Source of the DNA: Craspedostauros australis | Lineage: Eukaryota | Direction: 5' to 3' | NCBI GenBank assembly: GCA_030167865.1 | Contig: JALAGF010004118.1 | Location: forward strand, 62,001-106,049 | Length of the DNA: 44,049 bases | Shown here: positions 1 to 44,049 of the stretch, piece by piece | How positions within the stretch are numbered: the stretch's first letter is position 1 | Layout: each line of letters starts with the position of its first letter | The notes under the pieces: model-generated | Database searches by the model: none | What the model was told of the DNA's origin: nothing | Seen by the model: only the letters and a program-made list of their open reading frames with translations | Translations under genes and position numbers: made by a program

Positions 1-1
1 C

Positions 2-847
2 AAACAGAACGACGGCAAAGACGAAGAGGTCAGCAACGAGCAGAAGTTCATCAACGCCGTCTTCCTCGCCGCCAGCTTCGGCTACGCCATCTTCACCATC
101 CTCAACATCGACGACGGCATGACGCGCGGTTGGTCCGCCAGCGAGATCGCCATGCGCATTCCGCTCGACAACTGGGGCAACTACGAGTCCTGCCTGGCCA
201 ATCAGCCCATCTCGACGAAGACCCTCATCAACGTCATCATCTACCTCCTCGGCGACTGGCTCAGCCAAACCGCGTTCGCCGGCAACAACCTCCTCAACTT
301 CGATCTCTCGCGCACGCTGCGCAACGGCTTCATCGGCCTCTGCTTCGGCCCCCTCGTGCACGAGTACTACCAATTCAGCGACGCCATACTACCGCCCGAA
401 GACGGCCTCGTCACGCGCCTGCAAAAGATCCTCATGGACCAAACGCTATACCTCACGGTCAAGTGCAGCATGTACATCAGCGCGGTGGGACTCCTGTCCG
501 GCGACGACCTGCCCACCGTCAAGAAGAACGTGCAGGACAAGATCGGCGGCATCGTCATCACGGCCTGGAAGTTCTGGCCCCTCGTGCATTGCATAACGTA
601 CGGCCTCGTGCCGGCGCGTCATCGGATCCTATGGGTCAATTCGGTGGATTTGGTGTGGAACGCTATCTTGGCATCGAAGACGCAAGGCGAAGAGAATGAG
701 GATGGTGGCGACAAGATCATCACGGCGCAAGACGAGACGAACATCGCCGTCCATATGGAGGATGCGACCGATGCCACCATTTCCATCATCGACCTGCAGC
801 AGGATCCCGCGTTGCTTGGTCGCAATGCCACGGCCGTCGCCGTCTGA
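2..847 (+). CDS. Mpv17/PMP22 family membrane protein (5'-partial)
   Basis: The frame is open from base 2, so the gene begins before the window and the ORF-track M at 119 is internal. Family motifs: P..TK, LGDWLSQ, 'FDLSRTLRNGFIGLCFGPLVHEYY', 'KILMDQT', 'AWKFWPLVHCITYGLVPARHRILWVNSVDLVWNAILA'. Strong C-ending codon bias. Confidence 0.9.
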   Translation, partial: KQNDGKDEEVSNEQKFINAVFLAASFGYAIFTILNIDDGMTRGWSASEIAMRIPLDNWGNYESCLANQPISTKTLINVIIYLLGDWLSQTAFAGNNLLNFDLSRTLRNGFIGLCFGPLVHEYYQFSDAILPPEDGLVTRLQKILMDQTLYLTVKCSMYISAVGLLSGDDLPTVKKNVQDKIGGIVITAWKFWPLVHCITYGLVPARHRILWVNSVDLVWNAILASKTQGEENEDGGDKIITAQDETNIAVHMEDATDATISIIDLQQDPALLGRNATAVAV

Positions 848-1114
848 ATGCACAACGGCATGTATGATAACCTATAATAGAACATGCATGATGGATTGTG
901 GATAAATCGTGTTGAGTTGTGTTGACGTTGCCGATCTATTTGATGATTCGCTTGGTCTTGTTCTCCTGATTGCACGTATGCATAGTGCTGAGTTCAAGAA
1001 CATTGTGCAGTACAAACTGTTGAGATAGCAACAACGAGCGCCTCTACTATGTATTATGTGAAACATAACAGTGATTGTTTGCCCCCTACTGATTCCAACA
1101 AAACAAAGACGAGC

Positions 1115-2419
1115 TCAACTCCGCGACACTCCCCACGGTCGGGAATGCAATGGCCGTTGCACGACGGGCTGCTGCTGCGTCTCTTCGTCTTCAAATGCGT
1201 AACTCCACGTCTGACACCACTTCTGCATCTGCGGCACGGTGACTTCCATGCCTTGATCGCCCAGAGCCTCCCGGAACCACTGCGTCATCTGGCGCAGCTG
1301 ATTGCAAGGAATCCCCAACGACGCGATGCGTTCAAAGTAGGTCTCGTAGGACCCGCCGTGCACGGCCTGCCCCGCGACGATCATGGCCACCAAACTGAGG
1401 CGATGCGCCGTGCGCGGCACGCAGAAGGGAAGCGACGGCACGCCGCTGCTGCGCAACGTCTCGACGGAGCAGGCGCGGTCGAGGTAGATCATGGCCAGCA
1501 CGGTCTGGATGCCGTCCTGCTCAATGTCCAGCGCCTTGGCGATGTGGCGCAGGTAGGGCAGCATCTCGGGTCCCCATCGAGCGACGCCGCGGCGGATCGT
1601 TTTGCGTTTGCGGGGGGCCTTGGCGTGGAAGAGGGTGAGCTCGGTTTCTGGTTGGGATTCGCCGCGTGAGATCGGGGCGTGCCATTGTCGCGATGGATGG
1701 ACGTTGACGGGGTGGCTGCCGCCGCGCTGTTGCAGGTAGGTTGGTGTTGCTTTTGGAGGTGGTGGTGGGACTCCTGTTGGTGATGACGATGTTGTTGATG
1801 ATGTTGTTGACATCGTTGTTGATGACGTGCTCCTGCTTCCGTATTGACGCAAGCTCTGCATTGAGCTGTGTGGTGACGATGCTGATGAGGGAGGGGCGGA
1901 GATGCCATGCAGTAACCTCCTGTTCCACTCGCTCGTGAGACGCAAGGCCAGCGAGATCTGCTCCAGCGAGACCTTGGGCGGCTTGACGAAGTGCCGATCC
2001 TGCGTTGACTGTGTTAACTGCGCTGGCGGCGGAGGTGGTGGTGGGGGAGTCTGAACGGAGGCGGCGTGATGACTCTGCGGCTGCACTAGCTGTCGTTGCG
2101 GGTGCTGCTCCTGTTGTTGGTACTGTTGCTGTTGCTGTTGCTGTGGGTGATAATGATGCTGGGCATGCTGTTGTTGATGCTGATGCTGTTGATCCATCCC
2201 CTGACCATCAATGATGGCATTCGCTCCCATGTTCATGCTGCTCATGCTGGTGCCCATGTTGACATCCATGCCATCGTGCATGCTGCCCCCACGCATGAGC
2301 AGCAGCTGTGCAGGATTCCTCGACAGTTCCCATGATCTCGTGACCTGGCTGCCGGACACCATTCTCGTTGAGTGAGACACAACGAGAATGGCGGAGAGAA
2401 TCTTGACGAATGAAATCAT
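1115..2419 (-). CDS. Cyclin-like protein (PHO80/cyclin P/U-type box) with N-terminal signal peptide and Q/P/S/T-rich linker
   Basis: 434-aa ORF. The C-terminal 'TVLAMIYLDRAC...PRTAHRLSLVAMIVA' matches the PHO80-like cyclin pattern (al.YldR...nvHRL...A). The N-terminus MISFVKILSAILVVSHS is hydrophobic and signal-like. Confidence 0.7.
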   Translation of the reverse strand: MISFVKILSAILVVSHSTRMVSGSQVTRSWELSRNPAQLLLMRGGSMHDGMDVNMGTSMSSMNMGANAIIDGQGMDQQHQHQQQHAQHHYHPQQQQQQQYQQQEQHPQRQLVQPQSHHAASVQTPPPPPPPPAQLTQSTQDRHFVKPPKVSLEQISLALRLTSEWNRRLLHGISAPPSSASSPHSSMQSLRQYGSRSTSSTTMSTTSSTTSSSPTGVPPPPPKATPTYLQQRGGSHPVNVHPSRQWHAPISRGESQPETELTLFHAKAPRKRKTIRRGVARWGPEMLPYLRHIAKALDIEQDGIQTVLAMIYLDRACSVETLRSSGVPSLPFCVPRTAHRLSLVAMIVAGQAVHGGSYETYFERIASLGIPCNQLRQMTQWFREALGDQGMEVTVPQMQKWCQTWSYAFEDEETQQQPVVQRPLHSRPWGVSRS

Positions 2420-2489
2420 CTTATTGCTTGGTTGATTGATTGGGAGCTATGATGCGATGGCGTCAACCGCTGTTGTGGAAAGTGTGCGA

Positions 2490-2514
2490 AGAGAGAGAGA
2501 GAGAGAGAGAGAGA
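2490..2514. repeat. (GA)n microsatellite in the 5' region of the cyclin-like gene
   Basis: An uninterrupted run of ~12 GA units. Shorter GA/CT runs occur near 5973, 30640, 33563 and 38586. Confidence 0.9.
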
Positions 2515-3093
2515 TGGTTGTATGACTGCCGGAATGGATCTGCGAGTGTTCCGTCTGAACCTTGTCTCTTGCCGATTCGTTGTCTCCTGAAGAAGGAATT
2601 GTGTGAAATGCGTCCAAAACGGAACCACCACCAACACCAACACATCACACGCATGCCCACTCGCTCGTGCCCGCATTCACCACGCAGAGCAAAAGAGTGT
2701 TTGGCTTTCTGCTGACGACGTTGATTGACGCCAATCACACAGTCCAGGTGGCAAATGCATGTTGAATCTGCATGGGACTGCGACGTTGTTCGGTTGCGGT
2801 GAGATCATTCCCATCATTCCAGGAAACACGTGGAACTTCCAGTCATCGCATCTTGAGTCAGTTTAATCCAATTCCTACATATGACTACTGCGATCACATC
2901 ACAACCGAAGAAACAACTCAGACAAAAACACGACAAACACGACAAAGGCGAAACGACACAGAAAAATGTGACGCCATCACGAACATCGGGCGAACGACGA
3001 TGATGGTGATGATGAGATGGCGATGGCCATGATGCGAACAACGGTTGTGGCAACACCGATTCGGTGGCAACGATGACGACCACGGTCATCGTT

Positions 3094-3127
3094 TGATTGA
3101 TGCATTGATTGATGCATTGATTGATAC
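3094..3127. repeat. 12-bp minisatellite (TTGATTGATGCA) x~3 upstream of OXA1
   Basis: ttgattgatgca ttgattgatgca ttgattgata, read directly. Confidence 0.8.
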
Positions 3128-3218
3128 GGCGAACGAGGCAGACAAGAAGCCATCAACGTGGCGAACATCGGCAGCACCGACGTCCGAGGAGTCTGCGTGT
3201 ACAACCACGCTGCAAGCC

Positions 3219-4844
3219 ATGTTGCGCGTCGCATCACCGCTTGGTGGCCGATCAGCGCATCGCATCCGACGATCCGCATTGGCAGCTCTTGCCGATCGCA
3301 CTGGAATCAGCACCGACGATCGCGGCTCAAGCAATGCCACAGATGAATGGACCACCGCACGACGGCAGTTCGTGTCGGTCCACAATCACGCGCACGTGCA
3401 AAAGCAGAAGCGTTTATACAGAAATGTGGTGCTGCACAACGCCATCCCAATCCACGAACACATCGTTCACAGCAGCATGCAGAGGCGGCACATGTCGTCG
3501 TGGTTGCCGGAAGCCTTCCAACAGATCTCCATCTGGGGTGGTACGGGACATCTTCTCAAGGCCATTCACATGGACGGCACCGTGCCCTACTGGGCGTGCT
3601 TCGCGCTCATCAACGCGGGACTGCGCACGGCCCTGCTCCCTCTCGTCGTCTACAGCGCCCGCACATCGGCGCGTTTTGCCAAGGTCTCACCCGAGATACA
3701 GTTCATCATCACGCTGTTTCAGAACGATCTTAAGAAACTCAGGGAGCAGAAGAAGAGCCTTCTGGAACAGCGCTTCCTCTTCACGCAGAACTTGGAAACC
3801 ATCCGCAGCATCTACAAGCTGCACAAGATCAACCCCCTCACGGTCTTCCTCAGCCCGCTGCTGCAAATTCCATTCTTCTACTACGTCGCCGTCGATCTGC
3901 GCAAGATCGTCAACGGCGCCGATCCGGCCTTGGCTCAGGCACTGACGGAATCCTCCTTCTGGTGGTTGACCGACCTCACCGACCCCGACCCATGGTACGG
4001 TCTGCCCATGGCGGCAGGCGCCATGCTCTACTTCAACGTCGAAGTCGCGCTGGGCCGCCGCAGCCTCAGCGGACCCGCGGCTTCCAAATCCGACTTCGCC
4101 GGCCTCCTCAAGGACGCCTTCCAAACGCTGGCCGTCTTCATGCCATGCTTCGCGTCGCAATCGCCGGCCGGATTGCAGATCTACCTGCTGTCCAGCTTCA
4201 CCTTCACGCTGTTTCAGAGCGCGGCATTGCGCACCGACGCTCTGCGCGAGAGGATCGGTCTGCCGGCCATGGGGACGCCACCCGAGGAACCCAAGTACGC
4301 CAAGCAGTTCATGGAGTTCAAAAAGATGGAACAGAAAGCGCGCGAAATCCGCGGCGACGGGCCCGTGTTGGGCAAGGGTATTTTGGCGCATGGCTTCGAG
4401 ACGTCGTTTCCAGGCAGCAATCGGCCCAGTACCATTCAAGGTAGCGACGAGTCCGTGTTGAAAATGTTGCGCGAAGCGGAGGCAGAGCAGAAGGCTGAGG
4501 ATGCACCCACGATGCAAGTGGCACCCAAGACTATGTTGGGTGGCGGGCCATTCATTCATGGCATCTCGGCGCCGCCCGATCAAATCGATGAGCAGGTGGC
4601 GGCGGCGTTTGCCGAGAAGGATAATGAAGAAGCTATGGTACCATCGACTGCAACAACGACGACGGCTGCGACGACGACTACGAATTACATGGATCAGCCA
4701 ACCGAAGATGAGATGGAGGCTGCCAACAAGGGCATTCGCATGGCACCGGTTGAGGTGGACGCTATTACACCCACCAACGCCACGAAGAAATCCATCAACG
4801 TCAAGAAATTCAGATCCAAACGAGGTGGGAAGCGGAGGAGATAA
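3219..4844 (+). CDS. OXA1: Mitochondrial inner-membrane insertase, Oxa1/YidC family (541 aa)
   Basis: The first in-frame ATG is at 3219 (the ORF track starts at a TTG). It opens an R/S/A-rich mitochondrial-type presequence, MLRVASPLGGRSAHRIRRS. Motifs: 'PYWACFALINAGLRTALLPL', 'PLLQIPFF', 'WLTDLTDPDPWYGLP', 'PAGLQIY'. The long C-tail ends in a basic stretch, which favours Oxa1 over Cox18. Confidence 0.88.
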   Translation: MLRVASPLGGRSAHRIRRSALAALADRTGISTDDRGSSNATDEWTTARRQFVSVHNHAHVQKQKRLYRNVVLHNAIPIHEHIVHSSMQRRHMSSWLPEAFQQISIWGGTGHLLKAIHMDGTVPYWACFALINAGLRTALLPLVVYSARTSARFAKVSPEIQFIITLFQNDLKKLREQKKSLLEQRFLFTQNLETIRSIYKLHKINPLTVFLSPLLQIPFFYYVAVDLRKIVNGADPALAQALTESSFWWLTDLTDPDPWYGLPMAAGAMLYFNVEVALGRRSLSGPAASKSDFAGLLKDAFQTLAVFMPCFASQSPAGLQIYLLSSFTFTLFQSAALRTDALRERIGLPAMGTPPEEPKYAKQFMEFKKMEQKAREIRGDGPVLGKGILAHGFETSFPGSNRPSTIQGSDESVLKMLREAEAEQKAEDAPTMQVAPKTMLGGGPFIHGISAPPDQIDEQVAAAFAEKDNEEAMVPSTATTTTAATTTTNYMDQPTEDEMEAANKGIRMAPVEVDAITPTNATKKSINVKKFRSKRGGKRRR

Positions 4845-4884
4845 AGATCGTATAGAGCCGAGTACCCTACTTTAATAGTACTGT

Positions 4885-5861
4885 CTAGAACTCGTCGCTG
4901 CCCGCCAAATGCTCCGTATCCTGGACCTTCTTGATGAATTCGCTCTTCTCAAGGCATCCCTTGCATTCCACGCCTCTCTCGCTGAGGATCTGTCTCAACT
5001 GCTTGACCCGCAGCTTGCTGAGGTCCTTCTTTTCCAACTTTTCGGTCTTGATGGGGAACTTGACGGTGCAGATTTCCGGGTTGCTCTTGGTGATGCGCTT
5101 GCAGACCTTGAGCGACGACATGCCCAGCGAGAATGGCTGCGCGACATCGCGCTTGATGGGGTCGATGTAGTAGCAGATCTTCTTCTCGCGGGCGCTGAGG
5201 GTCTTGCCCTCGTTGGCACAGTACTTGCCGATGGCGGACTCGATCTCTGGCTTTTTGCGGGAGGCGTCCTTCGTCATCGTGGCGCGGACGTCGTCCATGA
5301 CCTTCACACAGACTGTTGTGCAGTATAATATAATATTCATTGCAGTAGTATTGCAGTATCATAGCAGTATTATTGCAGTAGTATTGCACCATTTTTGTTG
5401 TCATTGTCAACGTTGTCCATTGTATTGTCGATGGGATAAATGAAGAAGACATGCCAATAGAATTGAGATTGTGAGAACACGCGATGGTCGCGGTTAGAAA
5501 ACTAGAGACTGCAAGTACGATGGAATGCCTTTGCGTGAATCTACCACGCTCGTTGCTTCATCCTAGCATTGCACATCCGCTGCGGTATGGCCGCCGACTG
5601 TCATCTGCCACAGATCTATCCAATGCAAACACATCCAATGCAGTGCAGTTCTGTGCAGTCCACTCTGGCTCTGTACTCGCAGTCTTTGGGTCATTGCCTC
5701 CATGGTAACAGCCGCATGTCCTGCATTGGTGCAGCACATCCAAGCGAAGCCAAGAAACAAACCACGGACGTCGCCCGCACACACACACCTTCACATTCTT
5801 CGGCTGCCAATGCGACGGTGGCATAGGCCAAAAGGGCGGCAAACACGGTGATGAACTTCAT
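4885..5861 (-). CDS. MANF: MANF/ARMET-family ER protein, 2 exons (5861-5789, 5312-4885; 166 aa)
   Basis: Exon 1 encodes signal peptide MKFITVFAALLAYATVALA-AEECE. The GT..AG intron 5788-5313 joins it to give EECEVCVK (MANF CEVC). Eight Cys in MANF spacing, the SAP-like 'DLSKLRVKQLRQILSERGVECKGCLEKSEFI' with CKGC, and C-terminal SDEF (ER-retention-like). Confidence 0.93.
5313..5788 (-). other. Spliceosomal intron of MANF (476 nt, phase 1)
   Basis: GT donor at 5788 and CAG acceptor ending at 5313. Splicing restores the CEVC motif in frame. Confidence 0.9.
5339..5388. repeat. 12-bp degenerate minisatellite (ATTGCAGTAGT-like) x~4 inside the MANF intron
   Basis: attgcagtagt attgcagtatc atagcagtatt attgcagtagt attgcac. 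Confidence 0.75.
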
Positions 5862-6673
5862 TTTTCGTTGGAATTAGAGGGTGGTGTTGGATGGATGGGT
5901 CGATGTTGTTGTGGCTACTCTCCACTGATGTTGCTGATGGTCTTTCTTGGTGAGGTGGAGATGGTCATGGAAGAGAGAGAGAGAGACGTTGCGCCGCTTC
6001 GTTGGGCTTGTGGTTCTCAACGGCAAAAAGACTGCACAGCTCAAAATTGGTTTTCGGCCACCTCCGCCGCAATCGAACGCAAAACAACGACTGAATCGTT
6101 GTGTGTTGCGTAGATTGCCACGTGGAGGCTCGTGATATCTATGTGGTGGGACTGAAAAAGAACAATGGATCACGAGTCCAACAGAAGCAAAAAGAGGATG
6201 AACGATGATCTGCAGAGATGTGGTGGGATCCAAAAGAAGCAACCACGAGGCGCCAGCATGGGTGCCCATCACAGCTGCGTGTGGCTCGTATCCCACAACG
6301 AACTTGCCATTCATTCACCTCCATTCCACAATTCCGCAGCTGTTGTTCTGTTCCCACAACGCTGTCAGCACCAGTGTCTCAACCACTACCAGCACATTCG
6401 CACAATACGCTCGTGCAATACCAACCACATTGCCAGGACCATCAATCGATCGACCGATCTCCACGTGTCCATCGTCGCCACCATCTTGGTGCACTCTTGT
6501 GTGAGGCAACCCCCATCGCGCAAGGGAAAGCTTGGAAAGACAGCTGGATCCTCTGCAGAGAACAACTCGGTTTCTGCCTCCAAACCCGTTCACCCAAGCA
6601 GCATTCAACCAGAGTGAATCCGGAGGAACAGACACTCGGCACACGCTTGCTCCACAGATCATATTCGTCGACC

Positions 6674-9600
6674 ATGATGCGGCAAGGATCGCTTCACCGA
6701 GGCACTCGCCGAGGTCTGAGTTCGATGTTGAAGCTCACGCTGATAGCGTCGGTTCTCTTATCATCTCTCCTCTCTTCAACGACCACCAGCACAAGCAGTG
6801 GCACTAGCACCGCCATGGGCATACCATGCTTAGCATCAGCCTTCAAGCCAATGTTGCAACCAAGGATACCGCTCACCAAATTTCCAACTTTGCTGGTGCG
6901 AGGTGGCGATGCCGGCAGCACGGCCAACGAAAAGGACCTGCCCACGTCCACTCACGATGACGATGAAGACAAGGGCAACAGCGAACGTAATGGCGATGAG
7001 GAACGCAACGATGTTGGCGTTGACAAGGACGACGGCGACGATGACGGCCTTGATGGCACCAAGAACGCCAGCGAAGAGGACGACAAGAAGAAGCATTCCA
7101 GCGTCGAAGACTACGTGGCCGCCATGAAAGCCAAAGACGAGCAACAGCAACATCATCAACAGGATGATGATGCATCTCATTCCGAGTCTCAAACTCAGCA
7201 ATCGTCAAACAAGGATGATACCGAGCCCACCCACGATTCGAATGGAGGCGATCGCAACGATTCATCAGCGCCGCAGTCACATGCAGACTCGGAGCCATCG
7301 AGCAGCGACAGCAAAAAGAGCAGTGACGTGGCGGATGATGCCTCCGTCGGCGTCAAGTCGCACAAGAAGTCAAATGCAGTCGGCGACGCGGACGGCGACA
7401 GCGACGACGATGATGACGAGGATCCGGATGACAGCGACCTGTCATCAGACTTCAGCGAAGAGTGGGAAGATCTCGACGATCTTGCCCCACATCATCGCGC
7501 ATCACAGCAGTCTCGCAGTGATCAGCAGGATCTTCCAGATGACAGCTACATCATCGAACCGGAGGTGCAGCTTGAAGTCGAACTGTTGCAGAGCACCATT
7601 CCCGCTGCTGGCACTAGCAATGCGGTCAACGAAGATGCCGGCACTCGCAGCAGCGAAACGCACGACAACAAACACAGCGATGCGTACGGCAACGACGCGG
7701 ATGATGATGGCGACGAGACTGTTGCCGCCTCATCCTCATCCAAGCCCTCCAGAGCTGCCAGATCGGGTGGCGTCGGGATTCGTCTCGGGCGAGGCCGGCG
7801 GAACAGTCGTCAACGTGGCAAGAACTCAGAACGCAAGCGCCGTTCGCAGGAAGCTGTTGCGGATGACGACGATGTCAAACTGATCGAGGCCTGGATGCCC
7901 CACCTGTACTTTCCACCACGCGACAGCACCCTGTCCTACCTCGCAGACAATGGACGCATGATCGATGCCGCCTCCAAGTCACGACTGGACAGACGAACAT
8001 TGTACGGCAGCTTGCTCATGGAATGGGGATGCTCCCCGCAATCCTCGCGCAGGTCGGGTGGAGCGCGCAAGTTCTTTCCGCACAAGACGACGCAGGAACT
8101 GCAGGCGGCACTTGCCGTCGCGACGCAGCCGCACTGGCGCAAAGCTACACCGCGCACCAACGGTATCATGATGTACACTGAGCTTGACAACAAGGACAAG
8201 AACAAGCCCATGACATTGAGCATGCAGGAAACTGTGGCCATGTCTTTGGTAAGTTATGCACGAGTGATGCCGGAATCGTAACCGCGAAAGCACCTATCGT
8301 ACAGATGGAACATAATGCTCTCGTTCGATGCCAACTAACACTATTCCGCTTGTCGTTTCATTTCAATTCATGCCTTTTGTTGGTGAATGGTTCTTCTGCC
8401 GATGTCGCATTTGGCGCTTACACGATTGATCACGCACATGCGCATTCCAAACAAACCTGCACAGGCACACTCAATGGGCTGCGGCATGCTCATCCTGGAT
8501 GATCAAGTGCTGAACAAAGTGCGGCAGAAGATGGTCGAAGCAGGCGTGAGCGACGGCAAGTTGAAACCTGCTTCACTGTTGAAAACTCTGCTCAACGCAG
8601 CAAAGGCAGGCAAGGTTGCGCAACCACCGACGGCACGAGCCACTGCCTCCATCTCATCGTGCATGCGGCACGACATGTCGTGTGGTCTGGACGATCAATA
8701 CGACGAACGGGCCATCGTCAGTATGGAGGCCATGGTGGAATGGGAGGCTGCAGAAACGAAAGAAGATACGAAGGCCAACGCATCCGAGGACAACGCATCT
8801 TTGCCACTCCCGCTGGTGATCTTCATCCGCACGTCGTCATCTGGCTCCTTGCTCAAGAGCAAGACCGCCATGGAACTTCTCATCCACGAGTGCACAGCCG
8901 ACGACAGTATCCATCTCGTCACGCTCGGCAAGGGCATCGACGAGTGGACCGATTCATTGCCACAGAATCGGAACAGCCACAGTGAGGTGGGGCAAGGACA
9001 GGATATGAGCGGTTCCTTGGGCCAGACGCCTTTCGACAACGTGGGAGGTTCCAACGGCAACAAACAAGGACAGTTTGGCTTCACTTCCCAACACAACAAC
9101 GCGTCAGGACAGAACGATCCACCTGGTTCACGCCGGTTCAACATTTTCCTGTCCCGCACAACCGACGCCAACGGTCATCTTGGAATCTTTGGTGCAATCG
9201 CGCCGCCTCAGGTCGGCAACCTGTTCCCCCACATGATGGCCATGCAGACGCGCGAAAAGCTGGAGCGACAGCACATTGAGAATTCGCCAGCCAAGGAAGA
9301 GCTGGAACGGTGGCAGAGGATGATGGAGCAGCAGCAGGAGGGGAACGATCACATAGACCCCACCCAAATGTCCTCCGTCCGCTTCTTCAACGCTAGCCTG
9401 TCCATCGGGTACCAAGACCAAAACGAAGACGAAGGCAGCCGCAACTCGCGCAGTGAGCAGTACGATGAGCAGCACGATGATCAAGATCAGACCGGCTTCC
9501 AACCGTGGGCGCATCCGCCACCGCATATCGTGGAGAAGGCATTGCAGCACTCGATGTCATGGATATTGGACGATCTATCGCAAATTGGCAAGGACGAGCG

Positions 9601-12062
9601 CGACGAGAGATCGGAGCAGCCTCCAAACGTCGTTTCACCCAAAGATCTGTCTCCCGATTTCCACACGGCGTTTGCGCAGGTGTTGCGAACCGAGAATCTC
9701 CGTCGTGGCATCGCCGAGAATTTGTCGCGTGCCGCACCAGCACTCTCTGATCCCAAATGCCATGGCATCATGCTCAGCATCTTCGTTCCGCCGCAGGGCA
9801 CCGGACAAAGAGGAAGGATGCCCACGGCACCGGGCCAAGGCAACAACAACGGCAACGCGCCGAACAACTCCAACATGAACGGTTGGTTCAACGAAGTGTT
9901 GCAAAGCCAGGACAAGGAGCGCAGGGATGCAGTCGCCGACTCCGATGACGGCAGCGACGAGGAAGAGTCGGCCAAGGACCGGCAAAAGCGAGTGAGAACC
10001 ATGGCAGCGGCTGCGGCTGTGATGGCGGCCAACCAGGCCCAGACGAACGACGCCCGTGATCGGGCCAAGTCATCTGAAAACAAAGCCGAGCGCAACCTCG
10101 CCAAGCTGGAATCCATCTGCCGTCCGATCGATATTGACGTCCCCACAGACCCTGTGCGTGCCAAGTCATGGGAGGCGTGGATCAACCGAGAGCGTGGGTC
10201 CATCGTGTTCCGCATGAATCGGCGGGCGCTCAGCGAAGAATTGATCCAGCATATGCTGGCCTTGGAACTGCACACGGGTACGCGGGGCGCGGGTTCTGCA
10301 TTGCGCCAAATGCTCAGCGTCCGCGATTTGGAGTCGGACATGGACAGAATCGTCCGATGTGCCGTGGAGCTGGAGGCATCCAAGGGTTTGAGGAAGCACG
10401 AAATGCCAAACACCGCCCACGAGAATGACCTGAAGCTCCAGATCGACGAGTCATTGATTCAATTGAATCTCAATGTTGACGATGACGAATGCGGACCTGA
10501 TGGTACTCAAGGAGGTACTTCTGACAACAGTGACGGAGCCACAGAAGCCGCGTCAACATCAAGCACGGGAACAGATACATCCGAACAACGCGATGACGAC
10601 AAGCAAGATGCCAAGTCGGGGCCATCGAATTGGCAATACCTCCACCCATCCAGTTTGGAGTCCGCGCTGACGATGGTTTGCCAGATCAGTCCCTCTCCAG
10701 CAGGAGGTCTGTCGCTTTCCGGTTCCATTGCCGGGGCTCACCGCAGCCGAGACGAAATCTCGAACCTGGCGCAGGACAAGCACGAGCGCGCCTTGGTTTC
10801 GCAAGTTGTCTCGCCGCAGGACATTGGCGTCACGTACGACATGATCGGTGGACTCTCGCAGGTGAAGGAGCTGTTGCGACAGAGCATCACGTACCCGCTC
10901 AAATTCCCGCATCTCTACAGCGAAGGTATTGCGCGAGAAGCAGTGAAAGGAGTCCTGTTGTTTGGGCCACCAGGTAAGTTGGTGCTGCTGCTATTGCTGC
11001 TGCTATATTTGTGTGGGCTTGCTCTGTTGTGCTCTACTCCCTTGACCACAACGTGCTGAGGGAACATGCCATAAAACTCGCGCTTACACTTGTTGAGAAT
11101 GACCTTGTGGATTTGCTGCCGACCCGATGCCATCCTGCTCGCGCGCTGCCTTGTTGTTGATGCACACGCACAAACGGATGCACATGTGGATACGAATGCT
11201 CGACCGCATTGCATCACGCCATGACCTTGTGTGCGCATCACATTGCGTCACGATAGGTACGGGTAAAACGATGCTCGCCAAGGCCGTCGCAACAGAGGGC
11301 GGCGCAAGCTTCTTGAGCGTCGATGCCTCCTCGGTGGAGAATAAGTGGCTCGGAGAGTCTGAGAAGAATGCCAAGGCCGTCTTCACCCTCGCACGGCGAT
11401 TGGCGCCATGCGTGATCTTTATCGACGAGGTGGATTCTCTGCTCTCCAGTCGAGAGGGCAGCTCCGATGATTCGGCGCACGGCACGTTGACAAGCGTGAA
11501 GACGACGATGATGAGCGAATGGGATGGACTGAACTCCGGCACCAACGGAAACGGCGAGGCTGGATCCGATCGCGTGGTTGTGATCGGATCGACCAACAGA
11601 CCATTTGATCTGGACGAAGCCGTGTTGAGACGATTCCCACGCAGAATCCTCGTGGATCTGCCAGACATGCAGAGCCGCAAGGAGATCCTGGAGGTGACGC
11701 TGGCGGAAAATCGTCTGGATCCTGCAGTGAACCTGACGGAGATCTCGGAACGCCTGGATGGCTACACAGGATCCGACATCAAGGAGGTGTGTCGAGAGGC
11801 GGTCGTGCAGATCAGCCACGAGCAGGCCAAGCTGCTGGATCAAGGATTTCTGGATGCGGAGGAAGATATCACGGAGGGTTCGCTGCAGCGACTACGACCT
11901 GTGACGACGGCAGACTTTGAGAGTGCGCTGACCAAGCTCAAGCGCAGCGTTTCGGAGAAGGGACGCGAGCTGGCGCGGGTGTGGGAATGGAACGACGAGT
12001 ACGGTGAGATCAAGAAAGAAAAGACGAACAAGATGCCCCATCTCATGAACATGTACCTGTAG
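6674..12062 (+). CDS. Large AAA+ ATPase of the Msp1/ATAD1/spastin clade (plant-type long form), 3 exons (6674-8248, 8465-10973, 11257-12062; ~1629 aa)
   Basis: The spliced Walker A reads GPPGTGKT. Also present: pore loop NKWLGE, Walker B IFIDEVD, 'MSEWDGL', 'TNRPFDLDEAVLRRFPRR' and C-terminal 'WNDEYGE'. The exon 1/2 junction gives 'QETVAMSLAHSMGCGMLILDD', resembling the degenerate first module of plant long AAA proteins. The start may instead be ATG 6677 or 6725. Confidence 0.88.
8249..8464 (+). other. Intron 1 of AAA ATPase (phase 0)
   Basis: GTAAGT donor at 8249 and ACAG acceptor ending at 8464. Both flanking ORFs share a frame. Confidence 0.8.
10974..11256 (+). other. Intron 2 of AAA ATPase (phase 1, interrupts Walker A)
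   Basis: GTAAGT donor at 10974 and TAG acceptor ending at 11256. Splicing rebuilds GPPG-TGKT. Confidence 0.93.
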
Positions 12063-12930
12063 ATCGGAGCGCATCCCGAAAGCACGTCACCATCTATTCT
12101 GCCAAGCAGCGAGGATGCGAGAGATTGCTACTCCACCCTCGCGGTATGCGGAGCAGAGCAGCACAAAGTCGTGCATTGTATAAATATCAATCAACCTTCC
12201 AACCAAGCTTCTCGAGTCACTCATGTGGAGTCCTCCTATAATAGCAAAGATAGAATATATGGATGCCCTGTGTAATTCGACATGATGAAGCATGCTTTGA
12301 AGTGTGCCTCTGCCAGCATCTCTCTCCCTTTGCGGTAACAAGGAGAAGCGTGATCTGCCCACATCGGTCGTTCGCCAAGGTAGCTAAAGTGACGCTGGAC
12401 GAATACGGCGAATTTCATGTGCAGAGTGTCCACTGGAACAAGTACGACATTCTTCGTGATTGATGGTAGATTTTGGACACCTCATCAGCAATGGTGATTT
12501 TCAAAAGAGCCAGTTTCCTCTTTGTGATCGAAAAGCTGGAACGCTTGTTCGACGGCCCAAACCACAACGGCGAACGCTGCACAAGACACACGCACAAAAG
12601 ACCCACGATCGTGTCTTTCCACGCCTATTTTTCCGCAGAAGCGACAAAAATCGTGGAAGGCATCCGACGAGCACAAACCCAAACCAGGCCAAGTGAGAGA
12701 CAAGAGGGGGCATCTCCTTGCTGTATTGTATCGCATTGCATTGTGCATCACGACGTAACGAAAGGGACTCAGCGCTGCTCCCTTGTTGCTGGCACCGCGA
12801 CGGTTGGGCAATTGCGACTCTGCAAGGATACCAAGCAGACCAACAGAGACCTACGTGCACAATCACCGTAGTAGCGCTTGGTCGCCCACAACGCAAACAC
12901 CACAAAACCACCATTGAAGCGACCGACAAA

Positions 12931-15900
12931 ATGGCGTCTCCGGAACACTCGCAATCGTACTCGGATGACGACGAAGTCGATGATGGACAGAGCTACGATT
13001 CGGACGAGAGGAGCTTCTACACGGACGAAGAAGGCAGTCAGGCATCGCGGCGTCGGCGGCGGCAGCAGCAAGCGAAGCGGCATCCGGAGGATGACAGAAG
13101 TGATGCATCCGGCAGCTACGATAGTCGTGGTTCCGAAGGATCCTTTCAGGATGGCGATCGATCGTACTACGATGATGACGATCGATCGTACCGCAGCGAC
13201 GACGACAGATCGTACAGAAGCGGCGATGATAGATCGTATCGCAGCGAAGACGACGACAGGTCGTACCGAAGCGAGGATGACGATCGATCGTACCGAAGTG
13301 GCGACAGCCGATACGACGATGGTGGCAGTCGGGGCTCCCAGTCCTTCCGAGATAGCGAGCGGTCGTTCCATAGCGGAGACGATTCGCAGCCGTCGCCCAG
13401 ACGCGCAAGCAAGGATGACGAGGACTACGACGAAGATTACGACGACGAATTCGATGACGATAGCTTTGCCAACGATCGAGGCGACGACAGATCTCAGGGC
13501 AGTTACGACAGTCGCGAAGACGACTACGACGATGACGATGGCAGTAGACGGCGAGGTGGGCCCGCGAAGAACGATAGTGGCAAGAAGAGCGGCGGCAGCG
13601 AGAAGGAAAAGGGCGAGGGCATGAAGAAGGGAGATGATAGCGCAGGATCCTTAGACATCAACGCACCGTCATTCCATGACGACAATGAGGATTCGTTCGG
13701 AAACGAGCACTCGTACGGAGATGATCGTTCGGACAGAAGCGATCATCCCAGAGAAGACATGAAGGAATCGCAGCACTCGTCCTACCACTCTCGCAATTCG
13801 GGGCGCGACAGTTACCACAGCCGCAGCAGTCGAAGCGGAGCAAGAGACCGCGATCATGATGACGACCGCAGCGACCGGGACTGTCCAGATGATCAGTCTG
13901 ACGCCTTCGACGACGACGACGACCGATCCTATTTCGATGGTAGCGAAGACAGCGAGTCTCAGCAGTCGTTTGCGACGGATGAAGACGAGTTCCTGGCGAA
14001 TGCGCGCGACAGGAAAGCTGCAAGTCCCACGGGGAGTAGCCGGCGGCGTGATGACGAGGATGGCGCAAGTGATCGCGACCGTGATGCCAACGACAACGGC
14101 GATGGCGATGACAGATTCGATAGCCGGCATTCAGCTGGCTCCTTTGGAGAGGAATCGTACGGGGACGAGGACTCTCGATCTGGCCGAGACTTTGCCAGCC
14201 CGAAGCGAGCAGATGAAGGCTTCCATGATGGCAGCGATCGATCGGATTCACGCGGAAGCAAGTATTCGGATCGTGATGACTCTTACCGAGATGACGGGAG
14301 CTTCACGTCAAATCGAAGCCTCAGCAAGCAATCCCATGCATCTGGTCAAAAGACAGCGGAAGCTTCGCACGAGGACGGCGTGCATAGTTCCCATCGCTCA
14401 TTTGCAGACGCCAGCAGCAAGGGTCGTTACGAAGATAGCTACCACAGCGAAGAAGATAATGAGGCTTCTCGCAGCGAACGCAACGAAATGCCTCGTGATA
14501 ATGACCCGTTCATGGGATCTGGCACCTCCTTCAGTAATGCCAGCTTTGGTGGCAAGAAGAACGACTCTGTGTTCCAAAAATCACCAGAGGCCTCCAATCA
14601 ATCAAGCGCCGATTCCGACGGTTTCGGGACACCTTCTGCTACCAAGGCGGCGCAGATCGACGGCGATGATAGCAGTCGAGGGGATGACTTCGATTTCGGC
14701 GCGAAAGATGGAGGGTTTGGTGATGATGCAGCCTTCCCAACGAACGCAAGCTTTGGTGATTCAGAACACACAGAAGACGAGGACGGCAGCAAGGGTGATA
14801 ATGGCATGGGCAAAAGCGAAGGAAGCAGCAGCAACCACGATGGCGACGCCAGCGATGCTGACCACAGCGACGACGATGATGCATTCCGGTCCACGAACGA
14901 TGACTTCGCAGCGCCAGTCAAGACGCATGAAGATAGCGACGACGATTCTGCATCAGCTGCCAAACCTGACGCCGATGCTTTTCAATTCGGAAACGATTTC
15001 GATGATGGCGCGTTTGACGACGATCCCTTCGGTAGTGCCAGCGAGAATCAAGACCAGCGCAACGGTGACAACGATGGTGAGGATGAAGCCAAAAGCAAGA
15101 GCAACGGCAATGTGGCGAAAGACGACGGTCAACAGAATGGGTTTGGTGCCACCGACTTCTCTAGCGCTGGATTTGGGAGCGATGCGTTCTCGGATGCGTT
15201 CGATAATGACCCCTTCGCAAATGCCGATGAAAAGAAGAACGATACAGACGAGATGAGTGGTCGTGGCGGCAACGACGGCGATGATCCCTTCGGGAAACAG
15301 TCAGATGACGACTTCTTCTCCAAGAGCGGGTCACAGGCGTTCGGCACAGAAGGCGATTTCTTTGACGACAAGAAGCAAAATGACGATCCTTTCGCGAACG
15401 ACGATTTCGCATTCGACGATGCTTTCGCCGCAGAGCCGGCCAAGACAACTGCGCCTGATGCGAGCGACCATGACAAACCTGAGGAAGATGACCAATCTGA
15501 GCAAGACGATCAGCCCAGTCCTGAAGACGTGCCCTCGAATGCTTCTGAATCTCACTCCGCAGGTGATAACAGCTTCTCGCAGCACATGGATGAGGATTCA
15601 TTGGCAGAAATTGACAAGGACGATGCGTCGCCGCACAGGGTCCGAGAGGAAGATGATGACAAGGCTGATCACAGAGTCGACGACGAAGCCAGCCAATACT
15701 CAGATGACTACGACAAAAAGAATGACGAGAACGGCGACGACAGCAACAAGGGCCCCGAAGGCGACCACGCCCATGACTCCTCCCCAAAAGGCAAGCAGAT
15801 TGAACAACTCACGCCGCCCACAGATGTTGACGATGGAGGTGCGTCTCCTGTGGAAACGACGGAAGAAACGGACGTCATCTCGCGAGGCTCGTCAAGATCG

Positions 15901-18900
15901 TTCGATTCCTTTGACGACAGACAAGGCAGCCGCGGACCTTTGGAAGGCGACGATGCGTCATTCCAGTCCTCTCGTTATTCACAGGATGATCGATCGGGAA
16001 GGAGTCAAAGATCTCACTCGCATTCGCACTCACACTCGCAGTCCGATTACTCAAGATCTCAAGATTCCAGAGACCAATCGAAGTACGATCAGGAAGGAGA
16101 ACGAAGACATCATGATGATCACCGCAATGATCATGACGACGATGGCGGTAGCGCATATGTCGATGAGGCTTCTTACCATTCCTCTGATCGTTCCTCGTAC
16201 CAGTCCAGATCGCATTCGGGATCGCAATCGTACGTGAATTCCCCTTCGCAGCGATCTCGTGACGCATCACCACACCAGTCACCGTCACAGCAGCCTCAGT
16301 CTCGATCTCAGTCCCCAGTGTCACGCAGTTCGCGTGGTTCGAAGTCGACTTACTCTCAGCAGCAAAATAGCGCCGCGGCTCCGCCGCTTTTGCCGTCACC
16401 TCGCGATGATTCGTCGGCGGATGACGACTCCAGTTTCAAGCTCGAAATGGAACCCGAAGAGCCAGATGAAGACTTGGAGACCTCCATTCGTCTCGGCGAA
16501 GTATTCGGAAAGCCAAATGATTTCTTTGATGACCAAAGCCGCGACAGCACGGAGGCAGACGATGCTGGCGAACTTGAGGAGGTGGAACCCGAAAACCAAG
16601 ATACTGAAGTTGACGGTGGCGACGAAGAGGACGAAGACAGCCCCGAAAAAAAGAGGAAGCCCATTGATGACGATGAAGTAGAAGAAGAAGGCGAATTTGA
16701 TGACGAGACGCGGCAGTCAAGATCTTCATCTCAATATGACGAGGTGCAGCGGCCTGAGCAACGACCGCAGACTCAGGACTCTGTTGGTTCATCATATCAG
16801 TCCAAGGGCACGTATCTGTCAGCTGAAGATTCAAGGGATAATCTTCCGCAAGGAAGCCAAACGTACAGTGACGGGGGACACGACAAGAACGATGCGACAT
16901 CTTCGCGCTACGAAGACAGCTACGAGAATAGCTACGACGATGCTTCGCGGTACTCATCAAAGTACAGTACTGCAGAATACACTGAGCAAAGCAGAGAGAC
17001 GGACGTAGAAACAGCGAGCAGGAAGAGTTCAAGAAGTTATCGATCACGAGGCAGCGACAGCGTATCCCGCTCAAGCTCGAAGAAGAGTAGGAGCAAACAC
17101 AAAGGCAAAGGGAAGACCAAACGACGCAGCAAGCCTTCACCAGGTCGCGGATCTAATGAAAGACAAGATGCTTCCGTCAATGCTTCCATCAATGGATCTG
17201 TGTCAGCAGTGCCATCGGGACAGGATGATACCAGCGTTGATGATGTCGAGTTGGCATCAGTGGAAGAAGATTCTCGCGAGATGATCGAGGACGGAGACGC
17301 GCCGCTGCATGCAGATTACTCCAACGGCAGCGAGTACGAACAGTCCATTCCACAACATGCCGAAGGTGATGGCGACGAGTACGGGACTGAAGACGATGAC
17401 AGGAGTGCGAGTGCGAGTGCGAGTGCGAGCAAAAGCCGTAGCAAGAGCAAGAGCAAGAATGCCAGCCGTTCGGGGAGGAGCAGTGATTCTCGAGCAACCA
17501 GCATGTACTCGATGGAGTCTGAGCTGCGGGAAGCATCGACGATGGACTCCCAGGGTCTTCTCGCGGCGTCTGCTGAGGATGCGCACAGCTACGTTTCAGG
17601 TGGTCGCTCGACGAACGACGCAACTGCATCCATCGCGAAGTCCTCAAAGTCATCCAAATCGAAGAGACGGAAGAAAAGAAGGAAGAAACGCAGCAATAAG
17701 AGCGAAGCGTTGATCAGCCTATCGGAGAATATCCACGAGACGATGTTGGTTATGGAGGAGGAAGCAGAGAACAAGAGCGAGTACTCCGGATCGAAGAATC
17801 AGAACGAAGACAACGAGGCACATGACCTCCTGCACAGCTTCGATGCGTTGCTTGTGGTGCTCGATCAACTGTCTGATGAACTCGAGCTGATATCCACGTT
17901 CGGGAAGTCAAAGAAGAAGAAGAACACGAGCGCGCTTGTGTCCGTTCAGGCCCTCGAGGCGGTCATTAGCTTTGATCACGTCCTCGATGAGATTTACGAC
18001 CAACTGCGACGCATCATCGAGGACTGCTTTATCGACCCACCAGATGATGAGATGGCTGACATGCTGAAACGGCTGACTGCCCTCGTGGATCTTCTGAACG
18101 AAACAACCCACAGGGTGGGAGAGAAGCAGGAATGGAACACGAGAGCGGAGACCGTGTACGTGACGCTCATCGAGCTGATGGAGAGAGAGTCGCTGGAGCT
18201 GAACTGTTACTTCGATGAGCAGGAAACTCCTGACTACGAGCTTTCGGATAGCATCTACGAGGCATGGCAGCGGTCGGAGAACAGGATGGAGCTCGACCAA
18301 TTGATGCATGCTGCCGAGCTAATCGATTTCCGCCAGATTTGCTACGAAGTGCTCATCACCATGGATCAATGGTGCCCGGATACCGATATCCTGATGGACA
18401 TCTGTGCCATTGATCCATCTCTCCTCGAGGAGGATCCCATCGACTTCTTGCCGGAGGAGGAGTTACCAGTCATCCCCGAGGCAGCGGAGAATATCCTTGA
18501 TCAGATCAACGGGGATCCGCTGCCGAGGCCGAGAGTGATGGCCAGCATCCTCCGCCGGATCCTCCCACCACGAGCCGTCGTTGACAAGACCGTCCTGGAT
18601 TACTTCACAAGCATCCGAAATACTCTCGATTGCCCCCTCGACCTTCCCATGACCAATGTCGTATCGATCACCTCAGTCCCCGAATCCTTGGACCAAGCCG
18701 ATGCGCTGGGTGTCGGAGGCGTGGGCAAGTCGACTTTGGCTGCCATGGTTGCCGCACGAGAGGATGTTCGCAATTACTTCGAGGATGGTGTGCTCTGGGT
18801 CTACGTTGGGGATACGGAGCTGAACTACAAACGCTACACGCAATGTTTGACGGAGCTGATCTCACAGCTGGATTCCCAGAACTACCCGCTTGTTTTTCCG

Positions 18901-21900
18901 GAGCTCATCCACACACCTGGCGAGCCAATGACGAAACGACGTCGACGGGAGGCTGGTTTCATGATATTTGCAAGGGACACAGTCGCCAGCATCCTCAAGG
19001 ACAAGTGCGTCTTGGTCATCCTTGACAACATCTGTTTCGAACCCGACCTGAGTTGGTTCGACTTCACCGCCTTGCCCGATGACGGTGTCGAGGACTTCGA
19101 ATCAGTCTGTGCGATTGTGGCAACCACGCGATATCGCGATCTCCTCGGGGCTGCTGATACCGTTGAAATCGACATGTTCGACGAAGCCGACGCAATCAGC
19201 CTTTTCATTGAAGAATCGGGCGATCTCTCCCACAGCCTGTTGGCAGAATCGAAGAAGGCGAGACAGATCGTTCAAGAATGCGCGAATCACCCCCTGACCG
19301 TAAAGAGCGTCGGCCGTTGGTTACATGCGAAGCACATGTCGGCTGGCATCGTGAGCGGGATCGACGAAATCCACGAGATGCTCGTGAAGTCGTCGGATTC
19401 TCCTTCCGCAGGTGATCAGGCATCGACTGACATGCTGTACGAGGTCCTGAAGCTCAGTCTATCCCCAGATGTGAATGGCAACCTAACCATTGCCGTCAAG
19501 TTTTGCCTGGCATCCTTCGTCACGGTTTTCTGCGCGAAGGAGTACGTGTCGGACTACAACCTCGTGGAACCAACGCCGCTCATACCAACGCGGATGATGG
19601 AACTGCTATTCGAGACGCTGCTGGAGCTCAACGAAAGCTCGTTGCTGAAGGAAGGCAGCCTGTTCTCGAGCCAGAAAGAGTCGGCGCGAGCTATCGTTCC
19701 GACAGCACTATGCTCGTTGGGCGTTCTGCAGCTCCACAACTTCCCCTGGTCCACGGATGGAGAAGTTCAAGAAATCCACGAGTTTTACCAGATCACTCAC
19801 TTCATCTACCAGGAGTACGGAGAATACCTGTGCAACGAAGACGAAACGCTGACGTACATCACCAAGAACGCGGAACGCGAATGGAACCGAGCATTCGTCG
19901 ATGCCTACCTGGCCGAGGTCGAGGCGTGGAATGACAACATCGACGACCCTGGCCATTCGTACGCGCTCGAGATGATGGTGGCGCACATGATCCGCGGTGG
20001 CATGCACAAGGAGGCCGCCGGTCTGCTGGCGAACAAGAAATTCGTGCTGGGGCGGTTGCTCTCCTTTGGTCGCAGGGTGACGACATCGAGGCACATCAAG
20101 GACTGCGAGCTGCTGTACAAGGTCCTTGTGGAGCACCCCGGCAAGGGCCAAGCCCGACTCGAACCTCGCAAGGTGATGAAGCAAGCGTACCGAACGCTCG
20201 GTGGTTTGCTGGCCTTCAACGATGAAAACGACACTGAAGAAGAGCTCATGCAACGCAATGACGACATCGCGTGGTCTCATTATGAGATTGGATTTTCATT
20301 GGCCGAGAAACGGTGCTGGGATGCTGCCATCGCACACTGGGAAACGAGCCACGAGCTGTTCCTGTCCACGAAGGGGCCCGTGGAGCTCGTTGCCGGCATC
20401 CACTACAGCATTGGCGTCGTTTACGCCGAGATGAACGAGTACGAGAAGTCCCTCGATTCGCTCAAGAAGTGCTTGCGGATCCGTGGCACGATCCACGAGG
20501 AGAATCACAGCCTGTACGCCCTCACGATCCAGAAGATCGGCGACGTGTTCCTTGGAATGAGCGACTACTACGAGGCGATGGAAAGCTACAAATGGGCTCT
20601 GGACATCATGTACAAGGAGCCCAGCTTGCACCGTGACCACATGGGCGACATTCTCGACAACAAGGGCGTCATCCACAAGAACAAGGGCGAGAACGAGGAG
20701 GCGTTGAAGTGCCACGAGGAAGCGCTGCGGTCGAAGCAGATCGTGTTCGGCCAGGAGCATCCTGAGCTGGCAGTCACTTACGCGCACATTGGCCGCTGCC
20801 TGTCGGACAGCGGCGAGAGAGCAAGCGCCATCAACCATTACGACGAGGCCATCCATTTGCTGGAGCTTGACCCCGAAGGAGGGGCAGAACGCGACGCTGA
20901 AATCCAGGCGATCGAAGGTATGCTCTACAATCTGGAAGAAGACGAGGAGATGAGCGTGAAGTGTTACGAGAAGGCTCTGCAGATCCTCGTCATGAAGGTC
21001 CCGTACCGGAAGGAGAAGATCGCCTCTCTATTGCATGTGATCGGCTGTATCTACCTGAAGCGTGGGGAAGCGCGCAAGGCCATGAAGCTGTTCGAGGAGA
21101 GCCTGCAGGCACGGCGCAAGGTGCTGGGCTTCGTTCATCTCGACGTCGCCAACACTCTGTTCGTGATGTCGTATCTCCACCAGACGCGCAACCGCGTGGA
21201 CAAGGCGCTGAAGTGCCTGGAGGAGGCTCTCAAGATCCGGCAGCTGCGACTGCCGCGCAGCGAGAAGGTGGCCGTCACGTACGCCAAGATCGGGACGTTC
21301 GCCAAGGAGATTGGCAAGACCCGAAAGGCGGAACGAGCCTTCAAGGAGGCGTTGAAGATCCGCACCGAGCTGCACGGCGAGAAGCACGAGGATGTGGCAG
21401 AGATCAACCAGGAGCTCGGAGATCTGATGAACGAGCTCGGCGAGTACGAATCGGCGATGGAGAACTACATGAAGGTGTTCCAGCTGCGCACGGAGCAGCT
21501 CGGGTCGGATCACATCCTGGTTGCGGAGACCTTGCACAGCATGGGCTTCACATTGCACCATCAGGGCAAGACGGATCGTGCCATCGGGTGCTTCAAGGAG
21601 AGTCTGGTGATTCGCGCGTACTACCACGGCGAGGATTCATCCGAGGTGGCAGAGACGCTGAACATGCTGGGCTTCCTCACGGCCAAGAAGGGAGATCTGA
21701 ACGACGCCATGACCTTCCTGTGGGACGCGCTGCGCATCCGCAAGCGCCACAACGACGAGATCCGTGTGTCGGAGACTTTGAAGAACATTGGCAACACCCA
21801 CCGCGAGAAGAAGGAGTTCGACCTGGCGTTGGAATGCTACGAGAAATGCCTCCAAATCCGCCGCACGGAGCTCGGTGATGATCACGAAAAGGTCGCCGAC

Positions 21901-22527
21901 GCGCTGATCGCCATGGGTAACATCCAGAACGTGATGAACCAAACGAACGAAGCCATGCGGTCCTTCCAGGAGGCGCTGAAGATCCGCACGATGCTTTTCG
22001 GCGAATACGACGAAAGCGTGGCCTTGGTGCTGCAGTACATGGGCTTAATTGAGTTCGCCGCCGGCAACCACGAACGCGCACGTGACCTGCTGACGGAGTT
22101 CATCCGCATCCGACGCGACAATAACAACCGCGACGACGGCGATTACGTGAACGTGCTGTTCACGCTGGGCAACATCCACAGGGTGACAGGCAACGAGGAG
22201 GAGGCCATCGCGAGCTGGACCGAAGCGCGCGAAGGATTCAAGGCGCAGGGCCTGGAAGAGTCGAACCCCAAGACGGCCAAGATCATGAACCATCTGCTGC
22301 AAGCCGACATGAAGGACGAGGAGGAGGACGACAAGAAGAAGAAGAAGAAGAAAAAGAAGGGCTCGAAGAAGAGCAACGCCAAAGCCAACGGGATGTTCGG
22401 AAAGGTGTCCACGAAGATGAAGGACACTAGCGCCAAAGACGACAACAAGCGCAGCGGACGCAGCAGCAACAAGAACAAACCGAAGAAGAGGAAGAAGGCC
22501 AAGAAGGGCAAGGGAATTCAACTGTAG
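12931..22527 (+). CDS. Giant NLR-like STAND NTPase: ~1590-aa D/S/R-rich disordered region + helical domain + APAF-1-type NB-ARC + ~16 TPRs + Lys-rich tail (3198 aa, apparently single exon)
   Basis: Uninterrupted ORF with first ATG at 12931. Walker A GVGGVGKST (18709-18735), RNBS-A-like 'VRNYFEDGVLWVYVG', Walker B 'VLVILDNI', sensor 'IVATTR', GxP motif 'CANHPLTV', and APAF-1 helical-domain-like 'YALEMMVAHMIRGG...LLANKKFVLGRL'. Kinesin-light-chain-type 42-aa TPRs run from ~20263 to ~22240. Confidence 0.88.
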   Translation: MASPEHSQSYSDDDEVDDGQSYDSDERSFYTDEEGSQASRRRRRQQQAKRHPEDDRSDASGSYDSRGSEGSFQDGDRSYYDDDDRSYRSDDDRSYRSGDDRSYRSEDDDRSYRSEDDDRSYRSGDSRYDDGGSRGSQSFRDSERSFHSGDDSQPSPRRASKDDEDYDEDYDDEFDDDSFANDRGDDRSQGSYDSREDDYDDDDGSRRRGGPAKNDSGKKSGGSEKEKGEGMKKGDDSAGSLDINAPSFHDDNEDSFGNEHSYGDDRSDRSDHPREDMKESQHSSYHSRNSGRDSYHSRSSRSGARDRDHDDDRSDRDCPDDQSDAFDDDDDRSYFDGSEDSESQQSFATDEDEFLANARDRKAASPTGSSRRRDDEDGASDRDRDANDNGDGDDRFDSRHSAGSFGEESYGDEDSRSGRDFASPKRADEGFHDGSDRSDSRGSKYSDRDDSYRDDGSFTSNRSLSKQSHASGQKTAEASHEDGVHSSHRSFADASSKGRYEDSYHSEEDNEASRSERNEMPRDNDPFMGSGTSFSNASFGGKKNDSVFQKSPEASNQSSADSDGFGTPSATKAAQIDGDDSSRGDDFDFGAKDGGFGDDAAFPTNASFGDSEHTEDEDGSKGDNGMGKSEGSSSNHDGDASDADHSDDDDAFRSTNDDFAAPVKTHEDSDDDSASAAKPDADAFQFGNDFDDGAFDDDPFGSASENQDQRNGDNDGEDEAKSKSNGNVAKDDGQQNGFGATDFSSAGFGSDAFSDAFDNDPFANADEKKNDTDEMSGRGGNDGDDPFGKQSDDDFFSKSGSQAFGTEGDFFDDKKQNDDPFANDDFAFDDAFAAEPAKTTAPDASDHDKPEEDDQSEQDDQPSPEDVPSNASESHSAGDNSFSQHMDEDSLAEIDKDDASPHRVREEDDDKADHRVDDEASQYSDDYDKKNDENGDDSNKGPEGDHAHDSSPKGKQIEQLTPPTDVDDGGASPVETTEETDVISRGSSRSFDSFDDRQGSRGPLEGDDASFQSSRYSQDDRSGRSQRSHSHSHSHSQSDYSRSQDSRDQSKYDQEGERRHHDDHRNDHDDDGGSAYVDEASYHSSDRSSYQSRSHSGSQSYVNSPSQRSRDASPHQSPSQQPQSRSQSPVSRSSRGSKSTYSQQQNSAAAPPLLPSPRDDSSADDDSSFKLEMEPEEPDEDLETSIRLGEVFGKPNDFFDDQSRDSTEADDAGELEEVEPENQDTEVDGGDEEDEDSPEKKRKPIDDDEVEEEGEFDDETRQSRSSSQYDEVQRPEQRPQTQDSVGSSYQSKGTYLSAEDSRDNLPQGSQTYSDGGHDKNDATSSRYEDSYENSYDDASRYSSKYSTAEYTEQSRETDVETASRKSSRSYRSRGSDSVSRSSSKKSRSKHKGKGKTKRRSKPSPGRGSNERQDASVNASINGSVSAVPSGQDDTSVDDVELASVEEDSREMIEDGDAPLHADYSNGSEYEQSIPQHAEGDGDEYGTEDDDRSASASASASKSRSKSKSKNASRSGRSSDSRATSMYSMESELREASTMDSQGLLAASAEDAHSYVSGGRSTNDATASIAKSSKSSKSKRRKKRRKKRSNKSEALISLSENIHETMLVMEEEAENKSEYSGSKNQNEDNEAHDLLHSFDALLVVLDQLSDELELISTFGKSKKKKNTSALVSVQALEAVISFDHVLDEIYDQLRRIIEDCFIDPPDDEMADMLKRLTALVDLLNETTHRVGEKQEWNTRAETVYVTLIELMERESLELNCYFDEQETPDYELSDSIYEAWQRSENRMELDQLMHAAELIDFRQICYEVLITMDQWCPDTDILMDICAIDPSLLEEDPIDFLPEEELPVIPEAAENILDQINGDPLPRPRVMASILRRILPPRAVVDKTVLDYFTSIRNTLDCPLDLPMTNVVSITSVPESLDQADALGVGGVGKSTLAAMVAAREDVRNYFEDGVLWVYVGDTELNYKRYTQCLTELISQLDSQNYPLVFPELIHTPGEPMTKRRRREAGFMIFARDTVASILKDKCVLVILDNICFEPDLSWFDFTALPDDGVEDFESVCAIVATTRYRDLLGAADTVEIDMFDEADAISLFIEESGDLSHSLLAESKKARQIVQECANHPLTVKSVGRWLHAKHMSAGIVSGIDEIHEMLVKSSDSPSAGDQASTDMLYEVLKLSLSPDVNGNLTIAVKFCLASFVTVFCAKEYVSDYNLVEPTPLIPTRMMELLFETLLELNESSLLKEGSLFSSQKESARAIVPTALCSLGVLQLHNFPWSTDGEVQEIHEFYQITHFIYQEYGEYLCNEDETLTYITKNAEREWNRAFVDAYLAEVEAWNDNIDDPGHSYALEMMVAHMIRGGMHKEAAGLLANKKFVLGRLLSFGRRVTTSRHIKDCELLYKVLVEHPGKGQARLEPRKVMKQAYRTLGGLLAFNDENDTEEELMQRNDDIAWSHYEIGFSLAEKRCWDAAIAHWETSHELFLSTKGPVELVAGIHYSIGVVYAEMNEYEKSLDSLKKCLRIRGTIHEENHSLYALTIQKIGDVFLGMSDYYEAMESYKWALDIMYKEPSLHRDHMGDILDNKGVIHKNKGENEEALKCHEEALRSKQIVFGQEHPELAVTYAHIGRCLSDSGERASAINHYDEAIHLLELDPEGGAERDAEIQAIEGMLYNLEEDEEMSVKCYEKALQILVMKVPYRKEKIASLLHVIGCIYLKRGEARKAMKLFEESLQARRKVLGFVHLDVANTLFVMSYLHQTRNRVDKALKCLEEALKIRQLRLPRSEKVAVTYAKIGTFAKEIGKTRKAERAFKEALKIRTELHGEKHEDVAEINQELGDLMNELGEYESAMENYMKVFQLRTEQLGSDHILVAETLHSMGFTLHHQGKTDRAIGCFKESLVIRAYYHGEDSSEVAETLNMLGFLTAKKGDLNDAMTFLWDALRIRKRHNDEIRVSETLKNIGNTHREKKEFDLALECYEKCLQIRRTELGDDHEKVADALIAMGNIQNVMNQTNEAMRSFQEALKIRTMLFGEYDESVALVLQYMGLIEFAAGNHERARDLLTEFIRIRRDNNNRDDGDYVNVLFTLGNIHRVTGNEEEAIASWTEAREGFKAQGLEESNPKTAKIMNHLLQADMKDEEEDDKKKKKKKKKGSKKSNAKANGMFGKVSTKMKDTSAKDDNKRSGRSSNKNKPKKRKKAKKGKGIQL
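13156..13300 (+). repeat. Coding tandem repeat, 5 x (D/E/G)DDRSYRS
   Basis: Five DDRSYRS units are read directly in the translation, with different synonymous codons in each unit. Confidence 0.9.
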
Positions 22528-22810
22528 TGGCGTCGCACCTAGAGTTACACTGATAGAGTACGTTTAGTGCGAGTATAGAGAGGGACGCTGAAGTGAAACT
22601 GCACGGGATGTTGAACGTGGGCATGCCACCAACAGTCTACGAATGCAGTGCAGAGGAGAGTTGTGTCTTCTGCGCAGTTCGTTGGTGACCCGAAAGTTCA
22701 AGCTGCGCGAGGTCGCGATCAATGGATCACGAATCAATGTCGGCGCACGACTCAATCATCGAGACGTTGTTCCTGTTGGCGTTGTTTTTGGTGACCTTGT
22801 CACTGCCGTG

Positions 22811-22846
22811 ACTGTTGATACTGTTGTTACTGTTGTTACTGTTGCC
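22811..22846. repeat. 9-bp tandem repeat (ACTGTTGTT-like) x4
   Basis: actgttgat actgttgtt actgttgtt actgttgcc. Confidence 0.75.
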
Positions 22847-23601
22847 ACCAGAGGGCAACAGGCACTGCAGTGAAGGCAGCAATAAAACCGACACAAAAAC
22901 AGAGACAGAGAGGTCAGCACAGCACCACACTCCACACCAACGCAGGAGCTGACAACCCAGACCTGCTTTCCATTGCCTCTACACTGCGGAGCCTCAAACA
23001 AACAAGCGTACACGTGCAACACTTGCACTCTCCACCAACAACCAAAGGCGCCAAGAGAGAGCCGACCCGACAAGGGATACTCTACGGACGTTACCACGGC
23101 TACCGAGCGGTGCTGCTTCCTTGTTATTCTGGACACGCTTGCGTCGTGCGATCACCTTGTGGAACACTCCAACCATCATCCACTGCATCCGTCGCTCAGT
23201 AGACAGCAGGTGCCTACTCTGCGGTATTGCGTACGGTCAGACTGAAGCAAGCTATCGATCGCAACATAGAAACCAGTTGTTGCTGCGCTGGCCTCCAACA
23301 GCACGACCCACACAACCTCAAAAGCGCCGCATTCGACTTACTCTTATTTGCTTACGAGTAGTATATGATAGAATATTATACATTCTGATATAATACTTGC
23401 TCAGGAGTATACTTGCTAACGAGTGCACCACATAAGCACAAGTGGTGCCAGTGAGAGCCTCTGAACTATTATATTAAGAGTACATACTCCAGTCAGAAAT
23501 ACATCCCAGCCACATGCAACGATTCGTATCGATCACGAACTACTCTACGTACACTACTTACATCACTCGACAACTTCGAGTGCGGCACCACAGAACGAAG
23601 G

Positions 23602-26109
23602 ATGGAGGGACTTTTCGAATCCATCACAGAATCAACTACCTGCTTTGCATCGCACGTATCGGTGGACGTCCGATCTGCCGTCGCCTGCTTTCAGCCTTCG
23701 AACGTGCTGACGGACGTGTGGATGATGTCGATGATGTCGATGGCGGTCGGCCTCTGGTTCGTCTTGCTCATGCTTCAAACCAACGCTCTTTTGGCATGGA
23801 CCGGATCAGCCAAACCTGTGGATACGAGCACGGCCGCATCGAGCGATGATTGCGTTCGGGACGACTACGCTCGTTTCGATAATCGCCTGAGCCAGGAGCA
23901 TATCTCACCGACGAGGACACCATCTGAAAGCACAAGCTCCTCGGAATCATCATCAATCACGAATGAACCTCAGTCTGCCCAGAGGCCTTCACTGCTCGAG
24001 AGCCTCAGTAGAGGCAGCATACGACTCTCCAGAGATGGAAGCAACGTGATTCGATCGGCGAACAAAGAAACAGACAGCTTCTACATCAATAATCTGAAGG
24101 GCAATGAAAACGTCGACAGCTCCGTCAATCATTTCAGCGGCACGTCCGGTTTCTGGGATGACTTGGTGCCCGGCCTCCTGGCACAAGATATGGCCAGGTT
24201 GCACGAATCCTTCTCCGGCGTCCTGAATGACAATTATGATTCCGATAACAAAGACGATCCGCCCGACATCGACGCCGATACCTCCGACGCCATCCATTTG
24301 CACCGACCCACAGCAACTCATTTCTGCTTCCTCATTCACGGCCATCGCGGCGTCGCACGGGATCTATGGTACATGGAGATGGCCATGCGCAAATTCGCCT
24401 CCATCCAACGAGATCAGCAAGAGCAGGCGCGCAAAAAGCGGTATGATGCTATGAAGCAGGCGGGGATGAATGCAACCAACGAAAGCCTGGACGATTGCCC
24501 GCTGCATGACATGATTGTGTATTCCACCGTCTGCAATGAGGGCAAGACAACGGACGGCATTGAGAATGGAGGCGAGCGCTTGGTGCGGGAGATCAACGAG
24601 GTCATCCTCAAGAAGATGCGAGAACGGCATCCTACAAAGGTGGACGGCAGCAGTTGCGCAGTTGCAGATTTGCATGATGTCACCATCTCCATCGTCGGCA
24701 ATTCCCTGGGAGGCCTGTACGCACGGTACTCCATTGCCACATTCACGCAACGATATTGCGAACAGCCTGCTTCGGATGAGACAGTGTTGCGCATGAAGGG
24801 CACGGACCTGCGCATCCACCTCAACATATTCTGCACGACAGCGACGCCCCACTTGGGCGTGTCGCGCCATACGTTCTTGCCGATTCCAAGATCCGCTGAG
24901 ATCGGCGTGGCGCATGCGATGGGCGAGACGGGACGCGATATCTTCCGTCTCAATACCCTCCTGCGGTCGATGTGCACCAGCTCTGCGTACCTGGACACTC
25001 TGGGCAGCTTTCGCAAGAGGACCGCCTATGCCAATGCCTACGGGACCGATTTTCCCGTTCCCACATCCACGGCGGCATTCCTGTCGGGGCAATCGAACTA
25101 CCCGCATTACTTCGTGGATGCCGCAGAGAAACAAGAAGCCCAGAGCAAGGATTCAGCCAGCGAGTACATCATTGCCACTTTGGAAACACCAAGGCAGTTC
25201 AAGACATCATCGCCATCGTTGTCTACTCGGAGCTCAAGCTCGCGCTTTCGATCGAACTCGGATCACAGCAGCAGCAGTAGGAGCAGCGCACTACAACCAC
25301 ATCAAAACGATGATGACGATGATCAGGACACTGCGCAAAGCTCGGATGAATCCGATGAATTGCGGCAAATGTCCGAGTGTTTGGATCAGCTCGGTTGGAA
25401 GAAGGTCTTCCTGGACATGAGGAGGGAGCTGCCGTCGATGGAGATCCCCAAGTCTGTTGCTCGCGTCATCCTGACGGGCAAGAAGCAGCTGCATCAACTG
25501 CAGCAGCAACAACAATCTCGACGAGCCAGCAGTTATGCGAGGGCCGGTTCTGGACGCGGCCTCCTATCCCTGTTGCAACAGGACCAACAGCAGCAAGAAG
25601 ATGCAAGCACGTCAAATCGCGAAGACGAGGAAACGAAACAGAAATCAAACGACCCCGTTGCCGATGATGACATCGTGGACAGCGATGAGAAGAGCAACCG
25701 CCGTTTGGATGCGCTGAGACACACAGGGATCGCGCAGTCGAAGGACCTGGCCAACGTCGTCTCGTACCAAAGCGACAACCGGCTCTACGTTCCCGTCGGA
25801 CACAACATGATGGTTGCATTCTCACGATCGCGACTGAGCTCATTCCTCCACATGGGCGGCAGACCCGTGGTCGATTCCTTGGCCCGGGATGTGATCAGAG
25901 ATATATTCCTGTGGTCTTCCGCTGCCAGCGACAGTCAGATACCTTCCGCGCACCACAGCCAAATGTTTCCAGAATCTGCAACCGCCAAAGGCGATCGTGA
26001 AAGTGACGCGAGAACCGACGGCCCCATCTCCTCCCCAAAGAGCCAAAGGCCATCCCCGCCATCCAAAGAAACGTCAGGCTGCGAACATGACGGAGTTGTT
26101 GCCGACTGA
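23602..26109 (+). CDS. DUF676 (ROG1/FAM135-like) alpha/beta-hydrolase, putative lipase, with N-terminal hydrophobic anchor (835 aa)
   Basis: 'FLIHGHRG', 'KTTDGIENGGERL', nucleophile elbow 'SIVGNSLGGLYARY' (GxSxG at 24697-24711), 'TATPHLG', 'ETGRDIF', 'YANAYGTDFPV' (Asp) and 'VGHNMMV' (His). The TM-like segment 'MSMAVGLWFVLLML' lies near the N-terminus. Confidence 0.87.
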   Translation: MEGLFESITESTTCFASHVSVDVRSAVACFQPSNVLTDVWMMSMMSMAVGLWFVLLMLQTNALLAWTGSAKPVDTSTAASSDDCVRDDYARFDNRLSQEHISPTRTPSESTSSSESSSITNEPQSAQRPSLLESLSRGSIRLSRDGSNVIRSANKETDSFYINNLKGNENVDSSVNHFSGTSGFWDDLVPGLLAQDMARLHESFSGVLNDNYDSDNKDDPPDIDADTSDAIHLHRPTATHFCFLIHGHRGVARDLWYMEMAMRKFASIQRDQQEQARKKRYDAMKQAGMNATNESLDDCPLHDMIVYSTVCNEGKTTDGIENGGERLVREINEVILKKMRERHPTKVDGSSCAVADLHDVTISIVGNSLGGLYARYSIATFTQRYCEQPASDETVLRMKGTDLRIHLNIFCTTATPHLGVSRHTFLPIPRSAEIGVAHAMGETGRDIFRLNTLLRSMCTSSAYLDTLGSFRKRTAYANAYGTDFPVPTSTAAFLSGQSNYPHYFVDAAEKQEAQSKDSASEYIIATLETPRQFKTSSPSLSTRSSSSRFRSNSDHSSSSRSSALQPHQNDDDDDQDTAQSSDESDELRQMSECLDQLGWKKVFLDMRRELPSMEIPKSVARVILTGKKQLHQLQQQQQSRRASSYARAGSGRGLLSLLQQDQQQQEDASTSNREDEETKQKSNDPVADDDIVDSDEKSNRRLDALRHTGIAQSKDLANVVSYQSDNRLYVPVGHNMMVAFSRSRLSSFLHMGGRPVVDSLARDVIRDIFLWSSAASDSQIPSAHHSQMFPESATAKGDRESDARTDGPISSPKSQRPSPPSKETSGCEHDGVVAD

Positions 26110-27388
26110 AGACGCTGCCACCATGCATCTCTCTGTCCCAGGATGCCTTCTGCGAGTGGGCCGTTGGATCACACGGCGGGGTTGCTACCGATCGATACAA
26201 TGGATGCCGTCTCTGCTACCGCCGAGCGATGATACCATACATCTATCTCTCCTCGTAACCTCTCTAATACAGAGCAAATGTTGTGGCAGTTTTATCTCTG
26301 TGATCAAGCGTGTTGCGAATGCGGGGCTGGTGGGAGCAAGCTTCCGCTGCTGCCGCTCCTGCTGCCTCCGGCTGTTCCGGTTGACCCAAAAGAGTACTGG
26401 CGGGTTGTGATGGTGTGGGTGGAAATGGCGATGTGAAGGAAGGCGCACAACAGGAAAGAGGAAGGAGGAGACTGGAAAGCGCCTGTGCGGCGTCATTCTG
26501 CCGTTGGCATCGGTAACTGTGCCCTTGTTCTGTTGTGATTGGTGCTCCGACGAGAACTGTGCACTGAACAACTCCAAACGTCATTTTGTATCGACGCCCG
26601 CTATTATGTTCTGTGAAGAACACCTTCTCTGCGTTCTGTGTGTTCTTCATGTTCTCTGTGATATTTCGCTGCCCAGCGCCTCACAAATTTCTTGATACCC
26701 TCGTGCGCAGCGATCATTCCCGAATGTGCGAAAACTTCTCATTGTTGACATTCATCGTGGTGGCCGCTTGTGTGGTTGTCAAGCGAGAGAAGGAACCACG
26801 AAGCAGCCCAGGCACGGAACCAGGTTTGAATGATGATGGGATGCGCACTGGCTTTGGTGAGCCATGCACGTAGATGTATCGGGCGAAGCTATCCACATCT
26901 CTTTGGGAAACGAGCGCGAGCGCGCGAGATTGAATACGAATACTGTGTAGCAAACGTAGAAGTGTCACGTGAGCTGTGCTCCTCGCATGCTCGGACTGTG
27001 CTCGGAGCCAACTGCTGCTGCTGCTGCTTCTTTTGCTTTCGTCGATCCACGCAATCACGAAGTGATGTCAAGGGATGTGAGTATGAGAGCTGGGCAACCA
27101 CTGCTTGTGGGGGGATTGAAACGGATTCTAAGATGTACTATGATGCTATTGTTGGGTATACTCGTTGAGAGCAGTAATAGTTCTATGTGTCTATGAGATG
27201 ATGATGTGCGCGCACATGCTTTGCAGTGTCCACCGATACGGGAAGTGCCACTTCATGGGTATGGCGCCGCGATTGGGTATCGGGTGTTGCCGTGGGTATC
27301 GCTGTTGCCAGATGTTCAAAACTTGAGTGTGATGTGTGGATATGGCAGAGTAGTAGGTGTTGCGTCATTTCAAAACTTTGCAGTTTGC

Positions 27389-28465
27389 TCAGTGAAGACA
27401 GCCATTCATGCGCCGGCAAACGCCGGAGTACATCTTCATGGTGTCATCCACAGAGACGGGACCGCGAAGAGTCGTGCTGGCAAGTCGCTTTCTGAGCAAG
27501 GTCGTGTCTGGCAAGGTTTTCCTTCCCCCTTGGTATGTTGTCGTGAGCTTCGCCGTGACCTCAGCGAGGTCGATCCAGCTATCGACATCGAACTCGTTCG
27601 CAAAGTCGATCTCCTCCAAGTGTGGATGGGAGTAAGGGATGCGTGGCTCGTAGTTCTTGCTGGTGTTGTTGCTGATGTCGTTGAAGGCGGATGTGGCAGG
27701 GTTGGTGAGCACTGGTTTGCCGAACGCATCAGTTCTCAGGGCGTTGTCATCCGCGCTGATGCTGTTGGGAGCGTCACGCTGCAGCGGCTTGATGGATGTT
27801 CCCAAAGTCGAGAGGTGGCACTTGAGAGCTTTGGAGCGGACGAGCCCGGTTGGTACGTTGTGCTTCGAGCGTCTGCGTTTGGCTCTGCGATGCTCTGTGG
27901 GACCAGAGAGCTTCTTGGAGTGTTTCATCTTCTTGCCAGAATGGCTTGCCGTTGTGTGACGAGCCATGTCGTCGGCTGCGAAGTGCGTGCTGCTGCTAGT
28001 GAGAGAATCCCATCCGCCGAAGGACGTGAGCTCCATCTCGTGAGTGAGGCTCTGTCGGACGAGGGCATGGCTGGGAGCTGAGTCGTTCTCGCAGTAGTAG
28101 AATGGCTCCCCGACAGTAGCAGGCGGGATTTGGAAGGGATGGAAGCAGTCCAATCGTCCAACCAATGGCGGCATCATGGACGGCTGCTGTTGTTGTTGCC
28201 GGCTGACGTTGCTCGTGGTCTGCTTTCTTCTTCTGCAGGACTTCGCCATGGCCATGTCGAGCGCTTCCGTTGCCGGCCGCGCAAGTGATCTCGTTGAGCT
28301 GGTTGCGATCATGACTATGTTGTCCTTCTTGTTGTTGTTGCTATTGCTGATGGTGAGTGAGAGTGGTATTGTTCTGGGTTTGTGGTACTGGTGATAGTGC
28401 TGTTGTTGACGGTTTATGGGCTGGTGATGAAGACTACTCTTGCGCAGATGTGTTTCTGTGCTCAT
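27389..28465 (-). CDS. Hypothetical protein, low complexity, basic NLS-like patches (start uncertain: ATG 28465 or 28312)
   Basis: Longest ORF in an otherwise ORF-poor 4.5-kb stretch, with poly-Q/N tracts and 'RRAKRRRSK'. No domain recognised. Confidence 0.5.
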   Translation of the reverse strand: MSTETHLRKSSLHHQPINRQQQHYHQYHKPRTIPLSLTISNSNNNKKDNIVMIATSSTRSLARPATEALDMAMAKSCRRRKQTTSNVSRQQQQQPSMMPPLVGRLDCFHPFQIPPATVGEPFYYCENDSAPSHALVRQSLTHEMELTSFGGWDSLTSSSTHFAADDMARHTTASHSGKKMKHSKKLSGPTEHRRAKRRRSKHNVPTGLVRSKALKCHLSTLGTSIKPLQRDAPNSISADDNALRTDAFGKPVLTNPATSAFNDISNNTSKNYEPRIPYSHPHLEEIDFANEFDVDSWIDLAEVTAKLTTTYQGGRKTLPDTTLLRKRLASTTLRGPVSVDDTMKMYSGVCRRMNGCLH

Positions 28466-30386
28466 CACGTGCACACGGGTGCATGTATTCGTGTGTGTAT
28501 TGGTGGACCAACCTTCGTCCTGTTTCTTGTATCGGAGGCGGGAGGACAGCAACAATCTCTTCTTGCCGGCGAACTCTTGCTCTGGTTGTGGTTGTGCCTG
28601 CAGCCCAGCAGTCGTCGAAAGAGATGGAAAGGGTTCACCCCGCAGTCATGGGGGGCTTGGGAGCGACAGAGATTGACAGTTTCGGGCCTTTGTCCTCGTT
28701 TGGTGATGAATTGGTGTGCGTGCGCGAAAGCCGAACATGTGGGGCGATTGTGAGGCGACGTCTTGTGAGGAAGTTCATCGTGTTTGAGACGCAGCGAACT
28801 CCAGCTGCTCCTGCTGTTGGGGATGGAGGCTTCCTCTGAAACAGACCACGGTTTATACTTATGAAGCGGCACTCGATCGTGACGATTGACGCACTTCGGT
28901 GCAACCATGTCCCATTCTGATGACATCATTTGATTGTATTCAAACTCTATAAAATGTATGTTAATTCAATGCTCGGGAGATCACAATCGCATCCATTCCA
29001 CTGATGAGATGACGCACCGCAGAGAACACACTGACATTCCACACAACATCCGCATTTTTGCGTTGTGATCGTTGTTGTTGCGCTTTTTCAGTACCTCCGA
29101 TGTTGTTCCGCGGAGAGGAGAATGTGATTTGATGTGACTTCTCACTTCTCACAACGACACAATCCACTCCAGTTTCTGACCATAAAAAAAATGGGAACTT
29201 CTGTCCTCTTGTGCGTACGTGTTGTTTGTGTCGGCACTGGCACTCGACAGGTTAGGTTTGATGAGAGTCGTTAGGTAACCGAGAGGGCGCCTCTCGCTGA
29301 GTACTGTATCTCCCAAAGGTACCGTAGTGCGAGTGTCTGTGTGGTCGGTCGTCGATTGTTTGAATGATGCGAGGCTGTGCTGAGTACAGCCTGGAGGACG
29401 TATTGTGGAGAACAATGGAACTCGAACGCATTCTGCGGCCGCAAAACGAACGTCAACAAGCAGACGCAAAATGGCGTCAGGCTGTCATCAACCTCGATAC
29501 GGATTGAGTTGTTAGGGCGGTTCGGGTTGAATAACTATGGGTACCAGGAGAACGTGTTGCACCGGAGAGCATCATTCTTACGTGAAGGATATGTTCCGTG
29601 CACAAGACTGACTCGCGATCATCCATGTCTTGGTCGTGGGCTGGTCTTTGGGTGGATCGCACGTACCTGACATCACAATCGTGTGCTTTCGTGAAGCTGA
29701 AATGGAAGCGCCCAGAGCAAAACGTGTGCTGAGAAGGAGGTCAAGGCACGTCATTCCAGTTCACTCGATTTCATCCAAAGTCGCCCAGCCTCGTCTCGAC
29801 GCCCCGCCTCCAGCAGGCGAAAAGCAACAGGACATCAGCGACAGAAACTCAGATCCAACTGATTCCGGCTTCGCCGACTTTTTCATCTACGAGCAGATCA
29901 TAAGACTATCCACCTCATGTGGCAATGACGCATGCTGATGCCTTGGTGTATCGCATGAGTACGAGTAATGACGGACGCAAAGTGGATTGGAATGGCAGAG
30001 ACCACAAGGATGCCCAAAAGCGCTCATTCCATGCGCACAAGCATGAGTACCAGTACCAATACCAGTACCAGCGCGAGCATGAGTGGTCGCCGCAGTGTTG
30101 CTGGGTGTGAAAGGATGGAGCGTCGCACAGAAGAGCCGACTGCTCCTGCCACACAGTACGCGTACCATACGCACCACGCGCTCTGGAGAGGATGGACATT
30201 GCTTTGCTGTGGTAGTCGAGGAATGTGTCTTTGGGTGTGTTACGAAGTGCGTCATGTCATAGGTTCGGGTGTGTGCCTGTTCTTTGCGCTGGATGCTTGC
30301 GACGTTCAGATGTGTAGCTGGAACGCATTACTATACGTTCTCTGCTTCTCTCTGTCTCATTCTTTCTGGAGTTGATGGAATGCATT

Positions 30387-30568
30387 CCGCACACGTGCGC
30401 ACGCTTCTCTACTGTGTGCGTCTCAATGGTCTTTGACTTCCTTGCACATCCTACTTCTCATGTCGAATGGCACCCCGCACACGCGCACACGCTTCTCTAC
30501 TGCGTGCGTCTCAATGGTCTTTGACTTCCTCGCACACATTCAACTTCTCATGTCGAATGGCACCCGCA
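30387..30568. repeat. Imperfect direct tandem duplication, ~88-bp unit x2
   Basis: 'ccgcacacgYgcRcacgcttctctactgYgtgcgtctcaatggtctttgacttcct...acttctcatgtcgaatggcacc' occurs at 30387 and 30475, with a few substitutions and a small indel. Confidence 0.92.
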
Positions 30569-30671
30569 GCAACATCATCACCATTCTCAATTCGGTCGTC
30601 GTCGTCACCACTTTCAACATCGCCGTCATTGATAGAGATAGAGAGAGAGTGTGAGTGAGAAGGCTCTACAC

Positions 30672-31697
30672 CTATCCCATGATGGTGTCTGTCTTGACTG
30701 CCACAACATCCTTGATTCCATTCATGGCTTCCTCCGTCACTGAGTCCAACTCCTTGCCCACTGCAAAAGCATCATCCTTGGAGATACCTGGTAGCTTGCC
30801 ATCCTTGCCTTTCTTGATGACATCCATGACCTTGTGCCGTACTCGACGGATGCGTTGCTTGCATCCTTCCGCACGCTTCTGAACCTGCTTGACTGTTTCC
30901 TGCCTCGATTCCAACGAAGGGCGTGGGATGGGGATGCGCACCAATCCACCCTCCTCCAGCTGCGGGTTGAGGCCCATGGCGAGCTGAATCGATTTCTGCA
31001 CCTCCTTTGCAACAGAAGGGTCGAAGCACGTGATTTGCACCAGTGTTGGCGACGCGATGACGACTTGGCCCACTGCCTGCAACGGCGTCATCGAACCGTA
31101 CGCATTGACCATGATGCTGTCGAACAGTTCCGGCGTCGGCTCTCCGCCTCGAATGCCCTTCAAGGACTCCTCGAATTTATCCACCAGCTTCATCATCTTG
31201 TCCTTGATGAGGTCCGTGTCTGGCAGCATGACTTCTGCCTCTTCATCATCGGCGCCGTCGTTGCCCATCATCATGCCGTCATCGGCGTTTTCAATCTCAT
31301 CATACAGGGCATCCTCATCGACCTCGTCGTCGGCACCGGAACTTCCAAAATCCATCGGCGAGGCCGCAGCAGCATCTTCATCCTCAACGGCAGCGCCCAT
31401 CTGCTTCTTGTTCTTCTTGCCGCCCGATTTCTTGTTGGCCTTGCGATCTTTCTTCTTTTGCCGACGTTCAGCAGCAGCCTCGCGTGATGGTGCGTGCGCC
31501 AATTCTTCCAATACCTCGCGATGGTGCCCCATTCTGCTGGCATGCTTCCATCGCACGAGCATGCCGTCGTTAGTTGTGGCAGGCAATCGCACGGTCGAAA
31601 GTCCAGCGATGTGGCGAGTTGGAGCGCGGCACAGAGCGGAAGTTGGCTGCCGCAACAAGCGCTGCGATGCTTGTTGAATCAATCGGCGGCTGAACAT
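30672..31697 (-). CDS. MRRF: Ribosome recycling factor, probably mitochondrial (341 aa)
   Basis: RRF motifs: 'LKGIRGGEPTPELFDSIMVNAYGSMTPLQAVGQV', 'FDPSVAKEVQKSI...GLNP', 'IPIPRPSLESRQ', 'KQRIRRVRHK', 'ISKDD'. R-rich presequence MFSRRLIQQASQRLLR from ATG 31697. Confidence 0.92.
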   Translation of the reverse strand: MFSRRLIQQASQRLLRQPTSALCRAPTRHIAGLSTVRLPATTNDGMLVRWKHASRMGHHREVLEELAHAPSREAAAERRQKKKDRKANKKSGGKKNKKQMGAAVEDEDAAAASPMDFGSSGADDEVDEDALYDEIENADDGMMMGNDGADDEEAEVMLPDTDLIKDKMMKLVDKFEESLKGIRGGEPTPELFDSIMVNAYGSMTPLQAVGQVVIASPTLVQITCFDPSVAKEVQKSIQLAMGLNPQLEEGGLVRIPIPRPSLESRQETVKQVQKRAEGCKQRIRRVRHKVMDVIKKGKDGKLPGISKDDAFAVGKELDSVTEEAMNGIKDVVAVKTDTIMG

Positions 31698-32369
31698 GAT
31701 GCAGATTCTATTACACAATGGCAGAATAGATGAATTGCCTTGGTCTCTTGGTGGCTTGCTTCCCTGCTTGCTTGGTTTGTGTTGTGCTCTGTCTCTTGTG
31801 TTGGTGCTTGATGCCTGATGTTCTGATCAAATGTGGCGCCATCATCTTGTGTTTGTGTGTTTGTTTGCTGTGGTCGGGTCGACTGATTGGGTGTTCGCGT
31901 CGATGTTGAAATCCGGCTTCTCGTTTTCCAACCACAGAATCCAAACCGAAGTCGCATTAGTCAGAAATGTGGAAACCAATCGAATCGAACGCAAAAAACA
32001 GGACCAGTCGTATGGGTCGATTGCGTTCCGTCATCGTGTCAGCGCAAGATGCGCAACACGTGATGACAAGGACATGCGTCAGTTTGGGCACAAACGCCAA
32101 TCGTCACAACAATGCATCACGACACATCACGACACAACACGACAACGCAACACAACGCAACACAAAACAACGAACAAACGGAAGAAGGAATCTCCAACAC
32201 CCAACTCAGGAGGTCAAACCAACTCAGCTGTCTCTCTCCCTCTCTCGCATCTGGATTGAGAATCTCATCATCGCATAGTACCATACCAACCATTCCATAC
32301 ACATGTTGAATTTGAGTACTCTGCATAGTATTCTGTAATATTATTCACACACCCAGAACCGTCGTCACC

Positions 32370-33023
32370 ATGATCTCCAGGATAGGATTGAAGTTCGCCA
32401 TGGCCGCTGTGGCCGCCGTGATCGCCAGCACCGGATCTGTCACCAACGGATTCGTCGTCAACAGCCAACCAGCGAAAGGACGTTACGACACGTCTTGCAA
32501 CTCCATCGTCGTGCCCGGCATGTGGCCCATCGGCCTGAACTTCGGAAAGGGCGAGTTCAAGTTCTACCGCAGCTTCGACAGCTTCATGAATGTCTTCACC
32601 GACGAAGACCGCGAGGCCTTCCCCGAGGTCTTCAACATCCCGACCGGCGTCTTCGAGGTCTCCATGACCAAACCGCTTGGCATCGTCTTCGAGGAGATCG
32701 AGGTCGGCAAGGGCGTCTACGTCAAGGAGCTCGTCGAGGGCGGCATGGCCGAACGCATGGGCAAGATCCAACCCGACGACATCCTCGTCGGTGTCACGGC
32801 CATCAAGGTCGTCGGTGCCAAGTACGAGCGTCGTCTCATCCCGGCGCGCAATTTCGATTTCGACACGGCCGTCGGCGCCATCACGTCCAACGATCCCAAG
32901 TGGCAATGCGACGACGTCGTGCTCATGTTCGAACGCCCGTCCGAAGCCGATCGCGCTGCGACCGACAAGTTCATGGAATTCTTCGAACCGCCATTCGAAA
33001 GTCCGTGGAAGCAGCCGCAGTAA
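32370..33023 (+). CDS. PDZ-domain protein with bipartite plastid-type presequence (217 aa)
   Basis: Signal peptide ending ...SVTNG-FVV (F at +1). PDZ core 'EVSMTKPLGIVFEE...GVYVKELVEGGMAERMGKIQPDDILVGVTA'. Very strong codon bias suggests high expression. Confidence 0.82.
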   Translation: MISRIGLKFAMAAVAAVIASTGSVTNGFVVNSQPAKGRYDTSCNSIVVPGMWPIGLNFGKGEFKFYRSFDSFMNVFTDEDREAFPEVFNIPTGVFEVSMTKPLGIVFEEIEVGKGVYVKELVEGGMAERMGKIQPDDILVGVTAIKVVGAKYERRLIPARNFDFDTAVGAITSNDPKWQCDDVVLMFERPSEADRAATDKFMEFFEPPFESPWKQPQ

Positions 33024-33587
33024 AATGTTCGGGATTGGGAGATTTGGGTGCACGTGTGCATGAATCCTTCAACTGGATGTCTGCATAGGCTGATACATGA
33101 CGCAGGCATTGCATTGAAAGCTGCACCAGAAAAGCATGGAGTGAGACACAATCGTCTCGACTCTCACAACAGAACATCAATAGCGCACAGATATTACTCA
33201 TAGCACAATTCTCTGCTTTCCTACGTGATCAATCCTGAGCATGTGATGCATTACGCTGTATGGTATTCCAGATCACCCTTTTGCAAAGTATTGATGGGGA
33301 TGAAGTGCTTGTCAAGTTCATCGTCTCCACTTTCGCAAAACGGAGGTTGGCGAAAGTCAAGTATCTTTGACTCATTGGACTGAATTCACGTTGGCCAAAC
33401 AAGAAGAACCCCTCAGAACAACGAGGGGAAGGAACGGTGCGCAAGCAAAGAGTGGCACAAGGCGACATCCACGAAGTCACCACCACCACTGTTGCTGCGG
33501 GCAGCCACCAACCAAGATTGGCGAACACTGGAACCGCAAATCGCCAAGTCTCCTCCTCCCCCTCTCTCTCTCTTGTTGTCGTCGCAA

Positions 33588-33610
33588 TCATCATCATCAT
33601 CATCATCATC
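33588..33610. repeat. (ATC)n trinucleotide microsatellite
   Basis: About 7 ATC units upstream of the 2-TM gene. Confidence 0.85.
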
Positions 33611-33841
33611 GTTGTCGTCGTCATCGCTGACAGCAAGCGCACTTCGCCGCTAGAGAGTGAGAGACACGTTCGGTGACATCACTCCAAACATCTTCAACTC
33701 GGGAGATTGTCTTGAGGCCACGATTGGCGAACCTCACAGACACGAGACAAGGCCCTCCTCATCAACATTGCATTGATAGCCCTGCCAATCCATTCATTGA
33801 ACAAGAACATCAGCACAGATACCGACAGCAACAGCACCACC

Positions 33842-35168
33842 ATGTTTCAACGGCGCAAGGAATCGTCGCTGCCAACGACATCATCCCTCAATGTGCCATC
33901 CGGCGGTGGCCTGGGTGGGAGCTTTGCATCTATGTCCAACCAGGCAAGGCAGCAGGATGGTTCCGGCAAGGCCATCAAGATGGACGCGCCCATCGTCAAG
34001 GCCTGGAAGGGAGCGAGCGTCTTCACGAAGGGATCGTACTACTTCCTCGTCTTCTTCGTCATCCTGCTCTTCGTCGGGTACAGGTACCTGCGGGCTTGGA
34101 ATGGTGAGTGGTACCACTGCATACCATGTGCATATGATGTGCATATCAGTACTGGACCAGGCGGGAATATGTTCATCATGTCAGCATGCTTGGCTCATGT
34201 GTTTATATACATTTGTGGACATGGATATGGATATCGACGGATGTACAATAGATGCCAGTCAGACACGCTGTTCCTTCCAACCTCCTCTCTATGTATGCTC
34301 TAACAGTCCCTCTGCATTCTACTCTACTCTACTCTTTCCAAAAATCAATTCGAACTGCTCTGCTCTTCCTCAAACTCAAATTCAAATTTCACTCCATACA
34401 AACAATTAATTGGTTGATTGATCCGTCACAGCATCCATCTGGCTGACATGCCACGCCCAGGACTGCACGCTGGAAATGACACCACCAGGAGCCAGAACCA
34501 AAACCATCGTGTTCTCACGCCGTCAGCTCATCAGTGCCCAGGCCGTGCTTGTCGACAAAGGCGGGAAATTCGTAGAGTTTGACACTACCAGGTTCGACCC
34601 GGTTGGTCGAGGGAAGGCCGCCAAGAAGAAGAAGGGCAGCTACAAGGGACCCGACGAAAATGGCAACTACCGCTCCTACGCCCTCAAAATCAAAAAGTCG
34701 ACGGCCGGTTTGGACACCGAGAACGAAGCTGGCGCGGAGGACGAAGTGCCGGACGGTGACTTCTCTCCCATCGCCAACTACATCGAGGAAATCGAGGAAG
34801 AAGATGGCACGCATTACATGCTCTACATGCGCAAATTCGGTTTGGCCCAGTCCAGGACTCGTGTGCGTTCCAACGTCAACAAGGTGGAGAGCTACGTGCG
34901 AAAGCGTCGGCAGAAATTGATCATCAAGGAGAATGCCTCGTTGCCATGGCAGGGCATCCTCTGTTTGGTCTTTGGGCTCATGGGGATCCTTCTCACGATG
35001 CTTGTCGGTCAGTTCTGGGAACCGGAACCGAGGCGTCATGGTGGACCCGGTGCTCGCCGGCAACAGACCACACGACGTGTCGGCAAGGACTCCAAGTTCT
35101 ACATCGACACGGGCAGGCCGTCCAAGTATCCCAAGGGCTACTCCCGCGGCATGAAACCCAAGCAGTAA
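33842..35168 (+). CDS. Uncharacterised two-TM membrane protein, 2 exons (33842-34103, 34432-35168; 332 aa)
   Basis: GTGAGT donor at 34104 and CAG acceptor ending at 34431 join the exons in frame (RAWN-ASIWLTCHAQDCTLEM). TM1 is 'YYFLVFFVILLFVGY' and TM2 is 'GILCLVFGLMGILLTMLVG'. Codon usage is coding-like. Confidence 0.8.
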
Positions 35169-35538
35169 GCGCACATGCGCAGTTCGCATACTCTACTATC
35201 ATAGAGAACGATAATTGAATCCAATTGAATGCAGTAAAGCGATGGTCTGGAATGGGGTTGATGTTTCACGTGCTCTCTTTCTCTACTTGTTTGTTTGTTT
35301 CTGTTCATCGCATTCCATTCGAGAAACCAGGCTCGACGGATGCGATTCGCAACTCCTGCACCGAGATCTGTCTGGTAACTCGTTGCCTCTTGGCCAGACA
35401 AGTATGGTACCATGTAGAATAGAATAGCATTGAAAATATACAAGCGTTGGCACCGTGATGTGTATCTACTGGTTTAGAGCGTTAATGATTGCTGGTGCAG
35501 GTTTCGTCTCCATTCATGTACCCATGTCCATCAGCTCA

Positions 35539-38344
35539 TTATGCTTTATCAAGGACGGTCAACGCAATCTGACCACGTCCCTCGTCGATGCCTTCTATCT
35601 GGATCGACACTTTGTCCCCCACAGCAAAGGGTCCCGTCACGCCATCCGCCAGACTCGCCACGCCGGTTGGCACATCCAAATCCGGTTGCACGTACATGCC
35701 ATCGCTCGTCTTGGACAGCGCACGGATCGTTCCGGTGCATGTCGTGCCTTCCAACGCCCATATCCGCTCCAAGTTTCCGAACTTCTTCTGCAGCTTCGAC
35801 AATCGTTTGTCTGCGTCCGCCTCCTTCTTCAGCTGTTTCTGCGATTTGCCCTTCACGGCATCGCCGTTGGTCGTGACGGTGAACTGGCTGGATTGCTGCG
35901 ACACGGATCGGATGTACACATCGACCTCGTCGCCGACGTTCAGCATCTTGCGCTGCAGCGGTTGGGTGCCGGCGACTGGCGCGATGTTGATGCCGGAGAA
36001 CGCCTGCCGGAACATATCCTGAGTGAATGTCCGTTTGGGTGGCTTTGACGATGCTGCAGTCTTGAAGGAGGGGTCCTCATCCAACCCGAAGTCGCCATCG
36101 TCTCCTTCCTCGACTTCCTCAACTTCTTCGTCTTCTTCCTCGTCGTCATCATCCTCGTCCTCGTCCTCATCGCCATAGCCGTCACTACCTTCGACCACGA
36201 CTTTTTCGCCAGTTTCTGAATCTGTGTACGTCAACGTTCCATCATTGCTGAGCGTGAACATTTCGGTGATGTCATCGACCTGTTCACCCTCTTCAAAGGT
36301 CCCTTCTTCGAATGATCCAGGATCACGCAGGCTCAGGAGCTGTTCGGCGAGGTCGGCCTCATCCTCCGCTTCGGTGGTGTCAGACGCCTCTTCGTCTGCA
36401 GGTTCGTCTTCTGCTTCCGGGGAGTCAGGAACATCTTCGTCTTCGTCTCCGGCTTCGTCTTCACTCTCCTCCTCCGAGAACTTCTCGTCATCGAAACCAC
36501 CGATGGCAGCCAAATCATCCAGAGTTCCCTCAATCAGGTCCTCCATCTCGTCTTCGTCGTCCTGGAACTCCGAGAATCCACCAAGGGACCTTGCGGCCGC
36601 TGTTGCAGCGGCGCTGGGATCGACCTGGACGGAGTCTTGGAACCGTAGGGATCCCAAAACTCGCACGGTCCCTTCCGACGACACGAGACGGCCGACCTGG
36701 CAATCGACCAATGCCTTGCCTCTGCGGATGTGCACGACTTTGGCCTTGTAGGGGCCATCACCGACGGAGAGGTTGTTCAGCATCAGTTTGGGATCATCGA
36801 TGGGAACCAGCTTGGTCTCGGGCTTGATCTTCAACGATTCACGGGCGCCGCCAGGATTGAGCGACAGCGTCAGCAATGGCGCACCACCATCGCCCTGAAC
36901 GTCGTAGTCGAAAACGACGGCGGCATGCACGCTGCCTTCGTAGACCCGACCCGTATCCACGTCGTCCTTCTGCGACACGCGCAATGCCGCAGACAGTGGC
37001 AGGAACGTCCAGCGCCGACTTGGGCTTGCACCCTCTTCATCGGGCTGCTCTTCAGTCTCGTCTTCCACCCGTGTTCGGATGTATCCGGTGTGCGTGAGCG
37101 TGTCGGAATCTCCGTGCTCGCCGGAACGGTGCTGGCGGAATTGCAGCAACGGGGCCTTGGCGGCACGTATCTGAGCCTTTCGTCGTGCGATGGGGGCCTT
37201 CAGTTCGATGATCGACTCACCGTCGCGGTCGTACTCGGACATTCGGATGCCGTAGGATTCTTGCACCGTCTTGTGGAATAGACCGCGGACCATGTCATCC
37301 ACGGAGTCGTATCCGAGTGTTTGCACTTGGCCCTGTGCATAATTGAGAAGGAGTGAGGGAGGATGGGCGACCGAAGTCAAGAAAATAGAATTGGGTGAAG
37401 GTAGGAACATGAGGGTCAGCGTTGCGTTGTATTGTGTCTTTGATCAATGGAAAACATCACTGCGTGTTTGATTGTTGAAGAGAATGCACTTGGACGCGGT
37501 ATGACATAATCTCATTGATATCGGAGATGCTGCCTGCCATTGAATTGATCTTGACAGTGTGATCCTTCATCTCCTTTCCCATCACATGTGCACACGGGCA
37601 CACAGTCATGCCATCATGATTACGATCACACAGCGTAGCGTCACTCACCGAAAGCGGATATCTGAGGTACGTGCGATAGAATTTGGAGAGCTCTTTCGTG
37701 TTGATGGCAACGCCATCCTTGCGGGCGCGACCAAACTTCTGCAACAAGAAGATGAGATTCCATCGCACCATGGATTGTTGGTCCACGTTCAACACGCTGC
37801 AGGGCACCAGGAGAGGTGATCCGGTGCGGCGTCTCTTCTTCCATGCCTTGCGTGCCAACGACAGATCGCCGACTTCCACCTGCAGGACGGTTCCCGCAGC
37901 CAGCGCACCGTACTGCGGCTTGTGTCGTCTGGTAAGAGGAGCCTGGATTGTGGTTGCAGCCGCCGATGCTGATGCAGGTTCTGTTGCGAATGCTGTCTCC
38001 AGTGGCGACATCTCCGTCTCGATGGATGACGCTGGGACGGAGATGAAATCGATGCCTTCCTCACCAACCAATGCAGATGATGACTCTGAAGCATTGGCAT
38101 CTTCGCCTTCATCTTCATCGACAACGAGGTATTCGGAATGCTTCTTTGCGCACAACGCAACGAACGATCGTCGAGCTTGCTGGATGGAAGACGTTTCCAT
38201 CGCCCATGGCTTTGATGATAGTTTCCCAAAGGAGGACGTGAATCCAGTCACTCCCCCGAGGCATCCCAGAGCCACCATCGCTGCGGCCACTCGCAGAAGC
38301 GGCATCAGCGACACCTGCGTCGGTGCTGAAGCGGATCCTGGCAT
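35539..38344 (-). CDS. S1 (OB-fold) RNA-binding domain protein with plastid-type presequence, 2 exons (38344-37649, 37332-35539; ~829 aa)
   Basis: Signal peptide 'LLRVAAAMVALGCLGGVTG-FTSS' (F at +1). GTGAGT..CAG phase-0 intron 37648-37333. S1 signatures: 'LSVGDGPYKAKVVHIRRGKALVD', 'LNVGDEVDVYIRSVSQQSSQFTVT', 'FAVGDKVSIQIEGIDEGRGQIALTV'. Confidence 0.8.
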
Positions 38345-39056
38345 TGTCTCTTGTTTCCTGCTACAATCCCTGTTCTTTCTCACAGCGTATATCAGGATCG
38401 TGAAGTGGAGAGTATCCGAATTCCTGATGATCAATCAATGAATTGATGTATCGATTCTGAATGCAACCTTCTCAAGCACACGGTCTCTCTTGTTGGCTGT
38501 TCCTCTTTTTGTGTTGGCTTCTTCCACATCACAGTTCTGTTCTCGATCCTTGGTTTCCTTGGTGGTGGCGATGGTGGTGGTTGGCAGAGAGAGAGAGAGC
38601 GGCGGGAAGAGGTGTGGGCGAACCTGACACATCAAAAGCAGCAACATCGTTGGTGGGTCGGCAGAACAGATTGGTCGTCTCGTTGGGTTTTGGTGGTTGT
38701 TGGACGAACTGACGACGTACGGACTGATTCAAATTATCCACGACCCAAAGGGTGTCAACGAAAGCGGAAACTGCCCAACACCCACAATTCGTTGACTTCC
38801 GACGTCTTTTCTCGCGTAGATGTTGTTGGGGGTGTCACCATCGCAGGCGCATCTGCACAGTCGTCAACGATCGACACCAACCAGCTGGCGCTGTTGCGTC
38901 CTTGATCGTCACTCGTATAGTACTCGTGTGTGTATTACTACACACACACACACAAGTATCCTCTGACAACGAGATCATTTCCAACACAGTTACACCAACA
39001 TCCAAATACTCCTTCACACTTCGCAACCACACTTCACCGGATCCCCCTTGAAACGA

Positions 39057-39719
39057 ATGCAGCACAAGAGCAAACAAGCGATGATGACAAGGACCGTATG
39101 CAATGCGTTGCGCGCAGCCATCATTTCCCTGATTTGCATGGCGCAATGCTCCGCGTATGGAATTGCCCCTGACGGCATCCACCAACGAAAGCCCCATGTT
39201 GCGGACGTTGCAGGATCCATCGATTCGCAAGGCCACGCGCCCATCTTGGAGTTGAACGATGACAACTACCAAAGCATCTTTCGTGGCACGAAGCCATTCC
39301 TCATCAAGACTTACGCACCATGGTGCGGACCTTGCAAGCTGATCGAACCCATTATTGAGGATTTCGCCATCGTGCATAAGGAATCGTTGACCGTGTGTGC
39401 ATACAACGTGGAAGAAAAGTGTCCCAACCTGAAGCTGGAACTCTTGATGAATGACGTGCTGCCGCAGAGTTTACCGACTTTGATTCTGTTTCACGGCAGT
39501 AGCAACGTTGGCAAGGATAGGGCTCTCGCGGCAGTTGTGCACAAAGGTGTCATTGACAGGCAAGGGTTGGAGGATTTCGTTGACGGCCATCTTGTGCAGA
39601 CCGTTTCAAGATCTTCCAATCGAAAGTCGGATGGTCAGACGCAGACGCAGACGAACAAAGGGAATGGGTTCGTTTCGTTGGTCCAACAAGCAGATGATTA
39701 CATGCTCTCACCCGAGTGA
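39057..39719 (+). CDS. Thioredoxin (WCGPC) with signal/bipartite presequence
   Basis: 'LIKTYAPWCGPCKLIEPII' (WCGPC at 39321-39335) and cis-Pro loop 'QSLPTL'. Signal peptide 'AIISLICMAQCSA-YGIAP'. Start is ATG 39057 or 39081. Confidence 0.88.
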   Translation: MQHKSKQAMMTRTVCNALRAAIISLICMAQCSAYGIAPDGIHQRKPHVADVAGSIDSQGHAPILELNDDNYQSIFRGTKPFLIKTYAPWCGPCKLIEPIIEDFAIVHKESLTVCAYNVEEKCPNLKLELLMNDVLPQSLPTLILFHGSSNVGKDRALAAVVHKGVIDRQGLEDFVDGHLVQTVSRSSNRKSDGQTQTQTNKGNGFVSLVQQADDYMLSPE

Positions 39720-40092
39720 TTGGGCTGCGATATGCGACGCCATACTAAGAGTAGTATGATGCTCGGCAGAGGAAGGAGAAACATGGCAAGCAGTGTGTCA
39801 TGTACATGCATTTAGGCAGGCAGGCAGGCAGACAGGCATCATTAAAGCAAGACAAGCGTTCTCTCTGGACGCATTCACATCTGCATGAGTAGGCAAACAG
39901 TTCTCTACGCCAACACTGTAGGCCATTAAGTCGCCTCCTTGCGCAAGTAAGACAGGATGAATGCTCATCTACTCTGTTTCATGACCCATAACACAACACA
40001 TCTCATGGAGGCTTGAATTGTATAATATCAATTTTATCATACAAACGTACCCACCAGAAGCATTTCTCCCCTGTCCATTCCACCTGTTTCCG

Positions 40093-40839
40093 TCATGGCA
40101 ACATTCGCTCCCAATAGTATTCTCGGCTTTTCCTCGCGCGCAGCTCGGCTGACTTGAGCAGTAGACCTGATGTGCCTTGCGGAGGAATCAGGTTGCGCGC
40201 CGTCTTGACATCCGCCAGGTACCGCTGGAATTCATCATCCAATTTCCACCTCGCGGCGCCTTCCTGCAACAACCCCAAGTACGACGAGCTGGGTGGACTC
40301 GAGGGTATGCTCCTGCCGGAAATCAAGGTGAACGCCGACAAGCATGCACTCGCGTCGCCATTCATGGCATCTCTACCAGCATACGCCGCATCTCCGATGT
40401 AAGGAAAGACATCGCAGCTCTGCCATCGGTAGGCGAACGGGACACCTTCCGTGTTGCCGACCGTGGCAAAGTCCGCCGCGGACAGCGTGTACAGCACTCC
40501 GTGCACGCATTGCGCAGTCGCGTCGTCATGACACGGCTCGATGAATGCTGCGGATGATTCGACACCTGGCAGATTGGCGCCTCGGAACACCAGTCTGTAA
40601 TTGGGAAGGACGGCAGCTGTGGCGTCGATGGGATCGAGCTGGCGCAGCGCCATCATCGTGGAAGGCACCAGATTGGAGCCGTAGGCGAAGTATCGATAGA
40701 GCTTCCGCGGAGCAGTTGCTGCCGACAAAGATGCAGCTGGAACTGCTCCAATCCAAAACGCCGCGATGATGAGGGCGACGGAAGAAGAGAAGAGCCATCG
40801 TGTCTGTGGCGGTCCGCGATGAGAAGCTGGGGTTGTCAT
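40093..40839 (-). CDS. Gamma-glutamylcyclotransferase (GGCT/AIG2-like) family protein with N-terminal signal/TM segment (248 aa)
   Basis: 'YFAYGSNL', 'LPNYRLVF', 'VHGVLYTL', 'TEG' (catalytic Glu position) and 'PSSSYLGLLQEGA'. The first ATG is at 40839 and is followed by hydrophobic 'VALIIAAFWIGAVPAAS'. Confidence 0.85.
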   Translation of the reverse strand: MTTPASHRGPPQTRWLFSSSVALIIAAFWIGAVPAASLSAATAPRKLYRYFAYGSNLVPSTMMALRQLDPIDATAAVLPNYRLVFRGANLPGVESSAAFIEPCHDDATAQCVHGVLYTLSAADFATVGNTEGVPFAYRWQSCDVFPYIGDAAYAGRDAMNGDASACLSAFTLISGRSIPSSPPSSSYLGLLQEGAARWKLDDEFQRYLADVKTARNLIPPQGTSGLLLKSAELRARKSREYYWERMLP

Positions 40840-42429
40840 TGCAGCTGCTGTTGCGTCGGCTCTTCCAATCTCCTGGAGAGTTGTCGAGGGAACTGGCAGC
40901 AACGACGACGACGATTGAAGGTTGATGGTTGATGATTGAGAGCTGATGAAGGCAGGAAGGTAGACCGACAACGTCTTCAAGTGGAATGCGCAGTCTTCGT
41001 GTTCAACTTCCGGAATGGATGCAGAGGAGAGCAGTCATTGTAGAGTACTGAGTTTCATCTTTTGGCTTCCCGTTGTTGGGTTGTGTGGTGCAATGCGAGC
41101 GTCGATCGGGCTGAGTCAGCAACGAACGAGAACCTGGATGTGCAGAACTTCTTGCGTTGCCTTCGTGAAATCCAGAAGGCGAGCTATTTCTCATTCTGTG
41201 GATGCCGAAGAACATCGCAGACAAGCCTCACGTCATCGTCGTGTGTGCGGTGTCGTCGTGGGAAGCACCATTCACCGCGTTCACAAGGAATGCACGGTCG
41301 CCACCACAATGTGAACTCATCACGATCGTGGACGGATCGTTTGCGCGCGTCCCAGTTGCCAGACAACAACGAGAAGAATGGTGCCCTTACCAGACACGCC
41401 TGCGTACAGCTCGCATTCAGGAAAGGACTAAATGATGCTGAGGATGCCGACCCAGAAAGGGAGAAACCGTCGCTGTGGTTCTCATTGCGAACGTCGAATA
41501 GTCATGACGCATGTGTCCATTCAGCAGTATGCGGTTCTTCGATTCGGATTTGTGCATCCCTTCCGATGAATTGGTGATGAATTAGTGATGAATTGATGAG
41601 ACGGAATCTCTCCACCAGCACGCGTCTGGTGGGACGCAACACGAACCACGAACAACAGATCAATGGCATAAAGCAGTGAATGGGCGAATGACATCGACGA
41701 TCCCCTCCCAGTACATAGTCGTAGTGCCATGATGCTCGCCCAGACTGTCGATCCGAAGTGGGAAACTGGCGATGTTGCCAACCAACCAAGAGTCCAGTGA
41801 TACTGGCAACCCGAAGACGACGCCTGCTGTGCGAATAGCCTCGAACAAAAACCCGATCCTCTGCTTTGTTAGCGTCGAGTTTCCAAACACGTCGGAGTGG
41901 AACAAGAACAAGGGAGGGAACATCACAAGGCCAGAGTGACCGAGAGAGAGTGAGAGAAGGGGAGTGAAGAAACGACAATGGGGACAAGGGCCGCAGGAAC
42001 GCCAACAACGACGACAGCAACAGAGGAATAGCGACCTTGGTGTAGCCCGTAGTCGTACGCGCATCAAGCCACTCTCTCCCGTCCACGAAAGGAGGAAGCA
42101 TTGGACGGCACCAACCCGAACCGTTTTGATGGGAAGACTGGACTCCGAACACACGTCGTTATGTGCACGATTCCACGAACTGTCGCGAACGACACAAATC
42201 ATGATGGGCTCCATAACACTTGTGACAAAGCAGCCTCTATCACATACTTCAGCAATCCGAACCTCGACGAGGCCCCAATCCGAATGCCCAAAAACAGGAA
42301 GCCGCCTCACAAAACTTGGGATTGGCCATGCCAAGCGCAAAACAACGGAGGTGGCGCAAAGGCGGACAGAATACGAGACCAAGAGAGAGAGGAACAACTA
42401 CCCCCAATGATGACAACAGCGACAACATC

Positions 42430-43074
42430 ATGAAGAGAGCAAGGCCGGGAGGTAATGGCCGGCAACACTCAGAGCCACCGGAGGAAACCTTCGTCGGTAG
42501 CCCTCACTCTTACGATTTGCTTCCATCGTTCCTACATCAACCAACACCAACCATAAAGCTGCGAAAGACCAAACAGACAACCCAACAACCACGCATACTG
42601 CAAACAACCGCCATGCAAACAAACGGCCAAACAACAAACACCAGCCACTGTACCAAGCCCAATCAAAGCCAAAAGCGCAGTCCCATCGTGCTGCAGCAAA
42701 CTCCAACAGTCCCCGCCACACCCAACCGCAACATGAGTCTCATCATGACTCAAACATCGTACCCCAAGAAGCTCCCGGCGCTGACCAACAGATCGAAGGC
42801 CGCGTCGAAGTTCCTCCTCTTCATCCACGAGATCTTCCATTACCTCAAACAGGTGGAATCGCCACAGGTCTGCGCCATCGCCAAGCTGCGCGTCATGCAA
42901 TGCGTCGAACTACACCGATCGCAGCGAAGTCTGCACAGCAAGAGCCTGCGCCAGGATGTCCTGATAACTCTGTTGCAAACGATCGGGCCGCATCATTTCC
43001 GTATGTGCCAGATGCGATTTCAAGGCTTCATGCTGCAGCAGCAGATTGCGTGTCACCAGAGGCAACGGGTTTGA
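42430..43074 (+). CDS. Hypothetical protein: T/Q/P-rich N-terminus + ~75-aa amphipathic helical domain
   Basis: Open frame with ATG at 42430. The C-terminal 'KFLLFIHEIFHYLKQVESPQVCAIAKLRVMQCVELHR...LLQTIGPHHF' looks like a compact helical bundle with coding-like codon usage. Confidence 0.6.
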   Translation: MKRARPGGNGRQHSEPPEETFVGSPHSYDLLPSFLHQPTPTIKLRKTKQTTQQPRILQTTAMQTNGQTTNTSHCTKPNQSQKRSPIVLQQTPTVPATPNRNMSLIMTQTSYPKKLPALTNRSKAASKFLLFIHEIFHYLKQVESPQVCAIAKLRVMQCVELHRSQRSLHSKSLRQDVLITLLQTIGPHHFRMCQMRFQGFMLQQQIACHQRQRV

Positions 43075-44049
43075 ACGACAATGATTGCATGATGATCACG
43101 CGTCGTCAATTCCTTTCCAATGACGAGTTGCACCCCATCGAGGAATCCCGCTGTAGGCATCATACCCCACACTGAAATACACAAAAGAAGATGTTGCAAA
43201 CGTGCAACATCAACACCATGTACATTCATACAACACCATTATCATACAACACCATAGAGGCAATGTAATAGTAGAGCACTTGAGTATACCAAAGCCCTTC
43301 AATATATTATACAGGTACTTGCATGTGTGCCATACGTATTATACATAGACATAGGAGACAGTCCGAGACGAATGGAACGTTGCCTGTTTGAATCATGGCG
43401 AATAGGCTGCGATGTGGGGCAATGCACCATGCTTGCAGACCGATTCAGCAGCCACCAGATCAGCAGCCATCGGACCAGCAGCCAACCATTGTCAATGAAA
43501 GAGCGCACCGACGCCGAAAGGGATGAGGAGTGAACCAAGGAGGCTCTCTCGCCAAATCTCGTGGCCTTTGCCTGGGACGTGCCGCGCGGAGACTAATGAG
43601 GCGTTACACCAAACGAGATCCCTCCCCTTTCCGCGAACCCGTCGGCAGCACCAACAAGGCGGTTCCGTTTCAAACTGGAGATGTACATGCAACATTTAAA
43701 GAGACGAGAAGCCATTGGAAGAATCGGCAGGTGCGCCTCCGGCTAATTGACTTTGTCCCTCCACGGATCAATGTGTTGGAGAGTGTCCTTTCCCAGCGGA
43801 CGGCTGCGCGCTCCCCCAACGAAGAATGCAGCAAACGATAGCGCTCGTTGCAGAGTTTTGTGGGTGATGTGTTATTATACAATAAACTAGTCTAGAGCAC
43901 AACCAAAAACCATCCAAATAACTGCAAATTGTATGATAGAATATCTCAACAACACATCGTTTACAAATAAAACTCAATAGTACATGTAGGCACCTGGCTA
44001 TCAGTGATTCTGAATATTGAAGTTTACTTTGCATGAACTTTGGTTTTAA

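Follow-up and report, generated by a model that had tools for sequence, protein, structure and literature searches.

Introduction

Cyclins are normally cytosolic and nuclear proteins, and the lysine of the A-x-K signature in their central helix contacts the cyclin-dependent kinase (CDK). Those of the Pho80 type, which have Pho85 and CDKs as partners, are likewise cytosolic or nuclear, and the PHO80-like group (PF08613) also takes in plant P/U-type cyclins and the diatom CYCP genes. Cyclin Y (CCNY), the partner of CDK16, binds 14-3-3 proteins and is anchored by N-myristoylation, facing the cytosol. In diatoms, the outermost membrane around the plastid is part of the same membrane system as the endoplasmic reticulum (ER), being continuous with it, and we know of no nucleomorph in these organisms, nor of any cyclin in their periplastidial compartment (PPC). 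A precedent for a cyclin inside the PPC is offered by the cryptophytes, whose nucleomorphs encode cyclin B and CDC2, as stated in the excerpted text of PMC5443833. Regarding the targeting signals, an aromatic residue at +1 within an ASAFAP-like motif would lead to the stroma and not to the PPC, according to the rule as excerpted from PMC4329603, and, according to ASAFind 2.0, a net positive charge is required for import into the stroma, while acidic residues are tolerated in PPC presequences.

Here we describe a protein (P0001) encoded in a stretch of 44,049 nucleotides from Craspedostauros australis (contig JALAGF010004118.1, positions 62,001 to 106,049 of the forward strand), hereafter the window. 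Its sequence suggests a PHO80-like cyclin with a putative route into the ER, a combination that would be new.

Results

The protein is encoded by an uninterrupted open reading frame of 434 codons plus stop (Table 1), and the ATG at 2419 is the first in-frame one after a TAG located 10 codons upstream. It starts with MISFVKILSAILVVSHSTRMVSGSQ and continues to LLLMRGGS, in which the RGG corresponds to residues 43-45, followed by Q/H-rich and P-rich low-complexity stretches and by a C-terminal domain with the sequence IVAGQAV. The layout given in a preliminary description of this DNA (a hydrophobic start, LLLMRGG, poly-Q/P linkers and VAGQA) can thus be read entirely in the protein. Imperfect tandem repeats of 6 and 18 nt occur at 2095-2191, in the part coding for the linker, and the dinucleotide repeat upstream of the ATG is probably a 5′ UTR or promoter element. 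Neighbouring genes encode Mpv17/PMP22, Oxa1/Alb3-like, ARMET, AAA ATPase, giant NB-ARC-TPR, DUF676 and RRF proteins; no functional link of P0001 to them was found, as expected at a eukaryotic nuclear locus, and Pfam detected no kinase domain among the 16 larger ORFs of the window.

Table 1. Features of the P0001 gene and its product, with positions in the window
Feature	Residues	Positions	Strand	Basis or remark
Complete ORF, divergent cyclin-box protein with N-terminal presequence		1115..2419	minus	ORF reading, relatives
Signal-peptide-like segment	1-23	2351..2419	minus	heuristics, conservation in relatives
Transit-peptide-like stretch SQVTRSWELSRNPAQLLLM	24-42	2294..2350	minus	2 R, 1 E, 4 S/T, no K
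First RGGS (LLLM-RGG-S, then MHDGMD)	43-46	2282..2293	minus	proposed presequence/mature boundary or processing site
Low-complexity M/N/G, Q/H, poly-P linker	47-140	2000..2281	minus	predicted disordered
Conserved block F-x-PPK-x-L-x-x-[IM]S-x-ALR-x-T-x-E-x-NRRL	141-175	1895..1999	minus	long helix 152-174
Second RGG (232-234) and PVNVHPSR-x-W-x-PI motif	229-250	1670..1735	minus	inside flexible linker
ELTLFHAK / RWGP lead-in and single cyclin box	258-415	1175..1648	minus	AF2, Foldseek
LPFC, within insertion between cyclin-box helices 2 and 3	330-333	1421..1432	minus	alignment
Codon of Q351, A-x-K lysine position of canonical cyclins, central helix	351	1367..1369	minus	alignment
(CT)12.5 dinucleotide repeat		2490..2514	minus	71-95 nt upstream of ATG

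The C-terminal domain is modelled by AF2 with a pLDDT mostly above 90 and with cyclin-box helices at residues 286-296, 304-317, 338-354, 358-364, 372-385 and 395-409 (the separate domain model has a mean pLDDT of 80.1, with 164 of 295 residues at 90 or more). In Foldseek searches with the domain model, the first 15 PDB matches were all cyclins, led by Pho80 (2pmi/2pk9; E 0.029-0.055, probability 1.00; over both models, E 0.03-0.06 and TM on target 0.42-0.45) and cyclin Y (9r2n_D/9r2i_D), with Pcl10 (4krd) and cyclins C, K, D1 and T among the further matches, and the full-length model agreed in its cyclin matches. The similarity is modest, since the top matches have E values of 0.03-0.1 and TM on target of 0.42-0.48, and none reaches 0.001. 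Among the neighbours in a language-model atlas, 21 of 30 share the PF08613/PF00134 set, with scores of 0.91-0.92. On these models, the domain has the five-helix cyclin-box fold, nearest to the PHO80 / Pcl / cyclin-Y branch.

Direct sequence comparisons gave no such result for P0001 itself: no Pfam cyclin model matched the whole protein at E<=1 or its isolated C-terminal 177 amino acids at E<=10, and searches of PDB sequences (phmmer and two profile searches) returned low-complexity or chance matches only, with no cyclin among them. The relatives of the protein provide a transitive link. Among the 78 members of alignment A1, five match PF00134 and four match PF08613, whereas a Pfam scan of 66 more distant members of alignment A3 found 14 that match a Pfam cyclin model at E<=0.01, four of them (P0175, P0176, P0193 and P0201) above the curated cut-off. 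Two marginal non-cyclin matches were the sole others in that scan. P0175 matches PF08613 at 4.7e-08 and the window domain at 2.2e-20, and P0114 matches PF00134 with 28.8 bits (cut-off 23), PF08613 with 22.4 bits (cut-off 21) and the window domain at 5.3e-20. Through these intermediates, P0001 is linked by homology to Pfam-matching cyclins. The PHO80-like cyclin box proposed earlier therefore stands on the predicted fold, the language-model neighbours and the homologues, and not on the Pfam and PDB sequence searches with P0001.

Searches with P0001 retrieved 115 relatives at E<=0.01 (best E 1.8e-80), and 153 representatives of clusters at 50% identity match the window domain at E<=1e-3. P0001 thereby belongs to a family that is spread across the diatoms and made up of highly divergent proteins with one cyclin box each. 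The named relatives belong to Cylindrotheca, Pseudo-nitzschia, Nitzschia, Amphora, Cyclophora and Chaetoceros, as well as to Kryptoperidinium, a diatom-bearing dinoflagellate. Upstream of the cyclin box, the full-length model has a pLDDT below 50 across most of residues 19-119, followed by the conserved block of residues 141-175, where N166 is invariant and L159, T162, E164, R167 and L169 are at least 90% conserved, and whose helix has a pLDDT of about 92-96. P242 is also at least 90% conserved, and distant members present the second RGG at the equivalent place (DPLRGG, DHLRGGGG); at least two RGG upstream of the cyclin-box core occur in 37 of 212 members.

Two features of the cyclin box set this family apart. 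The column of Q351, which we take to be that of the CDK-contacting lysine of cyclin A, contains Q in 71, E in 27, R in 23, K in 22, H in 11 and other residues in 23 of the 177 members that could be aligned by the pattern used (35 further members could not), while P0114 keeps ASK and is matched by Pfam Cyclin_N over the central helix. The replacement of the A-x-K lysine pointed out earlier was thus borne out, and, as this position is a glutamine here and variable in the family as a whole, the partner of P0001 is probably bound otherwise than in the classical cyclin-CDK manner. The second feature is a family-specific insertion (RACSVETxRSxGxPxCPFCxPRT), in which CPFC, a CxxC pair, is found in 97 members and LPFC in nine; P0001 is without the first cysteine of the pair, and C317 and C330 are at least 90% conserved in alignment A1.

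The first 23 residues of P0001 resemble a signal peptide, with the n-region MISFVK, a hydrophobic core (ILSAILVV) and two sites that follow the (-3,-1) rule, after residues 17 (SHS/T) and 23 (VSG/S). A hydrophobic segment, defined as a 10-mer with a Kyte-Doolittle value of at least 1.8 within the first 70 residues, was found in 134 of 166 N-complete relatives (those starting with Met in which 150 residues or more precede the core motif of the cyclin box), which argues against a chance hydrophobic stretch. Its core has a median length of 13 residues (range 10-25), as in signal peptides, and P0005 shows a parallel site (LSIA/SQ). The sequences point to an N-terminal signal peptide as a conserved trait of the family. 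The signal of P0001 is weaker than the family norm, with a core of eight residues, one lysine ahead and arginines soon after.

The possibility that translation starts downstream, at Met20, Met42 or Met47, so that the hydrophobic start would not be made and P0001 would be an ordinary cyclin of the cytosol or nucleus, either P-type or diatom-specific, is improbable to us. It finds some backing in this weak signal, in the Kozak-like context of Met20, which equals that of Met1 (A at -3, G at +4) and whose use would delete the signal segment, and in the database models of several relatives that begin past the signal peptide, such as Phatr2a_31968, classed as 'SignalP negative'. However, the position of the hydrophobic segment is kept across the relatives, the nearest ones included, the upstream stop leaves Met1 as the first in-frame start, and in the longer version of this Phaeodactylum protein (P0104), MALGNRSFLWLFSLLLSFPHTLA is present, followed by SYD. 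Besides, some of the 32 relatives without the segment (e.g. P0042 and P0055) begin just past the position of the signal peptide, suggesting models that are truncated at the N-terminus.

The topology bears on another explanation, namely that the segment is an uncleaved membrane anchor with a cytosol-facing cyclin domain, doing what myristoylation does for cyclin Y, with the R-x-x-S motifs (RGGS) as kinase and 14-3-3 sites. The charge of the N-flank exceeds that of the C-flank in 117 of the 134 relatives, predicting a lumenal C-terminus, and the cores are short and followed by small-x-small cleavage motifs, so that an anchor of this kind seems very improbable. In its favour, the best structural matches include cyclin Y, also in its 14-3-3 complexes, the sequence RGGSHP (232-237) fits R-x-x-S-x-P, presumably the relevant consensus, and the flanks of P0001 itself, with its arginines soon after the core and one lysine before, are not clearly positive-inside.

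Residue +1 of P0001 would be T18 or S24, with no F, W, Y or L at either plausible site, and its nearest relatives have S at +1 (ASA/SY, SIA/SQ, FIA/SR). An A-[TVMS]-[F/Y/W]-x-P motif, similar to ASAFAP, is located right behind the core in 43 of the 107 relatives with an N-terminal hydrophobic segment, and many pennate orthologues carry S-T-A-T-[F/Y/W]-x-P; an SRNP element common to P0001 and P0002 (ASRNP) aligns with [FYW]-N-P of other orthologues. The non-aromatic +1 residue taken in the preliminary description as a sign of periplastidial targeting is therefore present in P0001 and its closest relatives and does not hold for the family. A scan with the published ASAFind 1 matrix, an approximation run without SignalP that favours any phenylalanine, found no ASAFAP-like site in P0001, the best one (2.51) having V at +1 and lying inside the hydrophobic core; since such a scan jumps to nearby Phe residues, its family-wide +1 counts are unreliable, and the motif count and the alignments were used instead. 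PEXEL/RxLR-like, kexin-like and KDEL-type signals were also considered and dropped, as the sequences do not fit them.

The aromatic motifs of the orthologues would suit a stromal cyclin-like protein, with full import into the plastid and the RGG as the cleavage site of the transit peptide. Distant members (P0103, P0148, P0163, P0201 and P0233) have A/F sites scoring 6.6-7.1 followed by short basic stretches, and the diatom cleavage motif excerpted from PMC3774753, with Leu at -2, a charged or small residue at -1 and then an acidic N-terminus, resembles L-P-L-R/GG. Yet a stromal destination is very unlikely: P0001 has no F, W, Y or L at a plausible +1, its best matrix score is low and belongs to a site inside the core, the aromatic pennate orthologues are acidic downstream while proven transit peptides are nearly all net positive and almost free of D/E in the same excerpt, and the stromal reference proteins seldom contain RGG, with 17 occurrences at any position in 166 proteins.

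The RGG triplet was found within 130 amino acids after the hydrophobic core in 107 of the 134 relatives, as compared with 3.2% of shuffled segments. The family thus conserves an RGG-[S/A] motif 20-65 residues past the signal peptide, with an acidic or polar stretch behind it, the P. tricornutum member being without RGG. Counting by eye over the whole PPC table of ASAFind 2.0 (Appendix S3), a criterion that is unpublished, RGG was observed at the junction of presequence and mature protein (residues 39-91) in 12 of 40 signal-peptide-bearing rows, five of 23 from T. pseudonana (sCdc48, sCdc48-2, Der1-1, sSec14 and TrxH) and seven of 17 from G. theta. The P. tricornutum proteins 48879 and 19162, both labelled BLS (blob-like structure), and 50978 also have it. 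What had been a passing remark on LLLMRGG hence turned into a motif kept in most relatives and recurrent in PPC proteins of Thalassiosira, Phaeodactylum and Guillardia that are curated or were localised by experiment. In the PPC presequences of Guillardia the motif is LRLRGG, the tail of ubiquitin. On a speculative and unlikely reading, a PPC deubiquitinase of the ERAD-derived import machinery could therefore cut at the motif, in P0001 too, and this would define the mature N-terminus. The stretch between signal peptide and RGG has no lysine in P0001, and several PPC presequences in the same table are likewise without it. The word 'cyclin' does not occur in the ASAFind 2.0 supplementary files searched, and the open-access literature, to which the search was confined, gave no paper on a PPC cyclin or on an RGG presequence ending.

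The same region can be read as that of an ER-lumenal, endomembrane or secreted cyclin-fold protein, whose RGG would serve for propeptide processing or partner binding, which we see as a serious though rather unlikely alternative. The signal peptide conserved in the family speaks for it, and a signal peptide without F, W, Y or L at +1 is classed as 'not plastid, SignalP positive', hence as a candidate for the ER or secretory pathway, by the ASAFind rule as excerpted from PMC4329603. In most pennate orthologues, the stretch behind the signal has a net charge of -1 to -7, few S/T and no K, unlike a transit peptide; the second, internal RGG cannot be the end of a presequence; and an oxidising lumen would be a fitting place for the CxxC and the other cysteines that the family conserves. 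On the other hand, no KDEL/HDEL-type ending was seen among the C-termini inspected, P0001 has no N-glycosylation sequon, the RGG boundary motif is common to PPC residents, and the stretches of distant members are positively charged, rich in S/T and end in LPLRGG.

Discussion

The reading we tentatively prefer, giving it somewhat less than an even chance, is that of a diatom-wide cyclin-box family with a bipartite-looking presequence that leads to the ER and then to the PPC and ends with the RGG. The protein would be inserted co-translationally into the ER, and the stretch from the signal-peptide cleavage site to the RGG would act as a transit-peptide-like signal across the second membrane into the PPC. 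The presequence would end, and may be cut, at or near the RGG, as in the PPC residents that share this motif. Finally, the mature protein, composed of a disordered Q/P-rich linker, the conserved helix and the cyclin box, would act in the PPC as a binding or regulatory subunit. Several points speak against this route to the PPC, namely the weaker signal of P0001, the context of Met20, the orthologues with an aromatic +1 and the lysine-free stretch of residues 24-42. Of the periplastidial or ER location first proposed, then, the ER part is backed by the conserved signal, and the periplastidial destination is plausible from the RGG in the sequence, without the +1 argument.

The conservation of a signal-bearing family suggests that diatoms, which are among the major primary producers of the sea, use a cyclin fold inside a lumen or a compartment that derives from the endosymbiont. 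Were this compartment the PPC, P0001 would be a first candidate regulator for a poorly understood space, and it would offer a way to study how the host cell cycle is linked with the division of the plastid or with import. A bolder and unlikely extension is that a nucleus-encoded cyclin-like PPC regulator represents a functional remnant or replacement of the endosymbiont cell-cycle machinery, similar in this to the cyclin B/CDC2 of cryptophyte nucleomorphs, coupling plastid or PPC events to the host cycle, and that the RGG is a general, undescribed feature of PPC presequences. The RGG, a by-product of this analysis, may matter more than the cyclin, as it could improve the prediction of the PPC proteome and suggests a processing mechanism.

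With respect to the known systems, P0001 shares with Pho80 and Pcl10, its best structural matches, a single cyclin box that is flanked by additional helices on its N- and C-terminal sides and the IYLDR and HRL...A patterns, and some of its relatives exceed the PF08613 cut-off. Unlike them, P0001 has no PF08613 score, bears a putative ER signal peptide, a long presequence and a linker, and has Gln in place of the A-x-K lysine, and in its family helices 2 and 3 are separated by a cysteine-rich insertion (CSVETxRSxGxPxCPFC). As in cyclin Y, also a top structural match, the cyclin box would be tied to a membrane system by an N-terminal device, with short motifs in the flanking disordered regions, but P0001 starts with M-I-S-F and not with a Met-Gly myristoylation signal, and the hydrophobic segment of its family predicts translocation of the cyclin domain.

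Among diatom proteins, the diatom-specific cyclins (dsCYC), part of an expanded cyclin family in diatoms, are similarly diatom-restricted, fast-evolving and cyclin-like, and a signal peptide, unlike in the P0001 family, goes unmentioned in the excerpt of Huysman et al. 2010 (PMC2872877). The PPC residents sCdc48, sDer1-1, sSec14, PPC thioredoxin, ptDUP and sORF534 resemble P0001 in having a signal peptide, a short transit-peptide-like stretch, [hydrophobic/P]-RGG-[S/A] and an acidic mature start, as seen in the junctions CIPRGGSDYD (Phatr 48879), SILRGGSTAAAADDDED (Phatr 50978) and LFQIRGGSDAV (sSec14) when set against LLLMRGGSMHDGMD of P0001, whereas those residents are components of ERAD, the proteasome, chaperones and redox systems. 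Lastly, the cryptophyte nucleomorph cyclin B and CDC2, in the excerpt of PMC5443833, place a cyclin in the remnant of a red-algal endosymbiont, that is, in the PPC proposed here for P0001; that cyclin B is nucleomorph-encoded, canonical B-type and in no need of a presequence, in contrast to P0001, which is PHO80-like and encoded in the nucleus.

The gene and its family

The gene lies among ordinary eukaryotic nuclear genes (see the table), and the source of every named relative of its product is a diatom or a diatom-bearing dinoflagellate, which indicates that the locus is diatom nuclear DNA. The NB-ARC domain of the giant neighbouring product (residues 1926-2176, Pfam) is followed by many TPR repeats. 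An in-frame TAG stands ten codons 5′ of the ATG at 2419, and a perfect (CT)12.5 on the gene's strand, (AG)12.5 on the plus strand, is situated 71-95 nt 5′ of the start codon. The protein reads as the preliminary description had it, with an intact ORF: a hydrophobic N-terminus, MISFVKILSAILVVSHSTRMVSGSQ, is followed by LLLMRGGS, a long low-complexity part rich in M/N/G, Q/H and P, a conserved block, a linker rich in S/T/P, and finally a C-terminal domain with AMIYLDRAC and HRLSLVAMIVAGQAV.

Features of the locus and of the window protein (nucleotide positions in the window)
Feature	Position	Strand	Residues	Basis
Mpv17/PMP22 ORF	2-847	+		Pfam
Gene of the window protein, single uninterrupted ORF, 434 codons	1115-2419	-	1-434	
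Helix 152-174 and its block, conserved		-	about 141-175	
Segment with second RGG, disordered linker before cyclin box	1670-1735	-	229-250	
Helices of modelled C-terminal domain		-	286-296, 304-317, 338-354, 358-364, 372-385, 395-409	AlphaFold2
LPFC (CxxC position of the family)	1421-1432	-	330-333	
Perfect (CT)12.5	2490-2514	-		
60KD_IMP (Oxa1/Alb3) insertase ORF	3219-4844	+		Pfam
ARMET/MANF ORF	4885-5340	-		Pfam
Long ORF	6218-8281			no Pfam match
Long ORF	8387-11059			no Pfam match
AAA ATPase ORF with Vps4 C-terminal domain	11127-12062	+		Pfam
STAND/NLR-like giant, single ORF, 3198 codons	12931-22527	+		Pfam
DUF676 serine esterase ORF	23602-26109	+		Pfam
Ribosome recycling factor ORF	30672-31697	-		Pfam
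Long ORF	35539-37410			no Pfam match

The family is large: one search gave 115 proteins at E≤0.01, and a second gave 153 cluster representatives (50% identity) at E≤1e-3. The Cyclophora tenuis relative is titled 'Cyclin N-terminal domain-containing protein' in UniRef, so some members already carry a machine annotation as cyclins, and the new part of the family is its presequence. Full-text searches of the open-access literature found no report of a signal-peptide-bearing, periplastidial, plastid- or chloroplast-targeted, secreted or apicoplast cyclin.

A divergent cyclin box

The best reading of the window protein, based throughout on computational evidence, is that of a divergent PHO80/cyclin-Y-like cyclin-box protein that would enter the ER. 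Its predicted cyclin fold is supported by three independent lines, namely structure, language-model features and homologues, which sustain the PHO80-like cyclin box proposed earlier, whereas Pfam on the protein itself does not: neither the full sequence at E≤1 nor the isolated domain at E≤10 matched a cyclin. Searches of all PDB sequences with phmmer and two family profiles likewise gave only chance matches for the window protein.

An AlphaFold2 model from 78 relatives is confident at about residues 270-410 and in the helix 152-174, and a domain model of residues 140-434, built on 149 sequences, has a mean pLDDT of 80.1. In Foldseek comparisons with the PDB, the top matches of both models are Pho80 (2pmi, 2pk9) and cyclin Y (9r2n, 9r2i), followed by Pcl10 and cyclins C, K, D1 and T; the best 15 matches listed for the domain model are all cyclins. 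The likeness is modest (best E 0.029, none at E≤0.001, TM-scores of 0.42-0.48 on the target), and the modelled helices fit a single cyclin box flanked by an N-terminal and a C-terminal helix. The ESM Atlas neighbours of the protein are clusters with PF08613, the PF08613/PF00134 set being common to 21 of 30 matches (scores 0.91-0.92). Among the 78 aligned relatives, PF00134 is matched by five and PF08613 by four, and the relative P0114 exceeds the curated cut-offs of both; among 66 more distant members, 14 match a cyclin model at E≤0.01, four of them above cut-off, with P0175 reaching 4.7e-08. P0114 and P0175 match the domain of the window protein at 5.3e-20 and 2.2e-20, respectively, and no family other than cyclin recurs in the Pfam scans of the relatives.

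The family is set apart by loss of the A-x-K lysine and by an insertion, RACSVETxRSxGxPxCPFCxPRT, between cyclin-box helices 2 and 3. Its CxxC is nearly invariant (CPFC in 97 members), and the window protein, with LPFC, lacks the first cysteine. The A-x-K lysine of the central helix touches the kinase in canonical cyclins. Its replacement, suspected from the sequence, is confirmed as Q351 and extends to the family: the 177 alignable members have Q in 71, E in 27, R in 23, K in only 22 and H in 11 at this column. As this key lysine is not kept, the protein is probably no classical CDK activator.

The probable N-terminal signal

The predicted signal peptide of the window protein has counterparts in most relatives: a hydrophobic 10-mer is found within the first 70 residues in 134 of 166 members, these being Met-started and having at least 150 residues upstream of the cyclin-box core motif. 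Some of the other 32, P0042 and P0055 among them, start directly after the signal-peptide position, which suggests truncated gene models. The single Phaeodactylum member, Phatr2a_31968, is 'Not plastid, SignalP negative' in the ASAFind 2015 table because its gene model begins at an internal Met. In databases a longer version, P0104, starts MALGNRSFLWLFSLLLSFPHTLA|SYD, a clear signal peptide, so that published targeting tables may have missed the family for a trivial reason.

The hydrophobic cores of the 134 members are short (median 13 residues, range 10-25), and in 117 the N-terminal flank is more positive than the C-terminal one. Both properties are in keeping with a cleavable signal peptide, by which the C-terminal part would reach the lumen; a membrane anchor with a cytosolic cyclin domain does not fit them. 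The signal of the window protein is at the weak end, with an 8-residue core, one lysine ahead and arginines soon behind. After the core, sites 17|18 and 23|24 obey the (-3,-1) rule, the latter being the one proposed in the preliminary description and having a parallel in the close relative P0005 (LSIA|SQ). Translation may also start at Met20, whose context is as good as that of Met1, and the signal would then be removed.

The residue behind the predicted cleavage site

With translation from Met1 and a cleaved signal peptide, the non-aromatic +1 residue noted at first holds for the window protein and its nearest relatives, which have serine behind a small-x-small site (VSG|S, SIA|S, FIA|S, ASA|SY), but not family-wide. 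Many pennate orthologues carry, after the hydrophobic core, a strongly conserved S-T-A-T-[F/Y/W]-[N/S]-P-x-x-x-P, and among the 107 relatives whose N-terminus is hydrophobic, 43 have the aromatic form (Y 17, W 16, F 10). The S-T-A-T-[F/Y/W] motif resembles ASAFAP, known from stromal plastid proteins. The window protein lacks it and keeps just S-R-N-P-A.

In the pennate orthologues among relatives P0011-P0094, the conserved stretch behind the signal peptide spans 12 residues, S-T-A-T-[F/Y/W]-[N/S]-P-x-[Y/H/Q]-[H/N]-P-[Q/K], with a conservation far above that of a generic transit peptide.

The published matrix of ASAFind was scanned over the N-termini by itself. In this approximate scan, which favours any phenylalanine, no ASAFAP-like site was found in the window protein (best score 2.51, within the hydrophobic core); F-type orthologues scored 5.5-5.8 and some distant A|F members 6.6-7.1.

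An RGG motif at presequence ends

The LLLMRGG region is the most conserved element in the N-terminal half. An RGG lies at most 130 residues behind the hydrophobic core in 107 of the 134 members, compared with 3.2% of shuffled segments; as a rule S comes next, ahead of a polar or acidic stretch (DTPRGGSTM, LPLRGGY, KLPLRGGSMAM, IPRGGS). The Phaeodactylum member, with PFQGH at that place, is a misfit.

The motif also stands at the presequence ends of periplastidial compartment (PPC) proteins in the ASAFind tables: CIPRGGSDYD in Phatr 48879 (sORF534) and LSTRGGGAPGE in Phatr 19162 (sCdc48-2), both labelled BLS (blob-like structure), and SILRGGSTAAAADDDED in the AAA ATPase Phatr 50978. The table of curated PPC proteins in ASAFind 2.0 Appendix S3 was covered in all its 65 rows, 40 of which have a TargetP signal peptide by the table's tally. 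In a count by eye, RGG falls at residues 39-91, where the mature domain joins on, in 12 of these 40: 5 of 23 in T. pseudonana (sCdc48, sCdc48-2, Der1-1, sSec14, TrxH) and 7 of 17 in Guillardia theta (a glucan synthase, Ubc8, and Cdc48, EF-1 alpha, 14-3-3, RRM1 and cyclophilin). Most G. theta motifs read [L/M]-R-L-R-G-G, as in the tail with which ubiquitin ends (LRLRGG), the last five proteins being cited for this form. The T. pseudonana ptDUP model, where TargetP calls no signal peptide, has SIPRGGSDSDS immediately ahead of the catalytic domain. As a rough control, RGG was counted at any position in a table of 166 stromal reference proteins, with only 17 occurrences.

The ubiquitin-like ends suggest that a deubiquitinase-like protease in the PPC may process RGG-ending presequences, and the Toxoplasma PUBL paper terms an RGG ahead of a ubiquitin-like domain a potential deubiquitinase site. 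No description of RGG at PPC presequence ends was found in the open-access papers searched. With counts made by eye, the motif should be taken as a lead, short of an established rule. A second RGG of the window protein (residues 232-234, YLQQRGGSHPVNVHPSR), with counterparts at the same place in distant members (DPLRGG, DHLRGGGG), cannot be a presequence end and is another misfit.

Destination and comparison with known systems

The presequence runs from a signal peptide through a short transit-peptide-like stretch to RGG and an acidic start. This is the layout of PPC residents, which makes the PPC the most likely destination, although this localisation stands about level with all its rivals together. 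The main rival is that the protein stays on the ER/secretory route. The lack of lysine in the transit-peptide-like stretch is a misfit, one that several presequences of the PPC table share, and the aromatic residue behind S-T-A-T in many orthologues is another misfit to a PPC location. As a PPC resident, the protein would pass through the ERAD-derived translocon, be processed at RGG and act as a regulatory or binding subunit.

Proven diatom transit peptides are net positive except for two of 63, with almost no D/E (PMC3774753), whereas the stretch downstream of the motif in the aromatic orthologues has a net charge of -1 to -7 and contains no lysine. According to the description of ASAFind 2.0 (PMC12136025), a positive net charge is required for plastid import but not for PPC import, and acidic residues occur throughout PPC presequences. 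Pho80 has one cyclin box with an extra N- and C-terminal helix, a layout matched by the modelled helices of the window protein. Finally, a cyclin in the PPC would have a precedent in cryptophytes, whose nucleomorph is described as encoding cyclin B and CDC2 (PMC5443833).

Follow-up and report, generated by a model that had tools for sequence, protein, structure and literature searches.

Passages of Moog 2011 (PMC3101018) and of the ASAFind 2.0 paper (PMC12136025) define the bipartite signal of periplastidal-compartment (PPC) proteins by a +1 residue other than F, W, Y or L and by charge, and the passages of PMC3101018 describe transit-peptide-like sequences (TPLs) as "not conserved and poorly characterized". 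The TPL peptidase is hypothetical, it being stated that "TPLs are somehow then removed" (PMC5756292), and a C-terminal motif is not mentioned as part of the published PPC signal definition in these passages and the literature searched. For the diatom stroma, a transit-peptide cleavage consensus has been described that takes A/S in position -3, L in -2, a residue either small or charged in -1, and A/S/M in +1 (Huesgen 2013, PMC3774753), and ASAFAP is given, in passages of PMC12136025 and PMC3774753, as the signal-peptide cleavage motif of complex-plastid presequences.

The window analysed here is a stretch of 44,049 nucleotides from the diatom Craspedostauros australis, in which two unrelated proteins carry Arg-Gly-Gly at the end of an N-terminal presequence. 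Comparison with relatives indicates that this RGG is a conserved mark with which a probable bipartite presequence, ER signal peptide plus transit-peptide-like stretch, ends at its C-terminus; presequences of this kind bring proteins encoded in the nucleus through the ER and over the periplastidal membrane in complex plastids derived from red algae. A description of an RGG motif at the presequence end was not found in the literature searched, in keeping with an earlier suggestion of a possibly under-described processing pathway.

The RGG motif in two genes of the window

The cyclin-like protein is encoded by a single ORF of 434 aa on the minus strand (1115..2419), identified from the ORF list and from diatom relatives. 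A putative ER signal peptide, MISFVKILSAILVVSHS (residues 1-17; 2369..2419, minus strand), was assigned heuristically from the hydrophobic N-terminus. After it comes a transit-peptide-like linker (residues 18-45; 2285..2368, minus strand) that was delimited by translation and by relatives, forms an extension of 28 residues between signal peptide and conserved mature part, and ends in LLLMRGG (2305-2285). The RGG itself (residues 43-45; 2285-2293) has the hydrophobic start MISFVKILSAILVV upstream and M/G/Q/H-rich sequence downstream, and a cut of the signal peptide after SHS would leave T at +1. A helical cyclin-box-like domain (1175..1564, minus strand) was predicted from an AlphaFold2 model (mean pLDDT 72, above 87 across the helical core) and Foldseek, which gave cyclin Y, Pho80, cyclin C and cyclin K as its best PDB matches, though weakly (E values of 0.04-1). 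The window member itself had no Pfam match, and a profile search of PDB sequences returned nothing relevant; among 26 aligned family members, Cyclin_N was found in 5 and the PHO80-like Cyclin family (PF08613) in 4.

The AAA ATPase gene lies on the plus strand in three exons. Exon 1 (6674..8248; 525 codons, from the ATG at 6674 to a GT donor at 8249) encodes the presequence and a long acidic low-complexity region, exon 2 (8465..10972; AG acceptor 8463-8464, GT donor 10973) a family-specific middle region and the start of the AAA domain, and exon 3 (11258..12062; acceptor read from the sequence, content from Pfam) everything from Walker A onward, including the lid, a Vps4_C-like end and the stop. 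The presequence contains the hydrophobic core of a putative signal peptide (residues 18-35; 6725..6778, plus strand; heuristic) and an ASAF junction (residues 54-57; 6833..6844, plus strand) that, on reading the sequence, resembles the ASAFAP cleavage motif (PMC12136025, PMC3774753). A transit-peptide-like stretch with 0 acidic and 4 basic residues, FKPMLQPRIPLTKFPTLLVRGG (6842..6907, plus strand; translation and relatives), then ends in TLLVRGG (6887-6907). Its RGG (residues 76-78; 6899-6907) lies 22 residues past the ASA|F junction and directly precedes the long acidic region; a cut at ASA|F would leave F at +1. Pfam matches to AAA (PF00004, 3e-32), AAA_lid_3 (PF17862, 7.8e-9) and Vps4_C (PF09336, 2.1e-4) show domain, lid and Vps4_C-like end to be present, and by sequence the protein is assigned to the Vps4/katanin/ATAD1 group. 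Both window proteins are of cytosol type: one is a putative cyclin-box protein resembling Pho80 and cyclin Y, the other an AAA ATPase of the Vps4/ATAD1 clade. An RGG/RG-box RNA-binding region was considered and rejected, the cyclin-like protein having just two RGG, 189 residues apart, and AAA exon 1 a single RGG with no spaced repeats.

The preliminary description had reported the two heptapeptides as N-terminal and placed before low-complexity sequence, and translation reproduced both of them: each follows an N-terminal hydrophobic signal and directly precedes a low-complexity mature part. Around the presumed cut the sites read L-V-R-G-G|D (AAA) and L-M-R-G-G|S (cyclin-like), with V and M, respectively, before the R. 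"Signal peptide" here denotes a call made with a Kyte-Doolittle window heuristic and by reading of the sequences, and the 5' ends of both genes lie outside the coverage of the single RNA-like run that was detected. Across the first 100 aa of each of the 14 gene N-termini in the window, [LIVMF]3-RGG occurs in two; in 20,000 composition-preserving shuffles, the probability of at least two such N-termini was 5e-5, and that for bare RGG was 0.044. These statistics are weak alone, because the test was post hoc; conservation among relatives, together with a negative control family, provides the decisive evidence.

Conservation among relatives and recurrence on published PPC proteins

A search with the cyclin-like protein returned 118 diatom relatives at E<=1e-3, 67 of which begin with M and carry an N-terminal hydrophobic segment by the heuristic (67 of the 111 M-starting relatives, compared with 26 of 51 in the AAA family). 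RGG was present within 160 aa downstream of that segment in 57 of the 67, against 1.85 expected from shuffles. When 111 relatives were anchored on an ExNRxL motif, 66 had RGG upstream, 14 were N-terminally short models and 31 were without RGG; in relatives, RGG and the first conserved motif were a median of 42 residues apart. The residues flanking RGG are variable except for S at +1 (63/66), conservation running past the motif as RGG-S-T-M with T in 42/66. In the AAA family, RGG was found in 13 of 26 full-length matches with a hydrophobic N-terminus (0.94 expected), in 14 of the 20 from a further search, and in 23 of 33 relatives anchored on a YVAAM motif, with RAG at the same place in 5 of the remaining 10. 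As a control, the neighbouring PDZ family of the window, which has an ASAF-type plastid presequence, carried RGG in 0 of 81. These data indicate that the RGG shared by the two families is not due to chance.

Gly-Gly is invariant while its flanks vary in both families, and both, like the window proteins, present Gly-Gly at P2-P1 with Arg at P3. The preliminary description had spoken of a "hydrophobic-RGG" motif; a position-specific RGG at the presequence end of unrelated proteins is indeed conserved, but R is not generally preceded by a hydrophobic residue. In the AAA family (n=23) this residue is W6, L3, V2, I1, Y1, M1, F1, T4, P3 and S1, and in the cyclin family (n=66) P27, L12, A11, F5, V4 and W4, most cyclin relatives having D-P-[PA]-RGG and a few having RAG or PGG variants. 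A Y/F/W junction follows the signal peptide in 35 of 118 cyclin relatives, and several AAA relatives have F there. Lysines are reportedly needed for SELMA transport, an observation attributed to Lau and dated 2015; the cyclin-family linkers had no lysine in the examples read, which counts against a PPC-type presequence.

The motif recurs on published PPC proteins, counted here over 62 of the 71 rows of ASAFind 2.0 supplement file 4 (PMC12136025). Within those rows it ends the presequence in 5 of 22 Thalassiosira pseudonana "SP" rows (sCdc48, sCdc48-2, Der1-1, sSec14 and TrxH) and in 7 of 17 Guillardia theta "SP" rows (Cdc48, EF-1alpha, 14-3-3, RRM1, CyP, Ubc8 and the starch-synthase-like ugg-t), and its lack in the other 17 and 10 rows, respectively, counts against the reading of RGG as a PPC-type mark. 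T. pseudonana ptDUP and sPUB are likewise RGG-ended, both with over-long gene models. Among the seven G. theta proteins, four read LRLRGG and the others MRLRGG, SLRGG and PLRGG. In EF-1alpha of G. theta, RGG is directly followed by GKEK, with which the mature protein usually begins. In the cryptophyte set (supplement file 2), three presequences that have no Phe at +1 carry L-R-[LM]-R-G-G, which is absent from the Phe-type stromal presequences. The T. pseudonana protein sSec14, listed as PPC, combines F at +1 with RGG. It had been proposed that the motif may serve the maturation or sorting of ER, periplastid or plastid-envelope proteins: its presence on PPC proteins published for a diatom and for a cryptophyte, mostly as LRLRGG in the latter, speaks for this, but the aromatic residue after the signal peptide in many relatives predicts the stroma.

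Probable processing after Gly-Gly and competing explanations

Altogether, RGG probably, though by no means certainly, acts as a processing or retention mark that ends PPC-type bipartite presequences and is cut by a Gly-Gly-specific protease. A protease whose S1/S2 pockets are narrow would probably remove the presequence by a cut directly behind Gly-Gly, and loss of the transit-peptide-like part inside the PPC would also account for how cargo with Phe, Tyr or Trp after the signal peptide could stay back and not go on to the stroma. We infer that both window proteins may reside in the PPC and be cut after GG; the class of the enzyme and a role of RGG in retention are likewise put forward conditionally. 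Because the tail appears to imitate the ubiquitin C-terminus LRLRGG, a PPC deubiquitinase-like cysteine protease would be the leading candidate. A full version of this proposal, in which ubiquitin-tail mimicry serves PPC import and presequences ending LRLRGG (cryptophytes) or x-RGG (diatoms) are cut by a SELMA deubiquitinase (ptDUP or a relative), is tentative. By this mimicry, one cut would take off the ubiquitinated transit-peptide-like segment, yield the mature protein and settle its stay in the PPC, even where the presequence starts with the Phe that otherwise directs cargo to the stroma. If it is true, the long-sought "TPL peptidase" is a deubiquitinase and RGG a simple, specific predictor of PPC proteomes. 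Two properties count against such an enzyme: deubiquitinases normally need a folded ubiquitin body, missing here, and RAG variants would be poor substrates for them.

N-termini right after GG had been named as a check, and published T. pseudonana N-terminomics gives a divided answer. The ptDUP homologue, JGI 21460, begins at position 233 with the acetylated N-terminus SDSDSFTQQR (TAILS Table S5, PMC3774753); by count on the published sequence, this position is the first residue after R230-G231-G232. T. pseudonana 24761, on the other hand, has free N-termini at 57 (RGGCK..., 2 spectra) and 58 (GGCK..., 4 spectra), a cleavage before or after R and not after GG, which counts against the preferred reading; TargetP places its signal-peptide cut at 23, and ASAFind 2, which scores it 0.408 for PPC where the cut-off is 0.49, returns "not plastid, not ppc". 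The ptDUP homologue is the only N-terminus after RGG on record, 10 other PPC ids looked for in TAILS Table S5 being absent. By contrast, the ptE3P homologue lacks RGG in its presequence, and its N-terminus stays at the predicted signal-peptide cut.

The ragged ends of 24761 at R57 and G58 would suit a real processing site served by an enzyme that is not deubiquitinase-like, either an M16 peptidase (MPP/SPP-type) reading Arg at -3/-2 or a trypsin-like PPC protease cutting at Arg, followed by aminopeptidase trimming to a stable (e.g. acetylated) N-terminus. MPP prefers Arg at -2 (PMC3774753), the trypsin-like sTLP-1 is among the PPC candidates, and both the RAG of five AAA relatives, with RAG or PGG in a few cyclin relatives, and the non-conservation of a hydrophobic residue ahead of R in the cyclin family fit such an enzyme. 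It remains a doubtful though credible alternative: an Arg-directed peptidase would not demand the six-residue match of cryptophyte presequences to the ubiquitin tail LRLRGG, Gly-Gly is invariant amid variable flanks, the ptDUP homologue begins exactly after GG, and the diatom stromal consensus differs in having A/S at -3 and L at -2.

It is unlikely that RGG, instead of being a cut site, serves recognition or retention, for example through binding by a factor of SELMA or the PPC that reads ubiquitin-like tails, or simply makes up the first functional mature residues. The cyclin-family conservation past the motif and the RGG or GG retained on the mature N-terminus of 24761 agree with it; however, the ptDUP homologue is without RGG in vivo, and across more than 15 unrelated families the motif sits at the border where the variable presequence gives way to the conserved mature part. 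A hydrophobic N-terminal stretch that stays uncleaved and anchors the protein in the membrane, in the manner of Msp1/ATAD1-type AAA proteins, with the bulk facing the host cytosol and RGG juxtamembrane and unrelated to plastid import, is very unlikely. The AAA domain does fall in the Vps4/ATAD1 group (Pfam; JGI names), the N-terminus of more distant AAA relatives is hydrophobic but lacks RGG, and several AAA relatives have basic residues after the hydrophobic stretch, but ASAF-like junctions are present, the RGG architecture is common to soluble PPC proteins with classical signal peptides, and in the cyclin family basic residues precede the hydrophobic core, the order found in cleaved signal peptides. 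Coincidental sharing of the heptapeptide by two proteins rich in low-complexity sequence, for which the post hoc first comparison and the bare-RGG P of 0.044 might be cited, can be dismissed given the excess over shuffles in both families, the 0/81 of the control and the recurrence on published PPC proteins.

Comparison with known systems

As at diatom stromal sites, roughly 20 residues separate the window sites from the signal-peptide cut, and net negative charge follows the mature N-terminus; as a cleavage site R-G-G does not fit the stromal consensus, which was rejected for the window. Across all 7 supplementary files of PMC3774753, "RGG" matched only in the peptide lists of files 3-5 and in neither of files 6-7, which by the numbering of the text should hold the plastid-protein and transit-peptide tables. 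With PPC bipartite signals the presequences share a hydrophobic N-terminus, a short-to-medium linker and cytosol-type cargo (Cdc48, 14-3-3, EF-1alpha), and many listed PPC proteins have RGG at the linker end. A difference is F/Y/W at +1 in the AAA protein and in many relatives of both families; ASAFind would call the AAA protein and the aromatic relatives in both families plastid.

Bacteriocin double-glycine leader peptides are cut by C39 peptidase domains, and the coronavirus papain-like protease cuts LXGG sites; in both, a hydrophobic-x-Gly-Gly leader end is removed by a papain-fold cysteine protease that reads only the tail, although these systems are bacterial or viral and unrelated to plastid import. 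In related protists, PEXEL (RxLxE/Q/D) and RXLR keep to set positions downstream of the signal peptide. They resemble RGG as short motifs 20-40 residues past the signal-peptide cut that route a secretory protein onward and can be cut sites, but they differ in sequence, destination and lineage.

The tails of ubiquitin, NEDD8 and ISG15 (LRLRGG or LRGG), behind which deubiquitinases cut linear precursors, differ from the motif in that R follows P or A in many cyclin members, variants with RAG occur, and what precedes it is 15-100 residues of variable linker with no ubiquitin fold; a beta-grasp fold of 70 residues before the tail was rejected for the window, whose linkers have only 22-28. PPC ubiquitin of G. 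theta is itself a fusion, and the compartment has to process ubiquitin precursors that end in RGG|X. The likeness to ubiquitin lies in Arg-Gly-Gly, in a residue ahead of R that is hydrophobic in both window proteins and mostly so in the AAA family, in the full LRLRGG of G. theta presequences, and in one N-terminus that, in vivo, begins right after GG.

RGG at the ends of two presequences

The window has the look of raphid pennate diatom nuclear DNA, and among the matches listed its proteins have their best-named relatives in Cylindrotheca, Nitzschia, Pseudo-nitzschia, Seminavis, Fistulifera and Mayamaea. Translation placed both motifs of the preliminary description where they had been read: LLLMRGG (2305-2285, minus strand) forms residues 39-45 of a 434-aa open reading frame (1115-2419, minus strand; N-terminus MISFVKILSAILVVSHS), and TLLVRGG (6887-6907, plus strand) forms residues 72-78 of the product of a three-exon AAA ATPase gene (6674-8248, 8465-10972 and 11258-12062, plus strand). 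The N-terminus of the AAA protein passes from a basic stretch through a hydrophobic core to an ASAF junction at residue 54, downstream of which RGG closes a 22-residue basic stretch without acidic residues; the C-terminal end consists of an AAA domain, a lid and a Vps4_C-like tail. The low-complexity sequence said to begin directly after the motif was found in both proteins, as several hundred acidic residues in the AAA protein and as a continuation rich in M, G, Q and H in the 434-aa protein. The label "cyclin-like" for the latter is weakly supported. The window protein had no Pfam match at E<=1, and a profile search against PDB sequences gave no relevant match; of 26 aligned family members, 5 match Cyclin_N and 4 match PHO80-type Cyclin. 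For the C-terminal part, AlphaFold2 gives a model whose helical core is confident; the best PDB matches to this model, namely cyclin Y, Pho80, cyclin C and cyclin K, are all weak at E 0.04-1.

Two of the 14 gene N-termini in the window carry [LIVMF]3-RGG, with a shuffle probability of at least two such cases of 5e-5 (0.044 for bare RGG); because this test is post hoc, relatives were examined instead. Two further sites were set aside: NTLIRGG (43757-43771, minus strand), which falls in a Met-less frame of 73 codons and was discounted as noise, and HMIRGGM (19987-20001), which is not N-terminal and lies deep within a giant ORF. A single open frame of 3,276 codons (12697-22527, plus strand) has acidic DDRSYRS-type repeats and, by reading of the sequence, an NB-ARC/STAND NTPase-like P-loop stretch (GVGGVGKSTLA) and a long run of TPR-like repeats. 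A MANF/ARMET homologue with a signal-peptide exon was also observed (4885-5862, minus strand; ARMET_C 3.1e-15, ARMET_N 1.1e-8), and (GA)n microsatellites stand upstream of it (~5975-5993) and of the cyclin-like gene (2479-2525). Contigs of X1, a sequencing run taken to be RNA-like, cover 1100-1725 and the MANF gene only, none crossing either presequence; in the MANF gene one bridges 5312 and 5789, which confirms a minus-strand GT..AG intron of 476 nt.

Conservation of the motif among relatives

The motif is conserved far beyond chance. In the cyclin-like family, a word-indexed search gave 118 relatives, 111 of which begin with M, and a heuristic found an N-terminal hydrophobic segment in 67 of these 111. 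RGG stands in the first 160 residues past that segment in 57 of the 67, against a shuffled expectation of 1.85; a few of these counts represent a second, internal RGG, and the sequences were hence anchored on the first conserved motif, ExNRxL. This anchor is present in 111 members, 14 of them N-terminally short models, and RGG lies upstream of it in 66 of the 111. The 31 others without RGG include two PGGST and two RAG variants, both Fistulifera copies, and one sub-family that has a signal peptide yet no such motif. The second RGG of the window protein (1724-1732, minus strand; residue 232, QQRGGSHPVNVHPS) lies within a family-conserved stretch, and some relatives have RGGQ, RGGD or RGGG at that site, so that plain counts of RGG come out too high.

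For the AAA family, an exhaustive search was made with exon 2 and returned 527 matches. Among the best 150 of these, 56 have a length of 550 aa or more, and 26 of the 56 begin with M and a hydrophobic segment; RGG follows that segment in 13 of the 26, versus 0.94 expected by shuffling. In a further, word-indexed search, 27 of the best 120 of 196 matches are at least 1150 aa long, 20 of the 27 have a hydrophobic start and 14 of these 20 carry RGG. When the conserved YVAAM-like motif downstream of the acidic start was used as anchor, RGG was found upstream in 23 of the 33 sequences with at least 25 upstream residues (among the matches listed); the other ten comprise five with RAG in the same place, three false anchors, one RGDG and one NGG. 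The gene models of four relatives (P0125, P0346, P0380 and P0331) start at or a few residues before RGG/RAG, for example as M-RGG, and are probably N-terminally truncated, with the presequence lost.

The residue before Arg, described as hydrophobic, is so only in part of the material. It is mostly hydrophobic or aromatic in the AAA family (n=23: W6, L3, V2, I1, Y1, M1 and F1 vs T4, P3 and S1), and this is not general in the cyclin family (n=66: P27, L12, A11, F5, V4, W4). The residue following the motif is S in 63 of 66 cyclin-family sequences, the next one being T in 42 or S in 14; in the AAA family it is always small or acidic (G8, A6, S5, D2, T1, N1) and never Pro. As a control, relatives of a PDZ protein of the window with a classical ASAF-type plastid presequence (32370-33020) were examined, and RGG occurred nowhere in the 81 that begin with M and a hydrophobic segment (among the 120 matches listed). 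Two window genes, at 37457-38434 (minus strand) and 32370-33020 (plus strand, the control PDZ), have the plastid-type junctions VTG|F and TNG|F without RGG.

The hydrophobic start of 35 of the 118 cyclin relatives ends in small-x-small-x, then Y/F/W, then [NSDG]-P, a junction that resembles ASAFAP. The linker from signal peptide to RGG is rich in H, Q, N and P, opens with the conserved T-[YFW]-[NS]-P-x-[YH]-H-P-Q and contained no lysine in the examples read, features not usual in a transit peptide; the reading of an NPxY sorting motif in this linker was rejected because the motif is not conserved. In ASAFind 2.0 supplement file 9, Phaeodactylum tricornutum Phatr2_43938 has a 25-residue segment ending in HHHQPRGGS after an SG|F junction, and it sits in a list resembling plastid-type segments. 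This protein may represent the cyclin-like family in Phaeodactylum.

Periplastidal proteins and in vivo N-termini

Candidate proteins of the periplastidal compartment (PPC) from T. pseudonana and Guillardia theta are given with sequences in ASAFind 2.0 supplement file 4 (PMC12136025); its rows are BLAST-derived and not all localised. The statements on file 4 cover 62 of its 71 rows and the list of RGG matches, the remaining ~9 rows holding two further RGG occurrences. Among T. pseudonana rows with a TargetP "SP" call, RGG ends the N-terminal extension in 5 of 22 (sCdc48, sCdc48-2, Der1-1, sSec14 and TrxH), standing just upstream of the conserved or acidic part; it likewise precedes the conserved domains of ptDUP and sPUB, which have over-long gene models. 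In G. theta, 7 of 17 "SP" rows carry it, namely Cdc48, EF-1alpha, 14-3-3, RRM1, CyP, Ubc8 and the starch-synthase-like "ugg-t". Most of the covered rows that lack the motif belong to ER-type families (DnaJ proteins, trypsin-like proteases, glutaredoxin) or are membrane proteins. In the mainly stromal cryptophyte set of file 2 (PMC12136025), 28 of 30 RGG occurrences of which were covered, L-R-[LM]-R-G-G was found in three presequences without Phe at +1, judged by sequence to be those of an FBPase-like protein, a thioredoxin and a class-II aldolase, and in none of the Phe-type presequences.

N-termini directly after GG, as a maturation site would leave them, were sought by JGI id in Table S5 of the T. 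pseudonana TAILS study (PMC3774753), and the outcome was divided. In the ptDUP homologue (JGI 21460), the N-terminus lies at position 233, is acetylated and reads SDSDSFTQQR (2 spectra). Counted on the file 4 sequence, R-G-G occupies residues 230-232, so the protein starts exactly after RGG. The residues that come next include a GNTCYLNS-type stretch, which we take to be the USP Cys box. JGI 24761, with a TargetP signal peptide cut at 23 and an ASAFind 2 call of "not plastid, not ppc" (PPC score 0.408, cut-off 0.49), has free N-termini at 57 (RGGCK, 2 spectra) and 58 (GGCK, 4 spectra), 34-35 residues past the predicted cut, and these speak against a simple model of cutting after GG. The ptE3P homologue (JGI 25775), whose extension lacks RGG, begins where the signal peptide is predicted to be cut (position 25, JGI model). 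Table S5 has no entry for PPC ids 22697, 22298, 9466, 1526, 19991, 8632, 4435, 270405, 2811 and 24247; six of its rows are peptides starting GGS, GGD, GGA, GGT, GGG or GGN, with the residues ahead of GG not visible there. The text of PMC3774753 does not discuss ubiquitin or the proteins looked for here.

A candidate cleavage mark

The maturation site proposed in the preliminary description is supported in part, as a mark at the end of presequences. The motif characterises one class of presequence, the periplastid type, and is likely a cut site. A mark read by a protease would fit the observations: it lies at the variable/conserved border in more than 15 unrelated families, has no counterpart in stromal-type presequences and is gone in vivo from one PPC protein. 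As the cutter, a Gly-Gly-specific papain-fold enzyme would be the candidate indicated by the invariance of Gly-Gly, the small residue that follows it, the hydrophobic residue that often precedes Arg and the full LRLRGG of cryptophytes. Short LRGG peptides can be cleaved by some deubiquitinases. The PPC must moreover hold a Gly-Gly-cutting activity, because PPC ubiquitin is a fusion ending RGG|X (G. theta "Ubi", in the covered part of file 4), and a USP-type deubiquitinase of the diatom PPC is described (Hempel 2010, through PMC3101018 and PMC5756292). Removal of the transit-peptide-like part (TPL) inside the PPC would presumably also halt onward import, which would make the Phe/Tyr/Trp junctions of the cyclin and AAA families, and of sSec14, compatible with PPC residence.

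Alternatively, an Arg-directed peptidase may cut, with trimming afterwards, and the R57 and G58 N-termini of JGI 24761 favour this. RGG may also be a recognition signal without cleavage, a reading to be set beside the loss of the mark in vivo from the ptDUP homologue, and the hydrophobic N-terminus may be a simple membrane anchor. Pyruvoyl-type G|S self-cleavage was rejected because the AAA family does not have Ser at P1', and an RGG box because the motif is single-copy.

With R-G-G conserved at presequence ends, there would be a testable cut site with a candidate enzyme class linked to the ubiquitin-based SELMA translocon, and a simple sequence feature for better prediction of the PPC proteome in diatoms and cryptophytes; the best predictor recovers only ~25% of PPC proteins (PMC12136025). 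The mark would also add two unexpected families of PPC cargo, a cyclin-box protein and a large ATAD1/Vps4-like AAA ATPase, and hint at how a plastid-type Phe could go together with retention in the PPC. Bipartite PPC presequences are known and, in print, defined by the residue after the signal peptide and by charge, the TPL is termed "not conserved and poorly characterized" (PMC3101018), and its removal is attributed to an unidentified "TPL peptidase" (PMC5756292). No description of an RGG mark on diatom or cryptophyte presequences was found in the literature, on which papers in subscription journals (Gould 2006, Hempel 2010, Lau 2015) may bear; the only related mention, in PMC5487736, is of RGG ahead of the ubiquitin-like domain of Toxoplasma PUBL. 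The mark differs from the diatom stromal cleavage consensus, and in four of the seven RGG-bearing G. theta rows of the covered part of file 4 it takes the form LRLRGG, identical to the tail of ubiquitin.

Follow-up and report, generated by a model that had tools for sequence, protein, structure and literature searches.

Judged by titles and the opening lines of abstracts, the literature on the 'DPF motif' deals mostly with endocytosis or endocytic proteins. In this literature, the C-terminal DPF array of Eps15 and Eps15R is described as a ligand of the AP-2 alpha appendage, of the FCHo/SGIP1 mu-homology domain and of the EH domain of POB1. DPF/DxF arrays are reported to engage the AP-2 alpha appendage by avidity, through several single motifs (PMC4921775, PMC2172650), DxF hooks in a disordered stretch are given as an alpha- or beta-appendage-binding pattern (PMC2172650, PMC1540706), and exchange of proline for leucine severely lowers binding to the mu-homology domain (PMC4731787). 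Beyond animals, this DPF/AP-2 code is weakly established; in Arabidopsis, plasma-membrane recruitment of CAP1 is described as having no need for DPF (preprint 10.1101/2022.01.07.475412). Diatoms are reported to possess AP-2, clathrin heavy chain and epsin (PMC9765203), as well as TSET with a TCUP mu-homology domain, AP2mu and Eps15 homologs (PMC12167817). Among NB-ARC-TPR proteins, candidate receptors of brown algae are described as fast-evolving and exon-shuffled (PMC3341825). Searches of open-access literature listed no paper on a diatom NB-ARC/TPR protein like the one analyzed here or on a STAND protein with a DPF array, and in the papers listed STAND/NLR-type ATPases and the clathrin-adaptor hub are not linked.

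The window analyzed comprises 44,049 nucleotides of a Craspedostauros australis contig. ORF 12718-22527 on its forward strand, in frame +1, is continuous from stop to stop over 3,269 codons, and its product is a diatom protein. The gene is counted from the first ATG, at 12931; the N-terminus encoded there, MASPEH..., is similar to ortholog starts such as MASPDK... and MASPRPEH.... The order of parts in the protein is an acidic disordered region of approximately 1,600 aa, a lineage-restricted helical domain, an NB-ARC domain, KLC-type TPRs and a Lys-rich tail, with the disorder of the N-terminal half predicted from composition. The gene and the parts flanking the motif-bearing segment, with residues numbered from the start of the ORF, are as follows.

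12931..22527, + strand, giant NB-ARC/TPR (STAND) gene, starting with the first ATG, which is residue 72 of the stop-to-stop ORF, and ending with the stop codon
12931..14487, + strand, part a of the disordered region, acidic and Ser/Arg/Tyr-rich, with DDRSYRS repeats
17662..17691, + strand, polybasic patch KRRKKRRKKR, residues 1649-1658, directly upstream of the folded part
17704..18705, + strand, all-helical conserved domain preceding NB-ARC, residues 1663-1996, with many invariant columns
18706..19458, + strand, NB-ARC NTPase domain (PF00931, E 5.8e-16), residues 1997-2247, with P-loop GVGGVGKST
20215..22242, + strand, TPR_12/TPR_10 (kinesin-light-chain type) repeats by Pfam, residues 2500-3175
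22243..22524, + strand, Lys-rich C-terminal tail (K9 run, KKRKK), net charge +20

Pfam detected NB-ARC and TPR_12 in this ORF, in agreement with the label 'NLR-like' given to it by a first-pass annotation, and the layout, an NB-ARC P-loop NTPase followed by C-terminal repeats, is that of a STAND/NLR-like protein. Walker A residues G1998, G2001, G2003, K2004 and T2006 are invariant. TPR_12 was matched in 10 stretches (E 8.7e-81), and TPR_NPHP3 scored 125.8 bits against a cut-off of 100. NB-ARC and TPR were the only domains found by Pfam, which detected no membrane- or cargo-binding domain. A comparison of residues 1690-2500 with PDB sequences returned a single weak match (E 6e-4), to an RPW8-domain protein in its NB-ARC part. 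For the helical domain preceding NB-ARC, a Foldseek search of the PDB gave no match at E<=0.001, only generic helical bundles; its AF2 model, built on a 10-row alignment, was too weak for use (mean pLDDT 55.6, pTM 0.39), and a profile search recovered just 39 representatives among 1.84 billion proteins. Both the helical domain (net charge -49) and the TPR domain (-31) are acidic.

A search covering proteins of 1,797-5,721 aa found 63 orthologs, with one gene per named diatom species among these matches and with highly conserved TPRs. Within this size range, the gene looks like a conserved one-per-species ortholog rather than a member of an expanding immune-receptor family. Of the two roles proposed by the first-pass annotation, a sensor or guard of endocytic entry or an NTPase co-opted into trafficking, an 'NTPase used in cell biology' therefore fits better. 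Upstream of the folded part, a run of at least four K/R within 45 aa was present in 44 of 64 proteins. Part a of the disordered region has a net charge of -72, contains 1.7% Leu/Ile/Val/Met, 18 Phe and 25 Tyr, and includes tandem repeats at 13160-13298 (Tandem Repeats Finder); GSY, SYR and RSY were the most enriched tripeptides across orthologs.

Downstream of part a lies the segment in which the first-pass annotation had noticed a cluster of endocytic adaptor-binding motifs. Every string it quoted was found in frame +1: NDPFM, DDPFG (twice), NDPFA, DDPFA, FSDAF, FDDAF, DDFDFG, FGDD and FGNDF. The five DPF motifs all fall within residues 596-892 (nt 14503-15393), at irregular linkers of 170, 59, 22 and 31 residues, and none occurs elsewhere in the 3,269 residues. 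As a separate observation, DPF is missing from all six other large ORFs of the window.

14488..15429, + strand, Phe-only acidic D-x-F module, residues 591-904, 314 aa
14503..14511, + strand, DPF 1, NDPFM, residues 596-598
15022..15030, + strand, DPF 2, DDPFG, residues 769-771
15208..15216, + strand, DPF 3, NDPFA, residues 831-833
15283..15291, + strand, DPF 4, DDPFG, residues 856-858
15385..15393, + strand, DPF 5, DDPFA, residues 890-892

The DPF cluster is clearly non-random and lies far above composition expectation. When the 314-aa segment was shuffled, the mean count of DPF was approximately 0.25, and five or more were reached in 0 of 5,000 and in 1 of 400,000 shuffles. Block shuffles of the whole disordered region with blocks of 60, 100 and 200 aa reached five DPF in 1, 0 and 0 of 5,000, respectively. 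Tandem Repeats Finder reported no repeats in 14490-15430. Direct DNA repeats in this interval measured only 12-26 nt, and those over DPF sites (families D3 and D9) measured 15 nt, about as long as a motif with its immediate flanks; the codon combinations also differ among the five DPFs. The shortness of the repeats and the differing codons indicate that the DPF cluster is not a recent duplication. An origin of the cluster in DNA repeats was rejected, no repeat being longer than 26 nt and those at DPF sites being 15 nt.

The module carrying the cluster is of unusual composition. Its aromatic residues are 33 Phe with no Tyr and no Trp, and 17 of the 33 Phe stand in D-x-F (the five DPF and twelve others), eight of them as D-x-F-[GA]. 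With 81 D+E in 314 aa it has a net charge of -58, Asp making up 22% and Leu/Ile/Val/Met 2.5% of its residues. D.F was found 25 times in the query against 12.9 expected, a count reached in none of 200 shuffles, and FG 11 times in the segment against 4.0 expected (reached in 4 of 5,000 shuffles). The closer orthologs show a corresponding F/D/G-rich module. A search among longer proteins with a 327-aa module as query returned 6,191 candidates, none of them at E<=0.001.

Examination of the orthologs gave a divided answer to the question of conservation. The motif recurs in kind: DPF was present in the disordered regions of 24 of the 63 orthologs, at approximately eight times the frequency of its anagrams, and the wider motif D-[ASGPV]-F-[GA] in 45 of 63. 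The motif does not recur in place: positions vary, and the four nearest orthologs are devoid of DPF. In all, DPF was absent from 39 of 63 orthologs, including these four (P0002-P0005), and at least 12 gains or losses were required on the ortholog tree.

The order of residues within the motif was strongly biased. The ortholog regions contained 43 copies of DPF in 34 distinct contexts, compared with 5 DFP, 4 PDF, 5 PFD, 5 FDP and 6 FPD, and block shuffling gave 12.1 +/- 3.5 DPF with a maximum of 25 in 1,000 shuffles. Asp preceded 43 of 97 PF dipeptides (D frequency 0.117), and Phe followed 43 of 251 DP dipeptides (F frequency 0.037), while NPF, EPF, SPF and GPF were at or below expectation. No DPF bias was seen in the folded parts of the orthologs, where two DPF occurred in 91,672 residues. 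The excess of DPF over the 4-6 copies of each anagram argues that the order D-P-F is under selection in the disordered regions of the orthologs.

DPF belongs, as the version with proline, to a broader motif of the family, D-[ASGPV]-F-[GA]. Of the 43 DPF, 29 had G, A or S as the next residue, and DPF[GA] was found 25 times against 2.0 expected, compared with a single reverse [GA]FPD against 2.0. The wider motif was counted 174 times against 18.9 +/- 4.2 expected, approximately 9x its null, compared with 2.5x for the reverse motif; 25 of 28 orthologs of the query's clade carried it, as did 20 of 28 in the sister clade and none of the 7 basal orthologs. Residue x in D-x-F-[GA] was A in 48 cases, S in 48, G in 28, V in 25 and P in 25. 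Other tripeptides with Phe were also enriched (AFG 7.3x, SFA 5.6x, DAF 4.8x and GFG 4.2x, as well as VFG and SFG), and FG occurred 411 times against 202 expected, with D at -2 from the Phe in 143 of the 411; FGDF was found only 5 times in the 63 proteins. Among 17 distant homologs recovered by profile search, none had DPF upstream of the domain, P0068 had five D.F[GA] and the others had at most one.

One instance of [DE]-x-F-G is better conserved than all others and forms a linear island at a fixed place.

16474..16536, + strand, conserved linear island LETSIRLGEVFGKPNDFFDDQ, residues 1253-1273, best-conserved [DE]-x-F-G instance

G[DE]VFG was found in 29 of 64 proteins; its fixed-place copies are located 92-430 aa ahead of the folded part and share the context S[IM]x[IL]G[DE]VFG[QK]PNELF.

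Other trafficking motifs, including those proposed by the first-pass annotation, fared less well. Helical ligands of the beta2 appendage take the form [DE]n-x1-2-F-x-x-[FL]-x-x-x-R, and one of the two gamma-ear/GAE consensus forms is aromatic-G-[PDE]-[aromatic/L/M]. The other gamma-ear consensus is described as [D/E]FxD[F/W] (PMC2172650), and beta-arrestin is cited as an example of a beta2-appendage helical ligand (PMC1540706). The two FxDxF strings of the module are as follows.

15187..15201, + strand, FSDAF (FxDxF pattern), residues 824-828, pattern not enriched
15412..15426, + strand, FDDAF (FxDxF pattern), residues 899-903, pattern not enriched

The two FxDxF compare with 0.74 expected, a count reached in 839 of 5,000 shuffles and in 42 of 200 block shuffles, and the orthologs were likewise at expectation. 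Strings that had been read as gamma-ear-like gave no match in the query to [DE]FxD[FW] or [FWY]G[PDE][FWYLM], and the orthologs had 4 of the former (3.8 expected) and 12 of the latter (10.7 expected). The disordered region of the query contains no NPF, DPW, clathrin box or F..F...[RL]. The beta2-appendage helical pattern [DE]x0-2Fxx[FL]xxxR is absent from the query and was found in 2 of 64 proteins. At least two DPF separated by linkers of 2-5 residues, the rule for the mu-homology domain, were present in 4 of 63 orthologs and not in the query. With companion motifs and a membrane or cargo domain missing, the protein does not have the make-up of a classical clathrin accessory (CLASP-like) protein. 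Two further candidates were dropped, an FFAT-like reading of DFFD (two in the query, none in orthologs) and LIR-type motifs (the segment has three Val, one Ile and no Leu).

The query has what is seen in ligands of the AP-2 alpha appendage, several DPF/DxF in a predicted-disordered region at a count above composition expectation. The DPF array thus hints at a link between the ATPase and vesicle traffic. Our preferred reading, held tentatively and with rather less than even confidence, is that the module may serve as a multivalent "fishing line" whose DxF/DPF hooks catch the appendage of an adaptor, the AP-2 alpha ear being the likeliest. Its reader would be the platform site of a clathrin-adaptor appendage, the AP-2 alpha ear first, with the mu-homology domain of TSET/TCUP or a DPF-tolerant EH domain as alternatives. 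Each single DPF/DxF hook, irregularly spaced, would bind weakly and strength would come from avidity. Binding would tether the STAND ATPase to adaptor-coated membrane, and nucleotide-driven oligomerization of NB-ARC would multiply valency, so that adaptors could cluster. The motifs with their excess and order bias, their recurrence in orthologs and the conservation of the module are observed; in this scheme we infer the disorder, the identity of the reader, the localization and the consequence of oligomerization. Against the adaptor reading, the proline of DPF is mostly A, S, G or V in orthologs, DPF positions are unconserved and the classical companion motifs are missing.

The rival that survives best is a generic acidic-aromatic 'sticker', in which Phe in an Asp/Gly/Ser matrix would promote condensates or fuzzy binding with no dedicated DPF reader; we consider it unlikely, though it carries real weight. 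Such a segment might resemble an acidic activation domain and might act in the nucleus, and D-x-F-G might mirror no more than a preferred local conformation in which an Asp-Pro turn exposes the Phe. Consistent with a sticker, the module is set by composition (33 Phe, no Tyr or Trp, D 22%) more than by fixed positions, the motifs turn over rapidly, with 12 or more changes needed on the tree, and many Phe tripeptides beside DPF are enriched, from GFG (4.2x) and DAF (4.8x) to SFA (5.6x) and AFG (7.3x). The NLS-like polybasic patch kept in 44 of 64 proteins and the RS/RSY-rich flanks are also in its favor, and on these features the protein could be nuclear. Pure stickiness, however, does not predict order specificity, as seen in the 43 DPF against 4-6 per anagram, in the 9x enrichment of D-[ASGPV]-F-[GA] against 2.5x for its reverse and in the 25 DPF[GA] against one [GA]FPD. 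In addition, the 20-residue [DE]VFG island is sequence-conserved across the clade, which argues for a specific partner.

A second rival, which we regard as quite improbable, is an intramolecular or homotypic ligand, the motifs docking in the protein's own KLC-type TPR groove or helical domain and thereby causing autoinhibition or bridging protomers. KLC TPRs bind short aromatic-acidic peptides of a Trp/Tyr-acidic pattern, and C-terminal repeats of STAND proteins are commonly autoinhibitory. The protein's own TPRs are of the TPR_12/KLC type, and the same clades contain the D-x-F module together with the island and the folded domains. However, TPR domain, helical domain and module all carry a net negative charge (-31, -49 and -58, respectively), so that electrostatic complementarity is lacking; the Phe residues have small neighbors, unlike the KLC pattern; and basal orthologs possess TPR and NB-ARC but carry the motif in 0 of 7 cases.

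An FG-nucleoporin-like domain, whose FG would bind nuclear transport receptors or NTF2-like domains, was judged very improbable. FG is enriched approximately 2x (11 against 4.0 in the segment, 411 against 202 in orthologs), AFG, VFG, GFG and SFG are enriched and a basic NLS-like patch lies nearby. Cohesive FG domains, however, carry their FG repeats in uncharged or weakly charged spacers, and the module, with 81 D+E and a net charge of -58 over 314 aa, is extremely acidic and far from a weakly charged spacer. Moreover, D stands at -2 in 143 of 411 FG, and FGDF is found no more than 5 times among the 63 proteins; the former indicates that the unit is D-x-F-G and not FG. Finally, a lack of function, with the cluster a side effect of low-complexity composition or of an old internal duplication, a view to which the low complexity of the region and the extended flanks common to two sites (GAFDDDPFGSA and DAFDNDPFANA) might point, is disfavored and hardly credible given five DPF in 1 of 400,000 composition-preserving shuffles, DNA repeats of 12-26 nt at most (15 nt at DPF sites), an order bias recurring in 34 sequence contexts in other species and the absence of DPF from the window's six other large ORFs.

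Should the array bind adaptor ears, as in the preferred adaptor-appendage reading, STAND/NLR-type switch ATPases would be joined to the clathrin-adaptor interaction hub, and the 'ear code', known almost entirely from work on animals, would be extended to diatoms. Going further, pennate diatoms might possess a conserved giant STAND ATPase with a bona fide appendage-binding DxF/DPF arm, in which nucleotide-switched oligomerization clusters or releases AP-2 or TSET at the plasma membrane; we hold this to be unlikely. If true, it would represent a regulated endocytic scaffold without counterpart in animals, fungi or plants, and the DPF/DxF adaptor code would operate in stramenopiles. Endocytosis in diatoms is described as ecologically relevant through the uptake of siderophore-iron and phosphonate (PMC5955625, PMC9765203). 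Regardless of the adaptor reading, an order-specific motif, D-[ASGPV]-F-[GA], has been defined along with a single strongly conserved island, and together they provide precise mutation targets in an otherwise featureless 1,600-residue disordered region.

Compared with known systems, the module shares with ligands of the gamma-adaptin/GGA ear (GAE) an acidic, Phe/Gly-rich context, but unlike them has no consensus match in the query, and its orthologs are at shuffle expectation. Like Eps15/Eps15R, the protein has multiple DPF in an unstructured acidic region, typically with a small residue after DPF, and the dispersed single motifs of the query suit the alpha-ear avidity mode as described (PMC4921775). 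In four orthologs (P0023, P0024, P0026 and P0028) the string DPFGGDPF, two DPF with a 2-residue linker, corresponds to the minimal mu-homology-domain unit as described (PMC4731787). Unlike Eps15, the query protein is without EH domain, coiled coil or UIM, its array is N-terminal to a STAND ATPase and has 5 DPF compared with 15, its linkers are 22-170 residues in contrast to the 2-5-residue mu-homology-domain rule as described (PMC4731787), and the empty module search revealed no sequence homology. With the DxF/DPW domains of epsin, epsinR and AP180, the subject of the 'hooks on a fishing line' model, it has in common a disordered stretch rich in D-x-F hooks, 17 of them within 314 aa. Those proteins, however, combine DxF with clathrin boxes and an ENTH or ANTH domain, whereas the query has neither box nor lipid-binding domain, and in the query's family x is small (A/S/G/V/P) and is followed, after the Phe, by G or A. 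In its folded part the protein resembles the NB-ARC-TPR proteins of brown algae and the nephrocystin-3-type and KLC-type TPR proteins, with an NB-ARC P-loop NTPase followed by TPR_12/TPR_10. Unlike the brown-alga family, the diatom gene behaves as one conserved ortholog per named species among the matches found, and unlike other NB-ARC-TPR STAND proteins, the diatom protein has a disordered region of approximately 1,600 aa and a private helical domain.

A giant protein with NB-ARC and TPR domains downstream of a long disordered region is encoded by a single open frame. The first ATG lies at nt 12931 (residue 72) and was taken as the start because the N-terminus that follows, MASPEH..., resembles those of orthologs (MASPDK..., MASPRPEH...). 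Residue numbers are counted along the frame from nt 12718.

Features of the protein (nucleotide positions are those of the window)
12718-22527, + strand: open frame of 3,269 codons, uninterrupted translation
N-terminal part of the protein: acidic, low-hydrophobicity region of ~1,600 residues
14503, 15022, 15208, 15283 and 15385, + strand (residues 596, 769, 831, 856 and 890): five DPF
17662-17691 (residues 1649-1658): polybasic patch KRRKKRRKKR
17704-18705 (residues 1663-1996): conserved all-helical domain
Residues 1997-2247: NB-ARC (Pfam, E 5.8e-16)
Between NB-ARC and the TPR domain: linker
Residues 2500-3175: TPR domain (Pfam TPR_12/TPR_10; TPR_12 E 8.7e-81, ten stretches)
22243-22524 (residues 3176-3269): Lys-rich C-terminal tail with a K9 run, KKRKK and a net charge of +20

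The protein belongs to the STAND class of NB-ARC/TPR proteins, and its score exceeds the cut-off of the nephrocystin-3 TPR model of Pfam. The Lys-rich tail adds a second basic element at the far end of a protein that is otherwise very acidic. The helical domain has many invariant residues across relatives; it matched no Pfam family and gave no Foldseek match at E<=0.001, with an AF2 model that was not usable (mean pLDDT 55.6). A profile search with this domain across 1.84 billion proteins recovered just 39 representatives at E<=0.001. The domain is a candidate lineage-restricted effector or oligomerization domain.

A search with residues 1690-2500 matched 63 proteins at 31-64% identity, all 63 of which shared the NB-ARC/TPR architecture and were extended by a long stretch at the N-terminus. 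The named orthologs were all from pennate diatoms (Nitzschia inconspicua, Cylindrotheca closterium, C. fusiformis, Bacillariaceae MAGs, Amphora, Fistulifera, Mayamaea, Epithemia and Grammatophora), and each named species occurred once among the 63 (proteins of 1,797-5,721 aa were searched). Some of the matches were transcriptome-derived (MMETSP, EukProt), which supports a single mRNA encoding both the disordered region and the ATPase. In a FastTree phylogeny of the folded part, the query was sister to a 28-row Bacillariaceae-type clade; this clade of the query was sister to a second 28-row clade, and seven rows were basal. The terminal branch of the query was unusually long (0.61 versus a median of 0.073) and its best identity was 63-64%, so the source species has no close representative among the 63 relatives.

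The neighboring genes (Mpv17/PMP22, an Oxa1/Alb3-type insertase, an AAA ATPase with Vps4_C, a DUF676 esterase, RRF, thioredoxin and GGACT) are an ordinary set for nuclear DNA. The AAA ATPase ORF, with AAA_lid_3 and Vps4_C, lies at 11127-12062 (+), directly upstream of the STAND gene on the same strand. It is preceded in another frame by an 890-codon ORF (8387-11059) and, further upstream, by an Asp- and Ser-rich ORF of 687 codons (6218-8281), neither of which had a Pfam match. These three ORFs (6218-12062) may be exons of a single gene for a katanin/spastin/Vps4-like protein whose long N-terminus is disordered.

The first-pass annotation, a model's reading of the sequence alone, had proposed that DPF, FxDxF and gamma-ear motifs recruit the STAND protein to clathrin-coated pits or vesicles. 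Every string that it quoted was found in the translation, and DPF was confined to the cluster, with no sixth copy anywhere in the protein. The 314-aa segment that holds the cluster contains D 69, S 39, G 38, A 35, F 33 and P 11, and 5 of the 11 prolines fall within DPF. Shuffling bore out the enrichment: the mean was 0.256 DPF, and five or more were reached in 0 of 5,000 segment shuffles and five in 1 of 400,000 in a larger run. When the whole disordered region was shuffled in blocks of 60, 100 and 200 aa, five DPF were attained in 1, 0 and 0 of 5,000 replicates. The same region contained none of the anagrams (DFP, PDF, PFD, FDP and FPD). Within the segment, FG was also enriched (11 versus 4.0, attained in 4 of 5,000 shuffles). 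This stretch (residues 591-904), hereafter the module, has Phe as its only aromatic residue, with no Tyr or Trp, and is flanked by Tyr-rich disordered parts; Asp stands at -2 from 17 of its 33 Phe, and 8 of those 17 form D-x-F-[GA]. Recent duplication was rejected as the origin of the cluster, since Tandem Repeats Finder reported nothing in the interval, direct DNA repeats there were only 12-26 nt long (15 nt over the DPF sites) and codon combinations differed among the five DPF.

The bias toward DPF extended to the orthologs, whose disordered regions, defined as all sequence that precedes the folded part, with the start of the latter set by the BLAST alignment, sum to 62,476 residues. These regions contained 43 DPF in 24 of 63 proteins, with at least three in five orthologs, versus 10.3 expected by composition and a block-shuffle null of 12.1 +/- 3.5 (maximum 25 in 1,000 shuffles). 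The most trusted control was the anagram count, because it is immune to local composition: DFP, PDF, PFD, FDP and FPD occurred 5, 4, 5, 5 and 6 times. Asp preceded 43 of 97 PF dipeptides (D frequency 0.117), and Phe followed 43 of 251 DP dipeptides (F frequency 0.037). The 43 copies fell into 34 flank-sequence clusters (at least 50% identity over 8+8 residues, between proteins), and thus shared ancestry does not explain the bias. In the same regions NPF was not enriched (4 versus 4.5-5.6 expected), EPF (3 versus 9.4) and SPF (8 versus 15.7) were not above expectation, and GPF, DPL, DPA and DPS were at expectation or less. The folded parts (91,672 residues) displayed no DPF bias (DPF 2, DFP 2, PDF 2, PFD 0, FDP 13, FPD 2), and DPF was absent from the six other large ORFs of the window. 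By clade, DPF was present in 17/28 orthologs of the query's clade, 7/28 of the sister clade and 0/7 basal rows, a distribution that needs at least 12 changes on the tree. The four nearest orthologs had no DPF, and the 17 distant homologs examined from the helical-domain profile search lacked both DPF and the module. None of the 63 relatives uses DPF as much as the query does.

In the equivalent F/D/G-rich stretch of the closest orthologs, DAFG, DAFA, DSFG, DVFG and NDMFG stood in place of DPF, and the residue after DPF was G (15), A (10) or S (4) in 29 of the 43 ortholog copies. Using shuffles of 100-aa blocks (200 replicates) as the null, D-[ASGPV]-F-[GA] occurred 174 times in orthologs (null 18.9 +/- 4.2) and its proline-free form, D-[ASGV]-F-[GA], 149 times (null 16.1), versus 46 for the reverse [GA]-F-[ASGPV]-D (null 18.2). 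DPF[GA] occurred 25 times (null 2.0) and the reverse [GA]FPD once (null 2.0). The variable residue of D-x-F-[GA] was A 48, S 48, G 28, V 25 and P 25 in orthologs, and P 4, S 2, D 2, G 1 and A 1 in the query. D-[ASGPV]-F-[GA] was found in 45 of 63 orthologs (25/28 in the query's clade, 20/28 in the sister clade, 0/7 basal), with at least five copies in 12 of the 25 carriers in the query's clade. From these counts and this distribution, the selected unit is Asp-small-Phe-Gly/Ala, with DPF as its proline form.

The other motifs proposed for the cluster failed, the gamma-ear reading on both of its consensus forms. FxDxF was not enriched in the query (2 versus 0.74, attained in 839 of 5,000 shuffles) and was at expectation in orthologs (22 versus 15.8 +/- 3.9). 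One gamma-ear consensus, aromatic-G-[PDE]-[aromatic/L/M], was absent from the query and occurred 12 times in orthologs versus 10.7 expected. The other, [D/E]FxD[F/W] as it appears in the available part of PMC2172650, was likewise absent from the query (orthologs 4 versus 3.8). The query disordered region had no DPW and no clathrin box; the query also lacked the beta2-appendage-type F-x-x-[FL]-x-x-x-R, a pattern that occurred in 2 of 64 proteins.

According to the available parts of the sources, the AP-2 alpha appendage reads arrays of single DPF and DxF motifs through avidity (PMC4921775; PMC2172650). The FCHo/SGIP1 mu-homology domain requires two or three DPF with 2-5-residue linkers, and D, P and F all matter, Pro -> Leu causing a severe reduction in binding (PMC4731787; PMC4921775); the EH domain of POB1 is likewise capable of binding DPF (PMC2238750). 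The linkers of the query are 170, 59, 22 and 31 residues long, which fits the alpha-ear mode but does not fit that of the mu-homology domain. Four orthologs contain DPFGGDPF, the minimum for the mu-homology domain. AP-2, clathrin heavy chain and epsin (PMC9765203) and TSET with a TCUP mu-homology domain, AP2mu and Eps15 homologs (PMC12167817) are reported in diatoms in the sections available. On this linker fit and these candidate diatom readers, we tentatively propose, as possible rather than probable, that the module acts as a fishing line, its many DxF/DPF motifs offering multivalent binding to an adaptor appendage. By analogy, we infer that AP-2 alpha would be the first candidate reader, that the module would tether the STAND ATPase to adaptor-coated membrane and that NB-ARC oligomerization would multiply valency. 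Against this proposal stand the fast turnover of DPF, with none in the four nearest relatives, the replacement of its proline in most relatives, and the lack of the usual companion motifs and of a lipid- or cargo-binding domain. Further, Arabidopsis CAP1 is recruited to the plasma membrane without need of DPF in the accessible text of a preprint (10.1101/2022.01.07.475412), and that of the TPLATE architecture paper makes no mention of DPF (PMC7909872); the DPF/AP-2 code is thinly tested outside animals.

An island within the disordered region, at residues 1253-1273 (window 16474-16536), reads LETSIRLGEVFGKPNDFFDDQ in the query and S[IM]x[IL]G[DE]VFG[QK]PNELF[ED]D[FY] in relatives. G[DE]VFG was found in 29 of 64 proteins, with a copy 92-299 aa upstream of the folded part in 27 of 28 query-clade orthologs and 429 aa upstream in the query. 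The island is conserved far above any DPF and also has the form of a [DE]-x-F-G unit; it probably serves as a specific docking site. DDRSYRS-type tandem repeats lie at window 13160-13298 (residues ~148-192) and occur in ortholog disordered regions too, where the most over-represented tripeptides were GSY, SYR, RSY and YRS (GSY 232 versus 22 expected, in 41 proteins).

The basic patch bears on the cellular location of the protein. KRRKKRRKKR immediately precedes a conserved helix (KSxALLDLVANVNDAMLxLE in relatives), and a K/R run of at least four within 45 residues upstream of the folded part is kept in 44 of 64 proteins; the patch could be NLS-like or could bind acidic lipid or nucleic acid. 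Together with the RS/RSY-rich disordered parts that flank the module, an NLS-like patch would favor a nuclear protein with a generic acidic-aromatic sticker module. We regard this as a serious rival, doubtful as it is: stickiness alone predicts neither the order specificity nor the sequence-conserved island. Acidic lipids might just as well be what the patch binds. A second rival, in which the module docks into the KLC-type TPR domain of the same protein, is improbable given the like net charges (module -58, TPR domain -31, helical domain -49). The extreme acidity of the module makes an FG-nucleoporin-like role very unlikely, and a functionless compositional by-product is just as hard to credit in the face of the shuffles and the anagram control.

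In our proposal of an adaptor-appendage fishing line, the module was likened to the adaptor-binding regions of Eps15, epsin and AP180. This likeness is an analogy and not homology, as a search with the module returned nothing at E<=0.001 among 6,191 candidates. The motif statistics are solid; the functional link of the array to adaptors is drawn from analogy, and the idea is testable. Brown-alga NB-ARC-TPR candidates are fast-evolving in the available portion of PMC3341825, whereas the query behaves as a conserved ortholog and also carries a private helical domain. Searches of open-access literature brought up neither a description of a diatom protein of this kind nor a STAND protein that bears a DPF array. 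The short-motif array itself is of a known type; what is new is the host protein and the lineage.

Follow-up and report, generated by a model that had tools for sequence, protein, structure and literature searches.

Known Systems and the Diatom Locus

The NB-ARC-TPR genes of Ectocarpus form a stramenopile family whose proteins carry an NB-ARC and, C-terminal to it, TPRs with a 42-residue period; they have been described as 24 loci, half of them clustered, with high birth and death rates, and TPRs drawn from repetitive exons that undergo shuffling and diversifying selection (PMC3341825). Here, we analysed a 44,049-nucleotide stretch of DNA from Craspedostauros australis (hereafter the window), which carries on its plus strand, at 12931..22527, an uninterrupted coding frame of 3198 codons plus stop for a protein of about 358 kDa. 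On its motifs, this protein is a STAND NTPase of the NB-ARC type, and on the sequences compared its gene represents, in this genome, a group that is spread across diatoms and inherited vertically. Set beside the Ectocarpus genes, by description and not by sequence, the layout is alike; yet the window holds a single uninterrupted frame, colinear and with no DNA tandem repeat where Ectocarpus has shuffled repetitive 42-aa TPR exons, the gene makes one appearance per named diatom, the TPRs are its most conserved domain, and the diatom family adds a presumably disordered arm of 189-2495 aa.

Other NB-ARC proteins resemble the locus in part. Apaf-1, CED-4 and Dark share with it an NB-ARC (the family profile matches Apaf-1 1z6t at E 2.1e-5), an orthologue that is kept without expansion of the repertoire, and a faint resemblance to APAF1_C just past the place of the winged helix; the window's protein differs in lacking a Pfam CARD, in having TPRs in place of WD40 repeats, in an N-domain without family match and in its giant intrinsically disordered region (IDR). 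The APAF1_C/WD40 NB-ARC subfamily of Ulva (PMC8891106) is likewise algal and conserved as a subfamily, with no R-gene-style expansion and no obvious null phenotype reported, whereas it belongs to the green lineage, carries WD40 repeats and has no IDR. The best solved-structure matches of the window's NB-ARC are plant RPW8-type helper NLRs (ADR1/NRG1 class) and CC-NLRs, which have LRRs where the window has TPRs. Fungal NB-ARC/NACHT-TPR NLRs, whose N-domains are SesA- or HeLo-like, share the succession of N-terminal helical module, NOD and TPRs; their repertoires are large and variable, with repeats that are highly conserved and fast-changing (PMC4986451). Bacterial NB-ARC-TPR proteins (AfsR; the 871-aa Verrucomicrobiaceae MAG protein L003) have the same two-module architecture, yet their NBD identity is only 24-26% and they are without N-domain and IDR; a bacterial and archaeal genome collection gave only 4 weak NBD matches, with 4 loci confirmed.

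Two further comparisons concern the repeats. NPHP3 also has an NTPase followed by KLC-like TPRs, and its repeat model (PF24885, TPR_NPHP3) clears its cut-off of 100 with 126.1 bits. That figure is a sum over 3 stretches, and since repeat scores add up it is weak evidence of kinship; the NTPase of the window is an NB-ARC, and the NPHP3_N model (PF24883) stays at 14.6 bits, under its cut-off of 24.8. Kinesin light chain (KLC) resembles the locus in its TPR_12-type repeats and in an unstructured N-terminal region with a conserved aromatic-Pro-Asn-acidic motif, but it has 6 TPRs and no NTPase, against an NB-ARC and 13-16 TPRs in the window (PMC6214655). The Fistulifera relative is labelled 'kinesin light chain' by one source, an identity that we discarded in view of the NB-ARC and of 13-16 TPRs instead of six. 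That an arm motif might bind the protein's own TPRs, as in KLC, is only an idea.

Conserved Core

Between arm and NB-ARC lies a conserved N-domain of 334 aa (residues 1592-1925; 17704..18705, plus strand). It apparently opens with a short conserved helix; an acidic linker then leads to a helical core, which starts at about residue 1630, and a Pro-rich linker makes the connection to the NBD. The preliminary description had seen a helical domain here and had implied that a compact N-terminal module is absent. The first point agrees with the conservation of the domain and with its hydrophobic periodicity, which suggests helices (alpha-type in 190 of 320 windows of the scan, beta-type in 43). The domain has no match among Pfam families at E<=10, and its profile finds nothing in the PDB (E<=10) better than CheA at E 0.35. 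The second point is not supported, in view both of the conserved domain itself and of a shorter paralogue group that lacks the giant IDR and shares the N-domain from residue 1713. Pfam scans of the whole protein and of the N-domain returned no CARD or death-fold family, and sequence comparison did not link the N-domain to SesA or HeLo. A degenerate TPR was considered and rejected (hhalign probability 0.1% against the TPR profile), because the probabilities against the protein's own TPR, HD2 and NBD profiles are only 0.1-0.4%. In the Atlas, where the N-domains of two divergent relatives and not the window's own were compared, the nearest named clusters are fungal SesA (0.83 and 0.80), MLKL-NTD/NB-ARC (0.76) and RPW8 (0.75, for one relative, with no backing from Pfam and PDB searches), all under the 0.9 line for a lead, and a family shared by just 2 of the 10 best matches is probably wrong.

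The NB-ARC proper (NBD plus ARC1; residues 1926-2176; 18706..19458, plus strand) is matched by PF00931 at E 5.6e-16 with 59 bits (59-62 across scans; cut-off 23.5), and the same model also matches 11 of 16 family members or fragments. Its P-loop, GxxxxGK[ST] at residues 1927-1934 (18709-18732), keeps the Lys and the last Gly in 77/77 sequences, and the NB-ARC with intact P-loop that had been read from the DNA is thus confirmed. In Walker B (19012-19029) the first Asp is likewise present in 77/77, whereas the second acidic position, Asp in 73/77, is Asn in 2 and Gly in 2; the window has Asn 2033 there (codon AAC, 19027..19029, plus strand). A T-T-R at about 2065-2067 (T in 73/77, T in 59/77, R in 69/77), which we take to be sensor-1 or RNBS-B, is followed at about 2120-2122 by an h-P-L (75/77, 72/77 and 76/77) that aligns to plant GLPL in the PDB profile alignment and is presumably the GLPL of ARC1. 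Among solved NB-ARCs, the family profile matches 8zf0 (E 2.3e-10) and 9jbn (5.3e-10), and also NRC1 6s2p, ADR1 8zw9, NRC2, AfsR 8k60, Roq1 and ZAR1 6j5t.

The conserved region after ARC1 (residues 2177-2455; 19459..20295, plus strand) presumably comprises a winged helix and HD2. It contains an MHD-like His 2290 (19798-19800), His in 76/77 and equated with MHD by position alone. That this His, the P-loop Lys and the Walker B Asp-Asp have been retained speaks for a functional NTPase in the majority of species. The APAF-1 helical domain proposed for the region amounts to a sub-threshold match (PF17908, APAF1_C, on residues 2320-2381: E 0.17, 12.2 bits, cut-off 22.8); among family members the model reaches E<=1 in 4/16, at best E 0.0015. 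A transmembrane segment was also considered and rejected, KD-19 windows of at least 1.6 being confined to a conserved stretch inside the ARC2-like region.

The TPR array (residues 2456-3101; 20296..22233, plus strand) is of the TPR_12/KLC/NPHP3 type, with 13 units and 2-3 degenerate ones. TPR_12 matches at E 6.8e-81 over 10 stretches. An iterative HMM places 13 units within 2494-3101 with three unit-sized gaps, that is about 15-16, in keeping with the preliminary description's estimate of some 16. KLC1/2 TPRs are matched in the PDB profile search at E 5e-7 to 3e-3, the C-terminal Pfam matches are to TPR families only, with no WD40 propellers, and TRF finds no DNA-level tandem repeat in the TPR-coding part. 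Mean pairwise identity is highest in the TPRs (0.70), followed by NBD plus ARC1 (0.63), residues 2177-2455 (0.56) and the N-domain (0.52).

A Family Shared by Diatoms

The ortholog survey across diatoms that had been suggested beforehand yielded 76 strong full-length relatives, diatom-wide and 1806-4082 aa long. Organism labels are 13, all diatoms and one appearance each, which means one appearance per label in clustered protein sets where most relatives are unlabelled, and not a count over whole genomes; the diatom origin guessed from the DNA is borne out by every one of these names. Identity in the core ranges from 32 to 62% from centric to raphid pennate diatoms. The tree (FastTree, with long-branch warnings, the terminal branch of the window measuring 0.59 against a median of 0.16) sets 90 rows apart by a branch with support 99 and orders the named taxa as centrics, then araphid, then raphid pennates. 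At E<=1e-3 the family numbers 268 representatives among 1.84 billion. As to the architecture being undescribed, a full-text literature search found no description of the family, although its members already stand in public protein sets under generic names. Centric and pennate diatoms alike have retained this STAND NTPase of the Apaf-1/NLR class, and constraint is strongest on its sensor repeats.

The N-Terminal Arm

Residues 1-1591 (12931..17703, plus strand) form a low-complexity region rich in D, S, R and G, with a net charge of -205, whose disorder is presumed from composition alone. In 100-aa bins over residues 1-1600 the fraction of ILVFMWYC is 0.08-0.16 and that of charged residues 0.27-0.52, against 0.31-0.41 ILVFMWYC beyond 1601; in these terms (acidic, Ser-rich, of low hydrophobicity) the disordered N-terminus of about 1600 aa in the preliminary description is upheld. 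The arm is a real part of the protein, conserved in presence among relatives: a counterpart occurs in 76/76, from 189 to 2495 aa long and not alignable, many relatives being ORF calls from short metagenome contigs whose N-terminal lengths are possibly over- or under-called, and similarity to 76/76 starts at window residue 1592-1636. Net charge is negative in 71/77 arms. Bearing on the scaffold or condensate behaviour that the preliminary description had suggested for the IDR, charged residues are grouped into blocks more than shuffling would give (z 8.8 for the window; 55/77 have z>2).

Some short elements recur within this otherwise free sequence. A Phe-rich acidic segment (residues 521-870; 14491..15540, plus strand) holds all 5 DPF triplets of the window, where 0.4 would be expected, and most of its FG dipeptides; over the 77 IDRs, DPF occurs 49 times against 11.5 expected and FG 469 times against 212. 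A short linear motif island (residues 1184-1203; 16480..16539, plus strand) consists of the core [LIMV]G[DE][VIA]F[GDE] followed by P-N-x-[LF]-F and acidic residues. It scores 38 bits at best when the IDR is compared by BLAST with those of relatives (at most 26.6 in 10 shuffles); the core pattern is found in 29/77 IDRs against 0.0 after shuffling, and the logo of the island was built from 31 instances. Other clades have conserved islands of their own, 13-83 aa ahead of the core. Adjoining the conserved domain is a polybasic cluster (residues 1573-1591; 17647..17703, plus strand); a junction of this kind (at least 7 K/R per 10 residues, at most 40 aa from the junction) occurs in 48/77, and its sequence resembles an NLS, or else a site that an Arg/Lys-specific protease would cut. 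Two candidate signals were rejected: neither Y-acidic motifs (window z 0.6; z>2 in 4/77) nor aromatic clustering in the arms exceeds composition. Enrichment of [GS]Y[GS] was dropped as a feature of the window (3 against 3.6 expected), despite a family-wide count of 245 against 122.8.

The arm is a fast-evolving appendage in which presence, net-negative blocky charge and a few short motifs are kept, and it is best read as a regulatory, docking or scaffolding appendage and not as an effector. The family offers a natural series for the study of disordered regions, with arms of 189-2495 residues free in sequence and length; what persists across them is charge, Ser content, a motif at the junction and some short islands, so that the family lends itself to testing what such an arm does for a switch ATPase.

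Possible Roles

With slightly better than even confidence, we consider the protein a conserved STAND switch that responds to an endogenous signal, of stress or of cell fate, and the arm its regulatory or scaffolding appendage. From the workings of NB-ARC proteins such as Apaf-1 and plant NLRs, we infer that the TPR solenoid would keep an ADP-bound NB-ARC closed until a conserved endogenous ligand or partner binds; nucleotide exchange would then lead to oligomerisation of the NB-ARC, gathering the N-domains, which would relay the signal. The arm might serve phosphorylation, localisation via the polybasic junction, and partner or self binding via its short motifs. The Asn at the second acidic position of Walker B may slow ATP hydrolysis in this species; in plant NLRs, mutated ATP-hydrolysis motifs of the NB-ARC, Walker B included, can autoactivate (PMC8133560). 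The likeliest setting is stress or cell-fate signalling, rather than the sensing of pathogen molecules that vary. Diatoms undergo regulated cell death and make fate decisions under stress, and the window's gene is a concrete candidate for such a pathway, with orthologues that could be knocked out in model diatoms. A T. pseudonana NB-ARC-containing TPR protein, a possible orthologue of the window's gene, was detected at the protein level under N and P limitation (PMC5599023).

The preliminary description had inferred an immune receptor. On this view, an NLR-like protein would sense pathogens, its TPRs recognising either a host target that it guards or a molecule of viral, bacterial or oomycete origin, and its activation would set off defence or cell death. 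We now think this unlikely. The combination of NB-ARC and repeats is of the NLR type, the best PDB matches are plant immune NLRs and the Atlas leads of the N-domain are NLR cell-death domains, although all of those scores fall under 0.9. Brown-algal NB-ARC-TPR genes are proposed as immune receptors (PMC3341825), and a conserved sensor could also serve immunity if the host target under its guard, or the microbial or viral molecule that it detects, is itself conserved. We nevertheless doubt this role because the TPR array is the most conserved part of the protein, the opposite of what a diversifying repeat sensor would show, and the array is without DNA-level repeat homogenisation. In place of a lineage-specific expansion with birth and death, each of the 13 named taxa appears once, in a clade that mirrors the species tree; the family is small, and the bacterial defence STAND models of PADLOC are unmatched, matches being to its TPR models only.

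Decidedly unlikely is a nucleotide-independent scaffold or adaptor, in which the TPR array and the motif-bearing arm would tether partners in trafficking, the cytoskeleton or nuclear bodies and the NB-ARC would be a merely structural module for oligomerisation or nucleotide binding. Such a role would fit the TPR_NPHP3 score, the KLC-type similarity of the TPRs and the name given to the Fistulifera relative, as well as the enrichment of DPF and FG in the arm; short aromatic-acidic peptides are ligands of the KLC TPRs, which also bind an LFP-acidic stretch in cis (PMC6214655). The Asn in place of the second Walker B acidic residue points the same way: if hydrolysis is unneeded, the local protein could act as a scaffold and not as a switch. 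Against a scaffold stand the switch motifs kept across the family (P-loop Lys 77/77, Walker B Asp-Asp 73/77, MHD-like His 76/77), the low NPHP3_N score and the lack of Y-acidic enrichment.

More elaborate, and in our judgement improbable, is the reading of arm and core together as a diatom-specific, self-regulated cell-death or stress hub. In a manner like that of the LFP-acidic stretch of kinesin light chain, the conserved aromatic-acidic motifs of the arm would bind the KLC-like TPR solenoid in cis or in trans, and so keep the NB-ARC closed; the multivalent arm and solenoid could also drive condensate formation. An Arg/Lys-specific protease, for example a diatom metacaspase, would then cut the polybasic junction and remove the arm. 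This would free an N-domain that would be a helical bundle of the SesA, HeLo-like, MLKL or RPW8 kind. N-domains gathered by oligomerisation of the NB-ARC would finally lead to membrane damage or signalling. If true, the protein would be a missing apoptosome- or resistosome-like component of phytoplankton programmed cell death.

Gene Model

The gene lies in a single plus-strand open frame at 12718..22527, with its first ATG at 12931 and its stop at 22525-22527. That it is intronless, as first described, is supported for residues 1592-3100 by colinearity with 76 relatives, with 0 window-specific inserts of at least 5 aa and one 5-aa deletion; for the IDR-coding part the support consists of the open frame and of the codon periodicity present there. 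It is very improbable that the model is an artefact, with translation beginning close to the conserved domain and the acidic stretch left untranslated or belonging to another gene. In favour of an artefact, the region is T-poor, which makes stops scarce in two plus-strand frames, the second being open over 466 and 318 codons, GC3 is lower in the arm than in the core (0.57 against 0.77) and a Met is present at residue 1605. Against it, no in-frame stop occurs in the first 1591 codons, whereas the other two plus-strand frames have 8 and 142, and 2000 mononucleotide shuffles give a mean of 66.8 (minimum 39), with zero stops in 0/2000. An open N-terminal arm is also found in 76/76 relatives and conserved islands occur within such arms, one relative (P0039, listed sources 'uniref,mmetsp') crosses the junction of IDR and core in one HSP, and a conserved internal start at position 1605 was rejected, Met standing there in just 38/77 and V, I or L otherwise.

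A DUF676 gene lies next to this one, and Rfam and tRNA scans of the window gave no matches. The protein ends in a Lys-rich tail (residues 3102-3198; 22234..22524, plus strand) peculiar to the window, with a K+R fraction of at least 0.3 over the last 90 aa in 1/77, and a basic tail was thus rejected as a family trait. Near the other end, within the Tyr-rich first 200 residues, TRF marks tandem 27/48-nt repeats (13160..13298, plus strand) that encode an acidic Arg-Ser-Tyr unit of 9 aa.

Results and Discussion

The frame at 12931-22527(+) encodes an NB-ARC-class orthologue found across diatoms, whose switch motifs are intact family-wide (with an Asn at Walker B in the window's protein), whose TPR array is strongly constrained, whose N-domain (residues 1592-1925) belongs to no known family, and whose acidic arm (residues 1-1591) evolves fast and carries short conserved motifs.

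Relatives and Phylogeny

Word seeding among proteins 1758-5597 aa long gave 7606 candidates, of which 77 matched: 76 strongly (E ≤ 1.5e-131; length 1806-4082 aa; 32-62% identity over residues 1590-2500) and one weakly, to the NB-ARC. The 76, with the window's protein, form the family analyzed here (n = 77). The preliminary description had proposed a survey of orthologues across diatoms. Among these relatives, all organism names given by a source are those of diatoms, each label appearing once: Nitzschia inconspicua, Cylindrotheca closterium, C. fusiformis, two Bacillariaceae MAGs, Fistulifera, Mayamaea, Epithemia, Amphora, Grammatophora, Attheya, and Odontella, with Pseudo-nitzschia multiseries found among shorter matches. 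No match is identical to the window's protein and the top identity is 62-64%; thus, the source species is absent from the searched protein sets. HMMER, run exhaustively against 1.84 billion representatives, retrieved no more than 268 proteins at E ≤ 1e-3, and 54 of these reach E ≤ 1e-30. The 16 shorter matches, mostly from few-kb contigs or truncated models, do not show an arm-less orthologue form.

A FastTree phylogeny of 164 NOD regions, used for two groupings alone given a long-branch warning for distant rows, separates 90 giant sequences by one branch (support 99) and recovers a second group (support 99) of 20 shorter proteins (1300-1580 aa), named here after its member P0103. Named taxa run from centrics through an araphid pennate to raphid pennates; the window's protein nests in a clade containing Bacillariaceae, on a long end branch (0.59 versus a median of 0.16). 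The P0103 group aligns with it in one HSP (residues 1713 to 2456; 27% identity, E 3e-55), preceded by only ~100 residues, so the N-domain for the most part predates the giant arm. Together with the relatives P0098-P0128, this group comprises paralogous diatom-like NB-ARC-TPR proteins of 1300-1580 aa without the giant arm, in which the first P-loop Gly is often missing; the basic insert specific to the family, which separates Walker A from Walker B, is present in them too. In a bacterial and archaeal genome collection we found four weak NBD matches (24-26% identity), one being an 871-aa NB-ARC-TPR protein.

Domain Anatomy and Constraint

The NB-ARC with its P-loop, recognized from sequence in the preliminary description, was confirmed by Pfam, which scores residues 1926-2176 at 59 bits (cut-off 23.5; E 5.6e-16), the P-loop beginning at residue 1927 and the Asp-Asn Walker B at 2028. 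TPR_12 matches ten stretches (E 6.8e-81) and TPR_NPHP3 scores 126 bits (cut-off 100); an iterative repeat HMM detects 13 units between 2494 and 3101, plus three gaps of about one unit, close to the ~16 TPRs originally counted. The APAF-1 helical domain fared less well: PF17908 does match at residues 2320-2381, weakly and below its cut-off (E 0.17; 12.2 bits versus 22.8), and, of 16 members or fragments from the family, four reach E ≤ 1, at best 0.0015. Against solved structures, the family profile retrieves foremost the NB-ARCs of plant helper and sensor NLRs (8zf0, 2.3e-10; 9jbn, 5.3e-10; NRC1 6s2p, 1.9e-8; also ADR1, NRC2, Roq1, ZAR1, and Sr35), then bacterial AfsR (3.2e-6) and Apaf-1 (2.1e-5), all confined to profile positions ~360-611, that is, NBD and ARC1; the single sequence retrieves 8zf0 only (8.9e-4).

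Mean pairwise identity across the 77 sequences is highest in the TPR array (0.70), followed by NBD+ARC1 (0.63), the region 2177-2455 (0.56), and the N-domain (0.52), and the TPR-coding part holds no DNA-level tandem repeats. As far as sequence conservation can tell, this pattern argues against a variable pathogen sensor and does not support the immune-receptor reading initially proposed. The NB-ARC-TPR family of Ectocarpus represents the opposite case, with 24 loci, half of them clustered, fast birth and death, shuffling TPR exons, and diversifying selection, as described in PMC3341825. A pathogen receptor sensing something conserved would accommodate a constrained array; we consider it unlikely.

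The P-loop Lys and the first Walker B Asp occur in 77/77 members, the T-T-R sensor positions are kept in 59-73, an h-P-L at the GLPL position in 72-76, and an MHD-like His in 76. At the second acidic Walker B position Asp prevails (73/77; Asn 2, Gly 2); the window has Asn, its AAC codon (19027-19029) lying one transition from GAC, which could be a genuine hydrolysis-slowing change or a sequence error. In plant NLRs, mutated ATP-hydrolysis motifs, including Walker B, can cause autoactivation, according to PMC8133560. A scaffold working independently of nucleotide is, with such motif retention in view, rather improbable.

The N-Domain

A short conserved helix right after a polybasic run opens the N-domain, followed by a variable acidic linker, a well conserved core from ~1630 in which a number of Trp, Glu, and Pro residues never vary, and a Pro-rich linker to the NBD. 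Neither Pfam (nothing at E ≤ 10) nor its profile against the PDB (nothing better than E 0.35) yields a relative, and the domain does not resemble the TPR, HD2-like, or NBD profiles of the protein itself. Its hydrophobic periodicity is alpha-type in 190 of 320 windows and beta-type in 43. Language-model Atlas queries with the N-domains of two relatives (34-60% identical to the window's) place fungal SesA nearest among named clusters (0.83 and 0.80), then MLKL-N-terminal/NB-ARC (0.76) and RPW8 (0.75). These are all NLR N-terminal domains, a suggestive lead only, with every score below the 0.9 line, shuffled proteins reaching 0.8 one third of the time, and a family in merely two of the ten best matches deemed probably wrong by the Atlas guidance.

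The Acidic Arm

Over residues 1-1600, ILVFMWYC make up 8-16% of each 100-residue bin and charged residues 27-52%, with D, S, R, and G predominating; from residue 1601 onward ILVFMWYC rises to 31-41%. The arm carries a net charge of -205. Similarity starts at window residue 1592-1636 in 76/76 relatives, preceded by S/D/E/G-rich sequence (ILVFMWC 5-20%) that gives no HSP with the window's arm at E ≤ 1e-5 with filtering on. Projected to the junction with the N-domain, arms span 189-2495 aa (median 925); 71/77 are net-negative, the median Ser content is 18.6%, and charge blockiness exceeds that of shuffles (z 8.8 in the window; z > 2 in 55/77). Tyr is denser in the first third of the arm (3.7 per 100 aa) than elsewhere (1.6-2.0).

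Within this divergence short islands persist. Window residues 1184-1203 (20 aa) score 31-38 bits against relatives' arms, 10 shuffled arms reaching at most 26.6, and their core pattern occurs in 29/77 arms (0.0 when shuffled), all within the window's clade. Distant orthologues have two other islands, 13-83 residues ahead of the core, one centred on P-K-P-x-x-Y-G-G-Y and the other Ser/Thr-rich with R-R-x-S-P. A polybasic run (at least 7 K/R per 10 residues) lies at most 40 residues from the junction in 48/77 members, the window included. DPF (49 observed, 11.5 expected) and FG (469, 212) are enriched in the arms; the window's concentrate in residues 521-870, a Phe-rich acidic segment (14491-15540) with five DPF (0.4 expected), many FG, DAF, and SFA, similar triplets being enriched in relatives' arms. 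These triplets may resemble the motifs that endocytic adaptors use for appendage binding. Neither Y-acidic motifs nor aromatic clumps exceed what composition predicts; [GS]Y[GS] is over-represented family-wide but not in the window.

A Putative Switch

Judging from established NB-ARC proteins, the orthologue would be a nucleotide-gated oligomerising switch, whose TPRs may bind a conserved endogenous partner, whose N-domain might signal once the switch is assembled, and whose arm could serve regulation, localisation, and docking; stress or cell-fate signalling would be the most likely setting. NB-ARC-TPR proteins are known in bacteria, fungi, animals, and brown algae. The tripartite plan of this protein is the canonical one; new are an N-domain without known family and a presumably disordered arm sometimes longer than the structured part. 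A full-text literature search (subscription journals and supplements lying outside it) returned no description of family, arm, or N-domain, in keeping with the first impression that the architecture had not been described, though relatives are public under generic names ("NB-ARC domain-containing protein", "tetratricopeptide repeat protein", "kinesin light chain"). Diatom NB-ARC domains were noted in silico earlier, in work cited by PMC5599023, which reports that Thalassiosira pseudonana makes an NB-ARC-containing TPR protein, mildly changed under N and P limitation; it may be orthologous to this gene.

Reading Frame and Genomic Context

The giant open frame of the preliminary description holds: 3198 codons (~358 kDa) run uninterrupted to the stop at 22525-22527, 12931 being the first ATG (A at -3, G at +4) of a frame open upstream to 12718. 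The arm-coding stretch has no in-frame stop, whereas its two alternative + frames contain 8 and 142 and 2000 shuffles average 66.8 (minimum 39), and its synonymous preferences follow, more weakly, those of the core and neighbouring genes (GC3 0.57 versus 0.77 in the core). It is T-poor (17%), which makes open frames cheaper than usual; hence the ORFs 13856-15256 (466 aa) and 15281-16237 (318 aa) in a second + frame, which has just 8 stops over 4.8 kb. Measured against the 76 relatives, the conserved part shows a single deletion (5 aa) and, with no insertion of at least 5 aa peculiar to the window, contains no unspliced intron. Since introns occur in this genome, the 9.6-kb frame is noteworthy. 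The relative P0039 aligns in a single HSP (window residues 1549 to 3126) preceded by 376 residues, and its listed sources include "mmetsp"; MMETSP is a transcriptome project, and if that is what the label denotes, arm and core lie on one transcript in this relative. Although low T favours open frames, a gene-model artefact is thus very improbable. The Lys-rich C-terminal tail (~97 residues; 22234-22524, +), with a 9-codon AAG run (22333-22359), occurs in 1/77 members, the window itself.

The window is eukaryotic and gene-dense; tRNA and Rfam scans of it returned nothing, and six ORFs of 248-687 aa match no Pfam family at E ≤ 1e-3 (1115-2419(-), 6218-8281(+), 27389-28465(-), 35539-37410(-), 37457-38344(-), and 42328-43074(+)). 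Upstream lie an Oxa1/Alb3-type insertase gene and, at 8387-12062(+), a long low-complexity ORF that breaks off within a GPPG P-loop, AAA, AAA_lid_3, and Vps4_C domains continuing from 11127; together they form a single AAA ATPase gene that a short intron interrupts in the P-loop and that has its own long non-globular N-terminus; its best PDB matches are Cdc48/p97 D2, Afg2, Msp1, and katanin. On the same strand, 1.07 kb downstream, a DUF676 putative serine esterase gene (23602-26109, +; 835 aa) encodes a protein for which the PDB gave no sequence match at E ≤ 1e-3. N-domains of the lipase-like sesB alpha/beta-hydrolase kind occur in fungal NLRs (PMC4986451); the two genes may adjoin by chance. 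Beyond it come genes for PDZ, thioredoxin, and GGACT proteins, and a ribosome recycling factor gene (30672-31697, -) whose product carries 174 extra N-terminal residues ahead of the RRF domain, as an organelle-targeted copy should.
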